Below, piece by piece: positions 1 through 64,000 of a stretch of 64,000 bases of DNA. The DNA lies in NCBI GenBank assembly GCA_026393335.1, contig JAPLAJ010000053.1:13521-77520 (forward strand). The letters are read 5' to 3'. Origin of the DNA: Rhodoluna sp. GTDB lineage: Bacteria > Actinomycetota > Actinomycetes > Actinomycetales > Microbacteriaceae. Positions within the stretch are counted from its first letter, which is position 1; the number at the start of each line of letters is the position of its first letter. Made by a program: the position numbers and the translations under genes. The notes beneath the pieces were generated by a model. That model searched no databases. It was not told the origin of the DNA and was given only the letters and a program-made list of their open reading frames with translations.

Positions 1-271
1 CTGCTTCACGAGCTGCATCTGCAGCTGCACCGGTTGCGAACACGATAACGCGTGCTGTCTTACCAGTTCCGTGCGGCAAACCTACGGTGCCACGGATCAT
101 CTGGTCAGCTTTACGAGGGTCAACACCAAGCTTCACTGCAACTTCAACAGTTGAGTCGAACTTAGATGTGCCAGTCTCTTTTACAAGAGTTACTGCTTCT
201 GCAGGTGTGTAGAACTTACCTTCAGTTATTTTCTGTGCTGCGGCAATATATGCCTTTGAGCGCTTAGCCAT
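1..271 (-). CDS. rplA: 50S ribosomal protein L1, N-terminal part (gene runs off the window)
   Basis: Hand translation of the minus strand from ATG (269-271) gives [71 protein letters not shown], which is typical L1. It lies directly downstream of rplK. Confidence 0.95.
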
Positions 272-357
272 TCTGCTTTTCCTTCTTTTTAGTTGGTCAC
301 AGTTGTGGTGTAACGAGTCGCGCGCGACTCTCCCACTTCCGTTTGGTTATTTTGTTA

Positions 358-792
358 CTAGAAACCTTCGACGGTGATACCCATGCTGCGGGCAGTACCA
401 GCGATGATCTTTGCTGCTGCTTCAACGTCATTGGCGTTGAGGTCAGACATCTTGGTCTCGGCGATCTTTAGAACCTGTTCGCGAGTAAGTTTTGCTACCT
501 TCACGGTGTGAGGTGTAGCTGAACCCTTAGCAACTCCAGCTGCCTTCTTGATTAGCTCAGCTGCAGGTGGTGTCTTAAGGATGAATGTGAATGAACGGTC
601 TTCATACACGGTGATCTCTACTGGAACAACGTTTCCACGCTGGTCTGCAGTTGCATTGTTGTATGCAGTACAGAATTCCATGATGTTCACACCATGCTGA
701 CCAAGAGCTGGACCAATCGGTGGGGCTGGGTTAGCAGCTCCAGCTTGGATCTGCAGCTTGATCATGCCGGTTACTTTTTTCTTCGGTGCCAT
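358..792 (-). CDS. rplK: 50S ribosomal protein L11
   Basis: The 144-aa ORF reads [41 protein letters not shown], the canonical L11 N-terminus. It sits in the nusG-rplK-rplA order. Confidence 0.97.
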
Positions 793-827
793 TTGTTAGT
801 TTCCTTTGGTTTTAGGTTTGTAAATCT

Positions 828-1691
828 TTATACGAGAGCTGATACCTGGTCGAAGGCAAGTTCAACAGGTGTTTCACGTTCGAACAATGAAACCAGAACA
901 ATAAGCTTGCCGCTTTCTGGTTTGATTTCGCTGATGGTTCCAGGAAGTCCAGCGAATGAACCTTCCTTGATCATGATGCTTTCGCCAAGTTTGTAGTTGA
1001 CGTTAACAGGGATTGACTTCGCCTTGCCTTTAGCTCCACCCTTGACTGCGGCCTTAGCAGCTGCCTCTTCAGGAAGAACGTAAAGGGTCTTTAGCATCTC
1101 AAATGCTTCTTGCGGACGCATTGGGCTTGGGTATTCGCTGTGACCGACAAAGCCTGTAACAGCAGGGGTTCCACGAACTAGTGACCATGAGTCTTCGTTC
1201 ATGTCCATGCGCACTAGAACATAACCTGGGATACGAACCTTGGTAACAAGCTTTCTCTGACCGTTCTTGATTTCAATGGATTCTTCCATTGGAACTTCGA
1301 TCTGGTAGATGTCATCGCCACCAACGATAGAGAGCATACGGTTTTCAATGTTCTGCTTCACACGCTTCTCGTAACCTGCGTATGAGTGAATGATGAACCA
1401 CTTGCCTGGCATCTCACGAAGTTCTTTCTTGAAAGCAGCGTATGGATCTTCGTCTTCTTCAACAGTTGGCTCGTTAGCTACTGGAGCATCGTGGATAACT
1501 TCTGCTGCTGCAGTTTCAGATTCGGCAGCAGCTTCAACATCGCTCTCAACGTGAAGAGCTAGCTCCTCAGCTGATTGCTCATCAGCGTTGGTGTCATCAA
1601 TGTATGCAGGGTCAGTTTCAGCGTAGTCAGATGATTCAACCTCAAGGTTGATCTCTTCTGGCTGGTTCTGCTCTGATTCGAAATCGGTCAC
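828..1691 (-). CDS. nusG: Transcription termination/antitermination factor NusG with an acidic N-terminal extension
   Basis: It contains an NGN domain (GKWFIIHSYAGYEKRVKQNIE) and a KOW domain (GESIMIKEGSFAGLPGTISEI). It follows secE. Confidence 0.95.
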   Translation of the reverse strand: MTDFESEQNQPEEINLEVESSDYAETDPAYIDDTNADEQSAEELALHVESDVEAAAESETAAAEVIHDAPVANEPTVEEDEDPYAAFKKELREMPGKWFIIHSYAGYEKRVKQNIENRMLSIVGGDDIYQIEVPMEESIEIKNGQRKLVTKVRIPGYVLVRMDMNEDSWSLVRGTPAVTGFVGHSEYPSPMRPQEAFEMLKTLYVLPEEAAAKAAVKGGAKGKAKSIPVNVNYKLGESIMIKEGSFAGLPGTISEIKPESGKLIVLVSLFERETPVELAFDQVSALV

Positions 1692-1720
1692 GTGTTTCCT
1701 TAGTTAGTTAGTTCTAAAAA

Positions 1721-1999
1721 TTAGTTGGTGGTATCGAAAGCTGTGTATAGCCAAGTGATGCCTGAACCAAACATCAGATCTAAGCCGAGGATGATAAGCA
1801 TGACTACAGTTACGAAACCAAGAACGACTCCGGTGTAGTTACGAAGTTCGTTGAAAGTTGGTTTGTTAACCTTACGTAGCTCAGCGATTACCTGCTGAAT
1901 AAAAAGAATGATGCGACCGATAGGTCCGCGTGCAGCAGCGCGACTAGCCTTTGACTTTTCAACTAAGTCTTCGGATGCCTGCTCTAGTTCTTCTGACAT
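1721..1999 (-). CDS. secE: Preprotein translocase subunit SecE
   Basis: The 92-aa product has FIQQVIAELRKVNKPTFNEL followed by a single C-terminal TM helix. It lies between tRNA-Trp and nusG. Confidence 0.9.
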   Translation of the reverse strand: MSEELEQASEDLVEKSKASRAAARGPIGRIILFIQQVIAELRKVNKPTFNELRNYTGVVLGFVTVVMLIILGLDLMFGSGITWLYTAFDTTN

Positions 2000-2059
2000 T
2001 TCTCTTCCTTCAGTTAATGCTGGTGTTACTTTTCAATATCACAAATGTGACATTGTTTG

Positions 2060-2132
2060 CAGGGCAGACAGGACTCGAACCTGCAACCTGCGGTTTTGGA
2101 GACCGCTGCTCTACCAATTGAGCCACTGCCCT
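2060..2132 (-). tRNA. trpT: tRNA-Trp (anticodon CCA)
   Basis: The reverse complement AGGGCAGTGGCTCAATTGGTAGAGCAGCGGTCTCCAAAACCGCAGGTTGCAGGTTCGAGTCCTGTCTGCCCTG folds as a cloverleaf with anticodon loop CTCCAAA. It occupies the conserved position upstream of secE. Confidence 0.92.
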
Positions 2133-2276
2133 AAGGAGGCAAATGGGCACACTAATAGATTGATATCTAAAATGATTAAATTTGCCAGATTAGGCTTGGG
2201 GCAGTTGTCAAACTACCTCTAACGAGTTTAGCCCTGAGCCCCGCTAAATGCAAAGGGAGATCCTGGTCCTTGTGTA

Positions 2277-2296
2277 GGTAATGCATATGCATTACC
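2277..2296. promoter_or_regulatory. Perfect 20-bp palindrome, candidate PrlF/YhaV operator
   Basis: GGTAATGCATATGCATTACC is its own reverse complement. It overlaps the first ATGs of the ORF-track start of the antitoxin gene. Confidence 0.5.
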
Positions 2297-2304
2297 ATCT
2301 AGCC

Positions 2305-2670
2305 ATGGATGAAAACGAACTTGAATCAAGTCTCACCGACAGGTACCAAACCACCGTCCCAGCCAGGGTCAGAAAGCTCCTTGGTCTAGGCAAGAGAGAC
2401 AAATTGGAGTGGATACTCGATGAATCGGGTGGTATACGAGTTAACAAGAAGGCAGCAGAGCCAGAGCACTTTGACCCAATCTTTGATCAATGGCTGGACT
2501 TCCTTGAAAAGGACATGCTTGATCATCCTGAACGCCTAATCCCCTTGGACGATAAATGGTACGAAGACATGGTCTTCGAATTGTCTGGGGAAAGGGGTGT
2601 TGGCGTCCCTGGATTCCCGCCTACCTTGGCAGAATTCAGAGCTCAGCCAGACCTTCACGACGAGGACTAA
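2305..2670 (+). CDS. prlF: PrlF/SohA-family (AbrB/SpoVT fold) type II antitoxin. The ORF-track start is 2281, and ATG 2305 is preferred.
   Basis: TDRYQTTVPARVRKLLGL matches the PrlF swapped-hairpin motif (E. coli KVTIRGQTTIPAPVREALKL). The C-terminus is acidic. The stop directly abuts the ATG of the yhaV-like gene. Confidence 0.8.
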   Translation: MDENELESSLTDRYQTTVPARVRKLLGLGKRDKLEWILDESGGIRVNKKAAEPEHFDPIFDQWLDFLEKDMLDHPERLIPLDDKWYEDMVFELSGERGVGVPGFPPTLAEFRAQPDLHDED

Positions 2671-3120
2671 ATGGCTCTTGTGAACACATGGGGCTTGAGA
2701 GCCCACCCTGCATTTCTGCTAGTTCTAGGTGAGTATAAGAATCGAGTCCTTGAGTCAAGTAAAAAAGTTGGCAAAGACGCGCATCTAACCCATGACGGCA
2801 AACATCTAAAAGCATTGTTTGCGCTGATTCTCGACACCGTGCCATCAAATCCAGCTGATCCGAAATTTCGATTGGGAAACACTCTCGGCACTGAGTATAA
2901 GCACTGGCTTCGAGCGAAGTTCCGGCAGCAGTATCGGGTTTTCTTTAGATACAGTTCGCGAAGTCAAGCCATCGTTTATGCCTGGGCAAATGATGATAAA
3001 ACACTACGGGCCTATGGATCAAAAACAGATGCCTATCAAGTGTTTAGAAAAATGCTTGAATCTGGGGAAGTTCCGAACGACTGGGATGAGCTACTAGCTG
3101 AGTCCAAGAGACTTAGCTAA
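2671..3120 (+). CDS. yhaV: YhaV-family type II toxin (ribonuclease)
   Basis: The product is colinear with E. coli YhaV: [23 protein letters not shown]...[41 protein letters not shown]. Confidence 0.88.
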
Positions 3121-4312
3121 AGAGTTTCTGAAGTCTCTGAATACCCTCGAGAAGTTGTGCATCACCTAGAGCATAAGAAAGTCTTACGTAGCCTGAAGGT
3201 CCGAAAGCTTCTCCTGGCACAAGGGCCACTTCTGCTGCATCAAGCATGTAATCACAAAGTTCGAGGCTGGTTTCAATTCTCTTGCCGCCCCACTCTTTTC
3301 CAAGTAATCCAGTGACATCTGAATAAACATAGAAAGCACCTTGAGGTGTTGGGGCAATCCAACCAGGGATCTTGTTCAGTTCATCAACTGCAATTCTTCT
3401 TCTTCTATCAAATGCATCGCGCATTGCTAGAACTTCATCCTGAGGGCCGGTTAGAGCAGCTAGTGCTGCTCGCTGGCTGATGTTAGAAACGTTTGAGGAA
3501 AGGTGTGACTGCAGGTTAGCTGCTGCCTTCATTGCATCTAGAGGTCCAGCCATCCAGCCCAAACGCCAACCCGTCATTGCATAGGTCTTAGCAACACCGT
3601 TGACCATGATGGTCCTGTCAGCTAGTTCAGGAACAACCTCGGTAATTGAATATGCTTTTAGACCGTCATAGGTAAGGTTCTGATAAATCTCATCAGTAAC
3701 AATCCAAAGACCATTTTCATAAGCCCACTTACCAATAGCTTCAACTTGCTCACGAGAGTAAACGGCACCGGTTGGGTTAGAAGGTGAAACAAAGAGAAGA
3801 ACCTTAGTTCTAGGAGTTCTTGCCTTCTCAAGCTGATCAACAGTTACTAGATATCCTTGGTCACTTCCAGAGAAGATCTCAACTGGGACTCCGCCAGCTA
3901 AATGAATAGCTTCAGGGTATGTAGTCCAGAAAGGGGTTGGCACAATAACTTCATCGCCTGGATCAAGAAGAGTTGCGAATGCTTGGTATACAGCTTGCTT
4001 ACCACCGTTAGTAACAACAACCTGTGCTGCAGTTATTTCAGTTCCTGAATCAATCTTTGTTTTGTGAGCAATGGCTTCACGAAGTTCTGGTAAACCAACA
4101 GCTGGGGTGTAACGGTGGTTCTTAGGATCTCTAGCGGCAAGTACAGCAGCTTCAACAATGTGTTGAGGGGTTGGGAAGTCAGGTTCACCTGCTGCATAAG
4201 AAATAACCGGCTTACCAGCTGCTTGTAGAGCCTTAGCCTTAGCATCAACTTTTAGAGTGGCTGACTCTGCAATAGAGCCGATTCGATGAGAGATTCTAGG
4301 AAATTCGTTCAC
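3113..4312 (-). CDS. aspC: PLP-dependent aspartate aminotransferase (class I)
   Basis: The 399-aa product contains [18 protein letters not shown] and a [17 protein letters not shown] lysine motif. Confidence 0.9.
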
Positions 4313-4368
4313 AGCCTAAGCCTACCTAAACCTCTTCAGCGGAGAGTTAGCCCAGTATCCTAAAAGAC

Positions 4369-4974
4369 ATGACCGCCATACTGCCAGGATTCTTAACTGG
4401 ACTATCGCTGATAGTTGCTATAGGCGCTCAGAATGCTTTTGTCCTAAGGCAAGGCCTGCTCAGAAAGCATGTGCTACCTATAGTTCTTATCTGCGCCATC
4501 AGTGATGCAACCCTAATCATCTTGGGTGTCCTTGGTTTAGGCGCTCTAATCTCTGCACTACCTTGGCTGCTTGAAGTTATTAGGTGGGTGGGTGTGGCCT
4601 TCCTAGTTTGGTATGGGTCGACTTCACTGAAGAGGTTTATGAAGAATGAATCCCTGAAGGCTGCCGAAGCTGGTTCCGGGAATCTGAAGCAGACAGTGCT
4701 GACAACTCTTGCCCTAACGTTTTTGAACCCTCATGTGTACTTAGACACAGTCATCTTTATTGGTGGCATCGCTAACCAGTTTGGTGATCAGAAGTGGATG
4801 TTTGTCATTGGTGCTGTAACAGCAAGTTTCATCTGGTTCTTTGGTTTAGGTTTTGGTGCAAGCAAGGCATCGGTAGTAATGAGTAGGCCAACGTTCTGGA
4901 AAATACTGGATGTGTTTATTGCTGCAGTTATGTTCAGCTTGGCAATCACTCTTGCTGTAGCGAAACTTAGTTAG
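4369..4974 (+). CDS. LysE/ArgO-family basic amino-acid exporter
   Basis: The 201-aa product has about 6 hydrophobic segments. The N-terminus LSLIVAIGAQNAFVLRQG is typical of the LysE family. Confidence 0.85.
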   Translation: MTAILPGFLTGLSLIVAIGAQNAFVLRQGLLRKHVLPIVLICAISDATLIILGVLGLGALISALPWLLEVIRWVGVAFLVWYGSTSLKRFMKNESLKAAEAGSGNLKQTVLTTLALTFLNPHVYLDTVIFIGGIANQFGDQKWMFVIGAVTASFIWFFGLGFGASKASVVMSRPTFWKILDVFIAAVMFSLAITLAVAKLS

Positions 4975-5942
4975 AAGCCAATCAGATTTGGTTCTGGAAC
5001 TAAATTGATTCCAAACTTATTTGATACCTGAGTCTGAATGTATCTAGCCAGTTCAGTTACTTCCTTTGCTGTTGCATCTCCCCTATTAGTAATTGCAAGA
5101 GCATGCTTAGAAGAGATAGCTGCTTTGGAGCCAGGCAAACTAAATCCTTTGTGAATTCCTGATTGCTCAATCAGCCATGCAGCGCTGAGTTTGACTGTCA
5201 TTCCATCATCTGCTTCGGTTGGCCACTGCGGTGCATCAAGAGGTAATGTCTTGGCAAAACTTTCAGACACGATTGGGTTAGTAAAGAACGATCCACAAGA
5301 CCAAGTGTCATGATCTTTATCCTCTAAGACCATTCCCTTAGCTGACCTTTGACCAATAACTTCTTCAACTCTTGCTTCTAGTAGTTCATTGTGAGCTGCA
5401 GGTAGATCTGTGAAGAATTGGAATTCAACCCAAGTGATTAGTCCTTGTTTACCCTGTTTGAAGATGCTGTCACGATATCCAAAACCGCAATCAGTCTTTG
5501 ACATGATTTGTAACTCGCCTGTATTGAAATCTAGAAACTCTAGCGAGTGTAGAGTGAGTGATAGCTCTTGACCATAAGCACCGATGTTTTGAATAGGTGC
5601 AGCACCAACGGTTCCTGGAATTCCAGCAAGAGATTCAATGCCTGCTAAACCTTGCTTAGCAGTATGAACGACAAAGTCATTCCAGTTCTCTCCTGCTTGA
5701 ACTCTTACTCGACCTTGACCTTTGTATTCAACACCCAGGTTTCGAACCAAAATAACTTCAAGACCTGGAAGTTCATCAGCTGCAACAAGATTGGATCCAC
5801 CACCAAGGACTAACCAGTTATCTGTTCTTGCCCAAACATCTTTAGCAATAGAAATCAGTTCATCTCTGCTATTAGCCACATGGATACGCTCAGGCTTACC
5901 ACCAACATGAATGGTGGTTAGTTCACTAAGCGGTTGAGTCAT
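4971..5942 (-). CDS. murB: UDP-N-acetylmuramate dehydrogenase
   Basis: The N-terminus TTIHVGGKPE...VLGGGSNLV matches an FAD-binding domain. The C-terminal region SAAWLIEQSGIHKGF matches the MurB C-domain. Confidence 0.9.
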   Translation of the reverse strand: MTQPLSELTTIHVGGKPERIHVANSRDELISIAKDVWARTDNWLVLGGGSNLVAADELPGLEVILVRNLGVEYKGQGRVRVQAGENWNDFVVHTAKQGLAGIESLAGIPGTVGAAPIQNIGAYGQELSLTLHSLEFLDFNTGELQIMSKTDCGFGYRDSIFKQGKQGLITWVEFQFFTDLPAAHNELLEARVEEVIGQRSAKGMVLEDKDHDTWSCGSFFTNPIVSESFAKTLPLDAPQWPTEADDGMTVKLSAAWLIEQSGIHKGFSLPGSKAAISSKHALAITNRGDATAKEVTELARYIQTQVSNKFGINLVPEPNLIGF

Positions 5943-6361
5943 AACTTGATAACTGCTTGAGCTTTACCTAGAACTGCTAGTTCAGCAGAGCTAGCACTTA
6001 GATCAATACGAACGGTGTTGTTCTCTAAATCAATAGCTCCAACTTTGCCGATTACTAAAACATCAGCACCAGTATTGGCATCAACAAAAACAGGCTTAGT
6101 GAATCTAACCCCGTAGTCAATAACTTTGCCAGCATCGCCAACCCAGTTAACTGCCACCTGAACTGCAGCTCCCATAGTTAGCATGCCGTGAGCAAGTACA
6201 CCATCTAAGCCAACAGATTTAGCGAAATCATCACGGTAGTGAATTGGATTGAAATCTCCTGAAGCTCCCGCATATCTAACTAGGGAATCACGAGTGAAGT
6301 GAAAAGTGTGACTGCCTATCTCTTGGCCAACTTCTAGAGAAGCGATATTGATGTGAGTCAT
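5939..6361 (-). CDS. MaoC-family (R)-hydratase/dehydratase (HadB-like)
   Basis: It carries the hot-dog fold motif SGDFNPIHYRDDFAKSVGL. It is paired with the upstream MaoC N-terminal-type gene, as in the actinobacterial had locus. Confidence 0.85.
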   Translation of the reverse strand: MTHINIASLEVGQEIGSHTFHFTRDSLVRYAGASGDFNPIHYRDDFAKSVGLDGVLAHGMLTMGAAVQVAVNWVGDAGKVIDYGVRFTKPVFVDANTGADVLVIGKVGAIDLENNTVRIDLSASSAELAVLGKAQAVIKL

Positions 6362-6801
6362 TATTCGCCCCTGACTACAAGAGTGCTGATTGCTGTACAG
6401 ACCAGGTCCTTGTTTCTATCAAAGATTTCAGTGTTGAAAGTAATCATTGAATGAGCACCAAGGGATTTCACAGACGCAACTTCAAGAATTGAAGTTAGTT
6501 CATCCCAAGCCACTATCGGCCGTGTGTGAATAAACCTTTGGTCGCCATGGACAACTCTTGAGAAATCAATATCTGCCTCAGGGTCCGATAGCACTGCTGG
6601 TAATGACCTCTCTTGGATAAGAACTGCAAATGTAGGGGGAGCTACTAGATCTGGATAGCCAGCTGCCTGGGCTGCGAAAAGATCGTGGTTGATTGGGTTG
6701 GTCGAGAAGACGGCATTAGCGAATTCTCTTACCTTTTCACGCCCAACTAAATAGGGGGCTGTTTCTGGGTATTTCTTACCCTGCACATTTGGATTGACCA
6801 T
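6361..6801 (-). CDS. MaoC-like dehydratase, N-terminal-domain type (HadA-like)
   Basis: The 146-aa product has start/stop overlap with the downstream MaoC gene. It occupies the conserved position next to tRNA-Met/Thr. Confidence 0.8.
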   Translation of the reverse strand: MVNPNVQGKKYPETAPYLVGREKVREFANAVFSTNPINHDLFAAQAAGYPDLVAPPTFAVLIQERSLPAVLSDPEADIDFSRVVHGDQRFIHTRPIVAWDELTSILEVASVKSLGAHSMITFNTEIFDRNKDLVCTAISTLVVRGE

Positions 6802-6837
6802 GAGTCAAGTTTCGCAGATATTCTGCCCAAAAGGACT

Positions 6838-6914
6838 TGGTAGCGGGAGCGGGACTTGAACCCGCGACACCACGATTATGAGTCGTGTGCTCTAACCACC
6901 TGAGCTACCCCGCC
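6838..6914 (-). tRNA. metT: tRNA-Met (anticodon CAT, encoded CCA end)
   Basis: The reverse complement GGCGGGGTAGCTCAGGTGGTTAGAGCACACGACTCATAATCGTGGTGTCGCGGGTTCAAGTCCCGCTCCCGCTACCA folds as a cloverleaf. It lacks initiator features. A lysidine-modified tRNA-Ile(CAU) cannot be excluded from sequence alone. Confidence 0.85.
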
Positions 6915-6918
6915 GCAG

Positions 6919-6990
<72 letters not shown>

Positions 6991-7058
6991 GTGACTGCCT
7001 TGATTAACAGGCTTAGGCACCAGTCGAGATTACCACCTAGGCAATGCATAGGCAAACT

Positions 7059-8909
7059 TTATGAGTTCGCTGGTAAGCGCCAAATGTTGATGGCTAGGGC
7101 TTCGCTAGGCAGAATGGCATTAGATCCTTCGAAGCGAATCTTGGCCCCTCCAAAGAGGTTCTCCGCTTGTTTTAGCCCATTGATGGACTCGATAGGGATT
7201 GCGGCGTTCTTCTCAGATCCGCGACTAGCAACTACCAAAATGCTCTGTTTTTTGTTCTCGCGAACATAAGCGATCAGTTCATCAGAGACGTAAACAAACC
7301 TCATTGAACCATCATGCAAAGCACTATTATCTTTACGGATCTTCGCAAAAGCCTGGTAGTCGGCCAACATGGTTAGGTCATTTGGTCGTTCGTTGTTCCA
7401 AGGGATAGGTGTTCTTGACTCCTCACCGTTACCGCCGTCAAGGCCAAATTCATCTCCAGCCCAGATAACCGGCATGCCTGGAAAAGTGAACTGCATGCCA
7501 GCAGCAACTCGCTGAGCGCCTGGAATAGTAAAGGACTTGAATCTAGGGATGTCGTGAGTATCCAAAGGATTCATGTTATGTAATCGCACATGCCACGGGA
7601 AACCGGCTGCAAAATCTAGGTGCTGTTTCACCATTTCTGTTCCGGTGATCTTGGTTCTACCAATACCTAAGAAGCCTGCTTCTGCTTTGACATCGGTGTT
7701 ATAGAACCAGCGCCAAACCGGCTTTGTGAAGTTGTAGTAGGTCATAGCCCCGTGCCAGCCTTCACCTTGAATTTGGTAGGCAGCGTCTCCAGTGTACTCA
7801 CCTAGAAGAATTGTGTTCTTGTTTATCTTCTGCATAGATTCACGAATAAGAACCTGAAGCTCCATATACATGTCTTCTTCACGGATACGGCCAGTCATGT
7901 TCGAAACATCGATACGCCAACCATCCATGTTAAAAGGTTTCTTAATCCACCTTGCAACAATGGAGTTCTTCCCAGAAATGAATTTCTTTCTAAGTTCCTT
8001 CGAATTCCAATTGAACTTAGGAAGGGATGGAACACCAAACCAGGCGTCATAGTCTTTGTTTTTATTACTGAAGTAGTAGAACTCAGATTCCTTAGCGCCA
8101 GGCTTCTTATAGGCAGCTTTGAACCATTCATGAGAATTGCCAGAGTGATTGCTGGTGAGGTCTCCGATTACTTTGAAACCTTTTTTATGAGCTGCTTCAA
8201 CAAGTTGAATAAGTGCCTTGTCTCCGCCAAGAAGTGGGTCGACTTCAGCAAAACTACTCGCGTCATACCTGTGATTCGATCGAGCTGGGAAAACTGGTGT
8301 CAAATAAATCAAAGTCACCCCAAGATCTTTTAGATGATCTAAGTGCTCGGTAATTCCGTAGATGTCCCCGCCGAAAAACTGTTCACTCGTGCCAGGACCT
8401 GTTGCAGTTACCTTATCGCCCCAACCTTTAGGGATAGCCCACTGAGGTGTCTTATGTTTATCTGCATGCGAAGATCTCGCGAAACGATCGGGAAAGATCT
8501 GATACATCACTGCACTCTTACCCCAGTCAGGAGCAGAGGAGAAAGTATTGATTCTGAAATCCTCAACATCAGGCTGTTCCAAGACGCTGATGCCCCTAGC
8601 GTTTAGCCAATAACTTGAACCATCCACCATTTCAATAAACCATCGATAGTTCATGTATGGGTTATGCATCACTATTTCTGATTCAAACCAAGACCAACCA
8701 TTTGCAGAAGAAAGCAGTTTTGCCGGTGGAGTTGGGAAAGCTTCGCCTGATTCACTGAAGCGAACTCGAACAGATTTAACCTTGCCGAAGCTCTTGTGAA
8801 TGCGGATGCGTAGCTTTACTTTCTCAAGTAACTTCGGTTTCTGATTAGGAACATACAAAGCCGAACCATCATGATGTGGCTGCAAAGCTAGAGGCAGGTT
8901 TAGGGCCAC
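7059..8909 (-). CDS. GH13 alpha-glycosidase with an N-terminal beta-sandwich domain (maltodextrin glucosidase/neopullulanase-like)
   Basis: GH13 conserved regions are present: DLTSNHSG, GWRIDVSNM and LDTHD. It is the last gene of the malEFG-like operon, with start/stop overlap at 8909. Confidence 0.88.
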   Translation of the reverse strand: MALNLPLALQPHHDGSALYVPNQKPKLLEKVKLRIRIHKSFGKVKSVRVRFSESGEAFPTPPAKLLSSANGWSWFESEIVMHNPYMNYRWFIEMVDGSSYWLNARGISVLEQPDVEDFRINTFSSAPDWGKSAVMYQIFPDRFARSSHADKHKTPQWAIPKGWGDKVTATGPGTSEQFFGGDIYGITEHLDHLKDLGVTLIYLTPVFPARSNHRYDASSFAEVDPLLGGDKALIQLVEAAHKKGFKVIGDLTSNHSGNSHEWFKAAYKKPGAKESEFYYFSNKNKDYDAWFGVPSLPKFNWNSKELRKKFISGKNSIVARWIKKPFNMDGWRIDVSNMTGRIREEDMYMELQVLIRESMQKINKNTILLGEYTGDAAYQIQGEGWHGAMTYYNFTKPVWRWFYNTDVKAEAGFLGIGRTKITGTEMVKQHLDFAAGFPWHVRLHNMNPLDTHDIPRFKSFTIPGAQRVAAGMQFTFPGMPVIWAGDEFGLDGGNGEESRTPIPWNNERPNDLTMLADYQAFAKIRKDNSALHDGSMRFVYVSDELIAYVRENKKQSILVVASRGSEKNAAIPIESINGLKQAENLFGGAKIRFEGSNAILPSEALAINIWRLPANS

Positions 8910-9766
8910 TAGCCTTTCACCGCACCAGCGGTTAGACCGTTAATGATGTACTTCTGCAGAGACAAGAACAGAATCACGATTGGCAAAGAAGTCAACAAAG
9001 AACCAGCTGCGAATGGGCCCCAGTTAGTTTCGAATTGTCCGCCGATGAAAGCACGTAAACCGACAGCAACTGTTTGCTGACTCGGATCAGTAAGGAACAG
9101 GGCTGCAAGAATGTACTCGTTGAAAATACCAATGAAGGTAAGCAAACAAACGACAGCCAAAACTGGTGATGCCAGAGGCATGAATATTCTCCAGTAAATC
9201 TGCATTGGGCTTGCTCCATCAACGCGAGCGGCTTCATCTAGTTCGATTGGAATCGAGTCCACGAATCCCTTCAACAGCCAAATGTTTACACCCATAGCTC
9301 CACCCAGATAAACAAGGATAAGTCCACCGATGGTGCCTAGTCCTAGGCCGGGTGCAAAAATTTGCACCCTCTCCATGATTGAATAAACGGCCGCCAGTGC
9401 TAGGACTGAAGGGAACATCTGAATCAATAGCAAAAGTTGAATTGAACCTTTCTTGCCCTTGAAGCGAAGGCGACTGAAGGCGAATGCAGAAGCTGCACCA
9501 ACGAATACAGAAAGCACTGAAACAATCAATGAGATCACAACTGAGTTAGACATCCAGGTATAGAAGGGAATCAGTGGATTGCTTAGCAATTCGTCAAAGT
9601 TTGACAGCGAGAAGCCGGTAGGTAAGAATGAGCCGACCTGCAAGGAAGTTGTTTTCTTGAACGAGGTCAGAACGATCATGTAAAGCGGGAAAAGTGCAAA
9701 GAAGCAAGCTGCCCACGCTACAGTATGACGCCAGCCTTTTGTGGTAAACCACTTAACGAAAATCAT
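8909..9766 (-). CDS. malG: Sugar ABC transporter permease (MalG-like)
   Basis: The 285-aa product has 6 hydrophobic segments and the EAA loop IELDEAARVDGASPMQIYWRIFMP. Confidence 0.88.
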   Translation of the reverse strand: MIFVKWFTTKGWRHTVAWAACFFALFPLYMIVLTSFKKTTSLQVGSFLPTGFSLSNFDELLSNPLIPFYTWMSNSVVISLIVSVLSVFVGAASAFAFSRLRFKGKKGSIQLLLLIQMFPSVLALAAVYSIMERVQIFAPGLGLGTIGGLILVYLGGAMGVNIWLLKGFVDSIPIELDEAARVDGASPMQIYWRIFMPLASPVLAVVCLLTFIGIFNEYILAALFLTDPSQQTVAVGLRAFIGGQFETNWGPFAAGSLLTSLPIVILFLSLQKYIINGLTAGAVKG

Positions 9767-11379
9767 GTGAAACTCTCCAATACCTTTGAACGTCTGATGC
9801 CGTAGAGCGAGATTGCTGCAACGGTAACGAAAATCACAATAGATACGGCGCTAGCCAGACCGAAGTTTTGATTGCCACCAGTATTAAAAGCAAGGTTATA
9901 GGTATAGCTGATCAAGATATCCGTTGCACCAGCAGAATCTCCGGCGAGCGTATCCCTAGGTCCACCACCGGTCAACAAATAGATCAGGTTGAAGTTGTTG
10001 AAATTGAATGCGAAAGAGGCAATCAACAAAGGTAGGAGCATTTGCTGAAGCAGCGGGAAGGTGATCTTCCTGAAAGCTTGGCCGCCGGTAGCTCCGTCGA
10101 TTGACGCCGCTTCGGTTAGTTCTTGAGGGATGGCCTGAAGTGCACCGGTGGAAATCAGGTAGAAGTAAGGGAAACCTAGCCAAAGGTTAACTAGCAAGAC
10201 TGAAATCTTAGCTAACGTTGGTTCACCCAGCCAGTTAAAGCTAACGGGTTGGCCGACTATCAAGCTGATTAGGTTATTGACAGCTCCGAAGTCGGTGTTC
10301 AACATACCACCCCAGATCAAGATGCTCATGATGCTAGGCATGGCGTAAGGCAAAATTAGAATGCTTCGATACACCCAACGACCTCTAATTTTGTGATTGA
10401 GAGTAAGCGCGATCAACAAACCAAGAGCGTACTGGGTTATCACAGTTGTGACGGCAAAAATAATGGTCCAAATAAACACTGCTATCAAAGGTTCGCGAAC
10501 TGATGGATTGTTTACAAGATCGATGAAGTTTTCAAGGCCGATAATCTCACGCCAGCCAGGGTACTTCATGTCCGCTGGGTCCTCGGTGTTAGCGTAGTTA
10601 CCTCTACCGTTGTCCTTGTATACAGCACCGGTCTTTATATCGGTAAAAGCATCGGTCTTAGCGTCGTAGGTAATTCGAGCGGCATACACAGCCATAACGC
10701 TGTAACCTTCAGCCCGCAGGAATGTGTTTGGTTGATTGTATTTGAAACGAGTGGAAGCTGTGGTCTTGTCGAAAGTCGCATACTCGTCATCATAGAAAGG
10801 TTCCCAAGTATATTTGGCCCCCACTTTTGTTACATCTGTCGGAATGCCAAGTACGTTAAAAACAATTCTGTCTTTTGGAAGAGGGGTAAAGGTTGTAGCG
10901 GTGCTCAGGAAATATATGTCATCTGGGTAGTAGCTGACTAAAGCACAAACCTTGGCGTTAGCCACATCTTTAGCGTCACCATATTCTTCGTCACACCAAC
11001 CAAGTTTTAGATCGAATTGTTTTTCGCCTGGGACCTGAGCGAAGGCATCGCTTTTTTGCAACATCTCGAGGGCTTCTGGCTTAGAAAGGACATTGCCTGT
11101 TCGGTACTGATAGCCAGACATTGAAATCGTGTAGATGATGGGGGTTATAACAAATGTTGCCAGCAGCAATATTCCTGGCAAGAAAAATTTCATTGGAATT
11201 GAAATCTTCGTAAAGTAAACAAGGGCGATTAGGACCATCGAGATTCCGAAGAAAATACCTATTTGGACATCGCCTGCAAGCAGTGAGGCTTGCATAAGGA
11301 ATCCAAGAACTGTCAAAGTGATGGTAACCAAAATGATCTTTAAAATCACTGCGATTCTTACACCTTTTAGTAGCCTCAT
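9763..11379 (-). CDS. malF: Sugar ABC transporter permease with a large extracytoplasmic loop (MalF-like)
   Basis: The 538-aa product has the EAA loop ELTEAASIDGATGGQAFRKITFP and a roughly 200-aa soluble insertion after TM3, as in MalF. Confidence 0.85.
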   Translation of the reverse strand: MRLLKGVRIAVILKIILVTITLTVLGFLMQASLLAGDVQIGIFFGISMVLIALVYFTKISIPMKFFLPGILLLATFVITPIIYTISMSGYQYRTGNVLSKPEALEMLQKSDAFAQVPGEKQFDLKLGWCDEEYGDAKDVANAKVCALVSYYPDDIYFLSTATTFTPLPKDRIVFNVLGIPTDVTKVGAKYTWEPFYDDEYATFDKTTASTRFKYNQPNTFLRAEGYSVMAVYAARITYDAKTDAFTDIKTGAVYKDNGRGNYANTEDPADMKYPGWREIIGLENFIDLVNNPSVREPLIAVFIWTIIFAVTTVITQYALGLLIALTLNHKIRGRWVYRSILILPYAMPSIMSILIWGGMLNTDFGAVNNLISLIVGQPVSFNWLGEPTLAKISVLLVNLWLGFPYFYLISTGALQAIPQELTEAASIDGATGGQAFRKITFPLLQQMLLPLLIASFAFNFNNFNLIYLLTGGGPRDTLAGDSAGATDILISYTYNLAFNTGGNQNFGLASAVSIVIFVTVAAISLYGIRRSKVLESFT

Positions 11380-11431
11380 TGGAACTCCCTTTTCAATTTC
11401 TATGACTGTTTGAAGATTTTGGTCTATTCAA

Positions 11432-11458
11432 AGGGGCCGGCGGTAACCGCCGGCCCCT
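11432..11458 (-). other. GC-rich intercistronic hairpin between malE-like and malF-like genes
   Basis: AGGGGCCGGCGG-TAA-CCGCCGGCCCCT forms a perfect 12-bp stem 23 nt after the malE-like stop. No clear T-run follows it. Confidence 0.6.
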
Positions 11459-11480
11459 CTGAACTAGAACCAGTGTAGCT

Positions 11481-12848
11481 TTAGTTGTTCTTGCTGTTAG
11501 CAGCGTTGGCTGCCATGATGTTAGCAAACAACTGTGAAGCAACTGTTGGGTCCTTGCGCTCTGCAGCATCGCTTGAAACCAATGCTGTCCAAAGTGCTGG
11601 TAGAGCCTCCCAGTAGTTAGGGATGTTTGCACCCTTAGTTCCTGGAATCGGCTTGCCCTTAGCATCCTTTGTTGTTGAAAGGACTAGACCAGTTGTGTCT
11701 TTAGCACCACCGTTTAGGAAAGTTCCTAGCTGAGGGATAGATGCCTTAGATGCAGCAGTTCCGAAGCCCTTTAGAGCTGGAGATGCAATTGCAGCAGCAG
11801 CCTTGTTTGCTGGTGGACGCTGTTCGTACTTCTGGTAGCTCATCGCACCTGAAGCTGATCCGAAGAAGTCATTCAAGAATGACTTCGCAGCGTTGTCGTC
11901 GCCACCTGCAGCAGCAAAGCTAGTTAGTAGAGCACCTGAAACTGAACCGAAGCCAGCTCCACATGAACCTACCTTGATACCAGGAACACAAGAGAGCTTC
12001 TTCATGTCGAAGCCTTCTTTTACGTAGTCTTTCCACTCCCAGTTACCAATAACTGCATAAGGAACCTTACCGTCGATAAAGTCTTGCTTGCAGTTAGCGT
12101 CGCTGTTTGTGAAGAATCCGTTAGGAGTTCCGTCGCTGTTTAGCAGTTGAGCCTTTACGTTGTCCGAGAAGGTCTTAACTGTAAATGGAGAACCGGTTGT
12201 CTTAGCGTTACCACCTGACATAGCGTAAGGTGCACCACCTAGAGCTGAAAGGATACCTGCGGCACCCCAACTCATTCCACCACCAGCAACACAAAGACCG
12301 CGGGTTAGACCCTCTGATACCTTGTTTGCCTTGTAGTAAGCAACCATTGCGCCGAAGCTGGTTGGTACGTCAGTTAGGTCATCGTTAGTCAACATGGCCA
12401 CGTTGTTGATGTCCAATGGAACACCGTATAGCTTGCCACCGTAGCTGAGGTCACCCAACTGGTTCTTAGTGAACTGCTTAGCTGCAGATGATGACAATGT
12501 GAATTGAGCTAGCTTGCCGTCCTTAGCAAGGGTTGGAACCCAGTCATTTGCACCCAGAACGATGTCTGGACCGCTGGCTGAAGTTGCGCTGTCAATTGCT
12601 GTCTTTAGTGCATCGAATCCTGAGTAACCAACGACTTTGATCTTGTAGCCCTGAACGTATTCGCTGACAGTCTGCTCTTCAAAGGTGCCGATAGCCTTGG
12701 TCAGGTTTCCTGAACGACTTTCGTCAGCCCAGATAGTAAGAGTCTTTGGTGGAACCTTTGATCTTGCGTCAGCAGGCAATGATGCCACGCCTGTTAGTAC
12801 AAGACCAAGTGCAACAGAAGCTCCTGCTACTTTCTTGATTGTAAACAT
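11481..12848 (-). CDS. malE: Extracellular solute-binding protein (maltose/maltodextrin-type). The start is revised from 12992 to ATG 12848.
   Basis: The internal Met gives the signal peptide MFTIKKVAGASVALGLVLTGVASLPADA and is preceded by GGAGA. The longer ORF-track N-terminus has no signal peptide and overlaps the operator region. Confidence 0.85.
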   Translation of the reverse strand: MFTIKKVAGASVALGLVLTGVASLPADARSKVPPKTLTIWADESRSGNLTKAIGTFEEQTVSEYVQGYKIKVVGYSGFDALKTAIDSATSASGPDIVLGANDWVPTLAKDGKLAQFTLSSSAAKQFTKNQLGDLSYGGKLYGVPLDINNVAMLTNDDLTDVPTSFGAMVAYYKANKVSEGLTRGLCVAGGGMSWGAAGILSALGGAPYAMSGGNAKTTGSPFTVKTFSDNVKAQLLNSDGTPNGFFTNSDANCKQDFIDGKVPYAVIGNWEWKDYVKEGFDMKKLSCVPGIKVGSCGAGFGSVSGALLTSFAAAGGDDNAAKSFLNDFFGSASGAMSYQKYEQRPPANKAAAAIASPALKGFGTAASKASIPQLGTFLNGGAKDTTGLVLSTTKDAKGKPIPGTKGANIPNYWEALPALWTALVSSDAAERKDPTVASQLFANIMAANAANSKNN

Positions 12849-12927
12849 GTAATCTCCATATCGATATTGAGTTAGCACGTTTGTGCTAGTACTAATGTAG
12901 TCAAATATTCCCTGTTTCATGGCATTC

Positions 12928-12941
12928 TGAAACCGCTTACA
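12928..12941. promoter_or_regulatory. LacI/cre-type operator (imperfect palindrome)
   Basis: TGAAACCGCTTACA fits TGWAANCGNTNWCA. It lies 80 nt upstream of the revised malE-like start. Confidence 0.55.
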
Positions 12942-13080
12942 CGATAACATTCTTGTAAACAAATTAGGAGTTCTTCGGACTAGTAGCCCCAATTCATAGA
13001 GCCCTGAGACAAAATCGCCTGCTTGTCTGTTTCAGAGGCCATTCGTTCTGGCCCATTTTTGCTTTCCAAAGCGATATTCA

Positions 13081-13094
13081 TGTAATCGATTACA
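13081..13094. promoter_or_regulatory. LacI/cre-type operator (perfect palindrome)
   Basis: TGTAATCGATTACA is a perfect 14-bp palindrome that fits TGWAANCGNTNWCA. It lies 52 nt upstream of the alpha-glucosidase start. Confidence 0.65.
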
Positions 13095-13145
13095 TTTCAA
13101 TAAACAGAGCCGAATGACGAACATTAGTGGCGTATTTTTGAAGTT

Positions 13146-14873
13146 ATGGTTTCTTATACAAACGAAGTTCTTGTCCGCTCTAGAAAAGATGCTGAATGGT
13201 GGCGTAAAAGCGTTATCTATCAGATTTATCCTCGCTCCTTTGCCGACGGCAATGGCGATGGTATGGGCGATCTTCAGGGAGTAACTCAGAGACTTGAATC
13301 TCTAGCAGAGCTAGGCGTTGACGCCATCTGGTTCAGCCCATTCTTCACATCTCCCCAGAAGGATGCCGGTTACGACGTTTCCAACTACAAGGACATCGAT
13401 CCTCTTTTTGGGACCCTTGCTGACTTCGATGCTTTGGTTGCTAAGGCCAACACTCTTGGATTGAAAATCATTGTGGACCTAGTCCCAAACCACTCAAGCG
13501 ATCAACACGTCTGGTTCCAAGCAGCACTGAAGGCTGCCCCTGGTTCAGTTGAACGCAACCGTTACATCTTTAGAGATGGCAAGGGCGAGAATGGTGAACT
13601 TCCTCCTAACAACTGGGAATCTGTTTTCGGTGGCGCTGCCTGGAGTCGAATTACAGAAGCTGATGGCTCATTAGGCCAGTGGTACCTGCACATCTTTGAT
13701 TCATCCCAGCCGGATTTCAACTGGCAGAACGAAGAAGTGAGAGTTGAGTTTGATTCAGTATTGAGATTCTGGTTGGACAGAGGAGCAGCTGGCTTCCGTA
13801 TCGACGTAGCTCACGGCATGATCAAGGTTGATGGCCTACCTGATGTTGTTGCGAACAACTCAACAATGTCAGGCCAAGATTCACCTGATGCAATCAAAAC
13901 TAAAGAAACAGACGATGAGCTAATCGCTCGTCTACAAGTTGAGAATCCTTTCTGGGGTCAGAACGGTGTTCACGAAATCAACAAGAGATTCCGTGCCATC
14001 TTGGATGAGTATGACGACAGAGCAATGTGTGGTGAAGCATGGGTTCACCCACTATCAAGAATGGCCCGCTGGGTCAGACCTGGTGAATACCACCAGACAT
14101 TCAACTTCGGCTACCTAGAAACCCCTTGGGACAAAGACAAGCTACACAACGTGGTGACAGAGTCTCTAAAGGAATTCGGTGCCGTAGGCGCTCCATCAAC
14201 CTGGGTACTTTCAAACCACGATGTTATTCGTCACGCCACCAGAATGGCTTACGACCAGATCCCTAAACAAGGTGATGGCATCGGCCCTAAATATGAACAG
14301 CCTGATGAAGCTAAAGGTCTAAGAAGAGCAAGAGCAGCATCTGCTTTCATGCTAGGTCTACCTGGTGGTGCTTATATCTACCAAGGTGAAGAACTAGGTC
14401 TACCTGAGCACACCACTCTAGATAACAAGTTCCGTGAAGACCCAACCTTCTTTAGAACCAAAGGTGAGCGAGTTGGCCGTGACGGCTGCCGTGTTCCATT
14501 GCCTTGGGAAGCAGGAGCTAATGAAGCTAATGGTTTCTCAACCACAGGTAAGTCTTGGCTGCCTCAGCCATCTTCATACAAGAGATATGCCAGAAGTGAG
14601 CAAGAAGGTGCAGCTGGTTCAACCCTTGAGCTATACAAGCAGTTGCTCAAGAAGCGTAAGGCTCATGACATGGGTAACGGTGAATTCCGTTGGGCTCCTG
14701 AGTTCATGGATGAATCAACCCTTGCCTATATCAACAACGGAGTTCTAGTTCTATCAAACTTCAAAGGTGACCCAGTGGTCATTCCTGCTGGAGAGATCCT
14801 TGCAACAACTCAACACGATCTAACAATTGAAGGTGAGTTAGAGCACGACAACACAGTTTGGATAAGGTTGTAA
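13146..14873 (+). CDS. aglA: GH13 alpha-glucosidase / oligo-1,6-glucosidase family (paralog 1)
   Basis: The product contains WWRKSVIYQIYPRSFADGNGDGMGDLQG, DLVPNHSS, GFRIDVAHG, GEAW and SNHD. Confidence 0.9.
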   Translation: MVSYTNEVLVRSRKDAEWWRKSVIYQIYPRSFADGNGDGMGDLQGVTQRLESLAELGVDAIWFSPFFTSPQKDAGYDVSNYKDIDPLFGTLADFDALVAKANTLGLKIIVDLVPNHSSDQHVWFQAALKAAPGSVERNRYIFRDGKGENGELPPNNWESVFGGAAWSRITEADGSLGQWYLHIFDSSQPDFNWQNEEVRVEFDSVLRFWLDRGAAGFRIDVAHGMIKVDGLPDVVANNSTMSGQDSPDAIKTKETDDELIARLQVENPFWGQNGVHEINKRFRAILDEYDDRAMCGEAWVHPLSRMARWVRPGEYHQTFNFGYLETPWDKDKLHNVVTESLKEFGAVGAPSTWVLSNHDVIRHATRMAYDQIPKQGDGIGPKYEQPDEAKGLRRARAASAFMLGLPGGAYIYQGEELGLPEHTTLDNKFREDPTFFRTKGERVGRDGCRVPLPWEAGANEANGFSTTGKSWLPQPSSYKRYARSEQEGAAGSTLELYKQLLKKRKAHDMGNGEFRWAPEFMDESTLAYINNGVLVLSNFKGDPVVIPAGEILATTQHDLTIEGELEHDNTVWIRL

Positions 14874-14890
14874 ACAAGAAAGCGGTGAAT

Positions 14891-14928
14891 AACAGAAGTG
14901 CCCGGCAAAGTTGCCGGGCACTTCTGTT
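14891..14928. terminator. Bidirectional intrinsic terminator between convergent genes
   Basis: AACAGAAGTGCCCGGCAA-AG-TTGCCGGGCACTTCTGTT forms a perfect 18-bp stem. T-rich flanks are present on both strands. Confidence 0.8.
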
Positions 14929-14940
14929 TAACTTATCGAT

Positions 14941-17900
14941 TTACCGTAGGGACTTGACCCAAGATGCGCCAGACTTTCCTAGCTTTCGTAACTGCTCTAG
15001 TCGAACAGCTATCCAAACCATCACACCTGCAATCAAGAGCAGGATTACCCATAGGAACCAGCTCTCCCTAGCAATTGGTTGGAATGCATAAGGCAATACA
15101 CCAACAAGCACACCAACAAGGCCTGGGAAGAATAGACCACCGAGTGATCTAAGTGAACCAACTACTAACAACGTAATAGTTGCGGCCATCAGGATTCCGA
15201 ATCTCCACCAGTCCACTCGAGTAAGTGAAGAGTCTCCAATAGAGGTGAATGTTAGGAACAGAGATGGGCCTAGGGCAACAACAGATGGAATACCTAGATA
15301 CAGGTAGCTGGTGTCAGGTAGCTTGTTGATGCTTCGCAAACCACCTAGGAATAAGAACAGGAATAACGAGATACCTAGCGCTCTAATAGCAACTGTTGTT
15401 TCGTAGTCCGAACTTTGTGCAGCGCTTGCCCAAGTAATTGGAACTAGCAATAGGGAAAGTGATGCACCACCAGCGAGGGCAGTACCTAAGTTTCCATTTC
15501 TAATACCAAGCAATAGACAAGCAAGGGCAATTAGCAACACAGTAACTATTCGAATGATCTGGGTTGGGTTAGTTAGCTGAAGCGAAGTGTCTAGCGTTGT
15601 GTAGGTATAAATCACTGATGGAAGTACCAAAGTGAATATTGGTAAACCATAGGTGAAGATAGTGGACTTGAATTCCAAGACCTTCTTTAGGTTTCTATTG
15701 CCAAGAGCAATTGCACCTGCGGCACCGATACCAAACAGTTCTGGGCCATCAAGTAGATCAGGAGCTAATACCTCAACTAGTTGAGCTAATGAAAGTCCTA
15801 GACCTAGAAGACCCGCGTACTCCAAACCTGCCCAAAGCTTGCCCTGGTTCTTTGAGAATCTGAACCATGAGTAACCAGCAAGGATTGCAGTTGATGCAAC
15901 CAAGCGATAAACAGTTGAAGCATCATCAATGTTCTGAGACAAGGAGTATAGAACCGATGCTGCAACTGGTAGTAGCAGTGGCACATCCATACCCATAAGT
16001 CTCTTCAGGCCCTGAGGTGCTGCTGCATTGAATAATGTAGGCAGTGCTGCAGCTATCGCCAATGGAACTGTGTAGAGCTCAAGGTTGAACTTATCCAGGT
16101 CAATTGAGTCACGAAGTAATTGGCTTGTAGTCAAAGCAATAGTTACAGGAGCTAGGTAGCTAAGTGCAAACCAGCCGTTTGTGCTGTTTGCCTTTGCTTT
16201 GCTGGCAATCTGCAATTGTCTAAAGACAATAATTGCGAATACTGCTGAAACGAAAATCTGTCTTCCGCCAACTAGGTTTTCAGATCCATACTTCAGATTC
16301 ATGTCCTCATCGAGTGCGAAACTAGCCACTGTTGCATAGGCCAGCAACATGTAGCCAAGTCCTGCAACACGAAGTGCAATACCGGCATTTCCAGATCCAA
16401 ATTTTGCTAGCTCAGCCAAGGTTGCTGCAAGTGCTGCAACTAGAACAAGAATTAGCAATCCCCATAAGATATCTCCAGAATTACTTGGCTTAGTCCATTC
16501 TGAATAGTTGATTGCAAATGAGCTAACTGAAAGTGCAAACACACTTACCAGTGAGAAGTAGCTGGTGTATCTTCCAGCAACTCTCTTATCAACAATTCGA
16601 AGCACGTAGTTCAAAGCAAGTGCAGCAACAATCACAAGTGCTAGGTGTGCTGAGATTAGTAGGTCTTCTCGTAGCCAAGTAGCAAAGGCTACTAAGCTTG
16701 CAAGAGAGGATCCGTAAGCCAACCAAACAGAGATCTTGTTTTTGCCAATCCAAGCCATTGCATAGTTCAAAGCGGCAAGGCCCATCAAGATTGATGCTGG
16801 GTAGAGCAAGTCATCAACACTCTTGGTTGTAGCAAGCATTCCAAAGGCCAGGATGGCTTGGAAGGAGTAGCTGTATCGCAGCAATAGAGAACTTACCAAC
16901 TGCATTTTCTTCGCCAGAAGAGTTGCAGCCAGTCCAGCAACTACTGCACTTCCACCGGTTACTGCGGATAGATAAAGGCTGTCGGCTGGAGAGCTAGCGA
17001 AGTTGCTAGGCACAGTAATGACGAAAGCAACTGCCGTGGTGAGTATGTGTATGAGAATCTGGGATCCAAAGTCCAACTCTCTGCCTAACTTGCGATTCAC
17101 CAGTGCTGTTATCGGTGAATAAACAACAGCCAGGGCAATCACTGCCAAGCTAATCAGCGCATGCTCTAGAGATAGTGGGTTGTAATCACCATCTAGAACA
17201 ATCCTCACAGTTAGCAATGCCACACCTGCGAAGTGAAGAACGCTGGCAACTCGAACAGAGCTTCGAGGCACGCCCAACCAACTTTGGTAAAGCATTGAAG
17301 AAGCAAATGCAATCAGTAGCAGTGACATTCCAACAAGGAAGTCGTTAAGGTTTGTACCGTCTGCATACCAAAGAATCCAAGATCCTGCCAAAGCTACCTG
17401 GGCAGTGACTACTGCAATTGAGAATTCAGCAAATCTCTTAATATTGAATCCCACTCCGACAACTACAAACATCAGCGAGATGGTTCCGAACAGTCCAGAC
17501 CAGTAACTCTCGCTGACACCAAAGGCCAACCATGAGCCAAGAGCTAGAGAAACTGTTGTGAATGTGAATAGGTGCAGCCAATTGTTTACACGCTTGACTG
17601 AACTTTCCTCATCACTACTTACAGCAGTAAACCAAATCGACTTGGTGGCCAAGGCAAGAATTGTTACAGCTGCAAACGCAGAGAATGAAACCGGCTCAGG
17701 TGCAACACCGAATGTAAGCCCACTAGTAATAGGCCATTGGAGGGCAAAGATAGCAAATGCAGATGAGATGAAGAATGTGAGAGTCTTTAGCGCAACATTC
17801 TCACGCTTAGCAAGGTCCTTCTCGTAATCGAGATCAGGTGTGCCCTTGTCAATTGCAAACTGCATCTTGCCAATTTGCTTACTTGCCAAAGCAATTAGGA

Positions 17901-18951
17901 TACCGGTGAGACCAAGAGCTGCAGCCATCCAACCGAAAGAAGAACTTCTAAATTCAAACCTGCTTCCAAGATCTCCTATTGCATAAACTGCTCCAGCCGT
18001 AGCTAGTGCAACTATAGAAATAATCTTCCAACCAAAGTTTGCTTTGAATCTTGCCAAGACAAATGATGCAGCAGCAACAATAGAAAGATCAAGTGCCCAG
18101 AACCAAGCTGGTGCAGTTTCCCAAGTAAATGTTGGGCTTGAAATATCTCCAGTTACCAGAATTGCAAACATCAACATCGCTGAGGAGAATGTGGCCATAA
18201 AATTTGCCAACATCACTGAGAACTTTCTTCCCCAGAAAGCTAGTAGGCCAGTAACAATCGCAACACCTAGTGTTACAGCTAAGAATCCTGGCTCCTTCAA
18301 GGTGTTCAAGTTTGTTGAAACGAAAATGCTTCCAGCAATCACGATGATTGCGCTAGCACCCATAATCAACCACTGCTGAAGTGAAAGAGACTTTCTTTCT
18401 TTTCTTACCTGCTTCACTTGAGGAGCTGGTGCAGCTGCAGTTTGAGCGGATTGTGTTGCTACCACAGGTGCACCTGCGTTTGTAGCTGAAATGAGTCTTT
18501 GTCGAACAGACATCAAATCTCTTTCGATTCGAAGATAGCTATCGCTCAAGGTTTGATAATCAAGGAGGTCTCTAGTCTTGAAGGTAAACCCACAAGGACA
18601 AGTAACTGATGTCTTTCCCTTTAGATCCTCAGCATTGAAACTGTGCTGACAGACTGTGGTTGGTAGCTCTCCCCCAGATGAAGCAACTGCTGTAGGGGCA
18701 GCCACTCGAGGGGCAACCTGAGCAACTGGTGCAACAGGAATTTGAGTTTGACTTAGTGCCTGGTTCTTCTTGTTGTTCCTAATGATCAGCACTATTCCAA
18801 CAATTACGGCTCCTAGAACAAAAAGTGAGCCGCCGCCGCCGCCTCCTAGAAATAGCAGACTGAGAAGCGATGGAAGTACGATCACAGCTGCGACTATTGA
18901 GCCACAGGTGATTGCGACGATTTTGCCAGCACTGGCAGGTTGTTTGGCCAT
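14941..18951 (-). CDS. Giant polytopic membrane protein of unknown function (1336 aa)
   Basis: It is an uninterrupted ORF. The N-terminus has 2 TM helices around a G6 tract, followed by a roughly 130-aa soluble module with C-x-H...C-x-C. After that, hydrophobic helices run almost continuously to the C-terminus. No catalytic motif was recognised. Confidence 0.8.
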   Translation of the reverse strand: MAKQPASAGKIVAITCGSIVAAVIVLPSLLSLLFLGGGGGGSLFVLGAVIVGIVLIIRNNKKNQALSQTQIPVAPVAQVAPRVAAPTAVASSGGELPTTVCQHSFNAEDLKGKTSVTCPCGFTFKTRDLLDYQTLSDSYLRIERDLMSVRQRLISATNAGAPVVATQSAQTAAAPAPQVKQVRKERKSLSLQQWLIMGASAIIVIAGSIFVSTNLNTLKEPGFLAVTLGVAIVTGLLAFWGRKFSVMLANFMATFSSAMLMFAILVTGDISSPTFTWETAPAWFWALDLSIVAAASFVLARFKANFGWKIISIVALATAGAVYAIGDLGSRFEFRSSSFGWMAAALGLTGILIALASKQIGKMQFAIDKGTPDLDYEKDLAKRENVALKTLTFFISSAFAIFALQWPITSGLTFGVAPEPVSFSAFAAVTILALATKSIWFTAVSSDEESSVKRVNNWLHLFTFTTVSLALGSWLAFGVSESYWSGLFGTISLMFVVVGVGFNIKRFAEFSIAVVTAQVALAGSWILWYADGTNLNDFLVGMSLLLIAFASSMLYQSWLGVPRSSVRVASVLHFAGVALLTVRIVLDGDYNPLSLEHALISLAVIALAVVYSPITALVNRKLGRELDFGSQILIHILTTAVAFVITVPSNFASSPADSLYLSAVTGGSAVVAGLAATLLAKKMQLVSSLLLRYSYSFQAILAFGMLATTKSVDDLLYPASILMGLAALNYAMAWIGKNKISVWLAYGSSLASLVAFATWLREDLLISAHLALVIVAALALNYVLRIVDKRVAGRYTSYFSLVSVFALSVSSFAINYSEWTKPSNSGDILWGLLILVLVAALAATLAELAKFGSGNAGIALRVAGLGYMLLAYATVASFALDEDMNLKYGSENLVGGRQIFVSAVFAIIVFRQLQIASKAKANSTNGWFALSYLAPVTIALTTSQLLRDSIDLDKFNLELYTVPLAIAAALPTLFNAAAPQGLKRLMGMDVPLLLPVAASVLYSLSQNIDDASTVYRLVASTAILAGYSWFRFSKNQGKLWAGLEYAGLLGLGLSLAQLVEVLAPDLLDGPELFGIGAAGAIALGNRNLKKVLEFKSTIFTYGLPIFTLVLPSVIYTYTTLDTSLQLTNPTQIIRIVTVLLIALACLLLGIRNGNLGTALAGGASLSLLLVPITWASAAQSSDYETTVAIRALGISLFLFLFLGGLRSINKLPDTSYLYLGIPSVVALGPSLFLTFTSIGDSSLTRVDWWRFGILMAATITLLVVGSLRSLGGLFFPGLVGVLVGVLPYAFQPIARESWFLWVILLLIAGVMVWIAVRLEQLRKLGKSGASWVKSLR

Positions 18952-19024
18952 TATTTCCCCCTTTTGGAAAGTCTTATTGCCATATTAGTAACACTTAACG
19001 AAGGTCTGGAGATAAAAAGTGCTT

Positions 19025-19040
19025 GTTACTTTAATGTAAC
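19025..19040. promoter_or_regulatory. Near-perfect 16-bp palindrome in the divergent promoter region
   Basis: In GTTACTTTAATGTAAC, 7 of 8 positions pair. It lies between the giant membrane gene (start 18951) and GH13 paralog 2. Confidence 0.3.
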
Positions 19041-19121
19041 CCTATGTTCCCAAAGTGAACCAGCAGGGCTTTTCCAGTCTCTATACATTGTTTATAGAGG
19101 CATCTACTGCCTGATAACTCA

Positions 19122-20828
19122 ATGTGTGAGCCTATTATCAAGGTTATGGAGTTCTTCAGCGCTGTGAGCCACGCGGCTAGCAAACAAGCTGATTGGTGGC
19201 GCTCAGCAGTTATCTACCAGGTATACCCAAGATCATTTGCCGATGGCAATGGCGATGGGATGGGAGATATAAAGGGAATAACTTCAAGACTTGATTCACT
19301 AGCGTCTTTAGGTATAGATGCCATATGGCTCTCCCCTTTCATGCCTTCACCTCAAAAGGATGCCGGCTATGACGTATCTGATTACAAAGGTGTTGACCCA
19401 TTATTTGGAACACTTGATGACTTTGATCTGATGCTCACAAGAGCTCATGAACTAGGCCTCAAGATTCTGGTTGACCTTGTTCCTAATCACTCAAGTGATC
19501 ACCACAAATGGTTTCAGGCTGCATTGAACTCACCCGAGGGTTCACCTGAACGAGAGTTCTATCACTTCAAAGATGGCAATGGAGAATTGCCTCCTAATAA
19601 CTGGGTATCTATGTTTGGTGGTCCTGCATGGACAAGAATCACTAACCCTGATGGAACATTAGGTCAGTGGTATTGCCACCTGTTTGATTCTTCACAACCT
19701 GATCTCAACTGGGAGAACCCAAAGGTCCAAGAAGCTTTTGAAGATATTCTTCGCTTCTGGTTAGACAGAGGCGTTGATGGCTTCAGAGTAGATCAACCAC
19801 ACGCCATGGCTAAAGCTAAAGGTTTACCTGATCATCCATATGTTGATAGAGCAGGTGCTGGCTTTATTGAAGGGGAAGAGAATCCTCCGATGTGGTTCCA
19901 AGATTCTGTGCACACCATCTTTAGAAGATGGCGTGACATCCTTGAGAGCTATCCAGGTGAGCGAGTGATGTGTGGTGAAGCATATGTGCTTCCTCTTGAC
20001 TTCATGGCTCTATGGGTTAGACCAGATGAGTTCCATCAGACATTTAACTTTAGATATCTAGATTCACTATGGACTGCAGATTCAATCTTCAAAACCATAA
20101 ATGAGTCATACAAAGCATTTGATTCTGTTGGAGCACCTAGCACCTGGGTGCTCTCTAATCACGACGTAATTAGACATGCTTCGAGGCTTGGCGGAGATTA
20201 CGGTCGATCAACCGCTTCAGATGGCATTGGACCTAAGGACCCTCAACCAGATAACGAGTTGGGACTAGCCAAGGCAAGAGCAGCCACACTATTCACTCTT
20301 GCTCTACCTGGTTCTATGTATCTCTATCAGGGAGAAGAGCTCGGTCTTCCTGAACACACAACTCTAGAAGATGAGTTCAGACAAGACCCGACCTTCTTTA
20401 GAACCAATGGCACAAGAGTTGGTAGAGACGGTTGTCGAGTTCCACTGCCTTGGGAAGCAGGAGCTAACGATTCCAATGGGTTCTCTTCAACTGGTAAGGC
20501 TTGGTTACCTCAACCAGAGATCTATAAGAATTATTCAAGAAACCTCCAAGAGGGAGTAACTGGCTCAACACTTGAAATGTATAAACAAGCCCTAGCAATC
20601 AGGAAGGAACTTGACCTAGGTCAGGGTTCTTTCGAATGGGTTCAAGAACTTTGTAGCTCAGATGTTCTTGCTTTTAGAAACAAAGAGATTCTTGTAATTC
20701 ACAACTTTGGTCACAACTTTGGCAATAAGCCATTAGAAATACAAAACAAGACTTTGATTATTTCGAGCTCTGCTGAAACCTCAGCTGGCTTGGTGCAACC
20801 AAACGAAACTGTTTGGTTAACGAACTAA
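19122..20828 (+). CDS. GH13 alpha-glucosidase family (paralog 2). An alternative start is ATG 19146.
   Basis: It carries the same GH13 regions as paralog 1 (VIYQVYPRSFADGNGDGMGDIKG, DLVPNHSS, GFRVDQPHA, SNHD). Long peptide blocks are shared with 13146..14873. Confidence 0.9.
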   Translation: MCEPIIKVMEFFSAVSHAASKQADWWRSAVIYQVYPRSFADGNGDGMGDIKGITSRLDSLASLGIDAIWLSPFMPSPQKDAGYDVSDYKGVDPLFGTLDDFDLMLTRAHELGLKILVDLVPNHSSDHHKWFQAALNSPEGSPEREFYHFKDGNGELPPNNWVSMFGGPAWTRITNPDGTLGQWYCHLFDSSQPDLNWENPKVQEAFEDILRFWLDRGVDGFRVDQPHAMAKAKGLPDHPYVDRAGAGFIEGEENPPMWFQDSVHTIFRRWRDILESYPGERVMCGEAYVLPLDFMALWVRPDEFHQTFNFRYLDSLWTADSIFKTINESYKAFDSVGAPSTWVLSNHDVIRHASRLGGDYGRSTASDGIGPKDPQPDNELGLAKARAATLFTLALPGSMYLYQGEELGLPEHTTLEDEFRQDPTFFRTNGTRVGRDGCRVPLPWEAGANDSNGFSSTGKAWLPQPEIYKNYSRNLQEGVTGSTLEMYKQALAIRKELDLGQGSFEWVQELCSSDVLAFRNKEILVIHNFGHNFGNKPLEIQNKTLIISSSAETSAGLVQPNETVWLTN

Positions 20829-21226
20829 TACTTTTCTAGTAGTTCGAAGTAAGCACACACAACCATCGACTCTGGTTTGACTTCATGGCCGCAGCCTTCC
20901 CAGAATGCTCTGTGGCTTCTCCTGAAGTCATCCCCGCTGAGATCTCCTTCCGCTTCAGCCAGAGCAAACTCATCTGAAACTTCATCAAACTGCACCACAT
21001 CTACTCTTGTGATTTGAATTTTGCCAACAGGCTGGTTCTCGTTTCCAACAAGAATGAAGATTTCACCAACACTTTCAACTGGCTCATCCTCGTCGTAGTC
21101 GTATTCCAGCATGCCGGCTGTGGCCCGCTTATTTCCGTTGAAGACGAAATCCAGAAGCCTGTCTCTCATCTCAGCGCCATCACCGAACTCAAGAAGTCTG
21201 TGTCCATCAATGCGTTCAACTGTCAT
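20825..21226 (-). CDS. ASCH (PUA-like) domain protein
   Basis: The 133-aa product contains NGNKRATAG and later ALAEAEGD...FRRSHRAFW, typical of ASCH domain proteins. Confidence 0.7.
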   Translation of the reverse strand: MTVERIDGHRLLEFGDGAEMRDRLLDFVFNGNKRATAGMLEYDYDEDEPVESVGEIFILVGNENQPVGKIQITRVDVVQFDEVSDEFALAEAEGDLSGDDFRRSHRAFWEGCGHEVKPESMVVCAYFELLEKY

Positions 21227-21297
21227 ATCTAAATGCTACAAAACTTAAAGCCGTAGTCTTTAATTGAATTAGTACCAAAACCCTAGACGAGAGCATC

Positions 21298-21759
21298 ATG
21301 ACACCTAAGAAACTATTCAATACCTTTGCTAAAGCCGAAGCAGTTACCTGGACACTACTTATAACTGCACTGATTCTTAGGGCTACAGGTTTTGACCCAG
21401 TAGCTGTCGCTATTGCTGGAAGCATCCACGGTGCTGTGTTCCTAGGTTATGCAGTGACCGCAGCATTGACAGGTGTGAACCAAAGATGGGGATTTGGTAA
21501 GACAACTCTTGCAGTTGCTTTGGCAATTGTTCCTTATGCAACTATTCCTTTTGAGATAAGAGTTGCCAAGAACGGTTCTCTTGACGGATCTTGGCGAACA
21601 GAAGTAAGTGAAGACCCAAGAGATAAGGGATTCATTGACAGATTGTTCCGCTGGTTCATTGCAAGACCAGTAATTCTGGTTGTTGTTATTGTGGTTGGCC
21701 TTACAGCCTTGTTCTCTTTACTGGTAACCCTGGGCCCACCGAATGAATGGTTCGACTAG
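21298..21759 (+). CDS. DUF3817-family membrane protein
   Basis: FAKAEAVTWTLLITALILR...GSIHGAVFLGYAV is the pattern seen in DUF3817. Four hydrophobic segments are present. Confidence 0.65.
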   Translation: MTPKKLFNTFAKAEAVTWTLLITALILRATGFDPVAVAIAGSIHGAVFLGYAVTAALTGVNQRWGFGKTTLAVALAIVPYATIPFEIRVAKNGSLDGSWRTEVSEDPRDKGFIDRLFRWFIARPVILVVVIVVGLTALFSLLVTLGPPNEWFD

Positions 21760-24700
21760 GTATTCAGAATCTTCTTGATTCTCTCTAGCGATACTGGTTC
21801 CACTGTTCCAAGACTTTGAGCAAATAGGCTCACTCTAAATTCCTCTAAGGCCCAACGTGCCTTCACGATGTTTTCAGGCATGCCATCTTTCAACGGCAAA
21901 GAACCACCAGCATTTTCAAACAGCAAGATTGCTTGATTGAGTTCAATCTCTAAACGTCTATCTCTTTCAAGATCTTCAAGTAACTTGTTTGTTCTTATCT
22001 TGTTAGCTTGGAGATAGACAGGCAAACGATTCAGTCTTTGTAAACCTGTTGTGCTGATGAGTTTGCTTGTCATTAGTTGAGCTAAGTGCTTCTTTTGATT
22101 AGCTAAGACAAACAACAGAGAAATATCTTGAAGAAGCGATATAGCTTTACTCGCTTCTCTTGAAAGTAGTGAAACCTGCGAGATAACCTGCATGCACCTT
22201 TGACACTCTTCAAGAGCCTTGCTTGCAACTTCTTTGCTAACAATGGAAGTGTCTAGATTCGACAAAGTCTGATTCTCAATCTGTTCTTCAGTTAGAGCCA
22301 GAATTACATCTTCAACGAAAGCAGCTATGTTTCGATAGCCGACAGAAACAATGGCTAGCTTGTCCTCTTTGGATAAACCTTCAGTAACTTGAGCAACTGG
22401 CGCATTTACTAGAGATATAACCTCATTGATGAACTGCTGTCTTAGTTTCAAGGCATCAATGTTTGGAGTTAGCACCTTTGCCATACCTGGCTTGTGTTTG
22501 ATGAAGGCTGGATCGAACTTCTGCTTGAGTTCATCAAGTTCAAGGCTTACGCCTTTTATCTCTTTGTTTTCAGCTACTGTTTTGTAAGTAATACGCAGAG
22601 AGTGCGGAAGTTCTTCCGGTTTGAAATCAGTCGCAGTCATGTGTGTACCACTTAGTGTTCTAAGTGTTTTAGCAATGGTTTCAACAAGTGGCTCTGTTGG
22701 GTTCTCTGGAAGCGTGGCTAGTGCTTTTTCAGCCCAGTCAGCAGCTGGCACAACATACTTCCTGATGTTCTTAGGAAGAGTTCTAATCAGTTCAGCAATC
22801 AAGTCTTTTCTTAGTTCTGGAACTAACCAGTCAAAAGCATCTCGGGTTATGGTTGGAAGCTCCGCGATTGGAATAACAACAGTTAGACCATCTTCGATTT
22901 CCCCTGGTTGATACTTGTGTTCCAGCTTGTAGGTGTTCTCACCAAAGGTCCACTTACTAGGTATCTCAATACGTTCTGTAGTTTCTGGCGGTAACAGGTC
23001 TTCGCGAGTCATAGTTAGAAGGTTTGGTGTATCTCTCTGAGCTTTCTTCCACCAACCTTCAAAGCTTCTGGTTGAAACAACTTCTTGAGGAATTCTTGTC
23101 TGATAGAAACGGAAGACATCTTCATCATCAGGAGCATAAAGAGGTTTCTTAGATGTCTCCGCTAGTTCTTCTAGTCGCTTGAGTACCTCTTTGTTTTCTC
23201 TATCAAAGCGCTGCTTTGAATCCCACTCACCTTGAACAAGAGCGTGTCTAATAAATAGTTCTCTAGAGAGTTTCATATCAAGTCTGGAATACTGCATTCT
23301 TCTTGAGACAACAATCGGAACACCAAAGAGCATCACTCGCTCATAGGCAACAACAGAGCCTTGAGATTTCTCCCAGTGCGGTTCACTGAAAGATCTCTTT
23401 ACTAGATCTCCTGCAAGAGCCTCTGCCCATTCAGGGTTGATGGCTGCATTCATGCGAGCAAAAACACGGCTTGTTTCAACAAGTTCAGCACTCATCACGG
23501 CAGCAGGTGGTTTCTTAGCTAGAGAAGACCCTGGAAAGATAACAAACTTCTTAGCGTTAGAACCTAGGTACTCATTACTCACCTTGGCAGGCTTATCGCT
23601 CTTCTTGACTAGATCTCCAGCCTTCTTATCACTTAGTTGCTTGAGTCCTATTTGAGAGAGCAGACCTGAGAGCAAGCTCTTATGAATACCATCAGGGTCT
23701 GCTTTAGCTTCTCCTGGAATAAGGCCTAGTGGTTTAGCGATGGTTGTTATCTGTCTAACTAGGTCTTGCCATTCTCTGACTCTTAGATAGTTGAGAAACT
23801 CGTTCTTACAAAGTCTTCTAAATGCAGATGACGAGAGTGCTTTCTGTTTTTGTTCTATGTAATTCCAAAGATTTAGAAGAGTCAGAAAATCACTTGTGAC
23901 ATCAGTGAATCTTGCATGGGCTTGATCTGCTTGCGGTCTCTTGATTACAGGTCGCTCTCTAGGGTCTTGAATAGTAAGACCTGCAACAATAATCATCACT
24001 TCACGAACTAGGTCATGTTTTCTTGATTCAAGTAACATGCGACCAAAGCGAGGTTCAATCGGTAACCTTGCTAGATCTTTACCAATAGGTGTGAGTTCAA
24101 CTGTCTTACTCTTTGGATCTTTCAAACAACCAAGTTCTCCTAGAAGAGCAAGTCCATCTTTAACACCTCTTTGTTCTGGTGCTTGAAGAAATGGGAACTT
24201 AGTTATCTCACCTAGATCTAATTGAGCTGCTTGCAGAATTACAGAAGCAAGGTTGGTTCTTAGAATCTCAGGATCAGTGAACTCTGACTTAGCTTCATAC
24301 TCAAGTTCCGAATAGAGCCTGATGACAACACCTGGGCTTGTTCTTCCTGCACGTCCTGCTCTTTGATTAGCACTGGCCTTAGAGATTGCTTCAATAGGGA
24401 GTCTTTGTACCTTTGCTGCCGGTGAGTATCTAGAGATACGAGCAGTTCCAGCATCGATAACGTATTTGATGTTTGGGATAGTAAGAGATGTTTCAGCAAC
24501 GTTAGTTGCCAAGATGATTCTTCTCTTGAGGCCTGCAACCTTGCTGGTTTCAAATACCCTGTGTTGTTCAGCTGAAGATAATCTTCCATAAAGAGGTAAT
24601 ACTTCAATGCCTGCGCCTAGAGCACCGGATGTGATTCTTCCTTGAATAGCTTCTTGAGCATCTTTGATCTCTGATTCACCTGAAAGGAAAACAAGGACAT

Positions 24701-25427
24701 CTCCTTGTTCTTCAAGAAGTAATTCATCAAGGGCACTCAGGATTCCATCGATGTAATCTCTGGCTGTTGTGCTGGCATCAGGATCTGGATTGTCTTCTTC
24801 ATCCTGATTGATGGGACGATATCTAACCTCAATAGGAAATGTTCTTCCAGAGACTTCAATGATAGGAGCATCATTGAAGTGCTTACTAAAAGATCCTGGG
24901 TCAATAGTTGCTGAAGTGATGATGACTTTTAGATCTGGTCTTTTAGGAAGTAGCTGTTTGATGTATCCGAGCAGGAAGTCGATGTTTAGGCTGCGCTCGT
25001 GAGCCTCATCGATGATGATGGTGTCGTACTGCTCAAGCTTCCTGTTTCTCTGCATCGCATTGAGCAAAATGCCATCAGTCATTACTTTGACTTTGGTTTT
25101 AGGACTTGACTGATCTGTGAACCTAACTTGGTAACCAACTAGGTCTCCAAGATCAACCTTTAGTTCTTCAGCAATACGCTCGGCTACCGCTCTGGCTGCG
25201 ATTCTTCTTGGTTGAGTGTGAGCGATGCTGGTTCTACCCAGCTCAAGACACATCTTGGGAATCTGCGTGGTCTTACCAGAACCTGTTGCTCCAGCTACAA
25301 CAACTACCTGGTTGTTCTTGATAGCTTCCAGAATCTCGCTACGGCGAGCGCTTACCGGTAAGTCTTCCGGGTAGCTAATCTTCTGGATGTTCACTAGACC
25401 AATGGTATTTGGCTCTAGCCCTGCCAA
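21756..25427 (-). CDS. hrpA: ATP-dependent RNA helicase HrpA (DEAH box)
   Basis: The 1223-aa product contains GATGSGKTTQIPK, IIIDEAHERS, TNVAETSLTI and QRAGRAGR, plus the long HrpA C-terminal region. The predicted start is TTG. Confidence 0.93.
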   Translation of the reverse strand: MAGLEPNTIGLVNIQKISYPEDLPVSARRSEILEAIKNNQVVVVAGATGSGKTTQIPKMCLELGRTSIAHTQPRRIAARAVAERIAEELKVDLGDLVGYQVRFTDQSSPKTKVKVMTDGILLNAMQRNRKLEQYDTIIIDEAHERSLNIDFLLGYIKQLLPKRPDLKVIITSATIDPGSFSKHFNDAPIIEVSGRTFPIEVRYRPINQDEEDNPDPDASTTARDYIDGILSALDELLLEEQGDVLVFLSGESEIKDAQEAIQGRITSGALGAGIEVLPLYGRLSSAEQHRVFETSKVAGLKRRIILATNVAETSLTIPNIKYVIDAGTARISRYSPAAKVQRLPIEAISKASANQRAGRAGRTSPGVVIRLYSELEYEAKSEFTDPEILRTNLASVILQAAQLDLGEITKFPFLQAPEQRGVKDGLALLGELGCLKDPKSKTVELTPIGKDLARLPIEPRFGRMLLESRKHDLVREVMIIVAGLTIQDPRERPVIKRPQADQAHARFTDVTSDFLTLLNLWNYIEQKQKALSSSAFRRLCKNEFLNYLRVREWQDLVRQITTIAKPLGLIPGEAKADPDGIHKSLLSGLLSQIGLKQLSDKKAGDLVKKSDKPAKVSNEYLGSNAKKFVIFPGSSLAKKPPAAVMSAELVETSRVFARMNAAINPEWAEALAGDLVKRSFSEPHWEKSQGSVVAYERVMLFGVPIVVSRRMQYSRLDMKLSRELFIRHALVQGEWDSKQRFDRENKEVLKRLEELAETSKKPLYAPDDEDVFRFYQTRIPQEVVSTRSFEGWWKKAQRDTPNLLTMTREDLLPPETTERIEIPSKWTFGENTYKLEHKYQPGEIEDGLTVVIPIAELPTITRDAFDWLVPELRKDLIAELIRTLPKNIRKYVVPAADWAEKALATLPENPTEPLVETIAKTLRTLSGTHMTATDFKPEELPHSLRITYKTVAENKEIKGVSLELDELKQKFDPAFIKHKPGMAKVLTPNIDALKLRQQFINEVISLVNAPVAQVTEGLSKEDKLAIVSVGYRNIAAFVEDVILALTEEQIENQTLSNLDTSIVSKEVASKALEECQRCMQVISQVSLLSREASKAISLLQDISLLFVLANQKKHLAQLMTSKLISTTGLQRLNRLPVYLQANKIRTNKLLEDLERDRRLEIELNQAILLFENAGGSLPLKDGMPENIVKARWALEEFRVSLFAQSLGTVEPVSLERIKKILNT

Positions 25428-25433
25428 TAAGTG

Positions 25434-25463
25434 AAAGCCCCAGCCGTGGAGGGCTGGGGCTTT
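25434..25463 (-). terminator. Hairpin terminator downstream of tRNA-Tyr
   Basis: AAAGCCCCAGCC-GTGGAG-GGCTGGGGCTTT forms a 12-bp stem. On the minus strand the stem ends in TTT, 3 nt after the tRNA 3' end. Confidence 0.7.
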
Positions 25464-25465
25464 CG

Positions 25466-25547
25466 TGGCTAGTGAGGGATTCGAACCCCCGAAGGCTGAG
25501 CCGGCTGATTTACAGTCAGATCCCTTTGGCCGCTTGGGTAACTAGCC
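25466..25547 (-). tRNA. tyrT: tRNA-Tyr (anticodon GTA, long variable arm)
   Basis: The reverse complement is GGCTAGTTACCCAAGCGGCCAAAGGGATCTGACTGTAAATCAGCCGGCTCAGCCTTCGGGGGTTCGAATCCCTCACTAGCCA. It closely parallels the architecture of E. coli tRNA-Tyr. Confidence 0.88.
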
Positions 25548-25734
25548 AGTGCTCCCGGCCGCCTGTAATCAGCCGGACGGGTGCTTGTAAAGAATACCTG
25601 AAACTAAGCCCTTACCGCCAATCGCCCTTACACAACGAATAGGTTCCAATCTCAAGGGATTACCTGTAAGGGACTGTAACAGCAGATAGATTACAGAGAG
25701 ATTTGCATACTTTTACAGAAAATAGGTTTTAGAC

Positions 25735-26757
25735 GTGGCAGGCATCGTAGATGTTGCTCGTGAGGCTGGGGTCTCAACAGCAACTGTTTCAAGAGCACTA
25801 AGTGGTAAAGATTATGTCTCTATTGAGACCAAGGAACTAGTTCAGTCAGTAGCTGACCGTTTGGGCTATGTGCCTTCGGCTTCTGCATACACGCTGGTGA
25901 CAGGTAGAACTAAGAACATTGGTGTTGTAGTTCCTTATGTTGACCGCTGGTTCTTCTCAACTGTTCTTGAAGCTATCGATAGAGAGCTAGTCAAGGCTGG
26001 CTATGACGTTACTTTGTATAACCTCTCCTCAGGTGATGATCACCGTAAGTCAATCTTCACTAAGTCTTTGCCTCGTAAGAGAGTGGACGCTGTTATCTGT
26101 GTTTCAGTGAAGATGAGTGAAGAAGAGATCTCTGCATTAACAAGAGTGAACAAGCCACTGGTATCTCTAGGTGGTTTGATCAAGGGTGCTAAGACCATCA
26201 GGATCAATGACACAGCAGCTGGAGCATTGGCTACCAACCACCTCTTGTCTATGGGTCATACCCGTATCGCCATGATTGGTCAGAGTGAATCTACCGATAA
26301 CTTCTATGGAGTCTTCGATGTTAGAAAGGTTGCTTACGAAGCAGCCTTGAAAGAAGCAGGCATTGAACCTAGACCTGGTTGGTATAGAGCAGTTCCTAGA
26401 TATGCAATTAGCGAAGGATACGCTGCTGCCAAGAATCTTCTAGGTGATCCACACAATGCACCAACAGCTATCTTTGCCTCTTCTGATGAATTGGCTGTAG
26501 GAGTATTGCTTGCTGCTAAAGACCTAGGTCTCAATGTCCCAGCAGACCTATCTATTGTCGGGGTGGATAACCACGAATTAGCTGAGTTCTTTGGAATCAC
26601 AACAATCAACCAGAATGTTGTTGGCCAAGGTGAACTATTGGCTAAGACCATGCTTGATTTACTGGATAACCCAGAGCAGAAGGTGCCTGAAATAACAGAA
26701 TGGCCTATTGAACTCATTGTCCGATCCAGCACATCAAGAGCCCCATCTCAGGCTTAG
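25735..26757 (+). CDS. LacI-family transcriptional regulator (GTG start)
   Basis: The N-terminal HTH is IVDVAREAGVSTATVSRALSG. A periplasmic-binding-protein-like sugar-binding core follows. Confidence 0.9.
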   Translation: MAGIVDVAREAGVSTATVSRALSGKDYVSIETKELVQSVADRLGYVPSASAYTLVTGRTKNIGVVVPYVDRWFFSTVLEAIDRELVKAGYDVTLYNLSSGDDHRKSIFTKSLPRKRVDAVICVSVKMSEEEISALTRVNKPLVSLGGLIKGAKTIRINDTAAGALATNHLLSMGHTRIAMIGQSESTDNFYGVFDVRKVAYEAALKEAGIEPRPGWYRAVPRYAISEGYAAAKNLLGDPHNAPTAIFASSDELAVGVLLAAKDLGLNVPADLSIVGVDNHELAEFFGITTINQNVVGQGELLAKTMLDLLDNPEQKVPEITEWPIELIVRSSTSRAPSQA

Positions 26758-26775
26758 TTCGTTAGAATCACTGTT

Positions 26776-27264
26776 ATGGCAGATTCCTCATTCGACATAG
26801 TCAGCAAAGTTGACAAGCAAGAAGCGTCTAACGCTCTAACTCAGGCTGAAAAAGAAATTGAACAGCGCTATGACTTCAAAGGTGTTGGCGCATCAATTGA
26901 ATGGTCAGGCGAAAAGATCTTGATGAAGGCAAATAGCGAAGAGCGCGTTAAGGCTGTTCTAGATGTTTTCCAGAGCAAGTTGGTCAAGCGTGGCATATCG
27001 CTCAAGAGTTTGGATGACGGCAAGCCTTATGCATCTGGTAAAGAATTCCGTATCGAAGCCACACTAAAAGATGGCATCGAACAGCCTGAGGCTAAAAAGA
27101 TTGCTGCAATCATTCGTGAGCAGGGACCTAAGTCAGTCAAGGCAAACATTCAAGGTGATGAGCTAAGAGTTGTTAGCAAAAGCCGTGATGATCTTCAAGA
27201 AGTCATGGAGCTTTTGCGTTCAAGCGATCTAGATATTGACGTTCAGTTCACTAACTATCGCTAA
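26776..27264 (+). CDS. yajQ: YajQ-family nucleotide/c-di-GMP-binding protein (UPF0234)
   Basis: The 162-aa product begins SSFDIVSKVDKQEASNALTQAEKEIEQRYDFKG, the canonical YajQ N-terminus. Confidence 0.9.
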   Translation: MADSSFDIVSKVDKQEASNALTQAEKEIEQRYDFKGVGASIEWSGEKILMKANSEERVKAVLDVFQSKLVKRGISLKSLDDGKPYASGKEFRIEATLKDGIEQPEAKKIAAIIREQGPKSVKANIQGDELRVVSKSRDDLQEVMELLRSSDLDIDVQFTNYR

Positions 27265-27267
27265 ATA

Positions 27268-28500
27268 CTAAATCTCAGGATTTAGCTTTATCTCTTTATG
27301 CCTATTAGCAACTAGTCCTGCAATTAAGCCTGCAATAGCGAATGTGACTATTGGGAAAATCATTGCTAATGGTAAAGATGATGCATCAATGAGTGAACCC
27401 ATAAACATCTTGGCGAATATGACAACAATTGTGTTGAACAAAAGCATTCTGCTTAGCGCTTGAGCAGCTGATAAACCTTCTACGTTTCCTGCCGCACTGA
27501 AGTAGCCCGGCACCATGGATGAGATTCCAAGTCCAGCAATTGCGAAGAAAAGACAAAGTAGGAATAGCGCAAGTGCTTGATTGGATTGAGCCAAGCTAGC
27601 AGAAGTGAAAACTGCCAAAGCTAATGCCACTGAACCAAAAAGCCCGCCAACCTGAGAAAGTCTGGCAACGTTGTATTTCAAAGTGAGTCTGCCGATAGAG
27701 AATCGACCAACAATCATGGCGATAACAAACACTGTGTATGGCCAGGCTGCTCTTGAAGGATCAAGGCTTAGAACTTCTTTGCCATAAACACTTGCCCAGT
27801 CCATGACCACTAGTTCTGGCCACATCCCCATAAACCCACCAACAGATAACAGCCATAAGAACCTAGGTGTCTTCAGCCAAGAGATACGTTTCTCTGGAAC
27901 ATCTTTATCAACAGCATCGCTCTCTGTTGGTTGAATCATATGACGGGCTGCCCAGAGGAAAAGGATGATGCAAAGCAGAGGCATTAGGAACATCTGAAGC
28001 TTAAGGGGTGTGAAGGCTGCGATTACACCTGAGACCGCTGCGGATGTGGCTGCACCAATACTCCAAGAGCCGTGGAAGCTACCTAGCAACACCTTGTCCA
28101 CTCGCTTTTGGAACATAACAGCTTGAGAGTTAAGAGCAATGTTGAAAACACTGATTGAGAACGATAGGAAGAAGTTCAGAATCATAAACAACCACCACTG
28201 AGTTGGATATGGCAGTGCAAGCAAAATACCAGACAGAGCAACGCTTGAATATTTGATGATTGGTGTTGTGCCAAATCTTATGATCAAACGACTGGTGAAC
28301 AACAAAGGGATAAGAGCACCTGCTCCACCAAAACCAATAATGGTTCCCCAAAGTTCTTTAGAAACATTTAGGTTTTCAATGAACTCTGGAATACGAGGCA
28401 TCCAAGATAAAGTGGCGAAGCCCTGAGAGAAGAAGATAACCATCAGTGCAAACTGAGCGGTCTTTGCTCTCTTATCTGAGATCCCTGTTTTCTTACTCAT
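27268..28500 (-). CDS. MFS transporter
   Basis: The 410-aa product has about 12 hydrophobic segments. The substrate is unknown. Confidence 0.75.
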   Translation of the reverse strand: MSKKTGISDKRAKTAQFALMVIFFSQGFATLSWMPRIPEFIENLNVSKELWGTIIGFGGAGALIPLLFTSRLIIRFGTTPIIKYSSVALSGILLALPYPTQWWLFMILNFFLSFSISVFNIALNSQAVMFQKRVDKVLLGSFHGSWSIGAATSAAVSGVIAAFTPLKLQMFLMPLLCIILFLWAARHMIQPTESDAVDKDVPEKRISWLKTPRFLWLLSVGGFMGMWPELVVMDWASVYGKEVLSLDPSRAAWPYTVFVIAMIVGRFSIGRLTLKYNVARLSQVGGLFGSVALALAVFTSASLAQSNQALALFLLCLFFAIAGLGISSMVPGYFSAAGNVEGLSAAQALSRMLLFNTIVVIFAKMFMGSLIDASSLPLAMIFPIVTFAIAGLIAGLVANRHKEIKLNPEI

Positions 28501-28502
28501 CC

Positions 28503-29858
28503 TCAGTCGTTCTTAAAGGCAGCTTTGAGAAAGTCTTCACGATCAACAAGCTTGACTCTTTCACGATCTTGGGATGCTCCGATAGCTTTCTCAGTTGCAT
28601 CGATCTTTAGCCACTCTGGCCAACCTAGGAACTGCACACTCTTTGAATTTAGAAGTGCAACTATGTCATCTTCATGAGCGTGCTCTGGTTGCCACCATGT
28701 TGCTCTGTCTTCAATCACACAAGCAATTGTTTCCATGGCATCGCTCTTGGTGTGACCAATAAGACCTACTGGTCCTCGCTTGATCCAGCCAGTTGCATAA
28801 ACACCAGGTATTGGTTCACCTGAGGAATCTAGAACTCTTCCTGCAGCATTGGTGATAACACCATACTTGTTATCAAAAGGAATTGAATCTAGTTCTGAAC
28901 CAAAGTAACCAATCGCTCTGTATACGGCTTGAACAGGGAATTCACGAATCTCTCCAGTTGCTGTAACCCCACCCTTACCATCAAGTTCAGTTCTCTCAAT
29001 CTTGATAGCAGTGACCTTGCCATCTTCACCAACTATTTCTTTAGGCGAACTAAAGAAATGCAGGTGAAGCCTCTTTGTGGCTCCAGTTAATTCTTTGCCT
29101 CTGTGACTCTCGAGAGTGTTGACCATAACTCTGGTCTGGTTGTTGGTATCAATGGCTTCTTGTGATCCAGCATCGTATTTGAAGTCTTCGTCATAAACGA
29201 TGGTGTCAACACCTTCGATATCACACGCTTCACGAAGCTCAAGTGGTGTGAACTTCACTTGAGCAGGACCACGTCTACCGAAGACGTGAACATCAGTAAC
29301 TGGAGATGCTAGCAGTCCTTGATAAACGTTGTCAGGAATGTCGGTTGAGAGAAGATCTTCTGGTTGCTTAGCCAAGATACGTGCTACGTCTAGAGCTACG
29401 TTTCCGTTTCCTAGCACAGCAACTTCTTTAGCGTGTAGTGGCCAGGTTCTAGGGAAATCTGGATGAGCGTCATACCAGTTCACGAAATCAGCAGCACCAT
29501 AGCTACCATCAAGTTCAACACCAGGGATGTTTAGTTCTGCATCTTTGATTGCACCGGTTGCAAAGATAACTGCGTTGTAGTGAGCCTTTAGTTCATCGAG
29601 AGTGATATCAGTTCCATACTTCACATTTCCAAAGAAGCGGATGTCTCCTCTATCTAGAACTTCATAGAGGGCTCTAATGATTCCTTTGATTCTTGGGTGA
29701 TCAGGAGCAACTCCATAGCGAACTAAACCATATGGTGCAGGAAGTAAATCAAATAGGTCAATGCTCACATCAAAGTCTCTTTCAGCTTTGATGATTAGAT
29801 CCGCTGCATAGATACCGGCAGGGCCAGCACCAACTATTGCTAAACGCATTTTGTTCAA
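28503..29858 (-). CDS. fprA: FprA-like NADPH-ferredoxin (adrenodoxin-type) reductase
   Basis: It contains RLAIVGAGPAGIYAA (FAD GxGxxG) and a second nucleotide-binding motif VAVLGNGNVALDVARIL. The length of about 450 aa matches mycobacterial FprA. Confidence 0.85.
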   Translation of the reverse strand: MNKMRLAIVGAGPAGIYAADLIIKAERDFDVSIDLFDLLPAPYGLVRYGVAPDHPRIKGIIRALYEVLDRGDIRFFGNVKYGTDITLDELKAHYNAVIFATGAIKDAELNIPGVELDGSYGAADFVNWYDAHPDFPRTWPLHAKEVAVLGNGNVALDVARILAKQPEDLLSTDIPDNVYQGLLASPVTDVHVFGRRGPAQVKFTPLELREACDIEGVDTIVYDEDFKYDAGSQEAIDTNNQTRVMVNTLESHRGKELTGATKRLHLHFFSSPKEIVGEDGKVTAIKIERTELDGKGGVTATGEIREFPVQAVYRAIGYFGSELDSIPFDNKYGVITNAAGRVLDSSGEPIPGVYATGWIKRGPVGLIGHTKSDAMETIACVIEDRATWWQPEHAHEDDIVALLNSKSVQFLGWPEWLKIDATEKAIGASQDRERVKLVDREDFLKAAFKND

Positions 29859-29876
29859 GTTAATTCAAATCCTTTT

Positions 29877-30881
29877 TTACTGTTCGCGGTCAACAACTGC
29901 CTCAGCGAATACTCGCAGAGCGTCTTTGACTGGTGAATCTGGTAGTGGTGCTAGAGCTGCCACAGCATCTGCTGCCCATTTCTTGGCTAACTGGTAAGCC
30001 TCTTCCAAAGCAGGGTGCTCACGAAGCCTCGCTACCGCTAGTGCTAACTGGTCATCATCTTCGAGCCCAGCATCAATTATCTCAATAAGTTCTTTAGCCT
30101 TAGGGTCAGTGGCTGCATGGGCTCTAAGTAGAAGGGTTGGCATGGTTGGCACACCTGCACGAAGGTCAGTACCTGGTGTCTTACCTGACTGATCTGATGC
30201 AATGTCAATAACGTCATCGATTAGCTGGAAGGCTACCCCAACCTTCTCACCATAGATTCTCATCGGTTCACGATATTCATCTGGACCGTCACCATAGACA
30301 ACACCTAGTTCGGCACTAGCTGCAATTAGTGATCCAGTCTTGTCAGCAAGAACTTGAATGTAGTGATCGATCGGGTCTTCATTGTTCTGCGGACCTAGGG
30401 TTTCGTGTAGCTGGCCTAAACATAATCTTTCAAAAGTATCTGCTTGCAAAGAAAGTGCTTTGCCACCCAAACGACTAACAATCTGTGATGCTCTTGCAAA
30501 GAGTAAATCTCCAGTCAAGATAGCAACGCTGTTACCCCAAACCTCATGAGCTGTTGGTACACCTCTGCGCATTGGAGCTCTGTCCATAACGTCATCGTGA
30601 TACAGAGTTGCAAGATGTGTGAGTTCAACAACTACTGCTGCCTTGACAACTTGATCCTTAGAGTCATCACCTAAAGCTGCGCCTAGTAAAACTAGAACTG
30701 GACGAAGTCGCTTGCCACCTGCTTCAAGTAAATGTCTTGAAGTTACATTGGCAACAGGATCTGTGTGGGTAACAGCTTCAAGTAATTGAATCTCAACCTG
30801 CTCTAAACCAGACTGAATCTTCTTTAGTAGCGCTTTATCAACTACCTTACGTAGTTGTGGCGGAAGAACTATCTTGTTCAT
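29877..30881 (-). CDS. Polyprenyl diphosphate synthase (GrcC1-like, menaquinone side chain)
   Basis: Two Asp-rich motifs are present: LYHDDVMD and LIDDVIDI. Its start/stop overlaps menG. Confidence 0.88.
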   Translation of the reverse strand: MNKIVLPPQLRKVVDKALLKKIQSGLEQVEIQLLEAVTHTDPVANVTSRHLLEAGGKRLRPVLVLLGAALGDDSKDQVVKAAVVVELTHLATLYHDDVMDRAPMRRGVPTAHEVWGNSVAILTGDLLFARASQIVSRLGGKALSLQADTFERLCLGQLHETLGPQNNEDPIDHYIQVLADKTGSLIAASAELGVVYGDGPDEYREPMRIYGEKVGVAFQLIDDVIDIASDQSGKTPGTDLRAGVPTMPTLLLRAHAATDPKAKELIEIIDAGLEDDDQLALAVARLREHPALEEAYQLAKKWAADAVAALAPLPDSPVKDALRVFAEAVVDREQ

Positions 30882-31576
30882 TTACTTGCCTTCTTAGCGC
30901 TATGAATAGCTACGATTCCAAAACTTGAATTCTTATAGGTTGCATCTTTAAATCCAGCATCAACTAACCACTGCACAAGCACTTCTTGCTTAGGCCAAGC
31001 AGCAATAGATTCTGAAAGGTAGTCGTAGGCACCTTTATTCTTTGCCAGTAACTTACTAAGTGTTGGGAGAACGTTGGCTAGGTACCAGCGGTATAAAGAA
31101 CCAATGACCGGAGTTCTAACATGAGAGAACTCGCAGATAACTACTACCCCGCCTGGCTTTAGAACTCGCAACATCTCTGCCAGAGCTTTCTTTGGATCAA
31201 CTACATTTCTAAGTCCAAAAGAAATAGTTACGGCATCTACTGATTCATCACCGAAAGGTAACTGCGTTGCATCTGCATAGACAAATTCAAGTTCTGGATG
31301 GCGCGCTCTTCCAACTGCCAACATGCCTTCACTAAAATCACTGGCAATAACTTTGACCCCAGGCTTAGCGAAAACAACAGATGATGAACCGGTGCCGGCT
31401 GCTAGATCTAGAACGGTTTGTCCACTGGTTGGATTAACGCTCTTCAAAACTTTTTTACGCCATAAACGGTCTTGACCGAAGGAAAGGAGATCATTTGTGC
31501 GGTCGTAGCTCTCAGCAACCGAATCAAACATGGCTGCGACTTCTGCCGGCTTTTTAGCCATATCCGCTTTATTCAC
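30878..31576 (-). CDS. menG: Demethylmenaquinone methyltransferase
   Basis: It is UbiE/MenG-like (FDSVAESYDRTNDLLSFGQDRLWRK) with the SAM motif VLDLAAGTG. Confidence 0.9.
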   Translation of the reverse strand: MNKADMAKKPAEVAAMFDSVAESYDRTNDLLSFGQDRLWRKKVLKSVNPTSGQTVLDLAAGTGSSSVVFAKPGVKVIASDFSEGMLAVGRARHPELEFVYADATQLPFGDESVDAVTISFGLRNVVDPKKALAEMLRVLKPGGVVVICEFSHVRTPVIGSLYRWYLANVLPTLSKLLAKNKGAYDYLSESIAAWPKQEVLVQWLVDAGFKDATYKNSSFGIVAIHSAKKASK

Positions 31577-31623
31577 TAGCCAAGTCTAATCTTTGACCTG
31601 ATTAGTATCTACTGCTCGAATGA

Positions 31624-32157
31624 CTAAAGATTGTTCGATTTTGTTCCTTTGCTTCTATAAGCACCAAAAGAGGCAAGTCCTAGTAGCCCGAAAGCTGCAA
31701 TCCCTAGACCGATAACCAATGTTCTAGCCCCGTCCATGAACTCATCGGCTGGAGTTACCGTAGTTAGAACTAAACCTTTGACTGGCAATGGATCGAGTTT
31801 GTAAGGGTCAAAGCCTTTAACCTGCTCGGTACCGATAACACCAATTTGTTGCCCAATGAAGTTTGATCTTTGGGACTGCTCTGCACCGGTAGGCAGTATT
31901 GGCAGAATGTAGCTATCTGGGTTTTCTTGCTTACCCATGTTCATAATCACCGGTGGGATTACTACACCCTCATAGTTTTCGTAGTTCTCTTCAATTTCAT
32001 TGTGACGTTGAGTGAGTTCATCGTGTTCTTGTTCAACGTTTTCAGTGGTAACAGTTGTATCTGTCTCTTCTTCGTGCTCATCTGCGAAGCTGGCAGACGG
32101 AATTGTCAAAAAGGATAGGAGAACTAGAGCTGCGAGAGTATTTAGAACTTTCGGCAT
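31624..32157 (-). CDS. Hypothetical secreted acidic protein with a C-terminal membrane anchor. The start is revised to ATG 32157.
   Basis: AAGGAG precedes the internal ATG. The signal peptide is MPKVLNTLAALVLLSFLTIPSASFA. An Asp/Glu-rich segment follows, and the C-terminus is a TM helix plus the basic tail YRSKGTKSNNL. Confidence 0.55.
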   Translation of the reverse strand: MPKVLNTLAALVLLSFLTIPSASFADEHEEETDTTVTTENVEQEHDELTQRHNEIEENYENYEGVVIPPVIMNMGKQENPDSYILPILPTGAEQSQRSNFIGQQIGVIGTEQVKGFDPYKLDPLPVKGLVLTTVTPADEFMDGARTLVIGLGIAAFGLLGLASFGAYRSKGTKSNNL

Positions 32158-32276
32158 CTTTAGCTCCTTCCACTGATTTAGGCTTGTATTTAGGATATCC
32201 CAGTCAAAAGCCAGTAGTTTAGGCTCGCAGGGGGTTTCACAGAGAATGCTCAGACGAAGATAACGGACATAAATAC

Positions 32277-33506
32277 TTGAACCTAAAGGTGAATTCAAGG
32301 CTCATTGCAGCCAGTGAATTGGGTCTAAGCGAAGGCTTCAGCTTTGCAGATCTCCTGGGTTCAAATAGTTCAGCCTTTATATACGAGCATCAAGGCTTGA
32401 TCGGCTGGGGTGAAGCTCTGAGGCTTGAAGCATCAGGGCCTGATCGAGTTCTTGATTTAGACCAGTCCTGGTCAGACCTAGTTGCCAGCGCAGACATTGA
32501 AGATTCAGTGAACCTGCCTGGCTCAGGTCTAGTCTCTTTCGGATCTATAGCCTTTTCAGCTCAAAGTAAAACATGCAGCGTTTTAGTGATTCCAAAAGTT
32601 GTGATCGGCAAACTAAATGAGAGCCTCTGGATCACAACAATAAACATCTCTGAAGAAGATGGCTTAGCGCTTATTGATTTAGAGAGTTCATTTAGTTCCG
32701 CCTACTTTGAACCTGGTCAAATCTCTCTAGAGCAATACAAACTCAATGTTGATAAAGCCCTAACCGCTATCAACAGTGGTGTGATTGAGAAGGTCGTGCT
32801 GGCTCGAGATCTCAAGGCAACCGTTTCTAAAGATTTCAATATCAACCCAGCGCTTAAAAAGCTAGAGAGCAAGTTCGACACTTGCTATATCTATTCGGTA
32901 ACTGGGTTATTTGGAGCAAGCCCAGAACTTCTAGTAAAGGTGTATCACTCAGAGGTAAGCGCTCGAGTGCTAGCTGGAACTGCTGGTCGTGGCACAGATC
33001 CTGGTGTCGATCAGGCAATTGGAACAGCGCTTATTGAATCCACTAAAAACAGAGCAGAGCACAAGTTCGCAATTGATTCACTAGTTTCTGAGCTTGAAGA
33101 ATTTTGTGTCGAGATCAATGTCGATGCCCAGCCATTTAGCATGGCACTGCCAAACCTTTGGCATTTAGCTAGCGATGTTAAAGCTGTGCTCAATTCAGAA
33201 TCTAGTTCGCTACAAATAGTTAGCGCCTTGCATCCATCAGCCGCTGTTGCCGGCACACCTAGAGATAAAGCATTAGCTGTTATAGATGAGATTGAAAATG
33301 TTGACCGTGGCAGATACGCAGGTCCTGTCGGTTGGCTAGGTGCAGATGGTGATGGAGTATGGGCTATAGCGCTTAGAGGTGCTCAGCTAACTAAAGAAAC
33401 TCTTACTGCCTTTGCTGGCTGTGGGATTGTTGCAGGTTCTGAAGCTCAGGCTGAATTAGAAGAAGCAATTCTAAAATTTAAGCCAATAGTTGATGCGCTT
33501 AGCTAG
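32277..33506 (+). CDS. menF: Isochorismate synthase (TTG start, alternative GTG 32289)
   Basis: The chorismate-binding C-terminus reads HPSAAVAGTPRDKALAVIDEIENVDRGRYAGPVGWLG...AGCGIVAGSE. Confidence 0.88.
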   Translation: MNLKVNSRLIAASELGLSEGFSFADLLGSNSSAFIYEHQGLIGWGEALRLEASGPDRVLDLDQSWSDLVASADIEDSVNLPGSGLVSFGSIAFSAQSKTCSVLVIPKVVIGKLNESLWITTINISEEDGLALIDLESSFSSAYFEPGQISLEQYKLNVDKALTAINSGVIEKVVLARDLKATVSKDFNINPALKKLESKFDTCYIYSVTGLFGASPELLVKVYHSEVSARVLAGTAGRGTDPGVDQAIGTALIESTKNRAEHKFAIDSLVSELEEFCVEINVDAQPFSMALPNLWHLASDVKAVLNSESSSLQIVSALHPSAAVAGTPRDKALAVIDEIENVDRGRYAGPVGWLGADGDGVWAIALRGAQLTKETLTAFAGCGIVAGSEAQAELEEAILKFKPIVDALS

Positions 33507-35104
33507 TCCAACTGCACTTCAATAATCACTCGACCCTTGATCTCTAGGGCTAACTCGTAATCACTAACTGTCTTAGGGTTTAGATACTTCCAGCCGTAAG
33601 CTTCCGCAAGTTTAGAAATGTCGACATTTTGAGGTGTTTGAAATATCCTCTTGAAAGTATTTGGCTCAACACTTTGGGCAACTTCCAGATTGCTAAAGAT
33701 CTTTCCGCCGTTGTCATTGACAACTATTACCTGAATATCTAGTGGTCCATCATTTGCATCCAGAGCTAATGAACCAACATCGTGCAAGAAGGTGAGGTCT
33801 CCCATCAAAGCCCTGACCTGTTTGTCTGGTTCTTGAATAGCAATACCGGTTGCTGTTCCAATGGTTCCATCGATACCTGATAGACCTCGGTTAGCCCATG
33901 CTCTAACTTCAATAGCTGGCGCGTAGAAGTCAGCTTCTCTAATTAGTTGTGAAGCACCTAGAACCAATATGTTCTCTGTAACAGGGGATGCTTCCCAAGT
34001 CTTTACAACTATTGCTTGTCTATCTAGCTCGCCACCAAGTGGGCTAATGTCTTTAGCTGATTCTTGAAGCCAGGTACCCAACCACTTCTGATTAGCAGCA
34101 CCTACTATTGAGCTCTTTACTTTAGTTACATCATTGCCAATTTCAAAAGAGCCCATTTGGCCTTCACGAACAAACACTTTTACATCGTTTCGTCTCAGTA
34201 ATGAGACCACAGTTCTACTAAGGGTAGGTTTGCCATAAACAATCACTTGCTTTATTTGTCCAGCTAGTTCTAAATCATTTGCCAAGACAGAGCGATAAGA
34301 AAGAACTGATTCAGGAATATGCCTTACTCCAGATGTTGGTTCAGCAAAGACCGGTAGCCCAAGACTTCTGATCTCACTGATATGTATTCCAGCGTTAGCA
34401 CCTGCCACAACAACTGTTGGTATATCTAGCTCGAGTTGGAAGCTTTCATCATCGAGTTCCTTGACCGATTCTTCTTTGTAGTCTGCATCTTCGAGGCTTT
34501 CAAGAATCTCTGCAGCATCAGGAGTAATTGCAGACAAAGGTTCAATGAACTGTAAATTCAACTGAACTGGCTGAGCTCTCTCTCCCCAAGCCAACAACAC
34601 TGCCTTCTCAACTAATTCTTTTGCTAGTTGAGGAAGTTTAGCGATGTCTTTTTCAGTAGGTGCTGGGACATCAATGCACTCGATAACTGCATCGGAGAAT
34701 ATACCGACCTGGTTTGTAGTTTGGTTAGCGCCTTTATCTCTAAGCTCTGCTGGTCTATCAGCAGTTAGCAGGATTAGACCAAGCCCTGAATGATGTGCTT
34801 CTAGAACTGCAGGATGTAAGTTAGCCACCGCTGTGCCAGAGGTAGTGATAATTACCTGAGGTCCACCATAAACAGCTGCACCCAAAGCATTAAAGCCAAG
34901 TGATCTCTCATCAATACGAACATGTAGGTTTGCTCTACCTGCATCAGCTACCTGAGCTGCTGCAATAGCCAATGCTTGTGATCTAGCTCCTGGTGCTAGC
35001 CAAAAATCTCTACCCCAAGCAGCAAGTTCAGCAATGATGTGAGCTGAGAATATTTGAGCTGGTGAAACTAAATCATTAGAAGAAGCTGGCTGATTATTTG
35101 TCAT
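33503..35104 (-). CDS. menD: 2-succinyl-5-enolpyruvyl-6-hydroxy-3-cyclohexene-1-carboxylate synthase
   Basis: It carries the ThDP motif GDLTFLHD...VVNDNGGKIF. It lies in the men cluster. Confidence 0.9.
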   Translation of the reverse strand: MTNNQPASSNDLVSPAQIFSAHIIAELAAWGRDFWLAPGARSQALAIAAAQVADAGRANLHVRIDERSLGFNALGAAVYGGPQVIITTSGTAVANLHPAVLEAHHSGLGLILLTADRPAELRDKGANQTTNQVGIFSDAVIECIDVPAPTEKDIAKLPQLAKELVEKAVLLAWGERAQPVQLNLQFIEPLSAITPDAAEILESLEDADYKEESVKELDDESFQLELDIPTVVVAGANAGIHISEIRSLGLPVFAEPTSGVRHIPESVLSYRSVLANDLELAGQIKQVIVYGKPTLSRTVVSLLRRNDVKVFVREGQMGSFEIGNDVTKVKSSIVGAANQKWLGTWLQESAKDISPLGGELDRQAIVVKTWEASPVTENILVLGASQLIREADFYAPAIEVRAWANRGLSGIDGTIGTATGIAIQEPDKQVRALMGDLTFLHDVGSLALDANDGPLDIQVIVVNDNGGKIFSNLEVAQSVEPNTFKRIFQTPQNVDISKLAEAYGWKYLNPKTVSDYELALEIKGRVIIEVQLD

Positions 35105-35387
35105 TATCGTTTTTGAAACGAGACCCTAAATCTCTCAGGAAGTCAGCATCATCATCTGGTGCAATCGGACGTGAGCGCTTAGCTCCTTGACCAGAGTCAC
35201 CATCAATAGGTCTTCCAATAGTGATATACAAAAGACCACCGATGATTGGAATGAACAGACACAGTAAAACCCAGACAATCTTTGGTAATACTCTTACCTG
35301 TCTAGGGTTAGCGCTAGCAGCATAGACGGTAGTGAATATCTGGAAGATTGCCACAGCTACGATTACGGCTAGTTGGATTCTGTTCAT
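35094..35387 (-). CDS. PLD-nuclease-N-terminal (PLDc_N) small membrane protein
   Basis: The 97-aa product contains PKIVWVLLCLFIPIIGGLLYITIGRP, typical of PLDc_N. Confidence 0.7.
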   Translation of the reverse strand: MNRIQLAVIVAVAIFQIFTTVYAASANPRQVRVLPKIVWVLLCLFIPIIGGLLYITIGRPIDGDSGQGAKRSRPIAPDDDADFLRDLGSRFKNDNDK

Positions 35388-35426
35388 GAGTCAATTCTAA
35401 CCGAGCACCAAACATAGACTAAAGAC

Positions 35427-35723
35427 ATGAGAAATGTTTGGCTCAAATACACCGTATACAGACTTGGCATGTTCATTGGGCTGTGCATAGTCTTTGGAAT
35501 CCTAGGTATGCCTTGGATATTCACAGTGCTTCTAGCTGCCATGCTCTCCTTCGCATTCTCAATGTTCTTCCTAGGTCATCTAAGAGATGAGATAAGTAAG
35601 CAGATTTTTCAGAAGCGTTCTAACACCTTAGGTTCAGGAGACCCTGAGAGTGATTTAGAGAACGATATTGTTGACCTAGAAGCTAAGAGTAAAAAGTCCC
35701 CAGCAAAGCCCAACGGCGAATAA
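35427..35723 (+). CDS. DUF4229-like small membrane protein
   Basis: The 98-aa product has two TM helices followed by a charged tail. Such genes usually neighbour menA in actinobacteria. Confidence 0.6.
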   Translation: MRNVWLKYTVYRLGMFIGLCIVFGILGMPWIFTVLLAAMLSFAFSMFFLGHLRDEISKQIFQKRSNTLGSGDPESDLENDIVDLEAKSKKSPAKPNGE

Positions 35724-36554
35724 CAGCGCTGTAAAGCTAGTTAGCTGTAGAGCAAGAATCAGATCTTTAGGCTTCTTGGCTGTAATAGCAATGATGTTGA
35801 TGAACAACACTGGCAGCAAAAGCAAGTTCACAATAAATGTAGCCGGAGCTATGAACCATAGAGGCGAAACAATTGAGAACGGTGCCCAGGTCAACACAAA
35901 GAACAGAACCAGAGAAGCAGTCTTGCCAATCCTTGTTGAAAGAGTCTTCTTACCACTTAGTCGATCAGTTTCTATATCTCTAATGTTGTTTACCAACAAC
36001 ACAGCGGTCGCAAAACAGCCTGCAGCTATTCCACCAAACACACTGAGAATGTTGATCTCCAGTGTCTGAATGTAGTCAGTTCCAATGGTTGCAACTAGCC
36101 CAAAGAAGATAAAGACAATCACTTCACCAAGTCCTGCATAGCCATATGGGTTCTTTCCACCGGTATAAAACCAAGCAGCAAGAATACAAACCAGACCAAC
36201 AAGAATGAACCACCACTGAGCGGTTAGAACTGTAACAACTAAACCGAATGCTCCAGCCAAAGCAAAGGAAAGAAAGGCAGCATTTCTAACCTTCTTAGGT
36301 TCAACAAAGCCACCACCGGTTAGTCTTGCTGGACCAACTCTGTTCTTATCTGTTCCTTTAATGCCATCACTGTAATCATTTGAGTAGTTCACGCCTATTT
36401 GAAGAAAAAGGGCTACAGCCAAAGCTAAGAGAACTAAACCTAGGTTGAACTTCGCTGCCACCTGAGCAGTTCCAGCACCAATAAGAATTGGAGCAACTGC
36501 TAGTGGCAATGTGCGAACTCTTGCGCCTTTGATCCATAACTTAACTGAACTCAT
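35676..36554 (-). CDS. menA: 1,4-dihydroxy-2-naphthoate polyprenyltransferase
   Basis: It is UbiA-family, with NYSNDYSDGIKGTD and a second Asp motif NNIRDIETD. Confidence 0.9.
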   Translation of the reverse strand: MSSVKLWIKGARVRTLPLAVAPILIGAGTAQVAAKFNLGLVLLALAVALFLQIGVNYSNDYSDGIKGTDKNRVGPARLTGGGFVEPKKVRNAAFLSFALAGAFGLVVTVLTAQWWFILVGLVCILAAWFYTGGKNPYGYAGLGEVIVFIFFGLVATIGTDYIQTLEINILSVFGGIAAGCFATAVLLVNNIRDIETDRLSGKKTLSTRIGKTASLVLFFVLTWAPFSIVSPLWFIAPATFIVNLLLLPVLFINIIAITAKKPKDLILALQLTSFTALLFAVGLCWGLFTLSF

Positions 36555-37672
36555 TAGATACCTTCACTAAATAGTTGTCTCAAACTAACTAAATCTGTCT
36601 TGCCATTAGAAAGCCTTGGCAACCTATCAACTCGAATAACCCTAATCGGTTTAGCAGCTATCCCTAGTTGTTCAAACACTGCCCCAGCCATGAAGTCTGC
36701 TACCTCAGGAGAACCAACATAAGCAATCCCCACACGCTCTCCCCACTCAGTTGAACTAACAGCTGTTGCCCCTACTTCAACTACCCCTGGCACACTTCCA
36801 GCAACTGCTTCAACCTGATCAAGACTCATCTTTAATCCACCAGAGATCATTACTCGATCTGCTCTACCCAGAATACGTAGAAGACCTTGGTCATCGATTT
36901 CACCAATGTCTTGAGTAACTAGATAACCATCTTCACTAGCAACATCATTAGCCAACATTGCACCTTTGATAGCAACACGACCATCATCTAACTTGATGTC
37001 AACACCGCTAAGAGCTTTACCGTCATAGACACAACCACCACTTGTTTCAGCCATGCCATAGCTCTCAACAACATTGATGTTTCTCTCTCCAAAGAAAGAA
37101 AGCACTTCAGGGCTAGTTGCTTGACCACCGACAAGAATTGCTGTGAAGCGTTGTAAGAGCTTCACTAGGAAAGGATCTTGAGAAGCTAGCTGCTGCAATC
37201 GCACTAACTGAGTTGGAACAACAGAGGTGAACTTAGCATCTGCAGTAAGCATTGTTGAAGATAAAGCAAACGCTTCAGGTGTAAAAGGAACAGCAGTGTT
37301 CATCACAATTGGTTGAACATCAGCAAGGATTGATCTAACCAAGACTTGAATACCTGCAATGTAGTTGATGGGAAGAGTCAGTAACCACTGTCCTTTAGTG
37401 CCAAAGTGTTCTTCAGTTGCTTTAGCGCTGGCTATCAGTGCTTTAGCGCTGATACTGATTCTTTTAGGAATTCCTGTTGAACCACTACTCTCAACAATCA
37501 GCGCAGTGTTTGAATCAACAAACTCAGTTAAACCCTCTACTTTTACTTTCTCCCCGTTTATTTCTCTTGGAGAAATAAACACTGCACACTTACCTTCAAG
37601 TGCATCAGTTAGAGCAAGTAGAGCACCAAGCACATCATTAGCTGGAATTACTCTTAGAGGAATTTGGTTCAT
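36554..37672 (-). CDS. menE: o-succinylbenzoate-CoA ligase
   Basis: It carries the AMP-binding motif ESSGSTGIPKRI, then YGMAETSG and a C-terminal LSNGKTD. It lies between menB and menA. Confidence 0.85.
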   Translation of the reverse strand: MNQIPLRVIPANDVLGALLALTDALEGKCAVFISPREINGEKVKVEGLTEFVDSNTALIVESSGSTGIPKRISISAKALIASAKATEEHFGTKGQWLLTLPINYIAGIQVLVRSILADVQPIVMNTAVPFTPEAFALSSTMLTADAKFTSVVPTQLVRLQQLASQDPFLVKLLQRFTAILVGGQATSPEVLSFFGERNINVVESYGMAETSGGCVYDGKALSGVDIKLDDGRVAIKGAMLANDVASEDGYLVTQDIGEIDDQGLLRILGRADRVMISGGLKMSLDQVEAVAGSVPGVVEVGATAVSSTEWGERVGIAYVGSPEVADFMAGAVFEQLGIAAKPIRVIRVDRLPRLSNGKTDLVSLRQLFSEGI

Positions 37673-37676
37673 AGAT

Positions 37677-38561
37677 TTAGAAGTGCCAAGGAAATGGCGA
37701 CCAGTCCGGTGCTCTTTTTTCTAGGAAGCTTGTCTTTCCTTCATTTGCTTCATCTGTTCCATAAGCCATACGGGTTGCTTCACCAGCAAATAGCTGTTGA
37801 CCCACTAGACCATCGTCAATCATGTTCATTCCATATTTCAATAAACGGATTGACTGTGGGGATTTAGTTAAGATCTCTTTAGCCCACTCAACACCTTTAA
37901 CTTCAAGTTCAGCATGAGGTACAACAGCGTTAACAACACCCATCTCGTAAGCACGTTGCGCTGAATACTCTTGAGCTAAGAAGAAGATCTCTCTAGCAAA
38001 TTTCTGACCAACCTGACGAGCAAGATAAGCAGAACCATATCCTGCATCAAAAGACCCAACATCAGCATCTGTCTGCTTGAAGCGTGCATGCTCACTTGAA
38101 GCAATAGAAAGATCAGCAACAACATTTAGTGAATGTCCGCCGCCAGCAGCCCAACCAGGCACTAGAGCAATAACAACCTTCGGCATAAAGCGCATAAGTC
38201 TTTGAACCTCAAGAATGTGTAGTCGTCCTGAACTACTATCCCCATACTCATAACCTGCACGACCACGGACTCTTTGGTCTCCACCAGAAGAGAAAGCCCA
38301 GCCACCATCTTTGGGTGAAGGACCATTACCAGTTAGAAGAACAACACCAACATCAGTTAGACCTTGAGCGTGAGTTAGCGCTCTAGCTAGCTCATCAACT
38401 GTCTGTGGTCTGAAAGCATTTCTAACCTCAGGACGGTTGAAAGCAATACGAACAACCCCTAGAGACACATGCTTGTGATAGGTAATGTCAGTTATATCAG
38501 CAAAACCATCAACTTCAGACCAGATAGTTGCATCAAAGAGCTCAGATACGTGTTTGGACAT
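37677..38561 (-). CDS. menB: 1,4-dihydroxy-2-naphthoyl-CoA synthase
   Basis: It has a crotonase fold with VVLLTGNG...FSSGGDQRVRG and VPGWAAGGGHSL. Confidence 0.93.
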   Translation of the reverse strand: MSKHVSELFDATIWSEVDGFADITDITYHKHVSLGVVRIAFNRPEVRNAFRPQTVDELARALTHAQGLTDVGVVLLTGNGPSPKDGGWAFSSGGDQRVRGRAGYEYGDSSSGRLHILEVQRLMRFMPKVVIALVPGWAAGGGHSLNVVADLSIASSEHARFKQTDADVGSFDAGYGSAYLARQVGQKFAREIFFLAQEYSAQRAYEMGVVNAVVPHAELEVKGVEWAKEILTKSPQSIRLLKYGMNMIDDGLVGQQLFAGEATRMAYGTDEANEGKTSFLEKRAPDWSPFPWHF

Positions 38562-38578
38562 ACTCCTAGACTAACAAT

Positions 38579-39556
38579 GTGGAGATAACCAACGAAATGC
38601 GCCAGCAGATACTTGAGACTGCAAGAGTCCTAAGTATCCCGATGCGCATCAAGTTCAGAGGCATAACCACTAGAGAAGTCTTACTATTTGAAGGCCCTAA
38701 TGGCTGGGCTGAATGGTCACCCTTCACAGAATATGAAAATGAAGAAGCCAGTATCTGGCTAAAAGCAGCCATTGAGTTTGCCTTTGGCGACATCCCAGAG
38801 CCAGCTGTAAACACCATCAAAGTCAATGCCACCCTGGCTGCAGTCAAAGACGTAAGAGCAGCCCTAGAACCATTTGGCAACTTCGAAGTAGTAAAGATCA
38901 AAGTTGCCGAAAAGGGACAAACACTTCAAGACGACCTTGACCGCATCCATGAAGTAAGAAAGTACTACCCAGAAGCTCGAATAAGACTGGATGCTAACGG
39001 TGGCTACGACATAGAAACAGCATTAGCCCTAGCTAATGCAATGTACGAAGAAGGTGTTCCATTGGAATACCTAGAGCAGCCAGTAAAGACCATCGCGGAA
39101 CTTGCTGAACTAAAACTTAAACTCAAGCTTCTAAACATAAAGATTGCTGCTGACGAATCAGTGAGAAAAGTAAGTGACCCATTAGCAGTAGCTCAAGCCA
39201 ACGCAGCAGATCTACTTGTTCTAAAAGCAGCACCACTCGGTGGCATAAACAACGCACTAAGAATTGCCAAAGAAGCAGGACTGCCTGTTGTTGTATCAAG
39301 TGCATTAGAAACATCAGTAGGAATAAGCATGGGTGTTCACCTTGCCGCTCTTCTAGATAGTGATTACGCAAGCGGTCTAGGAACAGCAGCACTACTCACA
39401 GAAGATGTAACAGACACTCCCCTAATCCCAATCAACGGTCAAATACCCGTAACAAGTATCACCCCAAACAAAAACGCTCTAACCAAACTCCAAGCACCAG
39501 CAAATAGAACTACTTGGTGGATGGATAGGTTAGAGCGTTGTTTGAACGTTTATTAG
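38579..39556 (+). CDS. menC: o-succinylbenzoate synthase (enolase superfamily, GTG start)
   Basis: The product contains RIRLDANGGY, KIAADESV and LVLKAAPLGG. It is divergent from menB. Confidence 0.85.
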   Translation: MEITNEMRQQILETARVLSIPMRIKFRGITTREVLLFEGPNGWAEWSPFTEYENEEASIWLKAAIEFAFGDIPEPAVNTIKVNATLAAVKDVRAALEPFGNFEVVKIKVAEKGQTLQDDLDRIHEVRKYYPEARIRLDANGGYDIETALALANAMYEEGVPLEYLEQPVKTIAELAELKLKLKLLNIKIAADESVRKVSDPLAVAQANAADLLVLKAAPLGGINNALRIAKEAGLPVVVSSALETSVGISMGVHLAALLDSDYASGLGTAALLTEDVTDTPLIPINGQIPVTSITPNKNALTKLQAPANRTTWWMDRLERCLNVY

Positions 39557-40049
39557 GGTTTATCGTCTTGAACAAAGTATGAGCAGATTGTCTAAATATC
39601 GAATTCGATTATTGCTATTTCCAAATCAACAAACATTAATCTACAAGATCGTTTCTTGAGCATTCTTGGAACATATTGATCTTCAAAATCGAATGAGCTT
39701 TTCTCTTTCCGACTGTGGTCTGTCCCAGAAAACAGGCTCTGATGATTACCAGTTTCAAGATGCACTCGCCCCAAAACAGCTATTTGCACAAGAAAAGTAG
39801 GTACTTTTTGTGAAAGTGATTTTTCTGCGACAACGATTTTGTGGGAGAAAAGCGGCAAAAAATTTTTTAGAGATTTACCCCGTAAAAATAATTTTGAACT
39901 AGTAAAAATGTGGAATGAGGCCATGAAAACGCAGGACAACATTTTACGTTCACAATTCGCCTCAGCTGTTGCAAATTATCGAGTGAAATCGCATCGATTT
40001 CTTGTTTCACTTTGCATTTCCCCAAATCCTGTATCTAACCTAGCTGGTT

Positions 40050-40811
40050 TCATTCGGAACGGATTATTTTGGCAAAACCTTGTAAAGACTGACTCAGGTT
40101 CAAGTATGATTCATCATCGCCCCTGAAATGTAAGGTCTTTAAGTTTGGGGTTAGTTCAATTAGTTTTTCAACATTTGTCAACGAAGATATCTCCGTCAAA
40201 TCTAGCCTGCTTATGTTTGTCGCCACCCAGCTAAATGATCTGAAATCTATTGAGCGAGCATTTGCAATACCGAGGTAGCCGAGCTTTGGTAAGTCACTCA
40301 GATCAATAGATGTCTCCAACGCTCCCCGCAAAAAGAGTCTTTCAACAGAAGGAGGGAGAGTTCTAAACCATGACTTTCGCAATTGCGAAACAGAAACATA
40401 CTTTAGGCAGTGCAACTCTCTGAGTCCTGTTATGTTCTGCAAGCTCGGCGATTCGCCGTACAGCATTTCCAAATGACTTAAGTTTTTCAAATCCAATTGA
40501 GTTCCCAGATGCACTTTTAATCTCAGACTCCTCAAGGCTTTATACCCACTAATTGGCGTTAAATTTAGGCTGTCTAAAGATGTTCTAATGTCCAAGCTTT
40601 TCACTGCCTTGAGAGACATTAAAGCCTTATCAAAATTTCTTCGTACAAATTGTTCTTCAACTTCGTACCATGAATGTTTTTTTATTACAAATTGACTTGG
40701 AAGTAATGTAGCACCAAAACCAAGCATGGTAAATACACTCAAACTGGTTGTTTTAGACTCAGAGCAGTCGTATACTACGTTCAGTCTTCCATGTGCTTTC
40801 TCAATAATCAT
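40050..40811 (-). CDS. Leucine-rich-repeat protein, candidate immunity protein for the upstream RHS toxin
   Basis: The 253-aa product has no signal peptide. It carries tandem repeats of about 22 aa of the L..L..L.L type (LRSLRLKVHLGTQLDLKNLSHLEMLYG..., LSDLPKLGYLGIANARSIDF..., ISRLDLTEISSLTNVEKLIELTPNLKTLHF). The gene starts 13 nt after the toxin stop. Confidence 0.6.
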   Translation of the reverse strand: MIIEKAHGRLNVVYDCSESKTTSLSVFTMLGFGATLLPSQFVIKKHSWYEVEEQFVRRNFDKALMSLKAVKSLDIRTSLDSLNLTPISGYKALRSLRLKVHLGTQLDLKNLSHLEMLYGESPSLQNITGLRELHCLKYVSVSQLRKSWFRTLPPSVERLFLRGALETSIDLSDLPKLGYLGIANARSIDFRSFSWVATNISRLDLTEISSLTNVEKLIELTPNLKTLHFRGDDESYLNLSQSLQGFAKIIRSE

Positions 40812-40824
40812 AGTTATTGCCAGC

Positions 40825-43800
40825 CTAACCCTTTTGTTTGATGGAATTTATCTTGTTTATTAGATTTGGATTACACCCTCGGCATTTGATGCCCCCTGCT
40901 TGATTTATCAATGTTTGCTCAAATGTTCTTCTTTCAAGAACTGTCTTCCCCGGCATCTCGTGAAACACAAAATTCTCTATTTGCCCTTTGTAAGTGACTC
41001 CGTGTTCTTTCATTCGTCGAATCACATCCACGGTTTGTCCGATGTACTTTTTACCTCCCACAGTAAATTCGTAGACGCCTGGCCCTTTGGCAAGAGCAAG
41101 TTCCGTTACTTTCACGAATTCGACAGTTTTTACTGCTTTTGTAGTCGTAAGAAGGCCCTTCGCAACCTTGGCGACCTTACTCCCAATTGAAATCGCCTTC
41201 CCCACCCAAGCTGCTTGTTGAAGTCCTGGAATTGGGATAAAACTGGCTACAGTGAGAGCTAAATCCAGTGTGTCCCATCCGTCCCACAAGCCAGTAAAGT
41301 CACTTCCGTTGACGGGGTCATTTGGGTAGGTGTAGCTGTTTTCGTTTCCGCCTTTGATTGGGTCTTTTGAGGTGAATTGGTTGGTTTCAGGGTTATAGAC
41401 TCTTGCTCCCATGAGGATGAGTCCTGTGGTGTTGGTGGCTCTTTCTTGTTGACTGTAGGAGCTGTAGTTGATGAGGTTTGTGTTGGTTTGGCTGGTTAGA
41501 GGGTTGCCAAACGAGTCATAAACACTCCAGCCACCAACAGAGTTGCTGTCTAGATCCAGGGTCGTGACTGTGTGCCCACGGATGTCTGTCAACTGCATGG
41601 ACGAGGTTCTAACAGTGCCCTTGAAAGTGGTGGTAACAGCAAGCCCTGCACCTAATGATCCTGTATAGATTTCTGTGGTGAGGTTCGCCCCAGACTGTTG
41701 GGTGGTCCATTCAGGGTTATCTGAAGAGTCACTGTAATGTCTGACAGTTGTTAGGTTGCCTACTGTTTCGTTTACTCTTCTACCTAAAGCATCATAGGTA
41801 AATGAGGTTGTTGAACCAGACTGGGTGATACCTGTCACCTGATCCACCAGGCTATAGCTCAAGCTGATTCCTGCATTATTTGCTGGAGCATCAACAGCAG
41901 GGATAAACGTATTTCTACCTAAAGTGTCATAAACATAGCCATTGGTTGTGAGCTGTGATTCAGCGTTGAAACTATTTGTTTTAGTTGTGGTAGCACCACA
42001 AACTCCGACACTGCTGCTTGTTCTATCTCCTCGAGTGTTATAGCTGTAACTCTCGGAGAAACAAGAAGCACCATTAGAGGACACTGATGCAAGCCTTGAA
42101 GAAGAGTCATAACCATAAACAGTGGCCTTTGGTGAAGCACTACTAGAAGAATCAGGTGCTAGCTCTCGTATTACCCGGCCATAGCCGTCGTACTCCCTGC
42201 TCCAAGACAACACAGTAGATGCCACAGAGCCGTAACTCATTGAAGAGATCTGGCCAGCATCATTAAACATGTTGGTCTGGGTAACACCATTAGGGCCAGA
42301 CTGGCTGGTTAGCCTGCCGTATTCGTCATAAACACCCGAATACAGGTAACTGAAAGGTGTTCCGGCAGAACTAGAACCAGTGATGTTCATAGCTGTAACT
42401 AGGGCTCCAGGCTCTGAAGTATTGCCGTAAGTGTAAGAAGTGGTTGTTCGAGGTGAAACAACAGTTGAGACAGATCCTGCAGCTAACTGTCCTGAAGGAA
42501 CATAACTCGTGGAGGTAACCTCTCCTAGGCTGTTTGTTGAAGTTATCTGTCTACCCCAGGCATCGAAAGTTTGACTTGTTTCACTTTGCTTAACCCCTGC
42601 AACATAGCTTTCAGTTTTAGTCTCTAAAAGAGACACTGGATCGTAAAGGTGCTTAGTAGATATCGATGCAGCACCTGATGCTGAAACAGTTGAAGTATCT
42701 GCTCTACCATCAGCCAGATAAGTGTTTGTTGTTGTTCTAACTAGAGAACCGAAACGATATTCTGCAACAGTCAAAGGATTCAACGCAGGATCATAGGCAG
42801 AGACATGACTCTTTGATGAAGGCAGTGTTTCACCTGTTTGTGAAATACATAGCAAATCCTGCCAAGCCGGCTTCAAACCACACTCAGGGAACAAACTATT
42901 AGCAGCAGAACTGTAATACACATAGACATCAGTTCTAGCATCAACACCATTAGACCCAGGAGCAACAGATTTAACTTGCTGTCCAAGCTCATTGAAAACT
43001 GTCTTTGATGTTGAAACCAAAACCTCAGAACTATCAAAAGACTCTACGAGCGTTGGTATCCCTAAAGTCCAACCCGAAACAGTGCTGCCATCTTGAGGGG
43101 CATAATCCTTTTTTGTGCTACCCAACACTTGAATGACTGTATCTGGTGACTGCGCCAAGACTAACTCAACCTTTGAAGAAGTCAACAGGCCAGTTAACGG
43201 TTCACCCTCACGATAATCGTCATAAGTGTAACTTGTATATGTTCGAACTTCTTTAGGGTCGCCAGATGCATCCAAAACAGTCTTTTTAGGGGACCAAGTT
43301 TCAGATAGATAAGCACCATTAGGGACAGTGAAGCCATTTACCTGTGTATAAAACTTAGAGACACTGGCATACATAAACTCATCAAAGGTGCTGCCACCTT
43401 CAGTTGCTGTCCGATCTAATACGTTGTTTATACCCTGGCTATCGAATGTGGCGTAAACAACATTTTTAATTCGGATTGTTGCGGTGTAGAGCCATTTTGT
43501 TTTACCGTAGCTAGCGGTGTTAGTTGGTTTACCGTCAACATCGAGGAATGTGAAATCAGCGTTACGCCAGAGCGCACTTGTCGACGCTGGCACGATCACG
43601 TTTCCTGAAGCGTCCAGTGGGATAGTACTATCAGCCCCGAAAACGGCCGCCGCATAGAACGGGGCTGTTTCTTGACCCCAAAGCAAAGTAGTGGAAAGTG
43701 GCAAGTTCGGCAAGAAACCAGTGTTACCTGAAGGGTTCAGGTCATAAACAAAGGTTTGCTCCACGTTTGAGGAAGCAACCCAACTACTGTTTAGGCTTCT

Positions 43801-44469
43801 AGCGACCTGCACAAGCCTGCCTGAAGCATCATATTTGAATGTGTAAGGAGCGAAACCACTCACAGAAACTTTAGAAAGCTTCCCTAAACCGTTGTATTCA
43901 TAGGAGACAGTGGAGCCGTTTGTGTTATCTGTGACCTGCATCAACACTCCAGATTCATAGGTGTATGACTTCTTCAAAACTGTTACTGGTGAACCAGTAA
44001 CAAGATCTAGGTATTTGTAACTTATAGTTGCAAGCAGTCCTGCAGCGTTATAGGTGTAAACCAAACCTTGAGTAACAGAGGTACCCTGACAGCCAACTGT
44101 TCCTAAAGCTGCATATCCTGAGGCAGAAACTCGACCTGTTGCATCAAAAGTCGTTATAACTGCTCTAGTTGAAGCATTTGATTTAGCGCACAATAAACGC
44201 CAATCACCGCTAGTTGGCTTCATGAAGGTAGTAGTTGCCTGATCAGTTTCAGTAACAGTCAACACGTTTCCTGCAACTGAAACTTGCAGGTTAGCAGCTT
44301 TCGCCTCATCAGATACAGGAGTCAAAGTTGTTGTGCCACTGAACTCTAAAACATCTGAGTCAGGACTAATCAAATAGTAATGACCATTATCAGGATCGTT
44401 AGTGGCACTGTAACCAGAAAGAGCTGTCGCATCGCTAGAGAAAGATGCTGACCAACCTTCACCAAACAC
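40825..44469 (-). CDS. RHS/YD-repeat protein with an RHS core and a C-terminal GIY-YIG-like toxin domain (3' segment of a disrupted gene)
   Basis: There are many YD repeats (YTYDALGRRV, YVYDTLGRNTF, REYDGYGRVIRE, YDEYGRLTS). The RHS core ends in GARVYNPETNQFTSKDPI...YTYPNDPVNGSDFTGLW. The tail contains GVYEFTVGGKKYIGQTVDVIRRMKEH. The predicted start is an internal GTG with no signal peptide. Confidence 0.85.
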   Translation of the reverse strand: MFGEGWSASFSSDATALSGYSATNDPDNGHYYLISPDSDVLEFSGTTTLTPVSDEAKAANLQVSVAGNVLTVTETDQATTTFMKPTSGDWRLLCAKSNASTRAVITTFDATGRVSASGYAALGTVGCQGTSVTQGLVYTYNAAGLLATISYKYLDLVTGSPVTVLKKSYTYESGVLMQVTDNTNGSTVSYEYNGLGKLSKVSVSGFAPYTFKYDASGRLVQVARSLNSSWVASSNVEQTFVYDLNPSGNTGFLPNLPLSTTLLWGQETAPFYAAAVFGADSTIPLDASGNVIVPASTSALWRNADFTFLDVDGKPTNTASYGKTKWLYTATIRIKNVVYATFDSQGINNVLDRTATEGGSTFDEFMYASVSKFYTQVNGFTVPNGAYLSETWSPKKTVLDASGDPKEVRTYTSYTYDDYREGEPLTGLLTSSKVELVLAQSPDTVIQVLGSTKKDYAPQDGSTVSGWTLGIPTLVESFDSSEVLVSTSKTVFNELGQQVKSVAPGSNGVDARTDVYVYYSSAANSLFPECGLKPAWQDLLCISQTGETLPSSKSHVSAYDPALNPLTVAEYRFGSLVRTTTNTYLADGRADTSTVSASGAASISTKHLYDPVSLLETKTESYVAGVKQSETSQTFDAWGRQITSTNSLGEVTSTSYVPSGQLAAGSVSTVVSPRTTTSYTYGNTSEPGALVTAMNITGSSSAGTPFSYLYSGVYDEYGRLTSQSGPNGVTQTNMFNDAGQISSMSYGSVASTVLSWSREYDGYGRVIRELAPDSSSSASPKATVYGYDSSSRLASVSSNGASCFSESYSYNTRGDRTSSSVGVCGATTTKTNSFNAESQLTTNGYVYDTLGRNTFIPAVDAPANNAGISLSYSLVDQVTGITQSGSTTSFTYDALGRRVNETVGNLTTVRHYSDSSDNPEWTTQQSGANLTTEIYTGSLGAGLAVTTTFKGTVRTSSMQLTDIRGHTVTTLDLDSNSVGGWSVYDSFGNPLTSQTNTNLINYSSYSQQERATNTTGLILMGARVYNPETNQFTSKDPIKGGNENSYTYPNDPVNGSDFTGLWDGWDTLDLALTVASFIPIPGLQQAAWVGKAISIGSKVAKVAKGLLTTTKAVKTVEFVKVTELALAKGPGVYEFTVGGKKYIGQTVDVIRRMKEHGVTYKGQIENFVFHEMPGKTVLERRTFEQTLINQAGGIKCRGCNPNLINKINSIKQKG

Positions 44470-45284
44470 TGAGTTCTAGAAACAGATAGGGACTGTAAAC
44501 CAACCTGTTGACTGTAATCGGTAGTCGACATGTTGAATTTGCCGGAAACCAAAGAAACAATTCCAGGACCTGCTGATGCGACTGCGCTATCTAAACTATT
44601 AGGCAACCTTGTTACAGAGAAACCTGAATCATCTGAGCAAAACCATTCAGCGATAGAGGAATAGTAGAAACAAAAACGCAGATCGATAGTTACAGGAATA
44701 TTCTGCGGCAAGGAAGGAGAACTGAAAACACCGATGTTTGACACATTCAGTTTGTAATCGTAAACACCTTTCAAACCTGATTTTGTAGTCAACGGAATGT
44801 TTGATTCGGCTGCATCCCAAGCGTTGGAAGTTCCTTGTTTACGCCACTCAATGGAGGCCGAAGTTGGTTGTAAACCAGACATCGAGGCGCCGTATCCAGA
44901 GACCATAACGCTAGATGCAACGGTAGGTCCTGTCAATGGAGAAATAGCTCCCACATAGCCGAAAGTCATTGTGTGTGAAGCGGTGACAGATGCGATGCCA
45001 TTTGTTTTCTTAGCGACTGCTGTTATTCGTCGTTGAAAAGAGCCTGCAGGAAGAGAAATTGCCTGGCTCAAAGACCCGTCAACGTTTGTTTGATAATTTA
45101 CTGGCGCGGATCCATCGACACTGATGCTAAGCGTGTTTGTTCTATAGCTCTCAGGAGCTGCAGTAGAAGATACAGTACAAGTCACCGGTGCAGTTGGTGT
45201 GTATCCACCTTGGTATCCGTTTGCGTAAGGACAGGTAATAGTAGGTGTCAGTGGTTGTGTTGCTTCAACCTTGAAGGTAAGCAC
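44370..45284 (-). CDS. Middle segment of the disrupted RHS gene (Ig-like/pre-RHS region)
   Basis: It is in the same frame as 45291..46952, separated only by TAA plus 2 codons. It ends in out-of-frame junk (LSVSRTQCLVKVGQHLSL...) where the third segment's frame reads NSVFGEGWSASF. Confidence 0.6.
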   Translation of the reverse strand: MLTFKVEATQPLTPTITCPYANGYQGGYTPTAPVTCTVSSTAAPESYRTNTLSISVDGSAPVNYQTNVDGSLSQAISLPAGSFQRRITAVAKKTNGIASVTASHTMTFGYVGAISPLTGPTVASSVMVSGYGASMSGLQPTSASIEWRKQGTSNAWDAAESNIPLTTKSGLKGVYDYKLNVSNIGVFSSPSLPQNIPVTIDLRFCFYYSSIAEWFCSDDSGFSVTRLPNSLDSAVASAGPGIVSLVSGKFNMSTTDYSQQVGLQSLSVSRTQCLVKVGQHLSLAMRQLFLVTVPLTILIMVITI

Positions 45285-45290
45285 CGGAGA

Positions 45291-46952
45291 TTAGGATTCA
45301 GAACTGACTCGACTGTCAGAACTCGATGCTCTAACAAAATAGGTCTGATTATTAGTCAAAGCTGTTGTTGGTTTACAGGTGCCTGAACTACCGCTTGAAA
45401 CAATGACAGTACACAAAGTACTACTAGCCGTTGTAGAAGTTGCTGTTGGGTAGGCCTTGAAAGCTAAAGTTACATTTCCGCCATCAGGATCCAAAGCCTT
45501 AGAAGTGAAAGTAGGTTTCCAAGAACCAACACTCAAGTAACCAGAATTCTGGATTGAATCACTAACTGTAGGGGTTACAGCAGTGCCAGGGTACCGGTTG
45601 TAATTAATGGTTAGTGAAGGCTTATTGTTTGAAGCGTTCGAAGAGTTGAATCTCTTCCAACCAAAACTATCTGCCTCATTTGAGGCCTTAATGCCAAAGC
45701 CCGCTCGATTAGAAATAACCACAGGCATGTTAGCTGCCAGATTAGTTACATCCGTAGTTATGTTAGCTGCCGGACAACTCGAGTTGTAGCCCGCTGCAAC
45801 ACTTTTAGCAACACCAACACCACCAATAGTTGGGGCATTACCCCACCTAGTTGAAGGAGTGGCAGGTGAAATTGCGTAAATACTAAAGTTTCGTGCAGTA
45901 CAAGACCAAGACCAGTTCAAATACAACTTCAAGTTAGCTGAAATGATGTCTTGGCCAATCCAGCCAGTTGAATCAAAGTTTAAGTAAGACCGGTAAACAG
46001 AAGAACCACCATCAGGTGTACCAACTAAAAGTTCTGTTGAAGACTGAAAATCAGTTGTCGGATAAACGTTAGTCACATAAGTATCAAAAGTTGGATCTAA
46101 AACAACAGCTGGATCAACAATGACTGGATACTCTAAATCTTCACGCTCAAAAAATGTCCCATCAACAGCTAAATCTAAAACACCAGTAGCACCAATAACC
46201 GGTTCCAGTTCAGAAGTTATAGGCGCTGTTGCACCATCAGCAGAGTCATACATGAAAGGAGTAGGAACGGAGCCAAGCACTTGGCTTCCAGAAACAAACT
46301 CGTATCCGCCATTACTGTCGGCTTGCAGACGAACATTCTTACCCTTAACAAGAAGCTTCAACTTATCTAGAGTCGCTGCATCAGGTTTAGCTTTAACCTC
46401 AAAAGACTGTTCAAAACCAGAAGCATCCAGGCGAATCAGCAAATCAACATTAGGTAAAACATCAACAAAACGAGCAGTGTCCTCAAACAACACAGGCTTA
46501 GGTAAAGCCCCATCCCAACCAAAACCAAAATGGTTTCCATCAGACCCTGAGATACTCACTAAACCATCTGCTAAAACTTCTGCAGCAGTGCCACCACCAG
46601 AAACCTTGAAATCAAAACGACCAGATTTAGCTCGAACAAAACCCGCATCATCAAATACCAAAGTGAAATCAAGATCACGCCACCCATACTCCCCAGCACC
46701 ATCGCGAACCCTAACTGGAGCACCAAAAGACTCAGTAGTTAGAGTCCCATCAGGATTAACCCAAGTAGAAGAAAGCTCAGACAACTCAGAAATCACCAAA
46801 ATACGGTGATTAGTTATAGCAGCCTGCAACCTAGCTGAAATGTAATCCTCAGCAGCATAACTAGGTGCAACAGTGAAAGCTTGAGCAGGTGTAACGCCTT
46901 GCAGCAGTAAAGAAAGACCAACGAAAACAGAAACAAATTTTATAAACTTCAA
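45291..46952 (-). CDS. N-terminal segment of the disrupted RHS gene: Sec signal peptide plus a DNRLRE-type domain
   Basis: The signal peptide is MKFIKFVSVFVGLSLLLQGVTPAQA. SVYRSYLNFDSTGWIGQDIISANLKLYLNWSWSC...RWGNAP resembles DNRLRE domains found at the N-termini of actinobacterial RHS proteins. Confidence 0.7.
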   Translation of the reverse strand: MKFIKFVSVFVGLSLLLQGVTPAQAFTVAPSYAAEDYISARLQAAITNHRILVISELSELSSTWVNPDGTLTTESFGAPVRVRDGAGEYGWRDLDFTLVFDDAGFVRAKSGRFDFKVSGGGTAAEVLADGLVSISGSDGNHFGFGWDGALPKPVLFEDTARFVDVLPNVDLLIRLDASGFEQSFEVKAKPDAATLDKLKLLVKGKNVRLQADSNGGYEFVSGSQVLGSVPTPFMYDSADGATAPITSELEPVIGATGVLDLAVDGTFFEREDLEYPVIVDPAVVLDPTFDTYVTNVYPTTDFQSSTELLVGTPDGGSSVYRSYLNFDSTGWIGQDIISANLKLYLNWSWSCTARNFSIYAISPATPSTRWGNAPTIGGVGVAKSVAAGYNSSCPAANITTDVTNLAANMPVVISNRAGFGIKASNEADSFGWKRFNSSNASNNKPSLTINYNRYPGTAVTPTVSDSIQNSGYLSVGSWKPTFTSKALDPDGGNVTLAFKAYPTATSTTASSTLCTVIVSSGSSGTCKPTTALTNNQTYFVRASSSDSRVSSES

Positions 46953-47197
46953 GGAAATCCCCCATAGTAGAAACGAACAATAAAAAAGACTCTACTGCCC
47001 ACCACCGACAAAGTATCCCCATTTGGCAACTTATGTCCAATCGGTGTGTCTTTATTGACATAGTTCCTATTTGAGCACAAACGTACCAAAAAGGGATTTC
47101 AAATATCAGTCCGTGTTTCTATACTTTGTCGCTCAGCCCAATAGTTAACCCAGACAAAGACGTAATCAAAAGATGTAACCGCCTTGTTTGCAAGTCT

Positions 47198-48112
47198 TTA
47201 AAGACCTGAATAAACGTGTAATCCCTTGAAGTACATATTTACGATGGTGAAGTTGAAGATGATGGCTGTGAAACCTATGAGGGTTAGCCATGCTGCTCGC
47301 TTGCCTTCCCAGCCTCTTGTTGTAGTGGCGTGAAGGTAGGCAGCGTAAATAGTCCAGATGATGAAGGTCCATACCTCTTTAGTGTCCCAACCCCAGAAGC
47401 GGTGCCAGGCTTTATCAGCCCAAATAGCTCCTGCGATAAGGGTGAATGACCAGAGAATGAAACCAATGATGTTGAACTGGTAGTAAGTGCGCTCTAGCTT
47501 TTCAACCTTAGGGAAAACCTTTAGTTGCTTCTTTAGAGCTTTTACACCTTTGAGCTTTGAGTTATTGATCCACTTGCTCTCTTTGAGAATGTGGATCAAC
47601 GCAAGCGTTGCTGCAATGGTGAAGAAAGCTGTTGCAAGAATTGCAACGCTTACGTGGATTACTAACCAGTAATCCTGCAGAGCTGGAAGAAGAGATTCAA
47701 CCTGGACATAGAACAATGTGTTGGCTGAACCAATGATTAGAACTACAAATCCTGCTACGAAAGAAGAGATGAACTTAATGTCTTTGAAGAGCAGTGAGAG
47801 TAAGTAAATGGATGTAACTACAAAAGCACCTGAGATTGAGAACTCATACATGTTTGCCCATGGCACACGGTTCGCAGCGATACCTCTAGTTAGAACCCCA
47901 ATACCGTTAGCTACAACACCAAGAGTGAAGAGAGTAAGACCGATGGTGTCTAAACGATTAGCAAAGGCGCCTTTCTTTCCTTTTGCTCCTGCTCTCTTGG
48001 TTAGAGCCCAGGTTAGAACAATGAATGCAAATGAATAGAAGGTCAAACCGATCAAGACAATAAATCTTGACAGGGTAGCAAGCTCTGGGTTCAGTGCAAT
48101 CTCTGGTGTCAT
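47198..48112 (-). CDS. ccsA: Cytochrome c biogenesis protein CcsA/ResC (System II)
   Basis: It carries the Trp-rich heme-handling motif WHRFWGWDTKEVW and has multiple TM helices. It follows resB. Confidence 0.9.
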   Translation of the reverse strand: MTPEIALNPELATLSRFIVLIGLTFYSFAFIVLTWALTKRAGAKGKKGAFANRLDTIGLTLFTLGVVANGIGVLTRGIAANRVPWANMYEFSISGAFVVTSIYLLSLLFKDIKFISSFVAGFVVLIIGSANTLFYVQVESLLPALQDYWLVIHVSVAILATAFFTIAATLALIHILKESKWINNSKLKGVKALKKQLKVFPKVEKLERTYYQFNIIGFILWSFTLIAGAIWADKAWHRFWGWDTKEVWTFIIWTIYAAYLHATTTRGWEGKRAAWLTLIGFTAIIFNFTIVNMYFKGLHVYSGL

Positions 48113-49668
48113 TTACTCTTCTTCTTTAGTGATTTAGCGATGTCCTTCACTAGGTTATCTAGTGATTTATCTTTTGATTTAGCAAGAGCTCCAACTTCAA
48201 CTCCAGCCTTAGAAACCTTTACCCATACTCTTCTGCGAGGAATGATGAGCATTAAGACTAAGCCAAACAAGGTAGTCAGAGCAAAGAACAACACCCAGAT
48301 ATCCAGTGGGTTAAATGTAATGTCTAACGAAGCAAATCTCTTTAGTCCTTTGAACTCGACTGTTCCAAGATCTCCTGGCAGCTCAACAGTTTCCCCTATT
48401 GCAAGTCTTAGGGCCTTGACTCCACTCTTACCACCAGCAACCTGCTTCATGGCGTGAACATCAAGCTTGTATGCATTTACTGCCATGCCACTATCTAGGC
48501 CGAGGTTTCCGACATAGACGTTCATGGTCATTAGTGGATCCCATGGATAAGGATGGTTCGAGGTTAGGGCTCCAGTTTCGAGCTTGGCAACTGTTGGATA
48601 GAAGAAAGCAAGTATTCCAAACTGCTCTGGATTTGCATCTGGAACTTTGATAGCTCCGAGAGATGTCAGGTTTGAATCCTGTGGCAAGAAAACAACTGGG
48701 CCACTAAAGGAAACGATTCCATCTTTATCTCTCACAACTATTACTGGAGCAAAGCCATTGCCGGTGATATAAACCTTTGCTCCAGGAAGATGCAGTGGCT
48801 CGTTCACTCTGATTTGTGATTTCACAACTGGACTGGCTGGTGTCTCTTTTGAAGAAACTTTCGCAATGAAATCCATCGGCTTACCGTAGTTAGCAGGGTT
48901 CTTATAGTCATAGGTTGTGCTGAAGGAATCTAACCTCAGGCTAAAAGGTTCCATGCTGCTTTTATCGAAAAGTAACCCTGGGGCAAAGAAGTCGTAGGAG
49001 GCTTCGTTGTTTACCAAAGTGTCGCCTTCAACTAAGACTCTCTGCCCTTGGTAACTAAGGCCTCCACCTAATCCAACTGTTATCAAAACTCCAATAAGAG
49101 AGATGTGGAAGAAGAGGTTGCCTGTTTCTCTGAGGTAACCTTTCTCAGCTCTAATTCCAGTCTTGGTTGAAACAATTCTGAACTTTTTACTCTTTAGTAA
49201 CTCAATTGCCTTCTTTAGATTGGCATCTGATTGATCTAACTTCTTGTATGCAGGAAGTCTTGAAAGATTAGTTGGTGCCTCTGGCGGATCTGCACTTAGT
49301 GCTTTGTAATGCACTCCAACTCTAGGTAGCACACAACCAATCAAAGAGATGAAAAGCAGTATGTATATGGAGGAGAACCAGGTTGATGAATAAACATCGA
49401 ATAACTGGAAGTTATCTAACCAAGCGGCAAGGTCTGGATTGTTCTTGAAGTAAAGAACAACTCCGTTAGGGTCAGCACTTCTTTGTGGAAAGACTGAACC
49501 AGGAATCGATGCTAAGGCTAAGAACAATAAGAGGTATAGAGCAATCTTCATGCTGGTTAGCTGACGCCATAGCCATCTGCCCCAAGACTTCAAAGACAGA
49601 TCGGGTGCTTCAATAGGTTCGTTGTATTCCTTACGAACCTTGTATTTAGATTGCTGGGATGAAACCAC
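48109..49668 (-). CDS. resB: Cytochrome c biogenesis protein ResB/CcsB
   Basis: The 519-aa product begins LWRQLTSMKIALYLLLFLALASIPGSVFPQR, the typical ResB start. It has a large extracytoplasmic domain. Confidence 0.9.
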   Translation of the reverse strand: MVSSQQSKYKVRKEYNEPIEAPDLSLKSWGRWLWRQLTSMKIALYLLLFLALASIPGSVFPQRSADPNGVVLYFKNNPDLAAWLDNFQLFDVYSSTWFSSIYILLFISLIGCVLPRVGVHYKALSADPPEAPTNLSRLPAYKKLDQSDANLKKAIELLKSKKFRIVSTKTGIRAEKGYLRETGNLFFHISLIGVLITVGLGGGLSYQGQRVLVEGDTLVNNEASYDFFAPGLLFDKSSMEPFSLRLDSFSTTYDYKNPANYGKPMDFIAKVSSKETPASPVVKSQIRVNEPLHLPGAKVYITGNGFAPVIVVRDKDGIVSFSGPVVFLPQDSNLTSLGAIKVPDANPEQFGILAFFYPTVAKLETGALTSNHPYPWDPLMTMNVYVGNLGLDSGMAVNAYKLDVHAMKQVAGGKSGVKALRLAIGETVELPGDLGTVEFKGLKRFASLDITFNPLDIWVLFFALTTLFGLVLMLIIPRRRVWVKVSKAGVEVGALAKSKDKSLDNLVKDIAKSLKKKSK

Positions 49669-50368
49669 CGGTCACCTCCGCAATGAAATCAATTACTTGC
49701 TGCCATAAACCAGTGAGCAGCAAAAGACCAAGAACAATCAACATCACGCCACCGGTTAGGTTTATTGCTCTAATGTTCTTCTTCACAAATCCAATTGACT
49801 TAGTTGCCCAACTAAATCCTGCAGCAGCCAATACAAAAGGAAGACCTAAGCCAAGAGAGTAAACAACTGCAAGGAATGCTCCTCTTGAAACAGAACCAGT
49901 ATCAAAAGCAAGGTTTAGTACTGCACCTAATGTCGGGCCAATACAAGGTGTCCAACCTAAACCAAAGACCACTCCTAGTAGTGGAGCTCCAACTAAACCA
50001 GCACTTGGTTTGATGTTTAGTTTCTTTGTTCTTTGAGCGAAATCAAAACCACCAATAAGAACAATTCCTAAAACAAGAACTAGAACACCAGATCCTCTTT
50101 GAATCCAGTTCTTTACTTCCCCAGAGAAGATTGAACCTAACCCACCAAAGCCAGCACCCAGTGCAACAAAGACTGCACTAAAGCCGGCAACAAACAATAA
50201 CGAACCAACTACCATTCTTGATTTGGTGTTTGCTGATCCTGAAACGATTCCAAGATAGGCAGGTAGTAGTGGCAATACGCAAGGACTAAAGAACGAAACC
50301 AGACCAGCAAGCAAAGCTATGGGTGCAGCTACCCATAGTGGTCCAACGGTTATTGCTTCAAAATTCAC
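49646..50368 (-). CDS. ccdA: Cytochrome c biogenesis thiol-reductant transporter CcdA
   Basis: The conserved Cys motifs FSPCVLPLLP and WTPCIGP are present. Six TM helices are predicted by eye. Confidence 0.9.
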   Translation of the reverse strand: MNFEAITVGPLWVAAPIALLAGLVSFFSPCVLPLLPAYLGIVSGSANTKSRMVVGSLLFVAGFSAVFVALGAGFGGLGSIFSGEVKNWIQRGSGVLVLVLGIVLIGGFDFAQRTKKLNIKPSAGLVGAPLLGVVFGLGWTPCIGPTLGAVLNLAFDTGSVSRGAFLAVVYSLGLGLPFVLAAAGFSWATKSIGFVKKNIRAINLTGGVMLIVLGLLLLTGLWQQVIDFIAEVTGGFIPAI

Positions 50369-50937
50369 TGCTGCTCAACTTCTGCATAAACAGTTTTGAT
50401 CAGGGCTTTAAGTGTCGCCTTCTCTGCAACACCAAGTATTCGTGCAGCAGGTCTACCCTGCCTATCGATAACTAAAGTTGTTGGAACTGCCGATGGAGTT
50501 ACCACTCCTGTGAAGGCTAGAACAACATCACCAGATTCTGCGTCCATGATGCTTGGGAAGTTAACTTTGAAAGATCTCTTGAACGCATTAGCAGTGTCAG
50601 CAGTGTCTCTAACGTTCACTCCAACAAACTGAACTTTGCCTTCATACTCTTCAGCCAGTTCAACAATATCTGGCATTTCAACTCGACAAGCTGCGCATGC
50701 TGCGTACCAGAAGTTGATTACTGTAACAACACCTTGAAGATTGTTTGAGCTAAGTGGCAAACCATCATTAGCGATGCCGCTCCAACTAACTGAAGCTGTT
50801 CTGTTCATTGGCTTGATTTCAGTTACAGTTCCATCACCTGATTGGTAGGTGGTGTTCATGGAAGGTGTTTCAGTGCAGGCAGATAAGGATGTCACGGCAA
50901 TTATTGCCCCTAAAAGAACTGCAACGACTCTTCTCAA
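50365..50937 (-). CDS. resA: TlpA/ResA-family thiol-disulfide oxidoreductase (lipoprotein-type signal)
   Basis: It has an LSAC lipobox and the thioredoxin CxxC motif WYAACAACRVE. Confidence 0.85.
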   Translation of the reverse strand: MRRVVAVLLGAIIAVTSLSACTETPSMNTTYQSGDGTVTEIKPMNRTASVSWSGIANDGLPLSSNNLQGVVTVINFWYAACAACRVEMPDIVELAEEYEGKVQFVGVNVRDTADTANAFKRSFKVNFPSIMDAESGDVVLAFTGVVTPSAVPTTLVIDRQGRPAARILGVAEKATLKALIKTVYAEVEQQ

Positions 50938-51569
50938 ACTGCACCTTTATCTATTGAAGCTAAGTTAGCTGCTGGATCTAGGTAACCAACTTCAACTAAC
51001 TTGCCGTCATGTATTTCAAATGTTGTGATGCTTGACAGTGCACATCTTCTCTTACGTGGATCATGCATGAGCTTCTTGCCGTTAGCACTTAGGTGCATTA
51101 CCCAGATAGGAAGTTGGTGTGTAACTAGAACAACATCACCGTCTAATACTGAATCAGCGGCCTGAATAATTGCTGAATGCATACGAGCAATAATCTCTTT
51201 GAAAGACTCCCCCCAAGCTGGCTTAGCTGGGTTTCTAAAGTGCCACCACCACTGTGGCTTGGTGGCAATAGCTTTAGCACTTAGCTTTCTACCTTCAAAT
51301 ACATTATGTGGCTCGATGAGCTTCTCGTCGATCTTGGCATCAATCCCAAAGATTTCCTCAATAGGTCTTGCAGACTCTTGAGCCCTAACTAGTGGAGAGC
51401 AGTAAATAGCAGTGACAGCTGGGGCCATTGTCTTTAGTTGCTCAGCTGTCTCTTTAGCCATAGCGTGGCCTGTTTCAGAGAGGTGGAAGTTGGGAAGTCT
51501 GCCGTATAGAACGCCACCGGGGTTATAAACCTCGCCATGGCGGACTAGATGAATACGTTTAGCAGGCAT
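50934..51569 (-). CDS. Histidine phosphatase (phosphoglycerate mutase) family protein
   Basis: The RHG motif is present (IHLVRHGEVYNP). It occupies the same position as mycobacterial Rv0525. Confidence 0.85.
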   Translation of the reverse strand: MPAKRIHLVRHGEVYNPGGVLYGRLPNFHLSETGHAMAKETAEQLKTMAPAVTAIYCSPLVRAQESARPIEEIFGIDAKIDEKLIEPHNVFEGRKLSAKAIATKPQWWWHFRNPAKPAWGESFKEIIARMHSAIIQAADSVLDGDVVLVTHQLPIWVMHLSANGKKLMHDPRKRRCALSSITTFEIHDGKLVEVGYLDPAANLASIDKGAV

Positions 51570-51634
51570 GGCATCAAGTCTATCGCCCGCTAAACTTGGG
51601 GTTTAGGCGAGATAAACACAAGGGACAAATAATC

Positions 51635-52942
51635 ATGCGCGAACGCATCCTGGTCAAAGATTTAGCACAAAGTGAAGATGGCCCAGTAGTCATCGGTGGC
51701 TGGGTTGAGACCCTTAGAGACCAAAAGCGAATCCAATTCATCGTTCTTAGAGATGAAACAGGCTCTGTTCAGGTCACCTACCCAAGAAGAGAAGAAGTTG
51801 ACGCTCTAGCCGACACTGTCTCTACCCTTACCTCAGGAAGCTTCGTCTGGGTAACCGGTCGTCTAGTTCACGATGAGAGAGTAAAGCTAGGTGGCATTGA
51901 GATCCAGCTTGATGGTTTAGAGGTAGTTACTCTAGCTGACCCTGAAACCCCTATTGCTGAAGACTCAGGTATTGATAAGCGTTTGGACTGGAGATTCATT
52001 GATCTTCGTCGTCCTGAGATGAACCTAGTGTTTAGAGTTCAGACCACTATTGAGCATGCCTGGAGAACATACTGGGTAAACAATGGCTTTATCGAGATTC
52101 ACTCACCTAAGTTGATGAGCTCACCTTCAGAGTCTCATGCAGAACTATTCAAGATGGAATACTTCGAGACTGTTGCATACCTTGCTCAATCTCCTCAGTT
52201 CTATAAGCAGATGGCAATGATGGCTGGTTTCGGTCGCATCTTTGAAATTGGCCCTGTGTTCAGAGCAGACCCTTCTTTCACCTCACGTCACGCAACTGAG
52301 TTCACCTCAGTTGACATGGAAGTTTCATACATTGAATCTCACGAAGACATCATGAAGATTCAAGAAGACCTTATGGTTGCTGCCATCACTGCTGTGAAAG
52401 AACAGCACGGGGAAGAAATCAAGAGACTCTTCGATGTTGATGTTGTTATCCCAACAACGCCATTCCCACGTATTCCACTAGCTGAAGCAATCGACATTGT
52501 TGCTAAGCGTGGTCACGAGATTACTCGTGGTGGGGATATGGACCCAGAAGGTGAAAGACAGATTGCAGCTCACGTTGCTGAAACCTACAACCACGAGTTC
52601 GTCTTCCTAACTGATTACCCATCTTCAGTGCGTCCGTTCTATCACATGCGTCACGCTGATAACCAGAACCTAACTAACAGCTATGACCTAATCTGGCGTG
52701 GAACTGAGATCACCACAGGTGCTCAACGTGAACACAGACTAGAAGTTCTAATCGAACAGGCTAAGTCAAAGGGTCTAGACCCAGCTGGTCTTCAGTCATA
52801 CATGGACTTCTTCAAGTACGGTGCTCCATCACACGGTGGATTCGGTATGGGTCTACTAAGAGTTGTAATGCTTCTTCTTCACGAAACAAACATTCGCGAA
52901 GTTGGCTACCTGTTCCGTGGACCTAACCGCCTAGAGCCATAA
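51635..52942 (+). CDS. aspS: Aspartate-tRNA ligase, archaeal/type-2 architecture (about 435 aa). The start is revised to ATG 51635.
   Basis: The product has an OB-fold N-terminus. It carries the class IIb motifs LAQSPQFYKQ, FEIGPVFRADPSFTSRHATEFTSVDME and GAPSHGGFGMGLLRVVM. It lacks the large insertion domain of bacterial-type AspRS. Confidence 0.85.
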   Translation: MRERILVKDLAQSEDGPVVIGGWVETLRDQKRIQFIVLRDETGSVQVTYPRREEVDALADTVSTLTSGSFVWVTGRLVHDERVKLGGIEIQLDGLEVVTLADPETPIAEDSGIDKRLDWRFIDLRRPEMNLVFRVQTTIEHAWRTYWVNNGFIEIHSPKLMSSPSESHAELFKMEYFETVAYLAQSPQFYKQMAMMAGFGRIFEIGPVFRADPSFTSRHATEFTSVDMEVSYIESHEDIMKIQEDLMVAAITAVKEQHGEEIKRLFDVDVVIPTTPFPRIPLAEAIDIVAKRGHEITRGGDMDPEGERQIAAHVAETYNHEFVFLTDYPSSVRPFYHMRHADNQNLTNSYDLIWRGTEITTGAQREHRLEVLIEQAKSKGLDPAGLQSYMDFFKYGAPSHGGFGMGLLRVVMLLLHETNIREVGYLFRGPNRLEP

Positions 52943-52945
52943 GAC

Positions 52946-53284
52946 ATGTTTGAACGTTCTTCCCAAATACAAGGCGTCAACGCCTCGTATACAGAAGATC
53001 AGCAAGATCAATACAAAGCACAACATGATGCAATAGCTAACGCCATTGCTGAACAGAAACGTAAAGGCTCGCTTTACAACGACGTTGATGTTCAAAAACT
53101 TATTGCCGATCACTACGCATTCATCAAACTGTTCTGGACACCAAACAAGCAGGCCTATAAATCTCTCGCTTTGACATATGTACTGGACCCGGCATTCGAA
53201 GCAGCATATGAGTCGTTCGAGCCGGGTCTTGCTAAATACATCAAGAGTGCGATCGAGATCTGGGCAGATCAGAACTTGGCATAA
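52946..53284 (+). CDS. Stand-alone TipAS antibiotic-recognition-domain protein
   Basis: The 112-aa product contains HYAFIKLFWTPNKQAYKSLALTYVLDPAFEAAYE, typical of the TipAS domain. It starts 4 nt after the aspS stop. Confidence 0.7.
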   Translation: MFERSSQIQGVNASYTEDQQDQYKAQHDAIANAIAEQKRKGSLYNDVDVQKLIADHYAFIKLFWTPNKQAYKSLALTYVLDPAFEAAYESFEPGLAKYIKSAIEIWADQNLA

Positions 53285-53305
53285 CTTGTTGAATAGAAAT
53301 AACTT

Positions 53306-53713
53306 TTAGCCGTCGTGTTTTGACCAATCAAGAACAGCTAAATCTGGAACTCTCCTGAAGTGTTTTATGTTTCTTGTGACTAGCACAGCACCTTGAGAGA
53401 GGGCGTGCCCCGCAATCAATGGATCAATGTTGCCTATCCCCATGCCTTCGCGTGTCAGCTGAACCACTAATTTGCCGGACTGCTCAGAGGCTTGCTTATC
53501 AAAGGGTATTACCTCAATCATCGAAGTAAACAAGCGAAGATTAGCAAGTGATCTTGGGCCTATGTTCTGACTGTTTGCCCCTGCCCAGAGTTCGTGGGCG
53601 ACAATTGATGACATTGCCAGATCCTGAATGCTTGCTAGTTCAAAATTCAAAAGGCTTTCTCGTTGGAATCTCATAATGTCAATGATGGTGCTGGCATCTA
53701 GGTGGTACTTCAT
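53306..53713 (-). CDS. vapC: VapC-family PIN-domain toxin
   Basis: The PIN acidic residues lie in YHLDAST, AHELWAG and IDPLIAGHA, followed by LVTRNIKHF. It overlaps the upstream antitoxin gene by 4 nt. Confidence 0.85.
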   Translation of the reverse strand: MKYHLDASTIIDIMRFQRESLLNFELASIQDLAMSSIVAHELWAGANSQNIGPRSLANLRLFTSMIEVIPFDKQASEQSGKLVVQLTREGMGIGNIDPLIAGHALSQGAVLVTRNIKHFRRVPDLAVLDWSKHDG

Positions 53714-54039
53714 TCGGAATCTCTAAAAAACTCGGCAACTGCTGGATTTATTGTTGGGACAGAAACATCCTTTTCGAATTCCATAGCCTTTATTTCTGCT
53801 CGCTCTTCTTCTGTGAGCGATTTGACCATGGCGATGAACGCCACCTTCATGGCTTCTCTATCCATTGGCTCGATGGTGATAATCCTGGTGACGGGATCGC
53901 AAGAGATTCTCACCTGTTCCGTCTCGATTCTCATGGCTGCGGGTATTCGAATTGCCTGGCTACCTCCGTTCATGAACATCCTGGTAATCACGCTTTCGAT
54001 TGCAGTATCTGGTGCTTTCTGGATCACTTTCTTACTCAT
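53710..54039 (-). CDS. vapB: VapB antitoxin (AbrB/MazE/SpoVT fold)
   Basis: The motif FMNGGSQAIRIPAAMRI is present. It is translationally coupled to vapC. Confidence 0.8.
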   Translation of the reverse strand: MSKKVIQKAPDTAIESVITRMFMNGGSQAIRIPAAMRIETEQVRISCDPVTRIITIEPMDREAMKVAFIAMVKSLTEEERAEIKAMEFEKDVSVPTINPAVAEFFRDSE

Positions 54040-54066
54040 CTCTCTGCCCTCTTTGTCGATTAATCT

Positions 54067-54088
54067 GTATAGACATATCGTATAGACA
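54067..54088 (-). promoter_or_regulatory. Tandem 9-bp direct repeats, candidate VapB operator
   Basis: GTATAGACA-TATC-GTATAGACA (plus strand) lies 28-49 nt upstream of the vapB start. Confidence 0.45.
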
Positions 54089-54100
54089 ATTTTGGAGAAG

Positions 54101-55126
54101 TCAAGAGGTTATTCGCAGGTCCAAACTGTGGAATCTGGAAGGTATGAATTTGTAATCTTCAAGATCAAAGATGATTTCTGAGGTTGGAAGTACTTCCCAA
54201 TCAGAGAATCTTAGGAACCACTCTTCAAGAACAACTCTTGTTTCTAACTGCGCTAGATGCATACCTATGCAAGAGTGTCTGCCGTAACCAAAACCAAGGT
54301 GAGGGTTAGCTCCCCTATCTAGTTTGATTTGTTCCGGATCTTGAATTACTTCCTTGTCTTGGTTTGCTGAAACAAAAGATAGCCAGGCATAAACAGGTTC
54401 AGTTGGGTTAGTTGTTTGTTCTGTATCAATTCTGTGCATCATTGGAAGGGGAGATAAGAACCTAACCATTTCATTTATGAACTCAGGCATACGTTCTGGT
54501 TGAGCCTTTAGGGTTTGTAAATGCTCTTTATTTTTGGCTAGATGCCAGAGAGATCCTGATATAAGTTTCACAACTGTATCTCTACCGCCAGCTAGCACTA
54601 GGTTAGCCATTCCATATTTCTCTTTACGAGTTAGGGTTCTGCCAGCCATTTCAGCCCTATTCAAAATTCCAAACAGGTCTTCGGTTGGCTGCTCATCTAA
54701 TTCATCAAATGCCTTCTTTAGGTATCTATCCAGGTGATCTCCATGACGGATACCATCTTCATCAGTAATCCAGGTATCTGGCCCCCAAGAGAACCACTCC
54801 TGGACATCCTGAGGTCTACCAAAGACAACACCTAAACATTGAACAATCATTTGCAGTGCTAGATCGTGAGTAATCTCAACTTCACTTTCAAAAGAACCAA
54901 TGAGCGCTTTGGCTATCTTTCTGAACTCTGGTTCAAACTGAGCAACGCTGTCTTTACTAAACCATGGGTTCAGTAAAGCTCGCATTTCTGTGTGGTGAGG
55001 AGGGTCGACTTCTAGAGGTAATTGCTTGTAATCTCTAACGTCCTGGTCGCCTTGCAGGTCACTGGAGTATTTCTCATAGTCTCTGGCTGCTGCTCTAACA
55101 TTTGCCGAACCTTTGATGATGTTCAT
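54101..55126 (-). CDS. Cytochrome P450, N-terminally short (341 aa)
   Basis: It has an I-helix (LAGGRDTV), the ExxR motif (EMVRF) and the heme-thiolate loop FGYGRHSCIGMHLA. The ATG overlaps the stop of the upstream Grx-like gene (TAATG). Confidence 0.85.
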   Translation of the reverse strand: MNIIKGSANVRAAARDYEKYSSDLQGDQDVRDYKQLPLEVDPPHHTEMRALLNPWFSKDSVAQFEPEFRKIAKALIGSFESEVEITHDLALQMIVQCLGVVFGRPQDVQEWFSWGPDTWITDEDGIRHGDHLDRYLKKAFDELDEQPTEDLFGILNRAEMAGRTLTRKEKYGMANLVLAGGRDTVVKLISGSLWHLAKNKEHLQTLKAQPERMPEFINEMVRFLSPLPMMHRIDTEQTTNPTEPVYAWLSFVSANQDKEVIQDPEQIKLDRGANPHLGFGYGRHSCIGMHLAQLETRVVLEEWFLRFSDWEVLPTSEIIFDLEDYKFIPSRFHSLDLRITS

Positions 55127-55413
55127 TACCTAACGAACTCCTCTAATGCACCTCTAAGCCTCACTGGATCAATGCGCCAGTAGTTATGGACTTTGCCATT
55201 GATCAGAAGAACTGGCACTTCTTCGGAGTATTTGTTCCATAGGTCTTCATCAACCAAAATGTCATGCTCAACTAGGTTCACCTGGATGTGTCTGGCGACC
55301 CCTGTGTACTCTGCTCTGAAGGCTCCAACGACAGCATTGACTGTGACTCTGGCTTCATCGCATAGATGACAGCCTGATTTGCCTATCAGGGTCAGGTCAA
55401 TGGTTGTGCTCAT
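55126..55413 (-). CDS. Glutaredoxin-like (DUF836/Rv0508-like) thioredoxin-fold protein
   Basis: The 95-aa product contains LIGKSGCHLCDEA (CxxC). Confidence 0.8.
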   Translation of the reverse strand: MSTTIDLTLIGKSGCHLCDEARVTVNAVVGAFRAEYTGVARHIQVNLVEHDILVDEDLWNKYSEEVPVLLINGKVHNYWRIDPVRLRGALEEFVR

Positions 55414-55452
55414 GCCTCAAGATTATTCCAGTTCACTGCCTAGACTAGACAT

Positions 55453-56196
55453 GTGCCTAAATCCCCTAAGAAGCAACCTGCTGCTTTCTTCGATGTCGAT
55501 AACACGCTAGTGCGTGGCTCGACCAGCTATCAGTTTGGCAAAGAGGCATACCGCAGAAGGTTCTTCCCCCGCAAAGACTTCATTGCTTTTGCTTGGCACC
55601 AGATAGTTTTTCTAACTAAAGGTGAAACAGAGCACATGCTCTCAGCCATCAAAGACCGTGCTCTTGGTTTGGTAGTAGGCAGAGAATACGCCCAGATGAT
55701 TGATCTAGTTGCTAATGTCTACCAATCAAACATCAAGCCAAAGATTTGGCCGGAGACCGCTCGCCTTGCTCAACAGCATATTGCTGCAGGTAGAGAAGTG
55801 TGGTTGATTACAGCAGCTCCTCAAGAGATGGGTGAAGAGATTGCTAGGGCTCTTGGCTTGACTGGAGCTCTAGGAACACGTCTTGAACACATCGATGGAA
55901 TCCTTACAGGCAAACTAGTTGGTAAGCCTCTGCACGGAAAAGAAAAGCCGAAGGCAATCAAGAAGCTAGCTATGGAACGTGGCTTTAGCCTCAAGAAATC
56001 ATTTGCATACAGCGATAGCCACAATGATCTACCGATGCTTACTCTTGTGGGTCACCCGGTTGCAGTAAACCCAGACAAGATACTGAAGATTTACGCTAAA
56101 TCTGCTGGTTGGAAGATCTATGACTTCAAACGCAGAGAATTAAGACTGCAAAAGAAAACTGCCAAAAAAGAAATAAAGATTGGCAAAAGAGGTTAA
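55453..56196 (+). CDS. HAD-IB hydrolase (SerB-like phosphatase), GTG start
   Basis: It has the DxDxT motif FFDVDNTLV and a later AYSDSHNDLPML motif. Confidence 0.85.
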   Translation: MPKSPKKQPAAFFDVDNTLVRGSTSYQFGKEAYRRRFFPRKDFIAFAWHQIVFLTKGETEHMLSAIKDRALGLVVGREYAQMIDLVANVYQSNIKPKIWPETARLAQQHIAAGREVWLITAAPQEMGEEIARALGLTGALGTRLEHIDGILTGKLVGKPLHGKEKPKAIKKLAMERGFSLKKSFAYSDSHNDLPMLTLVGHPVAVNPDKILKIYAKSAGWKIYDFKRRELRLQKKTAKKEIKIGKRG

Positions 56197-56203
56197 AGAA
56201 AAA

Positions 56204-56223
56204 CCTGCCGGATTAGCGGCAGG
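56204..56223 (-). terminator. Intrinsic terminator after the bS22 gene
   Basis: CCTGCCG-GATTAG-CGGCAGG is followed on the minus strand by TTTTTCTTT. Confidence 0.65.
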
Positions 56224-56257
56224 CAATCTTCGCTCTAAGAGCTAAATCACGAAGTTT

Positions 56258-56356
56258 TTACTTCTTATTACGACGTTGGTGACGAGTCTTACGAAGCAAC
56301 TTACGGTGCTTCTTCTTCGACATACGCTTACGACGCTTCTTGACAACTGATCCCAC
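56258..56356 (-). CDS. 30S ribosomal protein bS22 (32 aa, below the ORF-track cutoff)
   Basis: Hand translation gives [32 protein letters not shown], nearly identical in pattern to mycobacterial bS22 (Rv0500B type). AAGAGG lies 7 nt upstream of the GTG. It sits in the conserved proC neighbourhood. Confidence 0.88.
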
Positions 56357-56494
56357 AAAGACCTCTTTATTTAGATAAACCCCTGTGAATCAGGGGTTCT
56401 TTCGACTCCTTGTATTCTAGCCCACGCTTGGCTATTGGTAAAAACCCCTGCTAATCCCTAGGCATTAGCACAGAGGAAGTAAAGTGAAAGCACT

Positions 56495-57028
56495 ATGACT
56501 GAAGAGCAGCCTTACACCTTGGTAAAGAAGACCCCCAGTTTTGAAATAAGGCATTATCCAAGCTATGTCCTAGTTCAAGTAACTACTAGGGGCGAGTTCT
56601 CTAGAGCCGCGAGCATGGCATTTAGTCCGCTCGTGAACTACATTTCTGGCCGTAACGAATCAAGGGAAAAGTTTGCAATGACTGCCCCGGTTATTCATGC
56701 CCCAGATAAAGCATCAGAGGTCCATGTAGTGAGCTTTGTGCTACCTAAAGATGTGTCAATCAAAGACCTGCCACTACCTAGCGATGCTCAGGTTTCCAGG
56801 CATCACGTTGATGCTCATTATGCTGCAGCAGTCAAGTTCAGAGGTTTAGCTAGCTTTGAACACTTCAATTCTTTAGGCAATCAGCTTCTAGTTGATGTCA
56901 AAAGCGCTGGCTTAGAGGTAGCCGGTGATCCCTACTATGCCCGCTTCGATCCTCCATGGAAACCAGGTTTCCTAAGAAGAAATGAAGCGATAGTCGCATT
57001 AGCCGGATACCCCTCGAAAGGAAAATAA
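56495..57028 (+). CDS. SOUL/HBP-family heme-binding-like protein (cytoplasmic)
   Basis: The 177-aa product contains YTLVKKTPSFEIRHYPSYVL ... FAMTAPV ... YYARFDPPW, typical of the SOUL family. It has no signal peptide. Confidence 0.8.
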   Translation: MTEEQPYTLVKKTPSFEIRHYPSYVLVQVTTRGEFSRAASMAFSPLVNYISGRNESREKFAMTAPVIHAPDKASEVHVVSFVLPKDVSIKDLPLPSDAQVSRHHVDAHYAAAVKFRGLASFEHFNSLGNQLLVDVKSAGLEVAGDPYYARFDPPWKPGFLRRNEAIVALAGYPSKGK

Positions 57029-57678
57029 TGGAAATCAACAAAAATCTAAGAAGCGCTCTTGCTGAAGCAGTTGGTGTGATGTTGTTTGTGACATCGATTG
57101 TTGCAGTTAACTTCAACCCAACCTTCCACAACCTAGCTCTAGCTGGAACACTAACTCTGATGATTCTGGTTACAGCAACAGTTTCAGGTGGACACCTAAA
57201 CCCTGCAGTATCACTATTCTTCTTTGCCCGAAAAGCAATCAGCCTTGCAACTCTTATTCAATACTGGATTGCTCAGTTACTTGGAGCATTTGCTGGTCTA
57301 TACCTTGGCTACTCACTCTCAGGTTCTCAAGTGGTTGCAAAGATTGCCCCTGCCGGTGTTTCAGAATCTGGTGCTTTCATCGGTGAAGTATTAGCAACTA
57401 CTGTCTTGGTTGTGATCATCGCTCGTCTTGCATCAACTGAGAGAGCATCAATCATTCCTTTTGCAGTTGGTATCTGGGTTCTAGCTGCAAGCACCTTTAC
57501 TCTTACCGGAGCTCAGGCAAACCCAGCGGTTACCTTCGCCCTGATGCTACGCGATGGCTTCACCCAGAACCACCTAGCCGTAGTTCTTGCTGAAATCGTT
57601 GGTGCACTTATTGCCTTTATCTACATCAGTGTGCTTGATGGCAAGCCAAAGAAGGCTAAGAAAGCTAAGAAGAAATAA
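57028..57678 (+). CDS. MIP-family channel (aquaporin/aquaglyceroporin-like) with a Lys-rich C-terminal tail
   Basis: Two NPA boxes are present (GGHLNPAVS and AQANPAVTF), with 6 TM helices. The start overlaps the SOUL stop (TAATG). Confidence 0.85.
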   Translation: MEINKNLRSALAEAVGVMLFVTSIVAVNFNPTFHNLALAGTLTLMILVTATVSGGHLNPAVSLFFFARKAISLATLIQYWIAQLLGAFAGLYLGYSLSGSQVVAKIAPAGVSESGAFIGEVLATTVLVVIIARLASTERASIIPFAVGIWVLAASTFTLTGAQANPAVTFALMLRDGFTQNHLAVVLAEIVGALIAFIYISVLDGKPKKAKKAKKK

Positions 57679-57697
57679 TTCACCTTTAGTTCATTCT

Positions 57698-57732
57698 GTA
57701 ATGCCCCTGACCAGAACGGTTGGGGGCATTAC
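57698..57732 (+). terminator. Hairpin between the MIP channel gene and arsC (weak terminator or attenuator)
   Basis: GTAATGCCCC-15 nt-GGGGCATTAC is followed by TGCTTT. Confidence 0.4.
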
Positions 57733-57749
57733 TGCTTTAGGGTTTAGTC

Positions 57750-58157
57750 ATGAGTTATAAATCAAGTGTTCTATTTGTGTGCGTTCATAATGCTGGTCGT
57801 TCCCAGATGGCTGCTGGATTCCTTAGAGAACTAGCCGGCGATCGAGTTGAAGTTCTCTCTGCCGGCACTCAGCCAAAGAATGAGATCAACCCAAGTGCTA
57901 TTGAAGCAATGGCTGAAGTCGGTATCGACATCACAGGTCAACAACCTAAAGTTCTAACTGAGGATGCCGTCAAGGCAAGTGACTACGTAATCACTATGGG
58001 TTGTGGGGATGAATGCCCTTGGTTCCCAGGCAAGATTTATCTTGATTGGGTATTAGATGATCCAGCTGGTCTAGGTGTTGAATCAGTAAGACCAATCCGA
58101 GACAAGATCAAAGACCTTGTTACCGGCCTTGTTGCCGAAATAGACGCTAAGCCTTAG
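57750..58157 (+). CDS. arsC: Arsenate reductase, LMW-PTPase type
   Basis: It has the P-loop VLFVCVHNAGRSQMA (CX5R) and downstream Cys residues in MGCGDECP. Confidence 0.88.
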   Translation: MSYKSSVLFVCVHNAGRSQMAAGFLRELAGDRVEVLSAGTQPKNEINPSAIEAMAEVGIDITGQQPKVLTEDAVKASDYVITMGCGDECPWFPGKIYLDWVLDDPAGLGVESVRPIRDKIKDLVTGLVAEIDAKP

Positions 58158-58692
58158 TTTTCTTAGCAGCTGGTTTTTTAGCGGCACGCTTCTTTGCTGG
58201 AGCTGACTTGTTAGTAACTTTCTTGGCAGCAGCTTTTACTTTCCCTGTTGCTTCTTCAACCTTTACTGTGGCTTCTCTTTTAGCATCAGATAGTTTTCTA
58301 CCGAATTCTTTTCCAGCCTCTTCTGCATCAAACTCAAGATTTATCTTTGCGCCAACTCGCTTCTCGAGCCAGCTAGCTGCCGAAGAAATAAGGTTACCGA
58401 TGTTCTCACCAAGCACATCGGCTTGGCCTGACACAAAAGCTGAGCCGAACTTACCAAACCACTTAGCTGCCTCTGCTAAACCAGTCTTGTTCAAAGAGTA
58501 TGTGCTGGTCTTACCTTTAGTAACAACAGTTAGTAACTCGGCTTTAACAAGCACCTTGAGATGCTTATCAAGAACAGTTGCTGAAAGCTTGGTGGATTTT
58601 GCAAGCGCAGCGGTAGTCAACGCTTCGACTGCTACCAGTTCGAGAATAGTTCTACGGTTCTGATCAGCAAGTGCATTGAATACATCGGTCAT
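58147..58692 (-). CDS. ArsR/SmtB-family wHTH regulator lacking cysteines, with a Lys/Ala-rich C-terminal tail
   Basis: The N-terminus reads FNALADQNRRTILELVA...TAALAKSTKLSATVLDKHLKVLVKAELL. The C-terminus reads AAAKKVTNKSAPAKKRAAKKPAAKKTKA. There is no Cys anywhere in the 181 aa. Confidence 0.75.
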   Translation of the reverse strand: MTDVFNALADQNRRTILELVAVEALTTAALAKSTKLSATVLDKHLKVLVKAELLTVVTKGKTSTYSLNKTGLAEAAKWFGKFGSAFVSGQADVLGENIGNLISSAASWLEKRVGAKINLEFDAEEAGKEFGRKLSDAKREATVKVEEATGKVKAAAKKVTNKSAPAKKRAAKKPAAKKTKA

Positions 58693-59522
58693 TACTTTTG
58701 CTCCTGGGCTATTTCCTTAGCGCGAGCTAACGCTGCGCTTGTTGCTTTAAAGAATAAGTCATTGAGGTTACCTTCTTGAAGGATGGCTATAGCCTTCATG
58801 GTCGTTCCGTTAGGACTTGTTACCTGACGTCTAAGCTCTGCTGGATCTCCTTGAGACTGAACTAGCAGTTCACTTGCACCGAGGAAGGTTTGTGACACCA
58901 ATAGATATGCATCCTCTTGGCTAAAGCCATGACTTACAGCAGTCTTGATGAATTCTTCAATGAAGTAGAAAACATATGCCGGTCCTGAACCTGAGATTGT
59001 GGAGAGTGCATCTATCTGCTCTTCTGGCACAACAAGTGTTTTGCCCACTGCTTCAAACAATGAAACTGATAGGGCAAGCTCTGATTCAGAAACTCTAGAG
59101 CCAGCTGAAATCCCTGTGAGGCCTGAACCAATAAGAGCTGGTGTGTTTGGCATTGCTCTGATAACTGCAACAGAATCAGGCAAGCTCTGTTCCATAGTCT
59201 TTATCTCAACGCCAGCAGCTACCGAAATAACTAGAGCATCATTAGCAATCACAGATTTAACTTCTTGAAGAACTTGAATCACATAAGCAGGTTTGACGGC
59301 AACTAAAACTATGTCCGCACCTTCAACAGCTAGTGTGTTGGCGTTTGGTTGGTAGTCGGTAGCAAATGCGGTGACACCAAACTCCTTAGCTAGAGCTTCT
59401 GCACTCTCAACTGTTTTAGTTGTAGCCCTTACATCAGAACCTTTAGTGCCGTTTTTGATCATGCCAGCCAGGATTGCGGTTCCCATAGAACCTGTTCCTA
59501 AGATTGCAACTGTTTTAGTCAT
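58692..59522 (-). CDS. proC: Pyrroline-5-carboxylate reductase
   Basis: The Rossmann motif VAILGTGSMGTAI is present. The C-terminal segment VTSPNGTTMKAI is the P5CR signature. Confidence 0.92.
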   Translation of the reverse strand: MTKTVAILGTGSMGTAILAGMIKNGTKGSDVRATTKTVESAEALAKEFGVTAFATDYQPNANTLAVEGADIVLVAVKPAYVIQVLQEVKSVIANDALVISVAAGVEIKTMEQSLPDSVAVIRAMPNTPALIGSGLTGISAGSRVSESELALSVSLFEAVGKTLVVPEEQIDALSTISGSGPAYVFYFIEEFIKTAVSHGFSQEDAYLLVSQTFLGASELLVQSQGDPAELRRQVTSPNGTTMKAIAILQEGNLNDLFFKATSAALARAKEIAQEQK

Positions 59523-59526
59523 ATGA

Positions 59527-60120
59527 CTAGTTCAACACAAATTGTGGCTGGTTGGTGCTGAGAATGCCATTTACTTCTGCTTGCAGAACATAGCTTGCAC
59601 CATCTGCTGTTACCGAAGGAAGTCCGTCGGTTAGAGCACAACCTGAATCATTTGATCTGACTCGATCCCATCTACCTGCAGGATTAGCCATTGAAACATT
59701 TGGCTGCAGCATGATTGGCTCAGATGCAAATCTTTCAGCATTGCAATCTTTTGAATTCCAAACATTATCCGAGCCACTTGTTACTTTGAAGAAGGTGACA
59801 TCGCTACCGAGGTTGAACTTACATTCAACTGGACCGGTGTTGGTTACAGAGAACCAGAAGTATGGGGTATCGCCTGGGTTGAAAGCTAGTTGATCTTGGG
59901 ATGCAGAGGTGCCAATGTGTGCTTCAATCTTGATTTGCTGTGATTGACATGTTGAACCTGCAACCAGGGTTGGGCTTTGGTTTGGGTTGAACAGGGAACC
60001 TACCCAACCGAAGAAGGATAGAACTCCAGCAATAAGCGCCCAAATCAATGCGATGACAACAGCTAGAAAAACGAGTCTTCTAATAAGTAGTTCTCTAGGG
60101 GAAGGATATCTTGCAAACAT
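59527..60120 (-). CDS. Hypothetical membrane-anchored extracytoplasmic protein (4 Cys, beta-rich)
   Basis: It has one N-terminal TM helix followed by a roughly 140-aa Cys-containing domain. It is tightly packed upstream of proC. No family was recognised with confidence. Confidence 0.55.
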   Translation of the reverse strand: MFARYPSPRELLIRRLVFLAVVIALIWALIAGVLSFFGWVGSLFNPNQSPTLVAGSTCQSQQIKIEAHIGTSASQDQLAFNPGDTPYFWFSVTNTGPVECKFNLGSDVTFFKVTSGSDNVWNSKDCNAERFASEPIMLQPNVSMANPAGRWDRVRSNDSGCALTDGLPSVTADGASYVLQAEVNGILSTNQPQFVLN

Positions 60121-60144
60121 AAGACAAGTTTGCCAGCGAGTTTG

Positions 60145-60654
60145 CTATAGCAAGCGAAGCATGCGGGTGTTGCCCAGAGTGTTTTCTTTGACCCTAGCTA
60201 GATCCAAGAACTCGGCGATACCATCATCGGCAGATTGAACCATCTGCTCGAAGGTCGCTTGATCGACTGGAACATCGCTGATGATGTCAAACCCGCAGCG
60301 AACAAAGAAGTCAACTTCAAAGGTTAGGCAGAACACCCTTCTAATGCCAAGGGTGTATGCACGCTCAATCAGGGCTTCAACCACAGCCTTACCCAGACCC
60401 ATTCCTCTGGCACTCTGGTCCACTACAAGAGACCTAACTTCAGCTAAATCCCCCCACATAACGTGAAGAGCACCGGCAGCCAAAATGCGACCGTCCTTTG
60501 ATTCAGCAATCACGAACTCCTGGACTCGCTCATAAAGAGCGACCAGTTGGTGCTGAAGTAAGACGTTGCTGTCAACTAGAGGGGCACGCATTGCCTGAAT
60601 GGCAACGATGTCGCTAGTTCGAGCAGGTCGAAGAATGAAATCTTTATCGGGCAT
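60145..60654 (-). CDS. argA: GNAT amino-acid N-acetyltransferase (short ArgA type)
   Basis: The 169-aa product carries the GNAT motif VVDQSARGMGLGKAVVEALIE. Its size and context resemble mycobacterial short ArgA. Confidence 0.7.
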   Translation of the reverse strand: MPDKDFILRPARTSDIVAIQAMRAPLVDSNVLLQHQLVALYERVQEFVIAESKDGRILAAGALHVMWGDLAEVRSLVVDQSARGMGLGKAVVEALIERAYTLGIRRVFCLTFEVDFFVRCGFDIISDVPVDQATFEQMVQSADDGIAEFLDLARVKENTLGNTRMLRLL

Positions 60655-60656
60655 TG

Positions 60657-63107
60657 CTAAATGCTAGCAATCTCTCTCACGTTTGAGGTGAAAATGAACT
60701 CTCCGCCAACAAGATCAGCTATAACATCACTTGCATTCTTGATTACACCCTGCAAGATGCTCTCAGAGATCTGGTCTTCGATTTCACGCTGAACAGCACG
60801 ACGCAGTGGTCTAGCTCCTAGCGCTGGGTCGTAACCTAGCTCAATCAAACGCTCTTTAGCCGCTGTTGTGAGGGTAAGAGTGATGTCTCTCTCCTCTAGG
60901 CGGACATTGAGCTTCTTGACGAATAGGTCAACAATCTCTAACAGTTCAGGCTTAGATAGCTGAGGGAAGACGATGACATCATCAACACGGTTTAGGAACT
61001 CCGGCTTGAAGTGCTTCTTTAGTTCATCGTTGACCTTAGCTGCCATGCGGTCGAAGTCATTCTTCTGATCACCTTCAAGGTTGAAGCCAAGAGCACCCTT
61101 AGAGATGTCCTTGCTACCTAGGTTGGTAGTCATGATGATGATTGTGTTCTTGAAGTCAACAACACGACCCTGACCATCAGTTAGACGACCCTCTTCAAGA
61201 ATCTGCAACAGTGAGTTGAAGATATCTGGGTGAGCCTTCTCGATCTCATCGAAGAGCACAACGCTAAATGGCTTGCGACGAACACGCTCAGTTAGCTGCC
61301 CACCTTCATCGAAACCAACATAACCTGGAGGAGCTCCGAACAATCTTGAGACTGTGTGCTTCTCTGCATACTCGCTCATGTCTAGTGAGATCAATGCACC
61401 TTCATCTTCGAACAAGAATTCAGCCAAAGCCTTAGCAAGCTCAGTCTTACCGACACCGGTAGGGCCAGCAAAGATGAATGAACCTGAAGGACGGTTAGGG
61501 TCTTTCAAGCCGGCACGTTGACGACGAATAGCCTTTGAAATTGAATCAACTGCAGCCTTCTGACCAATAACTCTTCTGTGCAGTTCTGCTTCCATGAAGA
61601 TCAACTTCGCAGACTCTTCTTCGCTTAGCTTGAAGACTGGAATACCAGTAGCAGCTGCTAGAACTTCTGCAATAAGACCTTCATCAACAACACCGTGAGC
61701 TGCAACATTTCCTGAACGGAATTGCTTGGTTAGCTTGGCACGCTCAGAGATTAGCTTCTTCTCTGCATCGCGAAGCTTTGCTGCACCTTCGAAGTCTTGT
61801 GAATCTATTGCCTTCTCTTTATCAACGCGAATACCAGCAATCTTCTCTTCAAGATCTCTTAGCTCCGGTGGTGAAGAGAGAATAGAAAGACGAAGTCTCG
61901 CACCAGCCTCATCGATTAGGTCGATAGCTTTGTCTGGTAGGTAACGGTCTTGAACGTAACGGTCTGCAAGCTTTGCTGCAGCAACGATAGCGCCATCAGT
62001 AATAGAAACCTTGTGGTGAGCTTCGTAGCGATCACGAAGACCCTTCAAGATGTTGATGGTCTGAGGAACGCTTGGCTCATTAACCTGGATTGATTGGAAT
62101 CGACGCTCTAGAGCAGCGTCCTTCTCAAAGTACTTTCTGAACTCATCCAAAGTGGTAGCGCCGATGGTTTGTAGTTCACCACGAGCAAGCATTGGCTTCA
62201 AGATAGATGCAGCATCAACTGCACCTTCAGCAGCACCTGCTCCAACAAGAGTGTGAATCTCATCAATGAAAGTGATGATGTCTCCACGACCCTTGATTTC
62301 CTTGATGACCTTCTTTAGACGCTCTTCAAAATCACCACGGTATCTTGAACCTGCGATAAGAGAACCAAGGTCCAGTGTGTAAAGCTGCTTACCCTTTAGA
62401 GTCTCAGGAACGTTACCGTTAACAATTGCCTGAGCAAGACCTTCAACAACAGCTGTCTTACCAACACCTGGTTCACCAATAAGAATTGGGTTGTTCTTAG
62501 TTCTTCTAGAAAGAATCTGCATGACTCTTTCAATTTCTTTTTCACGGCCGATAACAGGATCTAGTTTTCCTTCGGCAGCAGCCTGAGTTAGGTTCTTACC
62601 GAACTGATCTAGAACCTGAGAACCCTTTTGTGGGATAGCTTCGCCACCGACTGTTGCTGACTCTTTTCCTTCAAAGCCCTGAAGCATCTGCTGAACCTGA
62701 GCACGAACCTTGTTGGTGTCTGCACCTAACTTAGTTAGAACTTGAGCTGCTACGCCTTCACCTTCTTTGATAAGTCCTAATAGAAGGTGTTCAGTACCGA
62801 TGTATGAGTGACCTAGTTGCAAAGCTTCACGAAGAGAGAGCTCAAGAACCTTCTTGGCTCTTGGAGTGAAAGGAATGTGTCCTGTTGGAGGCTGCTGTCC
62901 CTGACCAATGATCTCCTTGACCTGGTCTCTAACTGCCTCTTGAGAAATGCCAAGCGCTTCTAGCGCTTTAGCGGCTACGCCTTCGCCTTCGTGGATCAAA
63001 CCAAGCAGGATGTGCTCAGTTCCGATGTAGTTGTGATTTAGTGACTTAGCTTCTTCTTGAGCTAAAACAACTACCCTGCGGGCCTTATCGGTGAACTTCT
63101 CAAACAT
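60657..63107 (-). CDS. clpC1: ATP-dependent Clp protease ATP-binding subunit ClpC1
   Basis: It has a double Clp_N repeat, two Walker A motifs ([16 protein letters not shown]) and a UVR-like linker. Confidence 0.96.
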
Positions 63108-63230
63108 TTACTTCTCCTTCGACACTTTTATGTGCTTACAAAGAAGATAACCCTGAAAAGACCCATTTGTTAGGGCTGTTCGCCAATGGGGGAACTGCCT
63201 GAGAGGCCACTTTGAAAGTAGAAGCTAGGC

Positions 63231-63638
63231 CTACAAAGTCATTGCTAAGGCGGCGGCAATAACAAGCCCTGACCCAGCCGAAATCAGCAGTTGTTTGCGA
63301 GAAAGATTACAAGGCTTAGTGCTCTTGACCGCTTGATATTTAGCCTTCATCCTGGCTTTCTCAGCCCTATCAGTTGAGTAACTAGCAACGGCCGCTTGGT
63401 AGCCCGGTAAGCGCATCCCCGAGTAGAGAATAATGATTGCCGCCACAGCGCCACCAAAGGATGGCCATAACACAAAGAACATGGCTGTCGTGAAATTTTC
63501 TGTACCGGCTGCTGGTGACAAGATGATAAAGCCGAGCCCCAGAATCCCAATCGTATACAAAACCATTTTTACCAAAAATGCGCCGCTCACATAAGCAGCC
63601 ATTACTTCTGGATCTTTATTCTTCATTGTCCCCTCCAA
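63231..63638 (-). CDS. Hypothetical membrane protein
   Basis: The 135-aa product has 3-4 hydrophobic segments. No family was recognised. Confidence 0.5.
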   Translation of the reverse strand: MEGTMKNKDPEVMAAYVSGAFLVKMVLYTIGILGLGFIILSPAAGTENFTTAMFFVLWPSFGGAVAAIIILYSGMRLPGYQAAVASYSTDRAEKARMKAKYQAVKSTKPCNLSRKQLLISAGSGLVIAAALAMTL

Positions 63639-63656
63639 GGAATTGTTTAGTTAACC

Positions 63657-63830
63657 CTACTTGCCCGATTTCTTTAGAGCCAGCTTTGCTCGCTCTTCAG
63701 CTTCAATTTCTGCCCTGACTTTACGCTCTTTAGCGTCTGCACCGATGATTGACTTGAATAGAAAATAGACCAAAAACATCATGCCGATTGGTGGCAGCAT
63801 CGCTAGGACTGCGTTGAGAAAGTCCTGCAC
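63657..63830 (-). CDS. Small membrane protein (57 aa, below the ORF-track cutoff)
   Basis: Hand translation gives VQDFLNAVLAMLPPIGMMFLVYFLFKSIIGADAKERKVRAEIEAEERAKLALKKSGK. The GTG lies 2 nt after the lysS stop. The product has one TM helix plus a charged helix. Confidence 0.5.
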   Translation of the reverse strand: MQDFLNAVLAMLPPIGMMFLVYFLFKSIIGADAKERKVRAEIEAEERAKLALKKSGK

Positions 63831-63832
63831 GA

Positions 63833-64000
<168 letters not shown>

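Follow-up and report, generated by a model that had tools for sequence, protein, structure and literature searches.

The window analysed here, the whole 64,000-nucleotide stretch of Rhodoluna sp. DNA, carries on its minus strand an intact coding sequence, with its ATG start and stop codon read from the sequence, for a protein of 1336 aa (Table 1). This is the largest ORF of the window, as the preliminary description of this DNA had it, the runners-up being of 1223 and 1214 aa. The gene had also been credited with its own promoter and a strong terminator. The terminator stands, as a hairpin (-33.6 kcal/mol, z = -8.45) common to this gene and a convergent GH13 gene on its other side, whereas the promoter found no support from a scan with a sigma-70 consensus not tuned for actinobacteria, which returned no minus-strand promoter in the 170-nt upstream spacer. 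The gene occupies about 4 kb of an apparently small, streamlined freshwater actinobacterial genome.

Table 1. Features of the 1336-aa protein gene and its surroundings (coordinates are positions in the window)
Feature	Residues (aa)	Coordinates	Strand	Basis
CDS of the 40-TM protein (predicted integral membrane, N-in/C-in)		14941..18951	-	ORF call, hydrophobicity, AlphaFold2, intact orthologues
Ribosome-binding site AAGGGGGA, including GGGGG Shine-Dalgarno; 5 nt to ATG		18956..18963	-	read from sequence
N-terminal TM hairpin with poly-Gly outer turn	14-57	18781..18912	-	hydrophobicity, topology, family alignment
Cytosolic module	58-194	18370..18780	-	conservation, alignment, model
Zinc-knuckle-like motif C101-x-H103-x14-C118-x-C120-G		18577..18657	-	conservation, alignment, AF2 beta-hairpin
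First conserved TM block (QQWL..., LANFMATFSSAM, RFKANFGWK), DUF2157-like	190-335	17947..18384	-	transitive and profile-profile evidence
Poorly conserved polytopic middle, about 19 TM helices	336-873	16333..17946	-	conservation profile
4-TM cassette copy 1, partial match to cassette profile	874-975	16027..16332	-	cassette profile
4-TM cassette copy 2, canonical 'DVPLL ... YRL ... GPELF' unit	983-1090	15682..16005	-	cassette profile
4-TM cassette copy 3	1096-1205	15337..15666	-	cassette profile, hhalign
4-TM cassette copy 4 (VDWWRF, GGLFFPGL, LPYAF, WFLW)	1214-1316	15004..15312	-	cassette profile, hhalign
SCO7613_CTERM (NCBIfam NF047321) region, including K/R-rich cytosolic tail	1198-1336	14944..15360	-	HMM, profile-profile
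Perfect 17-bp GC-rich hairpin, likely bidirectional intrinsic terminator		14891..14928	.	hairpin folding

Predicted topology and domain plan

The dozens of hydrophobic helices with short polar loops that had been noted by eye are borne out by prediction. A Kyte-Doolittle profile has 36 hydrophobic peaks, AlphaFold2 modelled aa 186-1336 as 38 helices with no other structure, and these together with two N-terminal helices give 40 predicted TM segments. Loops are 3-25 aa long throughout (only 3-16 aa on the outer side), with the sole exception of the 137-aa cytosolic module. With the N-in/C-in parity of 40 segments, 68 lysines and arginines fall in cytoplasmic loops and 11 in outer loops, and this strong inside bias supports the predicted topology, in which the protein would be almost wholly embedded in the membrane. 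The global confidence of the AlphaFold model was modest (pTM 0.49). Foldseek found no match to the large model in the PDB at E ≤ 1e-3 (TM-scores ≤ 0.15), and the N-terminal model against the PDB, and the models against BFVD, were equally without structural relative. To our knowledge, few proteins consist of about 40 TM helices and no further domain, and a mechanism is known for almost none of them.

Conservation along the protein peaks at aa 200-300 and 1200-1336. The N-terminal hairpin is restricted to the Rhodoluna-type clade, and distant relatives begin directly at the zinc knuckle. The cytosolic module holds this knuckle, a long helix spanning aa ~126-159, a disordered linker rich in Ala and Pro and, immediately before TM3, a K/R-rich segment. 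The CxH...CxC residues of the knuckle, modelled by AlphaFold2 as a beta-hairpin, are invariant or nearly so family-wide and align with the same motif of short DUF2157/SCO7613_CTERM proteins; they probably bind a metal. Of the 40 helices, only about 5 belong to the first conserved TM block, and the poorly conserved middle contains a conserved cytosolic amphipathic stretch, EYEKDLAKRE (aa 376-384).

The C-terminal part is built from tandem cassettes of four helices and ~100-115 aa. Four in-register copies were picked up by an iterated cassette profile, with no match among the reversed-sequence decoys; independently of this profile, hhalign related aa 1076-1200 to aa 1201-1336 with a probability of 94.5%. 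The second copy is the unit found in extra copies in relatives, and the fourth is the protein's best conserved part and the core of the SCO7613_CTERM match described below. Copy number differs among relatives, which explains the length classes of 1336, ~1473 and ~1590 aa, and it is well supported that part of the protein's enlargement arose by tandem duplication of this cassette. In each copy an Arg is conserved close to where the second helix is predicted to end on the outer side, and D/E, P and W residues are conserved as well.

Piezo channels, which are eukaryotic, are alike in design, with ~38-40 TM helices in tandem four-helix units. They are unrelated in sequence and kingdom, their pore module and large extracellular cap domains are missing from the 40-TM protein, and Foldseek found no structural match.

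Relationship to the SCO7613_CTERM and DUF2157 families

A resemblance to large SCO7613-type membrane proteins, suggested in the preliminary description, proved right in substance. The protein scores 28.1 bits (E = 1.4e-06) with SCO7613_CTERM, below the curated cutoff of 45 bits, and the match places its extreme C-terminus, i.e. the last four TM helices and the K/R-rich tail, on model positions 59-188 of 188, in register to the last residue. Sub-threshold matches recur in 25 of 33 homologues and 13 of 25 relatives; large relatives score 17-29 bits, and the cutoff is passed only by two short ones, P0125 (51.9) and P0128 (73.1). An exhaustive HMMER search with the family profile matched both of these (2.7e-11 and 9.1e-07, respectively) on profile positions 1004-1146, and hhalign aligned aa 818-1336 with residues 106-624 of a short-protein template over ~500 columns (99.1%, E = 7e-19). 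At the other end of the protein, hhalign placed aa 97-674, zinc knuckle included, on P0125 8-555 (98.7%).

The same alignment leads to DUF2157 (PF09925), for which the gathering score is 32.4 bits. Residues ~190-330 fall on P0125 81-222, overlapping the Pfam DUF2157 match of P0125 (50-197), which passes this threshold with 35.3 bits. When relatives were scanned individually, P0096, P0102 and P0122 scored 22-27 bits, and DUF2157 matches were present in 9 of 25 distant relatives. The 1336-aa protein has no DUF2157 match at E ≤ 1 and itself reaches no family's curated score, and its link to DUF2157 is only transitive.

These comparisons provide good support for regarding the protein as an expanded member of an uncharacterised DUF2157/SCO7613_CTERM superfamily with short members of ~620 aa. 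Their basic plan is equally well supported: an N-terminal cytosolic CxH...CxC zinc knuckle with a helix, a DUF2157-type TM block and an SCO7613-type C-terminal TM domain, to which the Rhodoluna-type clade added the N-terminal TM hairpin. The 40-TM protein shares with SCO7613-type proteins an actinobacterial origin and a multi-pass architecture without soluble domains, but it is much longer (1336 vs ~620 aa in the short relatives; SCO7613 is reported as 81.9 kDa) and, unlike the short relatives, has extra cassettes and the N-terminal hairpin. The anonymous superfamily thereby gains a defined domain plan, from zinc knuckle through DUF2157 block to cassettes.

Divergence of the gene and conservation of its neighbourhood

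That the gene is genuine and vertically inherited in freshwater Microbacteriaceae of the Rhodoluna/'Luna' type is well supported. Its retention had been taken as a sign of an important role, and this view is in keeping with an intact gene in all 21 relatives checked and with a gene-wide dN/dS of 0.12-0.20, i.e. net purifying selection; it is qualified by the gene being the fastest-diverging one of its neighbourhood. Nucleotide identity is 53-70% in the gene vs 85-90% in the flanks, and in loci L006 and L002 the drop, from 0.85-0.90 to 0.53-0.70, coincides exactly with the start of the gene. Amino-acid identity is 56-61%, against 87-97% for the HrpA and GH13 neighbours, and dS for L006 is 1.70, against 0.55-0.76 in HrpA and the upstream GH13 gene, with dS near saturation in distant pairs. 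Even the closest relative is only 70-84% identical across a mosaic patch at ~16200-17100, which lies mostly in the poorly conserved middle and reaches ~130 nt into the first cassette. Conservation among close relatives is lowest in the predicted outer loops, which score 0.55 against 0.68 in inner loops and TM cores, and is lowest there within the middle region too (0.40 vs 0.56 for inner loops and 0.58 for TM cores).

The abrupt fall in identity, the raised dS, the mosaic patch and the variable outer loops would all fit a protein whose main significance is that of an exposed surface target (for example a receptor for phage or predators, or the target of a toxin), with a housekeeping membrane role, diversifying outer loops and recombining alleles. 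If phage or toxin pressure does lie behind the hypervariability, the locus would be useful as a population marker in lake time series. We nevertheless consider the surface-target reading unlikely: selection on the gene as a whole is purifying, the outer loops are very short and lie beneath the cell wall, weaker constraint is common in the external loops of membrane proteins in general, and near-saturation tempers the dS argument.

The gene's surroundings had been described as a carbohydrate-utilisation neighbourhood, and this clue found no support in comparison. In distant relatives the orthologue has a PIG-L/ferredoxin/aminotransferase/citrate-synthase block on one side and FTR1 or BipA on the other, and a GH13 gene does not adjoin it. 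The carbohydrate context is not conserved in these relatives, and a functional weight for it is not supported. Neither a conserved operon partner of the PspA/LiaH-like kind nor liaRS or a Toastrack partner was found beside the gene in the window or in six related loci.

Candidate functions

No catalytic domain had been recognised at first, and none emerged from Pfam (0 matches at E ≤ 1), the NCBIfam enzyme and transport families, a PDB sequence search or PADLOC. The MFS, RND/MmpL, MOP/Wzx, MurJ and ABC permease families gave no Pfam or NCBIfam match and nothing significant in Foldseek, and a confident match to any characterised family was likewise not found in Pfam, NCBIfam, the PDB or Foldseek. 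We infer that the protein is neither an enzyme nor a classical transporter.

Overall, we tentatively favour the reading of a giant DUF2157/SCO7613-type protein that would serve, by analogy with Arc3A and LiaI-type proteins, as a non-catalytic membrane platform or envelope-integrity factor. The array of TM-helix hairpins would itself be the likely working part, a large platform embedded in the cytoplasmic membrane that would organise, buffer or protect this membrane or its lipids. Function or assembly may centre on the conserved first and last TM blocks, the cytosolic module of zinc knuckle and helix may be the contact point for a cytoplasmic partner or for other copies of the protein, and the weakly constrained middle could be mainly a hydrophobic spacer, with short outer loops free, or driven, to vary.

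The nearest functional analogies to such a platform are Arc3A (DUF2339) and the LiaI/LiaF four-TM (DUF2157) envelope-stress modules. DUF2157 has been unified with the LiaI-LiaF 4-TM domain of the envelope-stress system (PMC11237479); the C-terminal 'Toastrack' domain of LiaF type is absent from the 40-TM protein according to Pfam. Arc3A (P. aeruginosa PA5114) is a 35-TM protein without catalytic residues that prevents lysophospholipid build-up after phospholipase attack, its function was tied by its authors to the number and density of TM helices, and DUF2339 proteins, which also occur in Gram-positive phyla, vary in TM number among homologues (PMC8926400). Both Arc3A and the 40-TM protein are huge and densely packed (35 vs 40 predicted TM), and both lack catalytic residues and soluble domains; the latter has no Arc3B partner, and its zinc knuckle is absent from Arc3A as far as described. 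Membership of DUF2339 (PF10101), which had been raised as a possibility, was not borne out, with no match in the protein at E ≤ 1 or in 58 relatives at E ≤ 0.01. The dozens of TM helices without a catalytic domain are therefore a resemblance and not homology, and the comparison with Arc3A is pure analogy. Among the papers searched, the one functional precedent for proteins with so many TM helices is Arc3A, whose own mode of action has yet to be solved.

A role as a translocator, i.e. a flippase or exporter of lipids or lipid-linked polymers (lipoglycan, polyprenyl-linked precursor or phospholipid), appears improbable, much as the surface-target reading does, and polymer export had been among the first suggestions, along with a membrane reservoir and an envelope scaffold, all three being conjectural. 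Each cassette would here provide an outer-leaflet headgroup-binding site of conserved Arg, Asp/Glu and Trp. Close to the predicted outer interface, charged and aromatic residues do recur from cassette to cassette at matching positions, invariant or near-invariant and against the positive-inside trend (R1016, R1134, R1190, R1250, D1247-W-W, P1070-E1071). Such residues could mark a path that binds a substrate or ions, for which a passive platform would be a poorer fit than a transporter or flippase. A PIG-L-family deacetylase gene adjoins the distant orthologues, but this adjacency is divergent, belongs to a housekeeping block and has been lost in the clade of the window. Against a translocator also stand the missing MOP/Wzx, MurJ, RND/MmpL, ABC or MFS signal in Pfam and NCBIfam, the insignificant Foldseek matches of the N-terminal model to transporters (E ≥ 0.47, TM ≤ 0.32) and the absence of an energy-coupling partner or domain.

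Somewhat more speculative still is a distinct bacterial 'membrane solenoid' class, in which the cassette array would function through its sheer bulk in the bilayer and recombination together with frequency-dependent selection would maintain hypervariability on the outer face. An example would be the sequestering of lipids, or their shielding from phospholipases, phage or membrane-active toxins. If true, the protein would be an independently arisen actinobacterial counterpart of Arc3A, and its gene would mark arms races at the level of strains in freshwater bacterioplankton.

Enzymatic identities fare far worse. A GT-C-type glycosyltransferase or Emb/PimE-like envelope enzyme, suggested by a large, polytopic, actinobacterial protein near carbohydrate genes in the window, is very improbable: the GT-C families (Emb, PimE, AftA-like) are unmatched in Pfam and NCBIfam, extracytoplasmic loops of at most 16 aa are too short to accommodate the catalytic loop or the C-terminal domain, the first outer loop of the TM core, where GT-C enzymes have an acidic motif, is the 8-aa NLNTLKEP, Foldseek gave no structural match, and the surrounding sugar genes are not conserved. 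A PHA synthase-like enzyme, as proposed for SCO7613 of Streptomyces coelicolor from a lipase-box-like GASAG motif and about 41% less PHA by spectrophotometry in the deletion mutant, a drop that is perhaps indirect according to its own authors (PMC8313934) and in our view a weak basis for a PhaC, is effectively refuted here, there being no G-x-[SC]-x-G lipase box anywhere in the 40-TM protein, no Pfam match to an alpha/beta-hydrolase or PhaC, and an all-helical, membrane-embedded model with no soluble domain big enough for a hydrolase fold.

The gene thus combines copy-number-variable 4-TM cassettes with the greatest divergence in an otherwise conserved neighbourhood, yet is intact in every relative examined. 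With its relatives, which range in length from ~620 aa in the short forms to ~1700 aa in the giant ones, it is part of a natural size series usable for testing the effects of TM-helix number.

Architecture and predicted topology of the giant protein

As the preliminary description held, the largest open reading frame of the window encodes a 1336-aa giant protein, which is conserved, under selection and predicted to cross the membrane 40 times, with no catalytic or transporter signature; the earlier picture of a polytopic giant lacking a catalytic domain is thereby borne out. It combines a conserved cytosolic zinc-knuckle/helix module with conserved terminal transmembrane (TM) blocks and an expandable array of cassettes, i.e. 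repeated four-TM-helix units of ~100-115 aa toward the C-terminus. Its composition is rich in Leu (15%), Ala (13%), Ser (9.5%) and Val (8.6%), with charged residues making up just 12%. The gene carries a Shine-Dalgarno sequence (GGGGG) 5 nt 5' of its ATG, and the intergenic hairpin, which agrees with the strong terminator noted earlier, begins 14 nt beyond the stop codon; since this hairpin sits between the convergent giant and GH13 genes, it probably terminates both. The gene's own promoter, as noted earlier, is putative: a sigma-70 consensus scan, weak for actinobacteria, gave no minus-strand site in the spacer of 170 nt that it shares with the divergent GH13 gene. Two small reading frames, one of 111 aa at 18044-18379 (+), on the opposite strand inside the giant gene, and one of 104 aa at 14434-14748 (+), fall within annotated genes or run antisense to them and are most likely spurious.

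Features of the giant gene, its product and its neighbourhood (window positions, or residues where marked aa)
Feature	Position	Strand	Remarks
Giant membrane-protein CDS	14941..18951	-	ATG start, 1336 aa
Perfect GC-rich hairpin, 17 bp	14891-14928		between giant gene and convergent GH13 gene; -33.6 kcal/mol, z = -8.45 vs shuffles
GH13 alpha-amylase-family genes	7059-8909, 13146-14873, 19122-20828		three within 14 kb
Maltodextrin-type ABC importer	8909-12992		
LacI regulator	25735-26757		
N-terminal TM hairpin	aa 14-57		poly-Gly outer turn
Cytosolic module	aa 58-194		zinc-knuckle motif, long helix, linker
First TM block	aa 190-335		motifs QQWL, LANFMATFSSAM, RFKANFGWK
Middle region	aa 336-873		about 19 helices
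Four tandem four-helix cassettes	~aa 874-975, 983-1090, 1096-1205, 1214-1316		iterated HMM

Hydropathy analysis with a 19-residue window gave 36 peaks, and an AlphaFold2 model of aa 186-1336, built from an 11-sequence alignment, has 38 helices as its only secondary structure (mean pLDDT 74.8, pTM 0.49); with two N-terminal helices these make 40 TM segments. When the N-terminus was taken as cytoplasmic, Lys and Arg numbered 68 in inside loops and 11 in outside loops, acidic residues showed the opposite trend (26 inside, 34 outside), and the basic excess persisted without the long cytosolic module (51 vs 11), which supports a 40-TM model with both termini inside. Loops are 3-25 aa long, the sole exception being aa 58-194, between TM2 and TM3.

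The N-terminal TM hairpin is restricted to the Rhodoluna-type clade; in remoter relatives, and in the short proteins described below, the sequence starts straight at the zinc knuckle. Its motif, C101-x-H103-x14-C118-x-C120-G, is invariant or nearly invariant in the family alignment, the CxH...CxC pattern recurs throughout the superfamily, and the four residues would be expected to bind zinc. The related proteins P0049 and P0054 do not have this motif and keep the remainder of the protein, so the knuckle seems dispensable in some lineages. In an AlphaFold2 model of aa 90-334 (pLDDT 78), the CPC pair is surrounded by short beta elements; after them come a long helix (aa ~126-159), a disordered linker rich in Ala and Pro, and TM helices. 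The first TM block and the C-terminus are the best conserved parts, and the middle region has 15-34% identity to distant relatives per 50-residue bin.

The cassettes were delimited with an HMM built from motif-anchored single cassettes and then iterated with reversed sequences as decoys, none of which matched in any round. This model recovered copy 3 (E = 3e-4) and copy 4 (E = 1.9e-9) before their inclusion, and an independent hhalign comparison of aa 1076-1200 with 1201-1336 gave 94.5%. In the aligned cassettes, helix 1 opens with (D/G)-x-P, an Arg lies close to where helix 2 begins, the cytoplasmic turn is basic, and helix 3 is rich in Gly. The window protein has one 'D-x-P-x-L ... GPELY' unit where relatives have 2-3 by motif; by cassette profile, relatives have up to six matches against four here, and copy number accounts for the length classes of 1336, ~1473 and ~1590 aa. 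Among the related proteins P0031, P0032, P0054, P0059 and P0068, the copy number of the ~113-aa cassette differs, which gives the family discrete lengths of ~1336, 1473, 1590 and 1700 aa. Upstream of aa ~870, neither the cassette profile nor segment-pair hhalign gave a convincing cassette (best probability 47-65%), and extension of the array through the N-terminal two thirds was rejected on these values. A likeness of the cassette to the DUF2157-like block is not supported (hhalign 0.2-7%).

Relatives and family assignment

A word-indexed search returned 59 relatives, all unnamed or 'hypothetical', from Rhodoluna, Micrococcales or Actinomycetota metagenome bins. Because an exhaustive HMMER search with a TM-region profile found only 81 proteins at E ≤ 1e-3 among 1.84 billion cluster representatives, the full-length family is narrow. 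The window holds no paralogue of the gene, and tblastn against PLSDB plasmids gave no match to the protein. Scans of the query yielded zero Pfam matches at E ≤ 1 and nothing in PADLOC or PDB sequence searches; the sole NCBIfam match was SCO7613_CTERM at aa 1198-1336 (28.1 bits, below the cutoff of 45), the core of which is the last cassette. Of 33 close and medium relatives, 25 matched this model; in the distant set of 25 it was matched by 13, and Pfam DUF2157 by 9, in the first TM block.

The weakest matches of the exhaustive search were proteins of ~620 aa, two of which, P0125 (51.9 bits) and P0128 (73.1 bits), pass the SCO7613_CTERM cutoff; P0125 also passes the DUF2157 gathering score of 32.4 (35.3). 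Profile-profile comparison of the family alignment with these short proteins aligned query 818-1336 to template 106-624 (99.1%, E = 7e-19) and, a second time, query 97-674 to template 8-555 (98.7%, E = 1.9e-16), the latter spanning the zinc-knuckle motif and the first TM block. On the strength of these long alignments, the window protein is very probably a lengthened, roughly doubled DUF2157 + SCO7613_CTERM protein. The earlier comparison with SCO7613-type proteins was right, given the sub-threshold match and the profile-profile link to short members, but the DUF2339-type suggestion falls away, PF10101 being absent in the query (E ≤ 1) and in 58 relatives (E ≤ 0.01). The giant protein belongs to a named yet uncharacterised superfamily, from whose recognised members it differs in scoring below the curated threshold, in being twice as large, in its amplified cassettes and in its extra N-terminal TM hairpin.

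Foldseek comparison of the 1151-aa model gave zero PDB matches at E ≤ 1e-3 and nothing meaningful in BFVD, and the N-terminal model reached a best E of 0.17 against the PDB (TM-scores ≤ 0.37). Since these searches and the PDB sequence search were all without a significant match, the models point to no characterised structural relative. The top PDB matches of the larger model were TPR/HEAT-type alpha-solenoids and designed proteins of helical repeats (TM-scores ~0.1, ≤ 0.15). They show only that the model strings antiparallel helix hairpins together over a long distance, and they were dismissed along with insignificant matches to transporters. The giant protein is not an artefact, and no characterised system matches it.

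Candidate functions

The TM array itself may be the working part of the protein, serving as a platform within the membrane for organising, buffering or protecting the bilayer, with the N-terminal module as a cytoplasmic docking or self-association point. This mechanism is put forward tentatively, by analogy, with the balance leaning against it. The model for it is Arc3A (DUF2339), a protein with 35 TM helices that lacks catalytic residues, forms the chief defence of P. aeruginosa against the Tle3 phospholipase and stops lysophospholipid build-up, a function that its authors tied to helix number and density (PMC8926400); the giant protein is comparable in having 40 predicted TM segments and no catalytic signature. 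A second analogy comes from the envelope-stress proteins LiaI-LiaF, with whose 4-TM domain DUF2157 has been unified (PMC11237479).

The main rival, a translocator of lipids or lipid-linked glycans, is suggested by conserved Arg, Asp/Glu and Trp residues close to the outer ends of the cassette helices. Phages or toxins may also exert pressure on the protein as an exposed target, a reading compatible with either the platform or the translocator. The PhaC role attached to SCO7613 (PMC8313934) was rejected, as the giant protein lacks both a lipase box and a hydrolase domain and contains no soluble domain large enough, and a GT-C enzyme is excluded by the lack of any large outer loop.

Genomic setting and divergence of the locus

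The giant gene is flanked by two of the GH13 genes, paralogues of ~570 aa that are about 57-59% identical, and its neighbours include the maltodextrin-type ABC system, a third GH13 gene, ASCH, DUF3817, HrpA and the LacI regulator. When tblastn was applied to a panel of 56 related loci, two arrangements emerged. Relatives at ≥ ~32% identity retain the convergent GH13 gene downstream and vary upstream, with a branched-chain amino-acid ABC system in the case of P0031. In relatives at ~30% identity no GH13 gene is adjacent, and the orthologue follows recG-coaD-rsmD-citrate synthase-aminotransferase-ferredoxin-PIG-L and precedes FTR1 and/or BipA, an arrangement seen, from citrate synthase to FTR1 and/or BipA, at the related loci L029, L031, L032, L042, L043, L046-L048 and L051-L054. 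This different, housekeeping position of distant orthologues means that the gene was relocated, or the region rearranged, in the window's lineage. The window contains no member of this housekeeping block, and a search of it for the putatively ancestral neighbours PIG-L, ferredoxin, FTR1 and BipA gave as its sole match an unrelated aminotransferase (25% identity). In every context the gene looks monocistronic. The functional weight that the preliminary description had placed on the carbohydrate neighbourhood is therefore lost: not being conserved in distant relatives, the neighbourhood gives no defensible functional information, and coupling to the GH13/maltodextrin genes as a conserved feature was rejected because context differs across the panel.

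The protein would be of interest to research on giant polytopic proteins and on freshwater actinobacterial microdiversity. Orthologous reading frames were intact in 21/21 cases examined, and dN/dS against five syntenic relatives was 0.12-0.20, so the gene is under clear purifying selection, at values 2-4 times those of the flanking enzymes (0.04-0.09). Protein identity is 56-61% where the flanks reach 87-97%. Compared over 14941-19050 with loci L006, L002 and L001, the giant gene is a sharp divergence island. HrpA and the GH13 gene upstream have 0.85-0.90 nucleotide identity to L006 and L002, which drops to 0.53-0.70 exactly at the 5' end of the giant gene, and synonymous divergence from L006 is raised (dS 1.70 vs 0.55-0.76 in those two neighbours). 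Identity to L001, the closest relative, is 90-97% over most of the gene but only 70-84% in a mosaic patch at ~16200-17100. Among close relatives, predicted outer loops are the least conserved class (0.55 vs 0.68 for inner loops and TM cores), as are the predicted outer loops of the middle region (0.40 vs 0.56 and 0.58). Allele replacement or mosaic recombination at a locus that evolves fast would be consistent with these observations, which are no proof of diversifying selection, because weak constraint is common in outer loops and dS approaches saturation in distant pairs.

The small ASCH-domain gene (20825-21226), adjacent to the upstream GH13 gene, forms a second small variable spot of the neighbourhood, being missing or replaced, with no tblastn match, in the syntenic loci L002, L004, L007 and L010; nucleotide identity to L002 is just 0.23-0.36 around it (20650-21450). 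L006 (CAMDEE010000001.1) is titled 'Auritidibacter sp. Marseille-P8566', a label that looks doubtful, since its HrpA, DUF3817, ASCH and GH13 proteins are 92-97% identical to those of the window, which otherwise groups with Rhodoluna-type bins. Two versions of the giant gene (L017 and L026; 34% and 58% identity), overlapping at query 1114-1265, occur in a single MAG (WBA_1B_040) and represent either a pair of paralogues within one genome or a bin of mixed strains.

Follow-up and report, generated by a model that had tools for sequence, protein, structure and literature searches.

The WapA protein of S. suis carries a Sec signal and a DNRLRE domain in addition to its Rhs region, and antagonism by this protein depends on the signal sequence (PMC12704120). 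For polymorphic toxin systems in general, an LRR class of immunity proteins (Imm-LRR) has been listed (Zhang et al. 2012, PMC3482391), which was placed near T5SS toxins and in polyimmunity loci. The same paper gives the signature of Tox-URI1 as Y, YxG, R, [RK]xxE and N, reports it on RHS proteins, including those of Actinobacteria, and names Imm14/26/44/51 as its partners. We analysed a stretch of 64,000 nucleotides from Rhodoluna sp. (GCA_026393335.1, JAPLAJ010000053.1:13521-77520), referred to here as the window, in which a strain-variable island of ~7.6 kb lies between two housekeeping genes of this freshwater bacterium. The protein family encoded there resembles WapA of B. subtilis and WapA-CT1 of S. 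suis: its host is monoderm, a predicted Sec signal peptide stands at the N-terminus, a YD/RHS shell and an RHS core follow, the C-terminal toxin is polymorphic and an immunity gene lies next to it. As in S. suis WapA-CT1, a DNRLRE domain comes after the signal peptide (PMC12704120). Unlike WapA (>300 kDa), the family measures ~2050 aa, has Ig/FN3-like spacers and an actinobacterial host, and the copy in the window is disrupted. The locus is flanked by ccsA and menC instead of secF-like or srtB genes (no sortase or secF-like gene adjoins it), neither LysM nor other cell-wall-binding repeats were found in it, and its tip is a predicted GIY-YIG nuclease, in contrast to the WapA tRNases of B. subtilis. 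The family also has features of the T6SS Rhs effectors known from Gram-negative bacteria, RhsA, Tse5 and RhsP: a YD shell around a polymorphic toxin, a putative autoproteolysis motif at the C-terminal end of the RHS core, an immunity gene, and orphan CT/immunity modules arising from C-terminal displacement. It differs in lacking a PAAR or VgrG-binding N-terminus as well as a T6SS; the host is monoderm and export would be Sec-dependent.

Proteins of equal length and domain order were found in other Actinobacteria, namely the DNRLRE/RHS-core proteins of Tessaracoccus defluvii (P0030, 2116 aa) and Streptomyces (P0040, P0042 and P0043). P0030 aligned over 100% of the longest ORF of the toxin gene (1214 aa, E=5.7e-70), has a hydrophobic pre-toxin hairpin of the same kind and a precomputed PF01541 GIY-YIG match at its tip. 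The identity of these proteins to the window protein is only 26-28%; they are known as database annotations and a functional study of proteins of this type was not found in the literature. The kind of toxin/immunity system is therefore already known (Rhs/WapA type) and the window locus adds a member to it. The reading that we regard as probable is that of a WapA-like polymorphic toxin locus in a strain-variable slot, the toxin of which was recently inactivated while the immunity gene was kept, and which is exchanged by recombination.

The island occupies an intergenic slot (39547-47196) flanked by two convergent core genes, ccsA and menC. The left boundary, ccsA (cytochrome c assembly; 47198-48112, minus strand), was identified by PF01578 Cytochrom_C_asm (E=5.7e-41) and the right boundary, menC (o-succinylbenzoate synthase family; 38579-39556, plus strand), by PF13378 (E=3e-30) and PF18374 (E=1e-26), with the domains MR_MLE_C and Enolase_like_N. 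Syntenic loci continue past ccsA with resB, ccdA and resA and past menC with menB/E/A/D/F. The flanks named in the sequence-only reading, a men cluster and ccsA-resB-ccdA-resA, were thereby recovered, menC and ccsA by profile matches and the remaining genes from synteny. In the RHS-free locus L009, homology to the window reaches 47197 on the ccsA side and resumes at 39546 on the menC side. An RHS gene in the ccsA-menC interval was absent from all 74 resolved species-level representative loci, 60 of which had a gap of 60 bp or less between the two genes. RHS genes were found in the slot of L001 and L089/L090 and probably also of L084 and L028; a few close strains have intact same-slot homologues of 2044-2073 aa with swapped tips and partner genes, and in some close relatives the slot holds other cargo. 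Homologues also occupy other chromosomal sites, adjoining ychF (L002, L091) or tatA (L092). The island is accessory and strain-variable, as had been proposed from its position splitting menC and ccsA, and is not present with identical content in all relatives. It is extremely improbable that the locus belongs to the conserved core of the lineage, or else is a mobile element borne by an integrase or IS. The slot does hold RHS genes in L001, L089, L090 and probably in L028, the ccsA of which is 59% identical, but the gene is missing from all 74 resolved species representatives and from L009, the closest RHS-free relative, which is 93% identical on the men side. No ORF for an integrase or IS was found in 39557-47197, no tRNA within 14 kb (the nearest is at 25465-25547) and no flanking direct repeats beyond chance, in agreement with what had been seen by eye. 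Both the core-locus and the mobile-element reading were rejected on these grounds.

On the menC side the island ends in an AT-rich non-coding spacer (39557-40049, GC 0.371; no strand assigned). An ORF of 116 aa at 39592-39942 is probably spurious, judged from the aligned region of L084, where it is not maintained and frame-breaking indels occur at an overall HSP identity of 78%. A search of the island against Rfam, spacer included, gave no match. The GC content of 39557-41286 was 0.402 compared to a window mean of 0.450 (z=-3.1), the lowest stretch in the whole 64 kb, so that the GC profile substantiated the AT-rich 3' part described before. Orphan CT/immunity modules were not found in the window. 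Such modules are common in Rhs loci, although not obligatory.

The toxin gene is encoded on the minus strand. Its product starts with a predicted Sec-type signal peptide and has a DNRLRE/CBM96 domain, continues through Ig/FN3-like sandwiches into the YD/RHS shell and the RHS core, and ends in a short C-terminal tip. The signal peptide MKFIKFVSVFVGLSLLLQGVTPAQA (aa 1-25 of the first ORF; 46878-46952), predicted to be cut before F, was recognised by inspection from a basic n-region, a hydrophobic core and an A-x-A motif (A-Q-A) before the cut; neither a lipobox nor a twin-arginine motif was seen by inspection. It is conserved across the homologues P0002-P0026. The following region (aa 26-289; 46086-46877) has no match in Pfam or NCBIfam and aligns with full-length homologues, including the Tessaracoccus proteins. 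The DNRLRE/CBM96 domain (aa 290-450; 45603-46085) was matched by NF033679 (E=3.3e-24, 85.8 bits at a cut-off of 34) and PF24517 CBM96 (E=1.3e-15). A probable first beta-sandwich module (aa 451-553; 45294-45602), without a family match, was assigned by sequence character and conservation in the alignment, and two Ig/FN3-like beta-sandwich modules (44631-45257) by an AF2 model of 273 aa, which was all-beta with a pLDDT of 85.8; the best Foldseek matches in the PDB were tandem FN3/Ig modules of CbhA (3pdd, E=1.6e-5), neuroplastin and LdtMt2. The YD/RHS shell (41521-44469) makes up aa 1-983 of the 1214-aa ORF, which has no signal peptide, and was matched by RHS repeat PF05593 (E=2.2e-13) and YD repeat TIGR01643 (E=8e-10), while homologues have precomputed matches to PF25023 TEN_YD-shell. 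It is followed by the RHS repeat-associated core (aa 984-1061; 41287-41520) with the C-terminal end NDPVNGSDFTGL, which covered positions 1-76 of the 76 positions of TIGR03696 (E=2.3e-13, 50.4 bits at a cut-off of 32.5). The toxin sequence contains R...SKDP...SDFTGL, which we take, going by Tc/Rhs structures, to be the residues of autoproteolysis. A domain for cell-wall binding or anchoring (LysM, CWB repeats or sortase signal) was not matched in any of the three ORFs of the gene in Pfam or NCBIfam. The DNRLRE, Ig-like, shell and core modules postulated from the sequence alone are thus backed by profiles, with RHS and DNRLRE both above cut-off, and by structure models.

Behind the core lies a hydrophobic pre-toxin hairpin or linker, beginning WDGWDTLDLALTVASFIPIPGLQQAAWVGK (41092-41286, minus strand), which gave no Pfam match and is a motif common to different toxin-type tips. 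The remaining tip (40837-41091, minus strand; stop codon at 40825-40827) scored 15.9-16.9 bits with PF01541, under the cut-off of 22.6 (E=0.008-0.017), and 27 of 28 homologous tips matched this family at E<=0.01 (best E=5.7e-10). It has the motifs GVYEF-x6-KYIGQ...RRMKEH...ERRTFEQ...NKIN; residues Y23, Y32, G34, R42 and E74 are invariant in the 28 tips and an H is near-invariant. A profile of the tip family found I-TevI (1mk0, E=1.8e-4), UvrC (1ycz, E=1e-3) and T4 endonuclease II (2wsh, E=0.015) in the PDB. By this profile evidence we identified the tip as a predicted GIY-YIG (Tox-URI-like) nuclease domain, which would be expected to act as a DNase. Compared by published signature, the tip family resembles Tox-URI1 in its invariant Y, Y-x-G, R and E-Q and its distal N, but the pairing of a GIY-YIG tip with an LRR protein is absent from the published table (PMC3482391).

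The gene downstream (40050-40811, minus strand) starts 13 nt past the toxin stop codon and encodes a 253-aa protein, the immunity candidate. Its AF2 model had a pLDDT of 79 overall; across residues 51-253 the block means climbed from 72 to 97, with values of at least 80 from about residue 60. All 32 Foldseek matches in the PDB with E<=0.001 were LRR proteins or complexes containing one, the best being InlA, InlB, LIC10831 and the Nogo receptor (E=3e-5 to 1e-3). From the model, the protein was identified as a predicted leucine-rich-repeat solenoid. LRR models of Pfam did not match it at threshold; weak matches were seen to LRR_EndoS (E=0.019) and internalin_H (E=0.011) and, for the distant homologue in L001, to LRR_4 (E=0.22), and one homologue is annotated as LRR protein by JGI. 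The sequence-only reading had described a small cytoplasmic repeat protein, of which the repeat fold was corroborated, whereas the cytoplasmic location was not confirmed: a classical signal peptide is missing, yet a segment of borderline hydrophobicity spans residues 23-42 (hand-calculated Kyte-Doolittle mean ~1.6) and two homologues have an additional hydrophobic N-terminal extension of ~115 residues which looks transmembrane by eye. The gene is full length, with dN=0 and dS=0.03 against the 95.5%-identical strain L086 and a dN/dS of 0.22 against L084. Its position, its co-variation with the tip and purifying selection suggest that the protein neutralises the toxin tip in the producer.

This co-variation became apparent when homologues were compared. 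At least six unrelated tips were found on proteins 82-92% identical to the RHS body of the window, as anticipated from the short variable C-terminus. DNA identity ends at window position 41287 in L089 and 41149 in L001, at or shortly after the RHS core, and past this point both loci carry a different tip and a different downstream gene. In loci with a GIY-YIG tip, the next gene encodes an LRR protein (253, 252 or 267 aa); where the tip is hydrophobic and apparently of the membrane type, the next product, of 100-182 aa, is likewise hydrophobic and apparently a membrane protein. In a related locus, L091, an RHS-CT fragment and immunity genes occur as orphans. Together with the domain content, the co-variation of tip and partner upholds the earlier assignment to WapA/Rhs-type polymorphic toxins with an adjacent immunity candidate. 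Surface proteins are where DNRLRE/CBM96 and Ig-like modules are typically found, and LRR proteins are often extracellular binders; moreover, cell-cell contact should be rare for planktonic Rhodoluna. These features would be in line with a protein that acts as a surface adhesin, or as a teneurin/Tc-type toxin against eukaryotes (grazers), with an LRR protein unrelated to immunity, but we consider this very unlikely given polymorphic tips among >80%-identical proteins, each with its own small downstream gene, the existence of orphan CT/immunity arrays, a tip of the GIY-YIG nuclease kind catalogued in polymorphic toxin systems, and a downstream gene that lies 13 nt past the stop and encodes no classical signal peptide.

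The RHS body also differs from its flanks in divergence. Compared to L089 it is 94-100% identical, whereas ccsA-resB is 76-82% identical, and on the men side menC itself is 93% identical and the more distant genes 67-85%. The dS was 0.18 in the RHS body versus 0.74 in ccsA, 1.20 in resB and 0.36 in menC. The higher identity of the RHS body than of the flanks points to exchange by homologous recombination.

The toxin gene had been described as a 6-kb gene for one protein, but in the window it is split into three ORFs at 45291-46952 (553 aa), 44370-45284 (304 aa) and 40825-44469 (1214 aa), of which only the 553-aa ORF keeps the signal peptide. The first lesion is an in-frame TAA nonsense codon (45291-45293, minus strand) in place of TTA (Leu) in intact homologues; L089 is identical to the window over ~100 nt around this site except for the T-to-A change that creates TAA. 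The second, found in DNA alignments, is a frameshifting deletion of 37 nt with its junction at 44472/44473 (minus strand), which takes out YTGNSFYTDTQSS where the RHS shell starts, in a DUF6531-like plug region; the 37 nt are present in all five compared loci (L001, L002, L084, L089 and L091). The lesions cut the RHS shell and the toxin tip off from the signal peptide. In its assembled state the window copy is, by its sequence, a predicted pseudogene of an Rhs family with intact single-ORF homologues of 82-92% identity: a disarmed toxin with a retained immunity gene. The idea of a genome investing in a working 6-kb weapon did not hold for this copy, although the streamlined planktonic actinobacterial host was guessed correctly, the source being a Rhodoluna MAG. 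Rhodoluna has a small genome and a planktonic habit. Beyond the two lesions there was no sign of decay; the dN/dS of the window RHS body on its terminal branch was 0.087, not above that of the flanking genes, and since constraint is not relaxed, the lesions should be recent or, less likely, assembly errors. By itself, this dN/dS pattern fits very recent inactivation no better and no worse than it fits an assembly error.

The sequence comes from a contig of a short-read MAG, and several co-occurring strains with a common RHS body could have led to consensus errors; an RHS body that is 94-100% identical between genomes otherwise 76-82% identical is a situation in which assemblers mix strains. 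The toxin gene would then be intact and functional, with the TAA codon and the 37-nt deletion being errors or minority alleles fixed in the MAG consensus. This is in keeping with the unrelaxed dN/dS, and neither lesion was found on any independent contig: further assemblies of the same strain, contigs with an identical immunity gene, all end inside the RHS 3' end, short of the lesions, and searching JGI metagenome contigs for exact copies of the deletion junction and of both alleles of the nonsense site gave no match. We nevertheless consider it rather unlikely that the toxin gene is intact. One gene carries two independent lesions of differing kinds, and the microhomology at the ends of the deletion is at most ~5 nt (TCAGT), too short for a k-mer mis-join. 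In addition, interrupted relatives come from other samples: L091 has an in-frame stop, P0078 and P0018 are split on one contig, and P0023 has a frameshifted C-terminal tail. Decay of such genes thus appears to be common. We infer that the lesions are real in the organism and not confined to the assembly.

In its intact form, as present in sister strains, the favoured WapA-like locus would encode a single protein of ~2050 aa that is exported by Sec through its N-terminal signal peptide and displayed or released via the DNRLRE/CBM96 carbohydrate-binding-type domain and the Ig/FN3-like spacers. The YD/RHS shell would enclose the C-terminal tip, which would be cleaved by autoproteolysis at the aspartyl-protease motif of the RHS core and delivered into competing bacteria as a GIY-YIG (Tox-URI-like) DNase, while the LRR protein would protect the producer by binding and neutralising the nuclease. 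In the window genome, the TTA-to-TAA change and the 37-nt deletion would have inactivated the toxin recently, leaving shell and toxin not exportable and the strain disarmed, presumably still protected. Diverged strains would exchange the locus through homologous recombination within the conserved RHS body and via the flanks, which are conserved too; the swap of tip and immunity gene takes place just past the RHS core.

A wider, tentative reading, which we put forward as a possibility with the odds against it, is that genome-streamlined freshwater plankton actively trade Rhs toxins as weapons and frequently discard them. On this reading, GIY-YIG and LRR would pair as DNase and inhibitor, much as RNase A does with ribonuclease inhibitor, a combination uncatalogued for polymorphic toxins. 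RHS-body alleles would then sweep lineages that are ~78% identical in their flanks, recombining at fixed core-gene slots; the 6-kb toxin gene would be disarmed repeatedly with immunity kept, an "immune cheater" state; and the protein, having no wall anchor, may be a released, bacteriocin-like capsule instead of a contact-dependent one.

The ORF reading of the window placed the coding capacity of the island between menC and ccsA (39557-47197) entirely on the minus strand. The toxin region, which the sequence-only reading had taken for one gene of 6 kb, turned out to consist of three consecutive ORFs of 553 aa (45291-46952, minus strand), 304 aa (44370-45284, minus strand) and 1214 aa (40825-44469, minus strand); the first two share a frame and are separated by one TAA (45291-45293), and the third lies in a different frame. 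An ORF for a leucine-rich-repeat (LRR) protein of 253 aa (40050-40811, minus strand) starts 13 nt past the stop of the 1214-aa ORF, and a spacer of 493 bp (39557-40049) closes the island. The flanking genes menC (38579-39556, plus strand) and ccsA (47198-48112, minus strand) were identified by family matches; syntenic loci continue with resB, ccdA (DsbD_TM) and resA (Redoxin) on the far side of ccsA and with menB, menE, menA, menD and menF on that of menC. A protein of a Rhodoluna sp. MAG matches the 1214-aa ORF at 100% identity, and the other three ORFs are found in the same record (locus-tag prefix NTW23, proteins MCX6496001-MCX6496004). The first ORF begins with MKFIKFVSVFVGLSLLLQGVTPAQA, followed by F, by inspection a predicted Sec-type signal peptide. 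Its DNRLRE domain (NF033679, E=3.3e-24) is called CBM96 in Pfam (E=1.3e-15). A family search with the second ORF gave no match. Its region (273 residues) was modelled by AlphaFold2 with 22 homologues and a pLDDT of 85.8; since the model is all-beta and its closest PDB structures are tandem FN3/Ig modules, the Ig-like modules proposed earlier hold. The third ORF contains RHS/YD repeats and a full RHS repeat-associated core (TIGR03696, E=2.3e-13, residues 984-1061), and the two HMM matches bear out the proposed DNRLRE/RHS architecture.

The RHS core is followed by 153 residues, the toxin tip. The tip of the window alone matched the Pfam family GIY-YIG with E=0.008-0.017, under the gathering score, and a PDB sequence search with this single sequence gave no match, whereas a profile of the tip family did match. 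In an exhaustive HMMER search of 1.84 billion representatives the tip had 50 relatives. Across 28 aligned tips both tyrosines and the glycine of GIY...YIG, one arginine and one glutamate are invariant and one histidine is nearly so; 27 of these tips match PF01541 at E<=0.01 (best 5.7e-10), and the tip-family profile matches the catalytic domains of I-TevI (1.8e-4), UvrC (1e-3) and T4 endonuclease II (0.015). The conserved residues appear to fit the Tox-URI1 signature of RHS proteins, comprising Y, YxG, R, [RK]xxE and N (Zhang et al. 2012, PMC3482391). Because of the invariant residues, the PF01541 and profile matches and the fit to Tox-URI1, the tip is read as a predicted nuclease of the GIY-YIG superfamily, an assignment made at the level of the family. 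Between the RHS core and the nuclease domain (residues 1127-1214 of the 1214-aa ORF) lies a hydrophobic hairpin, WDGWDTLDLALTVASFIPIPGLQQAAW (41197-41286; motif W-x-W-x-D-T-L-D-x-A-L-T-V-A-S-F-I-P-I-P-G-L-Q-Q-x-A-W), which has no Pfam match, also precedes unrelated tips and may serve as a module for translocation or as a pre-toxin module. In distant actinobacteria the hairpin takes the form KWDIALTAASFVPG-x-GAA-x-WAYR. Besides the window, carriers of the hairpin in either form include the homologous proteins P0030, P0032, P0043, P0080 and P0102. Most tips of the homologues P0004-P0028 are not enzymes; they are Gly/Ala-rich hydrophobic segments of ~150-200 aa, each of which comes with a small hydrophobic, membrane-like protein. 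These sequences suggest that membrane-disrupting toxins may be the commonest payload of the RHS family in these freshwater actinobacteria.

The 253-aa protein had no significant family match, and a word-indexed search found eight relatives only. Its AlphaFold2 model (overall mean pLDDT 79) is confident from residue 51, with block means that rise from 72 to 97. Foldseek gave 32 matches at E<=0.001, each of them an LRR protein or a complex containing one; internalins, LIC10831 and the Nogo receptor were among them. Residues 1-50 (40661-40811) have a pLDDT below 40. Since residues 23-42 are borderline hydrophobic and two homologues, P0092 and P0094, carry an additional hydrophobic N-terminal extension of ~115 residues that looks transmembrane by eye, the cytoplasmic location claimed before is not established; the protein may be membrane-tethered instead of soluble. 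Judged from genomic context, it is a candidate immunity protein. Besides the 13 nt between the toxin stop codon and the LRR gene, the related locus L084 has the same tip followed by a 252-aa protein 79% identical to the LRR protein of the window, and L001 has a diverged GIY-YIG tip followed by a 267-aa relative with 25% identity; other tip types precede unrelated small hydrophobic, membrane-like proteins. Compared with a 95.5%-identical strain the LRR gene has dN=0 and dS=0.03, and compared with L084 it has a dN/dS of 0.22. The spacer has a GC content of 0.371 and is near-identical in L086, the locus of the 95.5%-identical strain; against L084 it is alignable only with indels, and short blocks such as GGTGCATCTTGAAACT and TTATTCGATTTT are kept. 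It contains no conserved ORF: a 116-aa ORF (39592-39942) was considered as a second immunity gene or an orphan gene and rejected, being absent from the protein collection, broken by indels in L084 and devoid of a family match. An Rfam search of spacer and island gave no match at E<=1, and promoter and terminator scans found fewer sites than in shuffled controls.

Close homologues of the toxin are single proteins of 2044-2073 aa. DNA alignment showed that the TAA of the window is TTA in L001 and L089, the latter being otherwise identical over ~100 nt around this site. A second lesion is an exact gap of 37 nt at 44472/44473; the missing sequence, which codes for YTGNSFYTDTQSS at the start of the repeat shell, is present in L001, L002, L084, L089 and L091. 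As assembled, the predicted export signal would be carried only by the 553-aa fragment, with shell and toxin severed from it. We regard the toxin gene as a probable genuine pseudogene. That both lesions are errors of assembly and the gene is intact is rather unlikely: one gene carries two lesions of different kinds, the microhomology at the ends of the deletion is about 5 nt at most and thus too short for a k-mer mis-join, and interrupted relatives come from other samples (L091 has a stop codon in frame, P0078 and P0018 lie split on a single contig, and the tail of P0023 is frameshifted). A search for independent copies brought no confirmation of the two lesions. Contigs of loci L085-L088, which encode an identical immunity protein, begin inside the RHS 3' end (41367 or 41731) and stop short of both lesions; the cluster members of the three ORFs included no second copy with the frameshifted tail, and JGI metagenome contigs scanned for exact matches to the deletion junction or to the nonsense site (either allele, W) contained none, the strain lying outside the collection. 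Relaxed selection, considered as evidence for a pseudogene, was not seen: the RHS body has a dN/dS of 0.087 on the window branch, similar to neighbouring genes, and therefore the lesions, if real, are recent.

Occupancy of the ccsA-menC site was determined in a scan of one genome per species, which covered 80 ccsA loci from Rhodoluna, Aquiluna and other Microbacteriaceae, 74 of them with ccsA and menC on the contig. The gap between both genes was 60 bp or less in 60 of the 74 loci, 61-300 bp in two, 301-700 bp in nine, 701-1500 bp in two and more than 1500 bp in one, and an RHS gene between ccsA and menC was found in none (0/74). This comparison of the junction agrees with the claim that the island is accessory. 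Outside the 74, L028 (ccsA identity 59%) has an RHS N-terminus right after ccsA, at the contig end; the same slot is filled by intact RHS genes in L001 and L089/L090 and probably by an RHS gene in L084 as well. RHS homologues also adjoin ychF (L002, L003, L091) and tatA (L092, L093). In the closest relatives free of RHS the slot has other cargo, which is hypervariable and comprises, most often, a small zinc-ribbon ORF with a hydrophobic tail in L004-L007, L009, L012, L013 and L017, two such ORFs in L011, an unrelated small hydrophobic ORF in L010, a C5 DNA methyltransferase in L008 (1704-3175) and, in L016 (1334-2730), two ORFs whose sequences are hydrophobic and membrane-like. The zinc-ribbon ORFs have 125-190 aa, with an N-terminal CxxC...CxxC, a conserved AQ[DN][RK]TT-x-A[VI]R[SA]LA and the hydrophobic tail. 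The slot looks like a general hotspot that is not specific for RHS genes. Against L009, the closest relative free of RHS, homology of the window ends at 47197 and picks up again at 39546. A remnant of the small zinc-ribbon/membrane gene in the window was searched for by tblastn, which found no trace, and the slot sequences of the relatives have no DNA similarity to the island.

As the sequence-only reading had stated, searches at the island found no integrase, IS element, nearby tRNA or flanking direct repeats; inverted repeats were not found at the flanks either. Nucleotide identity to L089 varies along the window: it amounts to 76-82% in ccsA-resB, to 94-96% over most of the RHS gene (41287-47000 versus L089:10001-15772) with 89-92% in its 3' third and 100% at 43000-43999, and on the men side to 93% at menC, falling to 67-85% farther out. 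The dS values are 0.18 for the RHS body, 0.74 for ccsA, 1.20 for resB and 0.36 for menC. The uneven identity points to a tract of putative recent recombination with the RHS gene at its centre, or to an assembly that mixes strains there. The last position of the core (41287) is also where similarity to L089 stops; L001 stays similar slightly farther, to 41149, and thereafter tip and immunity cassettes differ. Homologous recombination via the conserved flanks and inside the RHS body would give such identity and cassette-switch patterns. The ychF slot of L091 (6213-14600) contains an RHS gene that an in-frame stop divides into 498 and 1434 aa; next comes a hydrophobic protein of 114 aa, apparently a membrane protein. 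The slot also contains an orphan RHS-CT fragment of 252 aa, which has a different tip and a 100-aa gene of its own, an orphan immunity gene whose 113-aa product shares 77% identity with the L089 immunity candidate, and an RHS relic at 14395-14577. These orphan modules show the classical substrate for such recombination. The segment of tip, immunity gene and spacer (39557-41286) has a GC content of 0.402 (z=-3.1), the lowest of the 64-kb window, matching the AT-rich 3' part noted by eye, and the RHS body has the GC content of the genome (0.445). A second stretch that varies against L001 and L089 is found at 53276-55124. Two overlapping ORFs in it (53306-54039) encode 135 aa, PIN/VapC-like by eye, and 109 aa, read as the antitoxin; an ORF of 341 aa (54101-55126) has the motif FGYGRHSCIG, which we take to be the heme-binding signature of cytochromes P450. 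L089 carries a different MazE/PIN pair at the corresponding place.

Among described systems the nearest are WapA of B. subtilis and, above all, WapA-CT1 of S. suis, which combines a Sec signal, DNRLRE, Rhs and a C-terminal toxin and requires the signal sequence for antagonism (PMC12704120). Compared with these, the Rhodoluna protein is smaller, has Ig-like spacers and an actinobacterial host, and its locus is without LysM or wall-binding repeats and without sortase or secF-like neighbours. Proteins of the same architecture are annotated in Tessaracoccus and Streptomyces, among them P0030 with a GIY-YIG tip. GIY-YIG/URI tips and LRR immunity proteins have each been catalogued, but not as a pair (Zhang et al. 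2012, PMC3482391), and our literature search found no paper linking Rhodoluna with Rhs.

In sum, the polymorphic toxin locus is of an ordinary kind, its host is unusual, and in this genome the toxin is probably disarmed. The earlier observations on domains and accessory status mostly stood, the one-gene reading did not, and the interpretation was right in part. Polymorphic Rhs/WapA toxins are well known and have mostly been studied in dense communities, in Firmicutes or Proteobacteria; members of Rhodoluna are tiny planktonic freshwater actinobacteria. Their RHS family has swapped tips, orphan modules and at least three chromosomal slots, intact copies are under strong purifying selection (dN/dS about 0.12), and RHS tracts are up to 100% identical between diverged strains. 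The window copy would be a natural case of a toxin lost and immunity kept. The significance is ecological and leaves knowledge of the Rhs toxin mechanism unchanged: the finding suggests that even dilute plankton has its strain diversity shaped by antagonism and immunity.

Follow-up and report, generated by a model that had tools for sequence, protein, structure and literature searches.

Bacillus subtilis WapA is a Gram-positive example of a wall-associated YD/RHS-repeat toxin that depends on Sec. Among polymorphic toxins at large, Tox-URI1 has the signature Y, YxG, R, [RK]xxE, N, is RHS-linked, is present in Actinobacteria and has Imm14, Imm26, Imm44 and Imm51 as its immunity families; Imm-LRR is also a recognised immunity class (PMC3482391). 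The first-pass annotation of the DNA studied here had remarked that URI tips are known in polymorphic toxins, and the reported Tox-URI1 bears this out (PMC3482391). Predicted GIY-YIG tips also occur on T6SS Rhs effectors, as in PAAR-RhsA-GIY-YIG of Salmonella Livingstone (PMC11669294) and the Stenotrophomonas Rhs-Ct groups (bioRxiv 10.64898/2026.07.13.738213). For RhsA, the motif PxxxxD-x-x-G-[WLF] and the catalytic aspartates D1324 and D1346 have been described (PMC8765631).

Here we analysed one region of the window, i.e. the whole stretch of 64,000 nucleotides; its features are listed in Table 1. Overall, this region very likely encodes the C-terminus of an actinobacterial RHS/YD-repeat toxin secreted through Sec, in which a GIY-YIG tip and an LRR partner form a cassette and the gene itself appears to be broken. 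The source seems to be a freshwater, Microbacteriaceae-like actinobacterium.

Table 1. Features of the RHS toxin locus, in window coordinates.
Feature	Coordinates	Strand	Basis
N-terminal fragment of the RHS gene, coding for a Sec-type signal peptide, a DNRLRE/CBM96 domain and an Ig-like region	45294..46952	-	domain matches and collinearity
Premature stop codon TAA within the RHS gene	45291..45293	-	comparison with L060
Second RHS gene fragment, same frame as the N-terminal fragment	44373..45290	-	collinear with P0021 residues ~555-830
37-nt frameshifting deletion relative to the intact orthologue	44466..44475	-	MAFFT alignment with the L060 gene
RHS/YD-repeat shell, residues 1-983 of the 1214-aa ORF	41521..44469	-	repeat profiles
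RHS repeat-associated core (plug/aspartyl autoprotease region), residues 984-1061	41287..41520	-	TIGR03696
Pre-toxin linker from W1062 to approximately residue 1128, rich in Lys, amphipathic and predicted helical	41086..41286	-	sequence and AlphaFold
Compact GIY-YIG (URI) nuclease toxin domain, residues ~1129-1214	40828..41085	-	family alignment A1, profiles, AlphaFold model
Candidate immunity gene, 253-aa leucine-rich-repeat protein	40050..40811	-	starts 13 nt past the toxin stop codon
Swapped cassette: toxin domain, immunity gene and AT-rich spacer	39547..41148	-	blastn against syntenic intact L060

Layout of the RHS gene and its two lesions

Translation of window positions 40825-44469 on the minus strand gives a 1214-aa ORF, whose C-terminus reads NENSYTYPNDPVNGSDFTGLW followed directly by DGWDTLDLALTVASFIPIPGLQQAAWVGKAISIG and, further on, GVYEFTVGGKKYIGQTVDVIRRMKEHG and LERRTFEQTLINQAGGIKCRGCNPNLINKINSIKQKG up to the stop codon. 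This retranslation reproduced exactly the tip sequence and the strand given in the first-pass annotation, and the coordinates agreed as well (YTYPND...GLW at 41334-41284, the 152-aa tail at 41283-40828, the start of GVY at 41079). The shell matched Pfam RHS_repeat (PF05593, E=2.2e-13) and NCBIfam YD_repeat_2x (E=8e-10), and its DNA is about 86% identical to that of L060, a syntenic locus encoding an intact 2048-aa orthologue (P0021). With repeats and core standing directly before a variable tip, the protein belongs to the RHS/YD-repeat polymorphic toxin class.

Taking P0021 as the reference, a full-length translatable RHS gene was not found in the window. The N-terminal fragment matched Pfam CBM96 (E=1.3e-15) and NCBIfam DNRLRE (E=3.3e-24) and is collinear with P0021/L060, whose start is MKFIKFVAVFVGLSLLVQSVTPANA. 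The upstream interruption of the gene, which the first-pass annotation does not mention, consists of two lesions. At the first, the window reads TCC TAA TCT where L060 reads TCC TTA TCA (Leu), and the reading frame is unchanged beyond the stop. At the second, the alignment places a 37-nt gap at ~44472; P0021 has SRTYNGNAFYTDTQSSVFGEGW at this site, and the window has SRTQ, then VFGEGW in a different frame. An alternative genetic code was rejected as the origin of the in-frame stop, since the neighbouring genes read normally under table 11 and the stop is a TAA. Despite these upstream lesions, the window tip and the LRR ORF remain open.

Because of the TTA→TAA nonsense codon and the frameshifting deletion, the window copy is probably a pseudogene, and with two upstream lesions the toxin is probably no longer produced as a secretable protein. 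Alternatively, both lesions could be assembly errors. If stop and deletion were artefacts of assembly or binning, the gene would be intact in the real organism and the toxin made and secreted normally. The window may indeed come from a metagenome assembly, as the closest relatives are all MAG contigs. In addition, neither the tip nor the immunity gene is disrupted, and both evolve under purifying selection between lineages (dN/dS of 0.06-0.08 in the toxin domain, 0.21 in the immunity gene candidate), and the 97% identical L062 has an open frame over the 1187 codons it covers. However, L062 is the sole near-identical contig and is unable to confirm the lesions because it begins just downstream of the deletion site, and its own immunity gene is truncated. 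The lesions are also two and independent, and a 37-nt deletion is atypical as a sequencing error. Finally, ~5.5 kb of this gene are missing from the relative L001, where only the last ~250 codons remain beside ccsB, so the RHS locus does decay in this lineage. We therefore consider an intact gene rather unlikely and retain the pseudogene reading. The nonsense codon and deletion here, together with the 5.5-kb loss in the relative, point to toxin-gene decay in small freshwater actinobacterial genomes.

Putative release motif and pre-toxin linker

The RHS core matched TIGR03696 over the full length of the model (1-76/76, E=2.3e-13), and the match ends exactly at L1061. The end of the core reads P1052-VNGS-D1057-FTG-L1061, with D1036 upstream, and both aspartates are invariant in alignment A3. 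This motif fits the RhsA pattern PxxxxD-x-x-G-[WLF] and retains the equivalents of both catalytic Asps and the PxxxxD spacing. Compared with PxxxxDPxG[W/L/F], both Asps are present and Phe occupies the Pro position, as it does in 19 of 56 related actinobacterial loci; cleavage is a prediction. At the same position, Leu stands in 17 of the 56 and Pro in 1. The first-pass annotation had described DFTGL as a variant of DPxGL: it does differ from the proteobacterial consensus, but in the actinobacterial lineage it is the ordinary form. A search for RHS release sites in Actinobacteria would be better served if the 'DPxGL' rule were relaxed to D-[F/L/Y/T]-x-G.

In the mechanism that we propose, the RHS shell would end in an aspartyl-autoprotease core with the lineage-typical cleavage motif PxxxxDFTGL. 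Cleavage after L1061 would free a basic 153-aa, 16.7-kDa fragment, predicted to consist of a ~65-aa amphipathic helical linker and a ~88-aa minimal GIY-YIG (URI-fold, Tox-URI1-like) nuclease.

For the linker, AlphaFold predicted helices with pLDDT 35-55. It is conserved in L001-L006, L060-L064, P0009, P0036 and P0037 and is mostly part of the constant region of the gene, with DNA identity to L060 extending to 41149. A transmembrane-helix reading was rejected, the 19-residue Kyte-Doolittle maximum of 1.14 being under the transmembrane range. The first-pass annotation had likened the linker to the PT-TG type, and a divergent PT-TG pre-toxin domain would occupy a similar position, between release site and toxin, and have a similar [IL]P-x-x-G element. 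One member of the toxin family, P0057, has a true PT-TG right before its GIY-YIG domain and served as the positive control (PF14449, E=3e-9). The linker itself, by contrast, matched 0 Pfam families at E<=10 (scan of window 41085-41430) and the TG motif is absent from its sequence, while the 152-aa tail matched nothing but GIY-YIG in Pfam at E<=1. PT-TG membership of the linker is thus not supported, and we regard a divergent PT-TG domain as very unlikely.

The GIY-YIG domain and its probable substrate

The GIY-YIG domain occupies the last ~85-88 aa of the ORF. Searches with the single sequence were uninformative: phmmer with the 152-aa tail found nothing in the PDB at E<=10, a word-indexed protein search with the tail found two close relatives only, and the window sequence alone matched Pfam PF01541 at E=0.007-0.016 (15.9-17.0 bits), under the 22.6-bit gathering threshold. 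Therefore, family-level profiles were needed. Searched exhaustively with phmmer, 1.84 billion representatives gave 43 matches, about 39 of them real and mostly C-terminal tips of RHS, PT-HINT or PT-TG proteins in several phyla; P0003, P0017, P0041 and P0043 were discarded as repetitive-protein artefacts. The related-locus search used the core and linker alignment A3 as its query, and the toxin alignment A1 has no conserved stretch of 7-10 columns.

In A1 (32 sequences), Y18, Y27, G29, R37, E69, Q70 and N90 are invariant and H41 is conserved in at least 90%. PF01541 was matched at E<0.1 by 31 of the 32 members (best 2.9e-9), and several relatives exceeded its gathering threshold (P0029 with 35.6, P0023 with 25.8, P0057 with 24.5 and P0009 with 22.9 bits). 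Against the PDB, the A1 profile returned UvrC (1yd6, 5e-4), I-TevI (1mk0, 7e-4), BH0048, T4 EndoII and SLX1. Tox-URI2 was rejected as an assignment, its Pfam model matching no family member. The key residues in the window domain are Y1133, Y1142, G1144, R1152, H1156, R1180, E1184 and N1205. On the hairpin, G1131-V-Y1133 and Y1142-I-G1144 align with the corresponding motifs of UvrC and I-TevI. R1152, which is invariant, and H1156, conserved in at least 90%, align with 'R..SY' of UvrC and 'R..RH' of I-TevI; E1184 and N1205 are invariant, and E1184 stands opposite the Glu of 'ILE(A/M)NLIKK' in UvrC. The Tyr, Arg, His and Glu residues picked by the first-pass annotation are thus those that the 32 relatives conserve.

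Modelled alone by AlphaFold (pLDDT 82.5), the domain has a beta-beta-alpha-beta-alpha topology with elements E7-13, E16-22, H25-36, E41-47 and H53-66. A Foldseek comparison, which the first-pass annotation had suggested, gave the GIY-YIG domains of UvrC (prob 1.00, TM 0.55, rmsd 3.3 A) and I-TevI (prob 0.97) as the best matches of this domain-only model. All six best matches are either among the GIY-YIG sequence matches of the A1 profile as well or known GIY-YIG folds. The Foldseek E-values are modest (0.012), as is usual for a domain of ~85 aa. Confidence is lower towards the C-terminus, where the final ~20 residues with the Cys loop and N1205 reach a pLDDT of only 63-67, and modelling the 152-aa tail as a whole (pLDDT 65.7, linker disordered) gave a weak Foldseek match to I-TevI (E=0.5). 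A non-nuclease fold in profile or structure searches had been named as the outcome that would speak against the first-pass reading; both kinds of search return UvrC and I-TevI. Judged from sequence, the GIY-YIG resemblance of the tip exceeds chance, and the reading of the tip as a GIY-YIG/URI-fold nuclease module ending an RHS polymorphic toxin stands.

The cysteine pair near the C-terminus (C1196/C1199) had been proposed to mark a distinct subtype. Were this a metal-binding, zinc-ribbon-like URI toxin subtype, the CxxC shared by the window, P0001, L062-L064, P0004 (CRSC), P0005 (CNTC), P0019 (CVRC) and the frame-corrected L001 (CKGC) would be its mark. However, there are two Cys only, a second ligand pair is not conserved, and the loop is modelled at low confidence. 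The CRGC pair is confined to about 5 close relatives, ~27 of the 32 family members have no Cys pair, and loops of the same length occur without Cys in P0022 (KRGERNP) and L004-L006 (PKRAGNKK). The pair is a clade-level loop feature, better explained by a surface disulfide or by a clade-specific neutral insertion; a metal-binding subtype seems extremely improbable.

The substrate of the tip is probably DNA, as far as its family indicates. The nuclease would then most likely cut the DNA of a neighbouring cell and kill it. An activity of the GIY-YIG fold on RNA or another substrate would accord with the domain being a minimal core without a DNA-binding extension, and the GIY-YIG domain of a TANFOR polymorphic toxin has been labelled 'endoribonuclease' (PMC7073777). 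By contrast, the structural and sequence neighbours that we found (UvrC, I-TevI, T4 EndoII, SLX1) are all DNA nucleases, the complete catalytic set is conserved, and RHS GIY-YIG tips are predicted as DNases elsewhere (PMC11669294). We thus give an RNA or other substrate very little probability and favour DNA.

The LRR partner and comparison with known systems

The first-pass annotation does not mention that the ORF adjoining the tip is an LRR-type immunity candidate. A profile of 5 LRR homologues (A5) matched internalin LRR structures (E=5e-12), and the L002 homologue is above the Pfam LRR_4 gathering score (27.4 vs 27); the window ORF alone gave weak LRR matches only. None of Imm14, Imm26, Imm44 and Imm51 was matched by this downstream ORF in Pfam. 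Each of the 11 GIY-YIG tips that could be evaluated is followed by a homologous LRR ORF; 4 tip variants are covered, at 23-29% identity. The pairing is not exclusive, since L014, L022 and L007/L009 have LRR homologues with no GIY-YIG tip next to them. As a consistently present partner, the LRR gene may be a marker of the GIY-YIG tip type. In the producer, the LRR protein would most likely bind and neutralise the nuclease.

The borders of the swapped cassette are sharp in blastn of L060 against the window: ~86% identity runs to 41149, then there is none, and it resumes at 39546 in menC. Likewise, the sliding identity between window and L060 drops from 0.85-0.91 to 0.41-0.49. The same toxin and LRR cassette is present in L061-L064 with 86-97% identity, and the 58 related loci have many different tips. 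This suggests that nuclease domain and LRR gene form one recombining cassette. A 116-aa ORF (39592-39942) was judged not to belong to the system: it lacks a Pfam match and a conserved homologue, the spacer around it has 37% GC, and L063 has no gene call for it.

A more tentative possibility is that this pair is previously undescribed and narrowly distributed, with a minimal ~85-aa GIY-YIG nuclease, a dedicated LRR protein that would neutralise it and bears a conserved ~60-aa N-terminal 'GFG' module, and a cassette that would have spread among the Sec-secreted RHS toxins of freshwater Microbacteriaceae with streamlined genomes. If so, nuclease immunity would have a new structural solution, an LRR horseshoe that clamps the GIY-YIG active site. 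The ~85-aa domain is also near the minimal GIY-YIG core and, if active, a convenient model. The practical value is modest, and the current understanding of polymorphic toxins is unchanged.

With UvrC (1ycz, 1yd5, 1yd6) and I-TevI (1ln0, 1mk0), the window tip shares the beta-beta-alpha-beta-alpha core and the catalytic constellation (TM 0.53-0.55). Its spacings are 10 residues from the Tyr of YIG to Arg, 4 from Arg to His and 32 from Arg to Glu. The first two are the same in I-TevI (Y17, R27, H31), whereas its Arg to Glu spacing is 48. The first-pass count of 8 residues between GVY and YIG was correct, compared with 9-10 in the aligned UvrC and I-TevI PDB sequences; the hairpin is thus shorter, as had been claimed, by 1-2 residues. 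The window tip also differs in having no DNA-binding or partner domain, at 17-22% identity, and in its putative role in a secreted toxin instead of repair or homing.

By published signature, the tip resembles Tox-URI1, with Y1133, Y1142-x-G1144, R1152, R1181-x-x-E1184 and N1205 after an RHS core. The differences are that the partner in the window is an LRR protein, not Imm14, Imm26, Imm44 or Imm51, and that the family-wide invariant Arg (R1180) stands 4 residues ahead of the Glu, not 3. A Tox-URI1-like RHS tip with a downstream immunity gene is a kind of module already known.

WapA is, by description, like the window system in its signal peptide, YD/RHS repeats, polymorphic C-terminal nuclease and adjacent immunity gene. 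It differs in its tRNase tips and in having N-terminal wall-binding repeats instead of a DNRLRE/CBM96 domain. Pseudomonas protegens RhsA, a C-terminal aspartyl autoprotease, has the motif PxxxxD-x-x-G-[W/L/F] at the end of its shell, with the second Asp about 21-22 residues upstream (PMC8765631). Its D1324 and D1346 correspond to D1036 and D1057 of the window, and the released toxins are of similar size (~15-17 kDa, the window fragment being a prediction). After the Asp, RhsA has Pro where the window has Phe, the common actinobacterial state.

The T6SS Rhs GIY-YIG effectors share with the window system an RHS shell, a GIY-YIG tip, a downstream immunity gene and polymorphic cassette exchange. 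They are Gram-negative, PAAR-linked, T6SS-delivered and of the DPxGL type, whereas the window system has a Sec signal peptide, which suggests a Sec-dependent route, a DNRLRE/CBM96 domain, a Gram-positive lineage, DFTGL and an LRR immunity candidate. The locus therefore adds a probable Gram-positive, Sec-dependent case to the mainly T6SS-centred list of RHS toxins with GIY-YIG tips.

The GIY-YIG domain of the tip

The RHS ORF of the window reads ...NENSYTYPNDPVNGSDFTGLW ahead of a 152-aa tail (DGWDTLDLALTVASFIPIPGLQQAAWVGKAISIG...GPGVYEFTVGGKKYIGQTVDVIRRMKEHG...LERRTFEQTLINQAGGIKCRGCNPNLINKINSIKQKG*), and translation confirmed all strings and coordinates that the first-pass annotation had quoted for the ORF end and the tail. 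Its central claim was that this tail contains a GIY-YIG nuclease domain. The tail alone scored below the Pfam cut-off for GIY-YIG (E=0.016, 15.9 bits; cut-off 22.6), and a PDB search with it returned no matches; the claim is supported by the family-level evidence, which we judged decisive. An exhaustive phmmer search against 1.84 billion representative proteins gave 43 matches at E<=1e-3, four of them repeat artefacts. Most of the real matches were C-termini of RHS/YD proteins belonging to several phyla, or short fragments thereof, with PT-HINT, PT-TG and GIY-YIG among the precomputed Pfam annotations of family members. In a 32-sequence alignment, the columns Y18, Y27, G29, R37, E69, Q70 and N90 were invariant (Y1133, Y1142, G1144, R1152, E1184, Q1185 and N1205 in protein numbering), and G16, H41 (H1156), I73, G78, L88 and N93 were at least 90% conserved. 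Judged by sequence, the conserved residues are the classical GIY-YIG catalytic set. PF01541 was matched by 31 of the 32 members (best 2.9e-9) and Tox-URI2 by none of the 32.

Against the PDB, the family profile matched UvrC N-terminal domains (5e-4), I-TevI (7e-4), BH0048, T4 endonuclease II and SLX1, and the GVY, YIG, R and E of the family aligned onto the corresponding UvrC residues. The AlphaFold model of the domain only (pLDDT 82.5) showed a beta-beta-alpha-beta-alpha topology, with pLDDT falling to only 63-67 at the Cys loop and around N1205. Its best Foldseek matches were UvrC (prob 1.00, TM 0.55, rmsd 3.3 A, 77 columns) and I-TevI (prob 0.97), followed by GRXS16-N and BH0048, with no other credible match. 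The gap between GVY and YIG is 8 residues in the window tip, as it is in 22 of the 32 alignment members overall, a short hairpin compared with 9-10 residues in UvrC and I-TevI as aligned. Between lineages, dN/dS of the toxin domain was 0.06-0.08. The predicted released fragment has 153 aa, 16.7 kDa and a pI of 9.8, and from its family we infer that the tip would be a DNase.

A CRGC pair near the C-terminus had been proposed to mark a distinct subtype. CxxC is confined to the closest relatives of the window tip, P0004, P0005, P0019 and the frame-corrected contig L001; in P0022 and L004-L006 an equally long loop contains no Cys, and most family members lack the loop entirely, which argues against a subtype. 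We read CRGC as a clade-level loop insertion, and the pair possibly forms a disulfide.

Predicted release motif and pre-toxin linker

The 1214-aa ORF contains RHS repeats (PF05593, E=2.2e-13). Its RHS repeat-associated core matches TIGR03696 over the full model (E=2.3e-13, positions 1-76 of 76), and the last matched residue is L1061, the Leu of DFTGL. The corresponding consensus for the P. protegens autoprotease RhsA reads PxxxxDPxG[W/L/F], and the catalytic residues of that protein are D1324 and D1346 (PMC8765631). The window motif is P1052-xxxx-D1057-F-T-G-L1061, together with D1036, and both D1036 and D1057 are invariant among relatives. Among 56 related actinobacterial loci, picked with patterns from the window gene's own core so that the counts hold for its relatives rather than for Actinobacteria as a whole, the residue after Asp was F in 19, L in 17, T in 6, Y in 4 and Pro in 1. 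DFTGL, first taken as a departure from the usual DPxGL, is the norm of the lineage and no peculiarity of this gene.

The linker had been likened to PT-TG. Scanned against Pfam, the core end plus linker gave no family at E<=10, whereas P0057, a member of the toxin family, matched PT-TG clearly, so the likeness was not borne out. The linker is predicted, at low confidence, to be helical; it is amphipathic, with a hydropathy that peaks at 1.14, under the transmembrane range. Most of it falls in the conserved sequence that precedes the recombination breakpoint between the window and the related contig L060. The tails of L007 and L009 have their first ~20 residues in common with the window linker (WGWGDTLDLALTIASFIP) and then continue into an unrelated basic C-terminal domain (...QYRGPKTKAGKTSANLEQFAKVHGDYATQPRFNFHIQIERGFFK), a different toxin; this switch points to a recombination junction within the linker.

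Most related actinobacterial RHS genes (L008, L010-L027) end in a strongly hydrophobic, Gly/Ala/Cys-rich stretch directly after D-x-x-G (for example NGWLDLGVAVFGGLIGGAICAATAVIGCLVGG). These endings resemble entry modules or tips that insert into membranes.

Cassette exchange, immunity candidate and gene lesions

Features of the RHS locus and of a related remnant
Feature	Position	Strand	Remarks
RHS ORF with tip, 1214 aa	40825-44469	minus	translation
Second upstream ORF	44370-45284		part of RHS gene
Upstream ORF	45291-46952		part of RHS gene; signal-peptide-like N-terminus and DNRLRE/CBM96 domain
Immunity candidate, 253-aa ORF	40050-40811		13 nt downstream of toxin ORF
L001 RHS remnant	1849-2729 (ENA contig)		syntenic with window 47197-49071 and 40849-41622

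The window and L060 share ~86% DNA identity over the upstream genes and the RHS gene as far as 41149; the toxin domain and the ORF behind it show none, and identity returns at 39546 in menC. The window's cassette also occurs in L061, L063 and L064 (86-87% identity) and in L062 (97%). The 253-aa ORF is homologous to ORFs behind three other tip variants (L060, L002/L003 and L004-L006; 23-29% identity, BLASTP E 1e-9 to 1e-20), and an HMM scan found a homologous ORF behind 11 of 11 evaluable GIY-YIG tips. The family profile matched internalin LRR structures (E=5e-12), and one of the members scores above the cut-off for Pfam LRR_4. Among immunity proteins, Imm-LRR is an established class (PMC3482391). 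A search of a 5.8-billion-protein collection yielded only 11 homologues. Further homologues stand without an adjacent GIY-YIG tip in the related RHS loci L007 (1302-2156, minus strand), L009 (1609-2463, minus strand), L014 (3916-4755), L022 (1484-2437, minus strand) and L026 (3302-3520); they are possibly orphan immunity genes.

Between the immunity ORF and menC lies an AT-rich spacer (39557-40049, 37% GC). Its 116-aa ORF (39592-39942) has no homologues, and the syntenic L063 has no gene call for it; the spacer with this ORF is probably a non-coding cassette remnant.

An intact RHS orthologue, P0021 (2048 aa), is encoded on L060, where the gene order (histidine phosphatase, resA, ccdA, resB, ccsB, RHS, 267-aa ORF, menC, menB) matches the window neighbourhood. 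Compared with it, the window gene carries a nonsense change (TTA→TAA, 45291-45293) and a frameshifting 37-nt deletion at ~44472; because of these two lesions, the window copy is probably a pseudogene. The tip and the immunity ORF are still open. The lesions may be assembly errors; the only 97%-identical contig, L062, starts just downstream of the deletion and so does not cover them. As to decay, in the more distant relative L001 only the last ~250 RHS codons remain directly after ccsB, with ~5.5 kb missing, which indicates that decay of the RHS locus recurs in the lineage. The L001 tip also has a frameshift just ahead of its CxGC loop; the state of this contig (coverage 4.7x) may reflect gene decay or low-coverage assembly error. 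In L062, the LRR gene (3580-4221) is cut to 213 aa by a frameshift, which may be real or an error at the low coverage of 3.4x.

The nearest genomic relatives were freshwater Microbacteriaceae and Micrococcales MAGs, Rhodoluna among them, and the GC content of the window is 45%. Elsewhere in the window, a 1336-aa ORF (14941-18951, minus strand) without a Pfam family at E<=1e-5 sits amid three alpha-amylase-family genes and sugar ABC-transporter genes.

Comparison with known systems

A 2012 catalogue lists URI/GIY-YIG tips of RHS proteins under the name Tox-URI1, also for Actinobacteria, and gives their signature as Y, YxG, R, [RK]xxE, N (PMC3482391). Such tips are still being reported, in T6SS Rhs effectors (PMC11669294; bioRxiv 10.64898/2026.07.13.738213) and in TANFOR toxins (PMC7073777). 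Every sequence feature of the class is present in the window locus, which by analogy would work like the known systems; the tip belongs to an already known kind of toxin, and this copy is probably inactivated. The locus differs from the known systems in its predicted delivery architecture, which is of the Sec/DNRLRE type and belongs to a Gram-positive lineage, in the Phe variant of its predicted release motif, in its very compact core and in its immunity candidate: the families listed for Tox-URI1 are Imm14, Imm26, Imm44 and Imm51 (PMC3482391), whereas the candidate partner here is an LRR protein.
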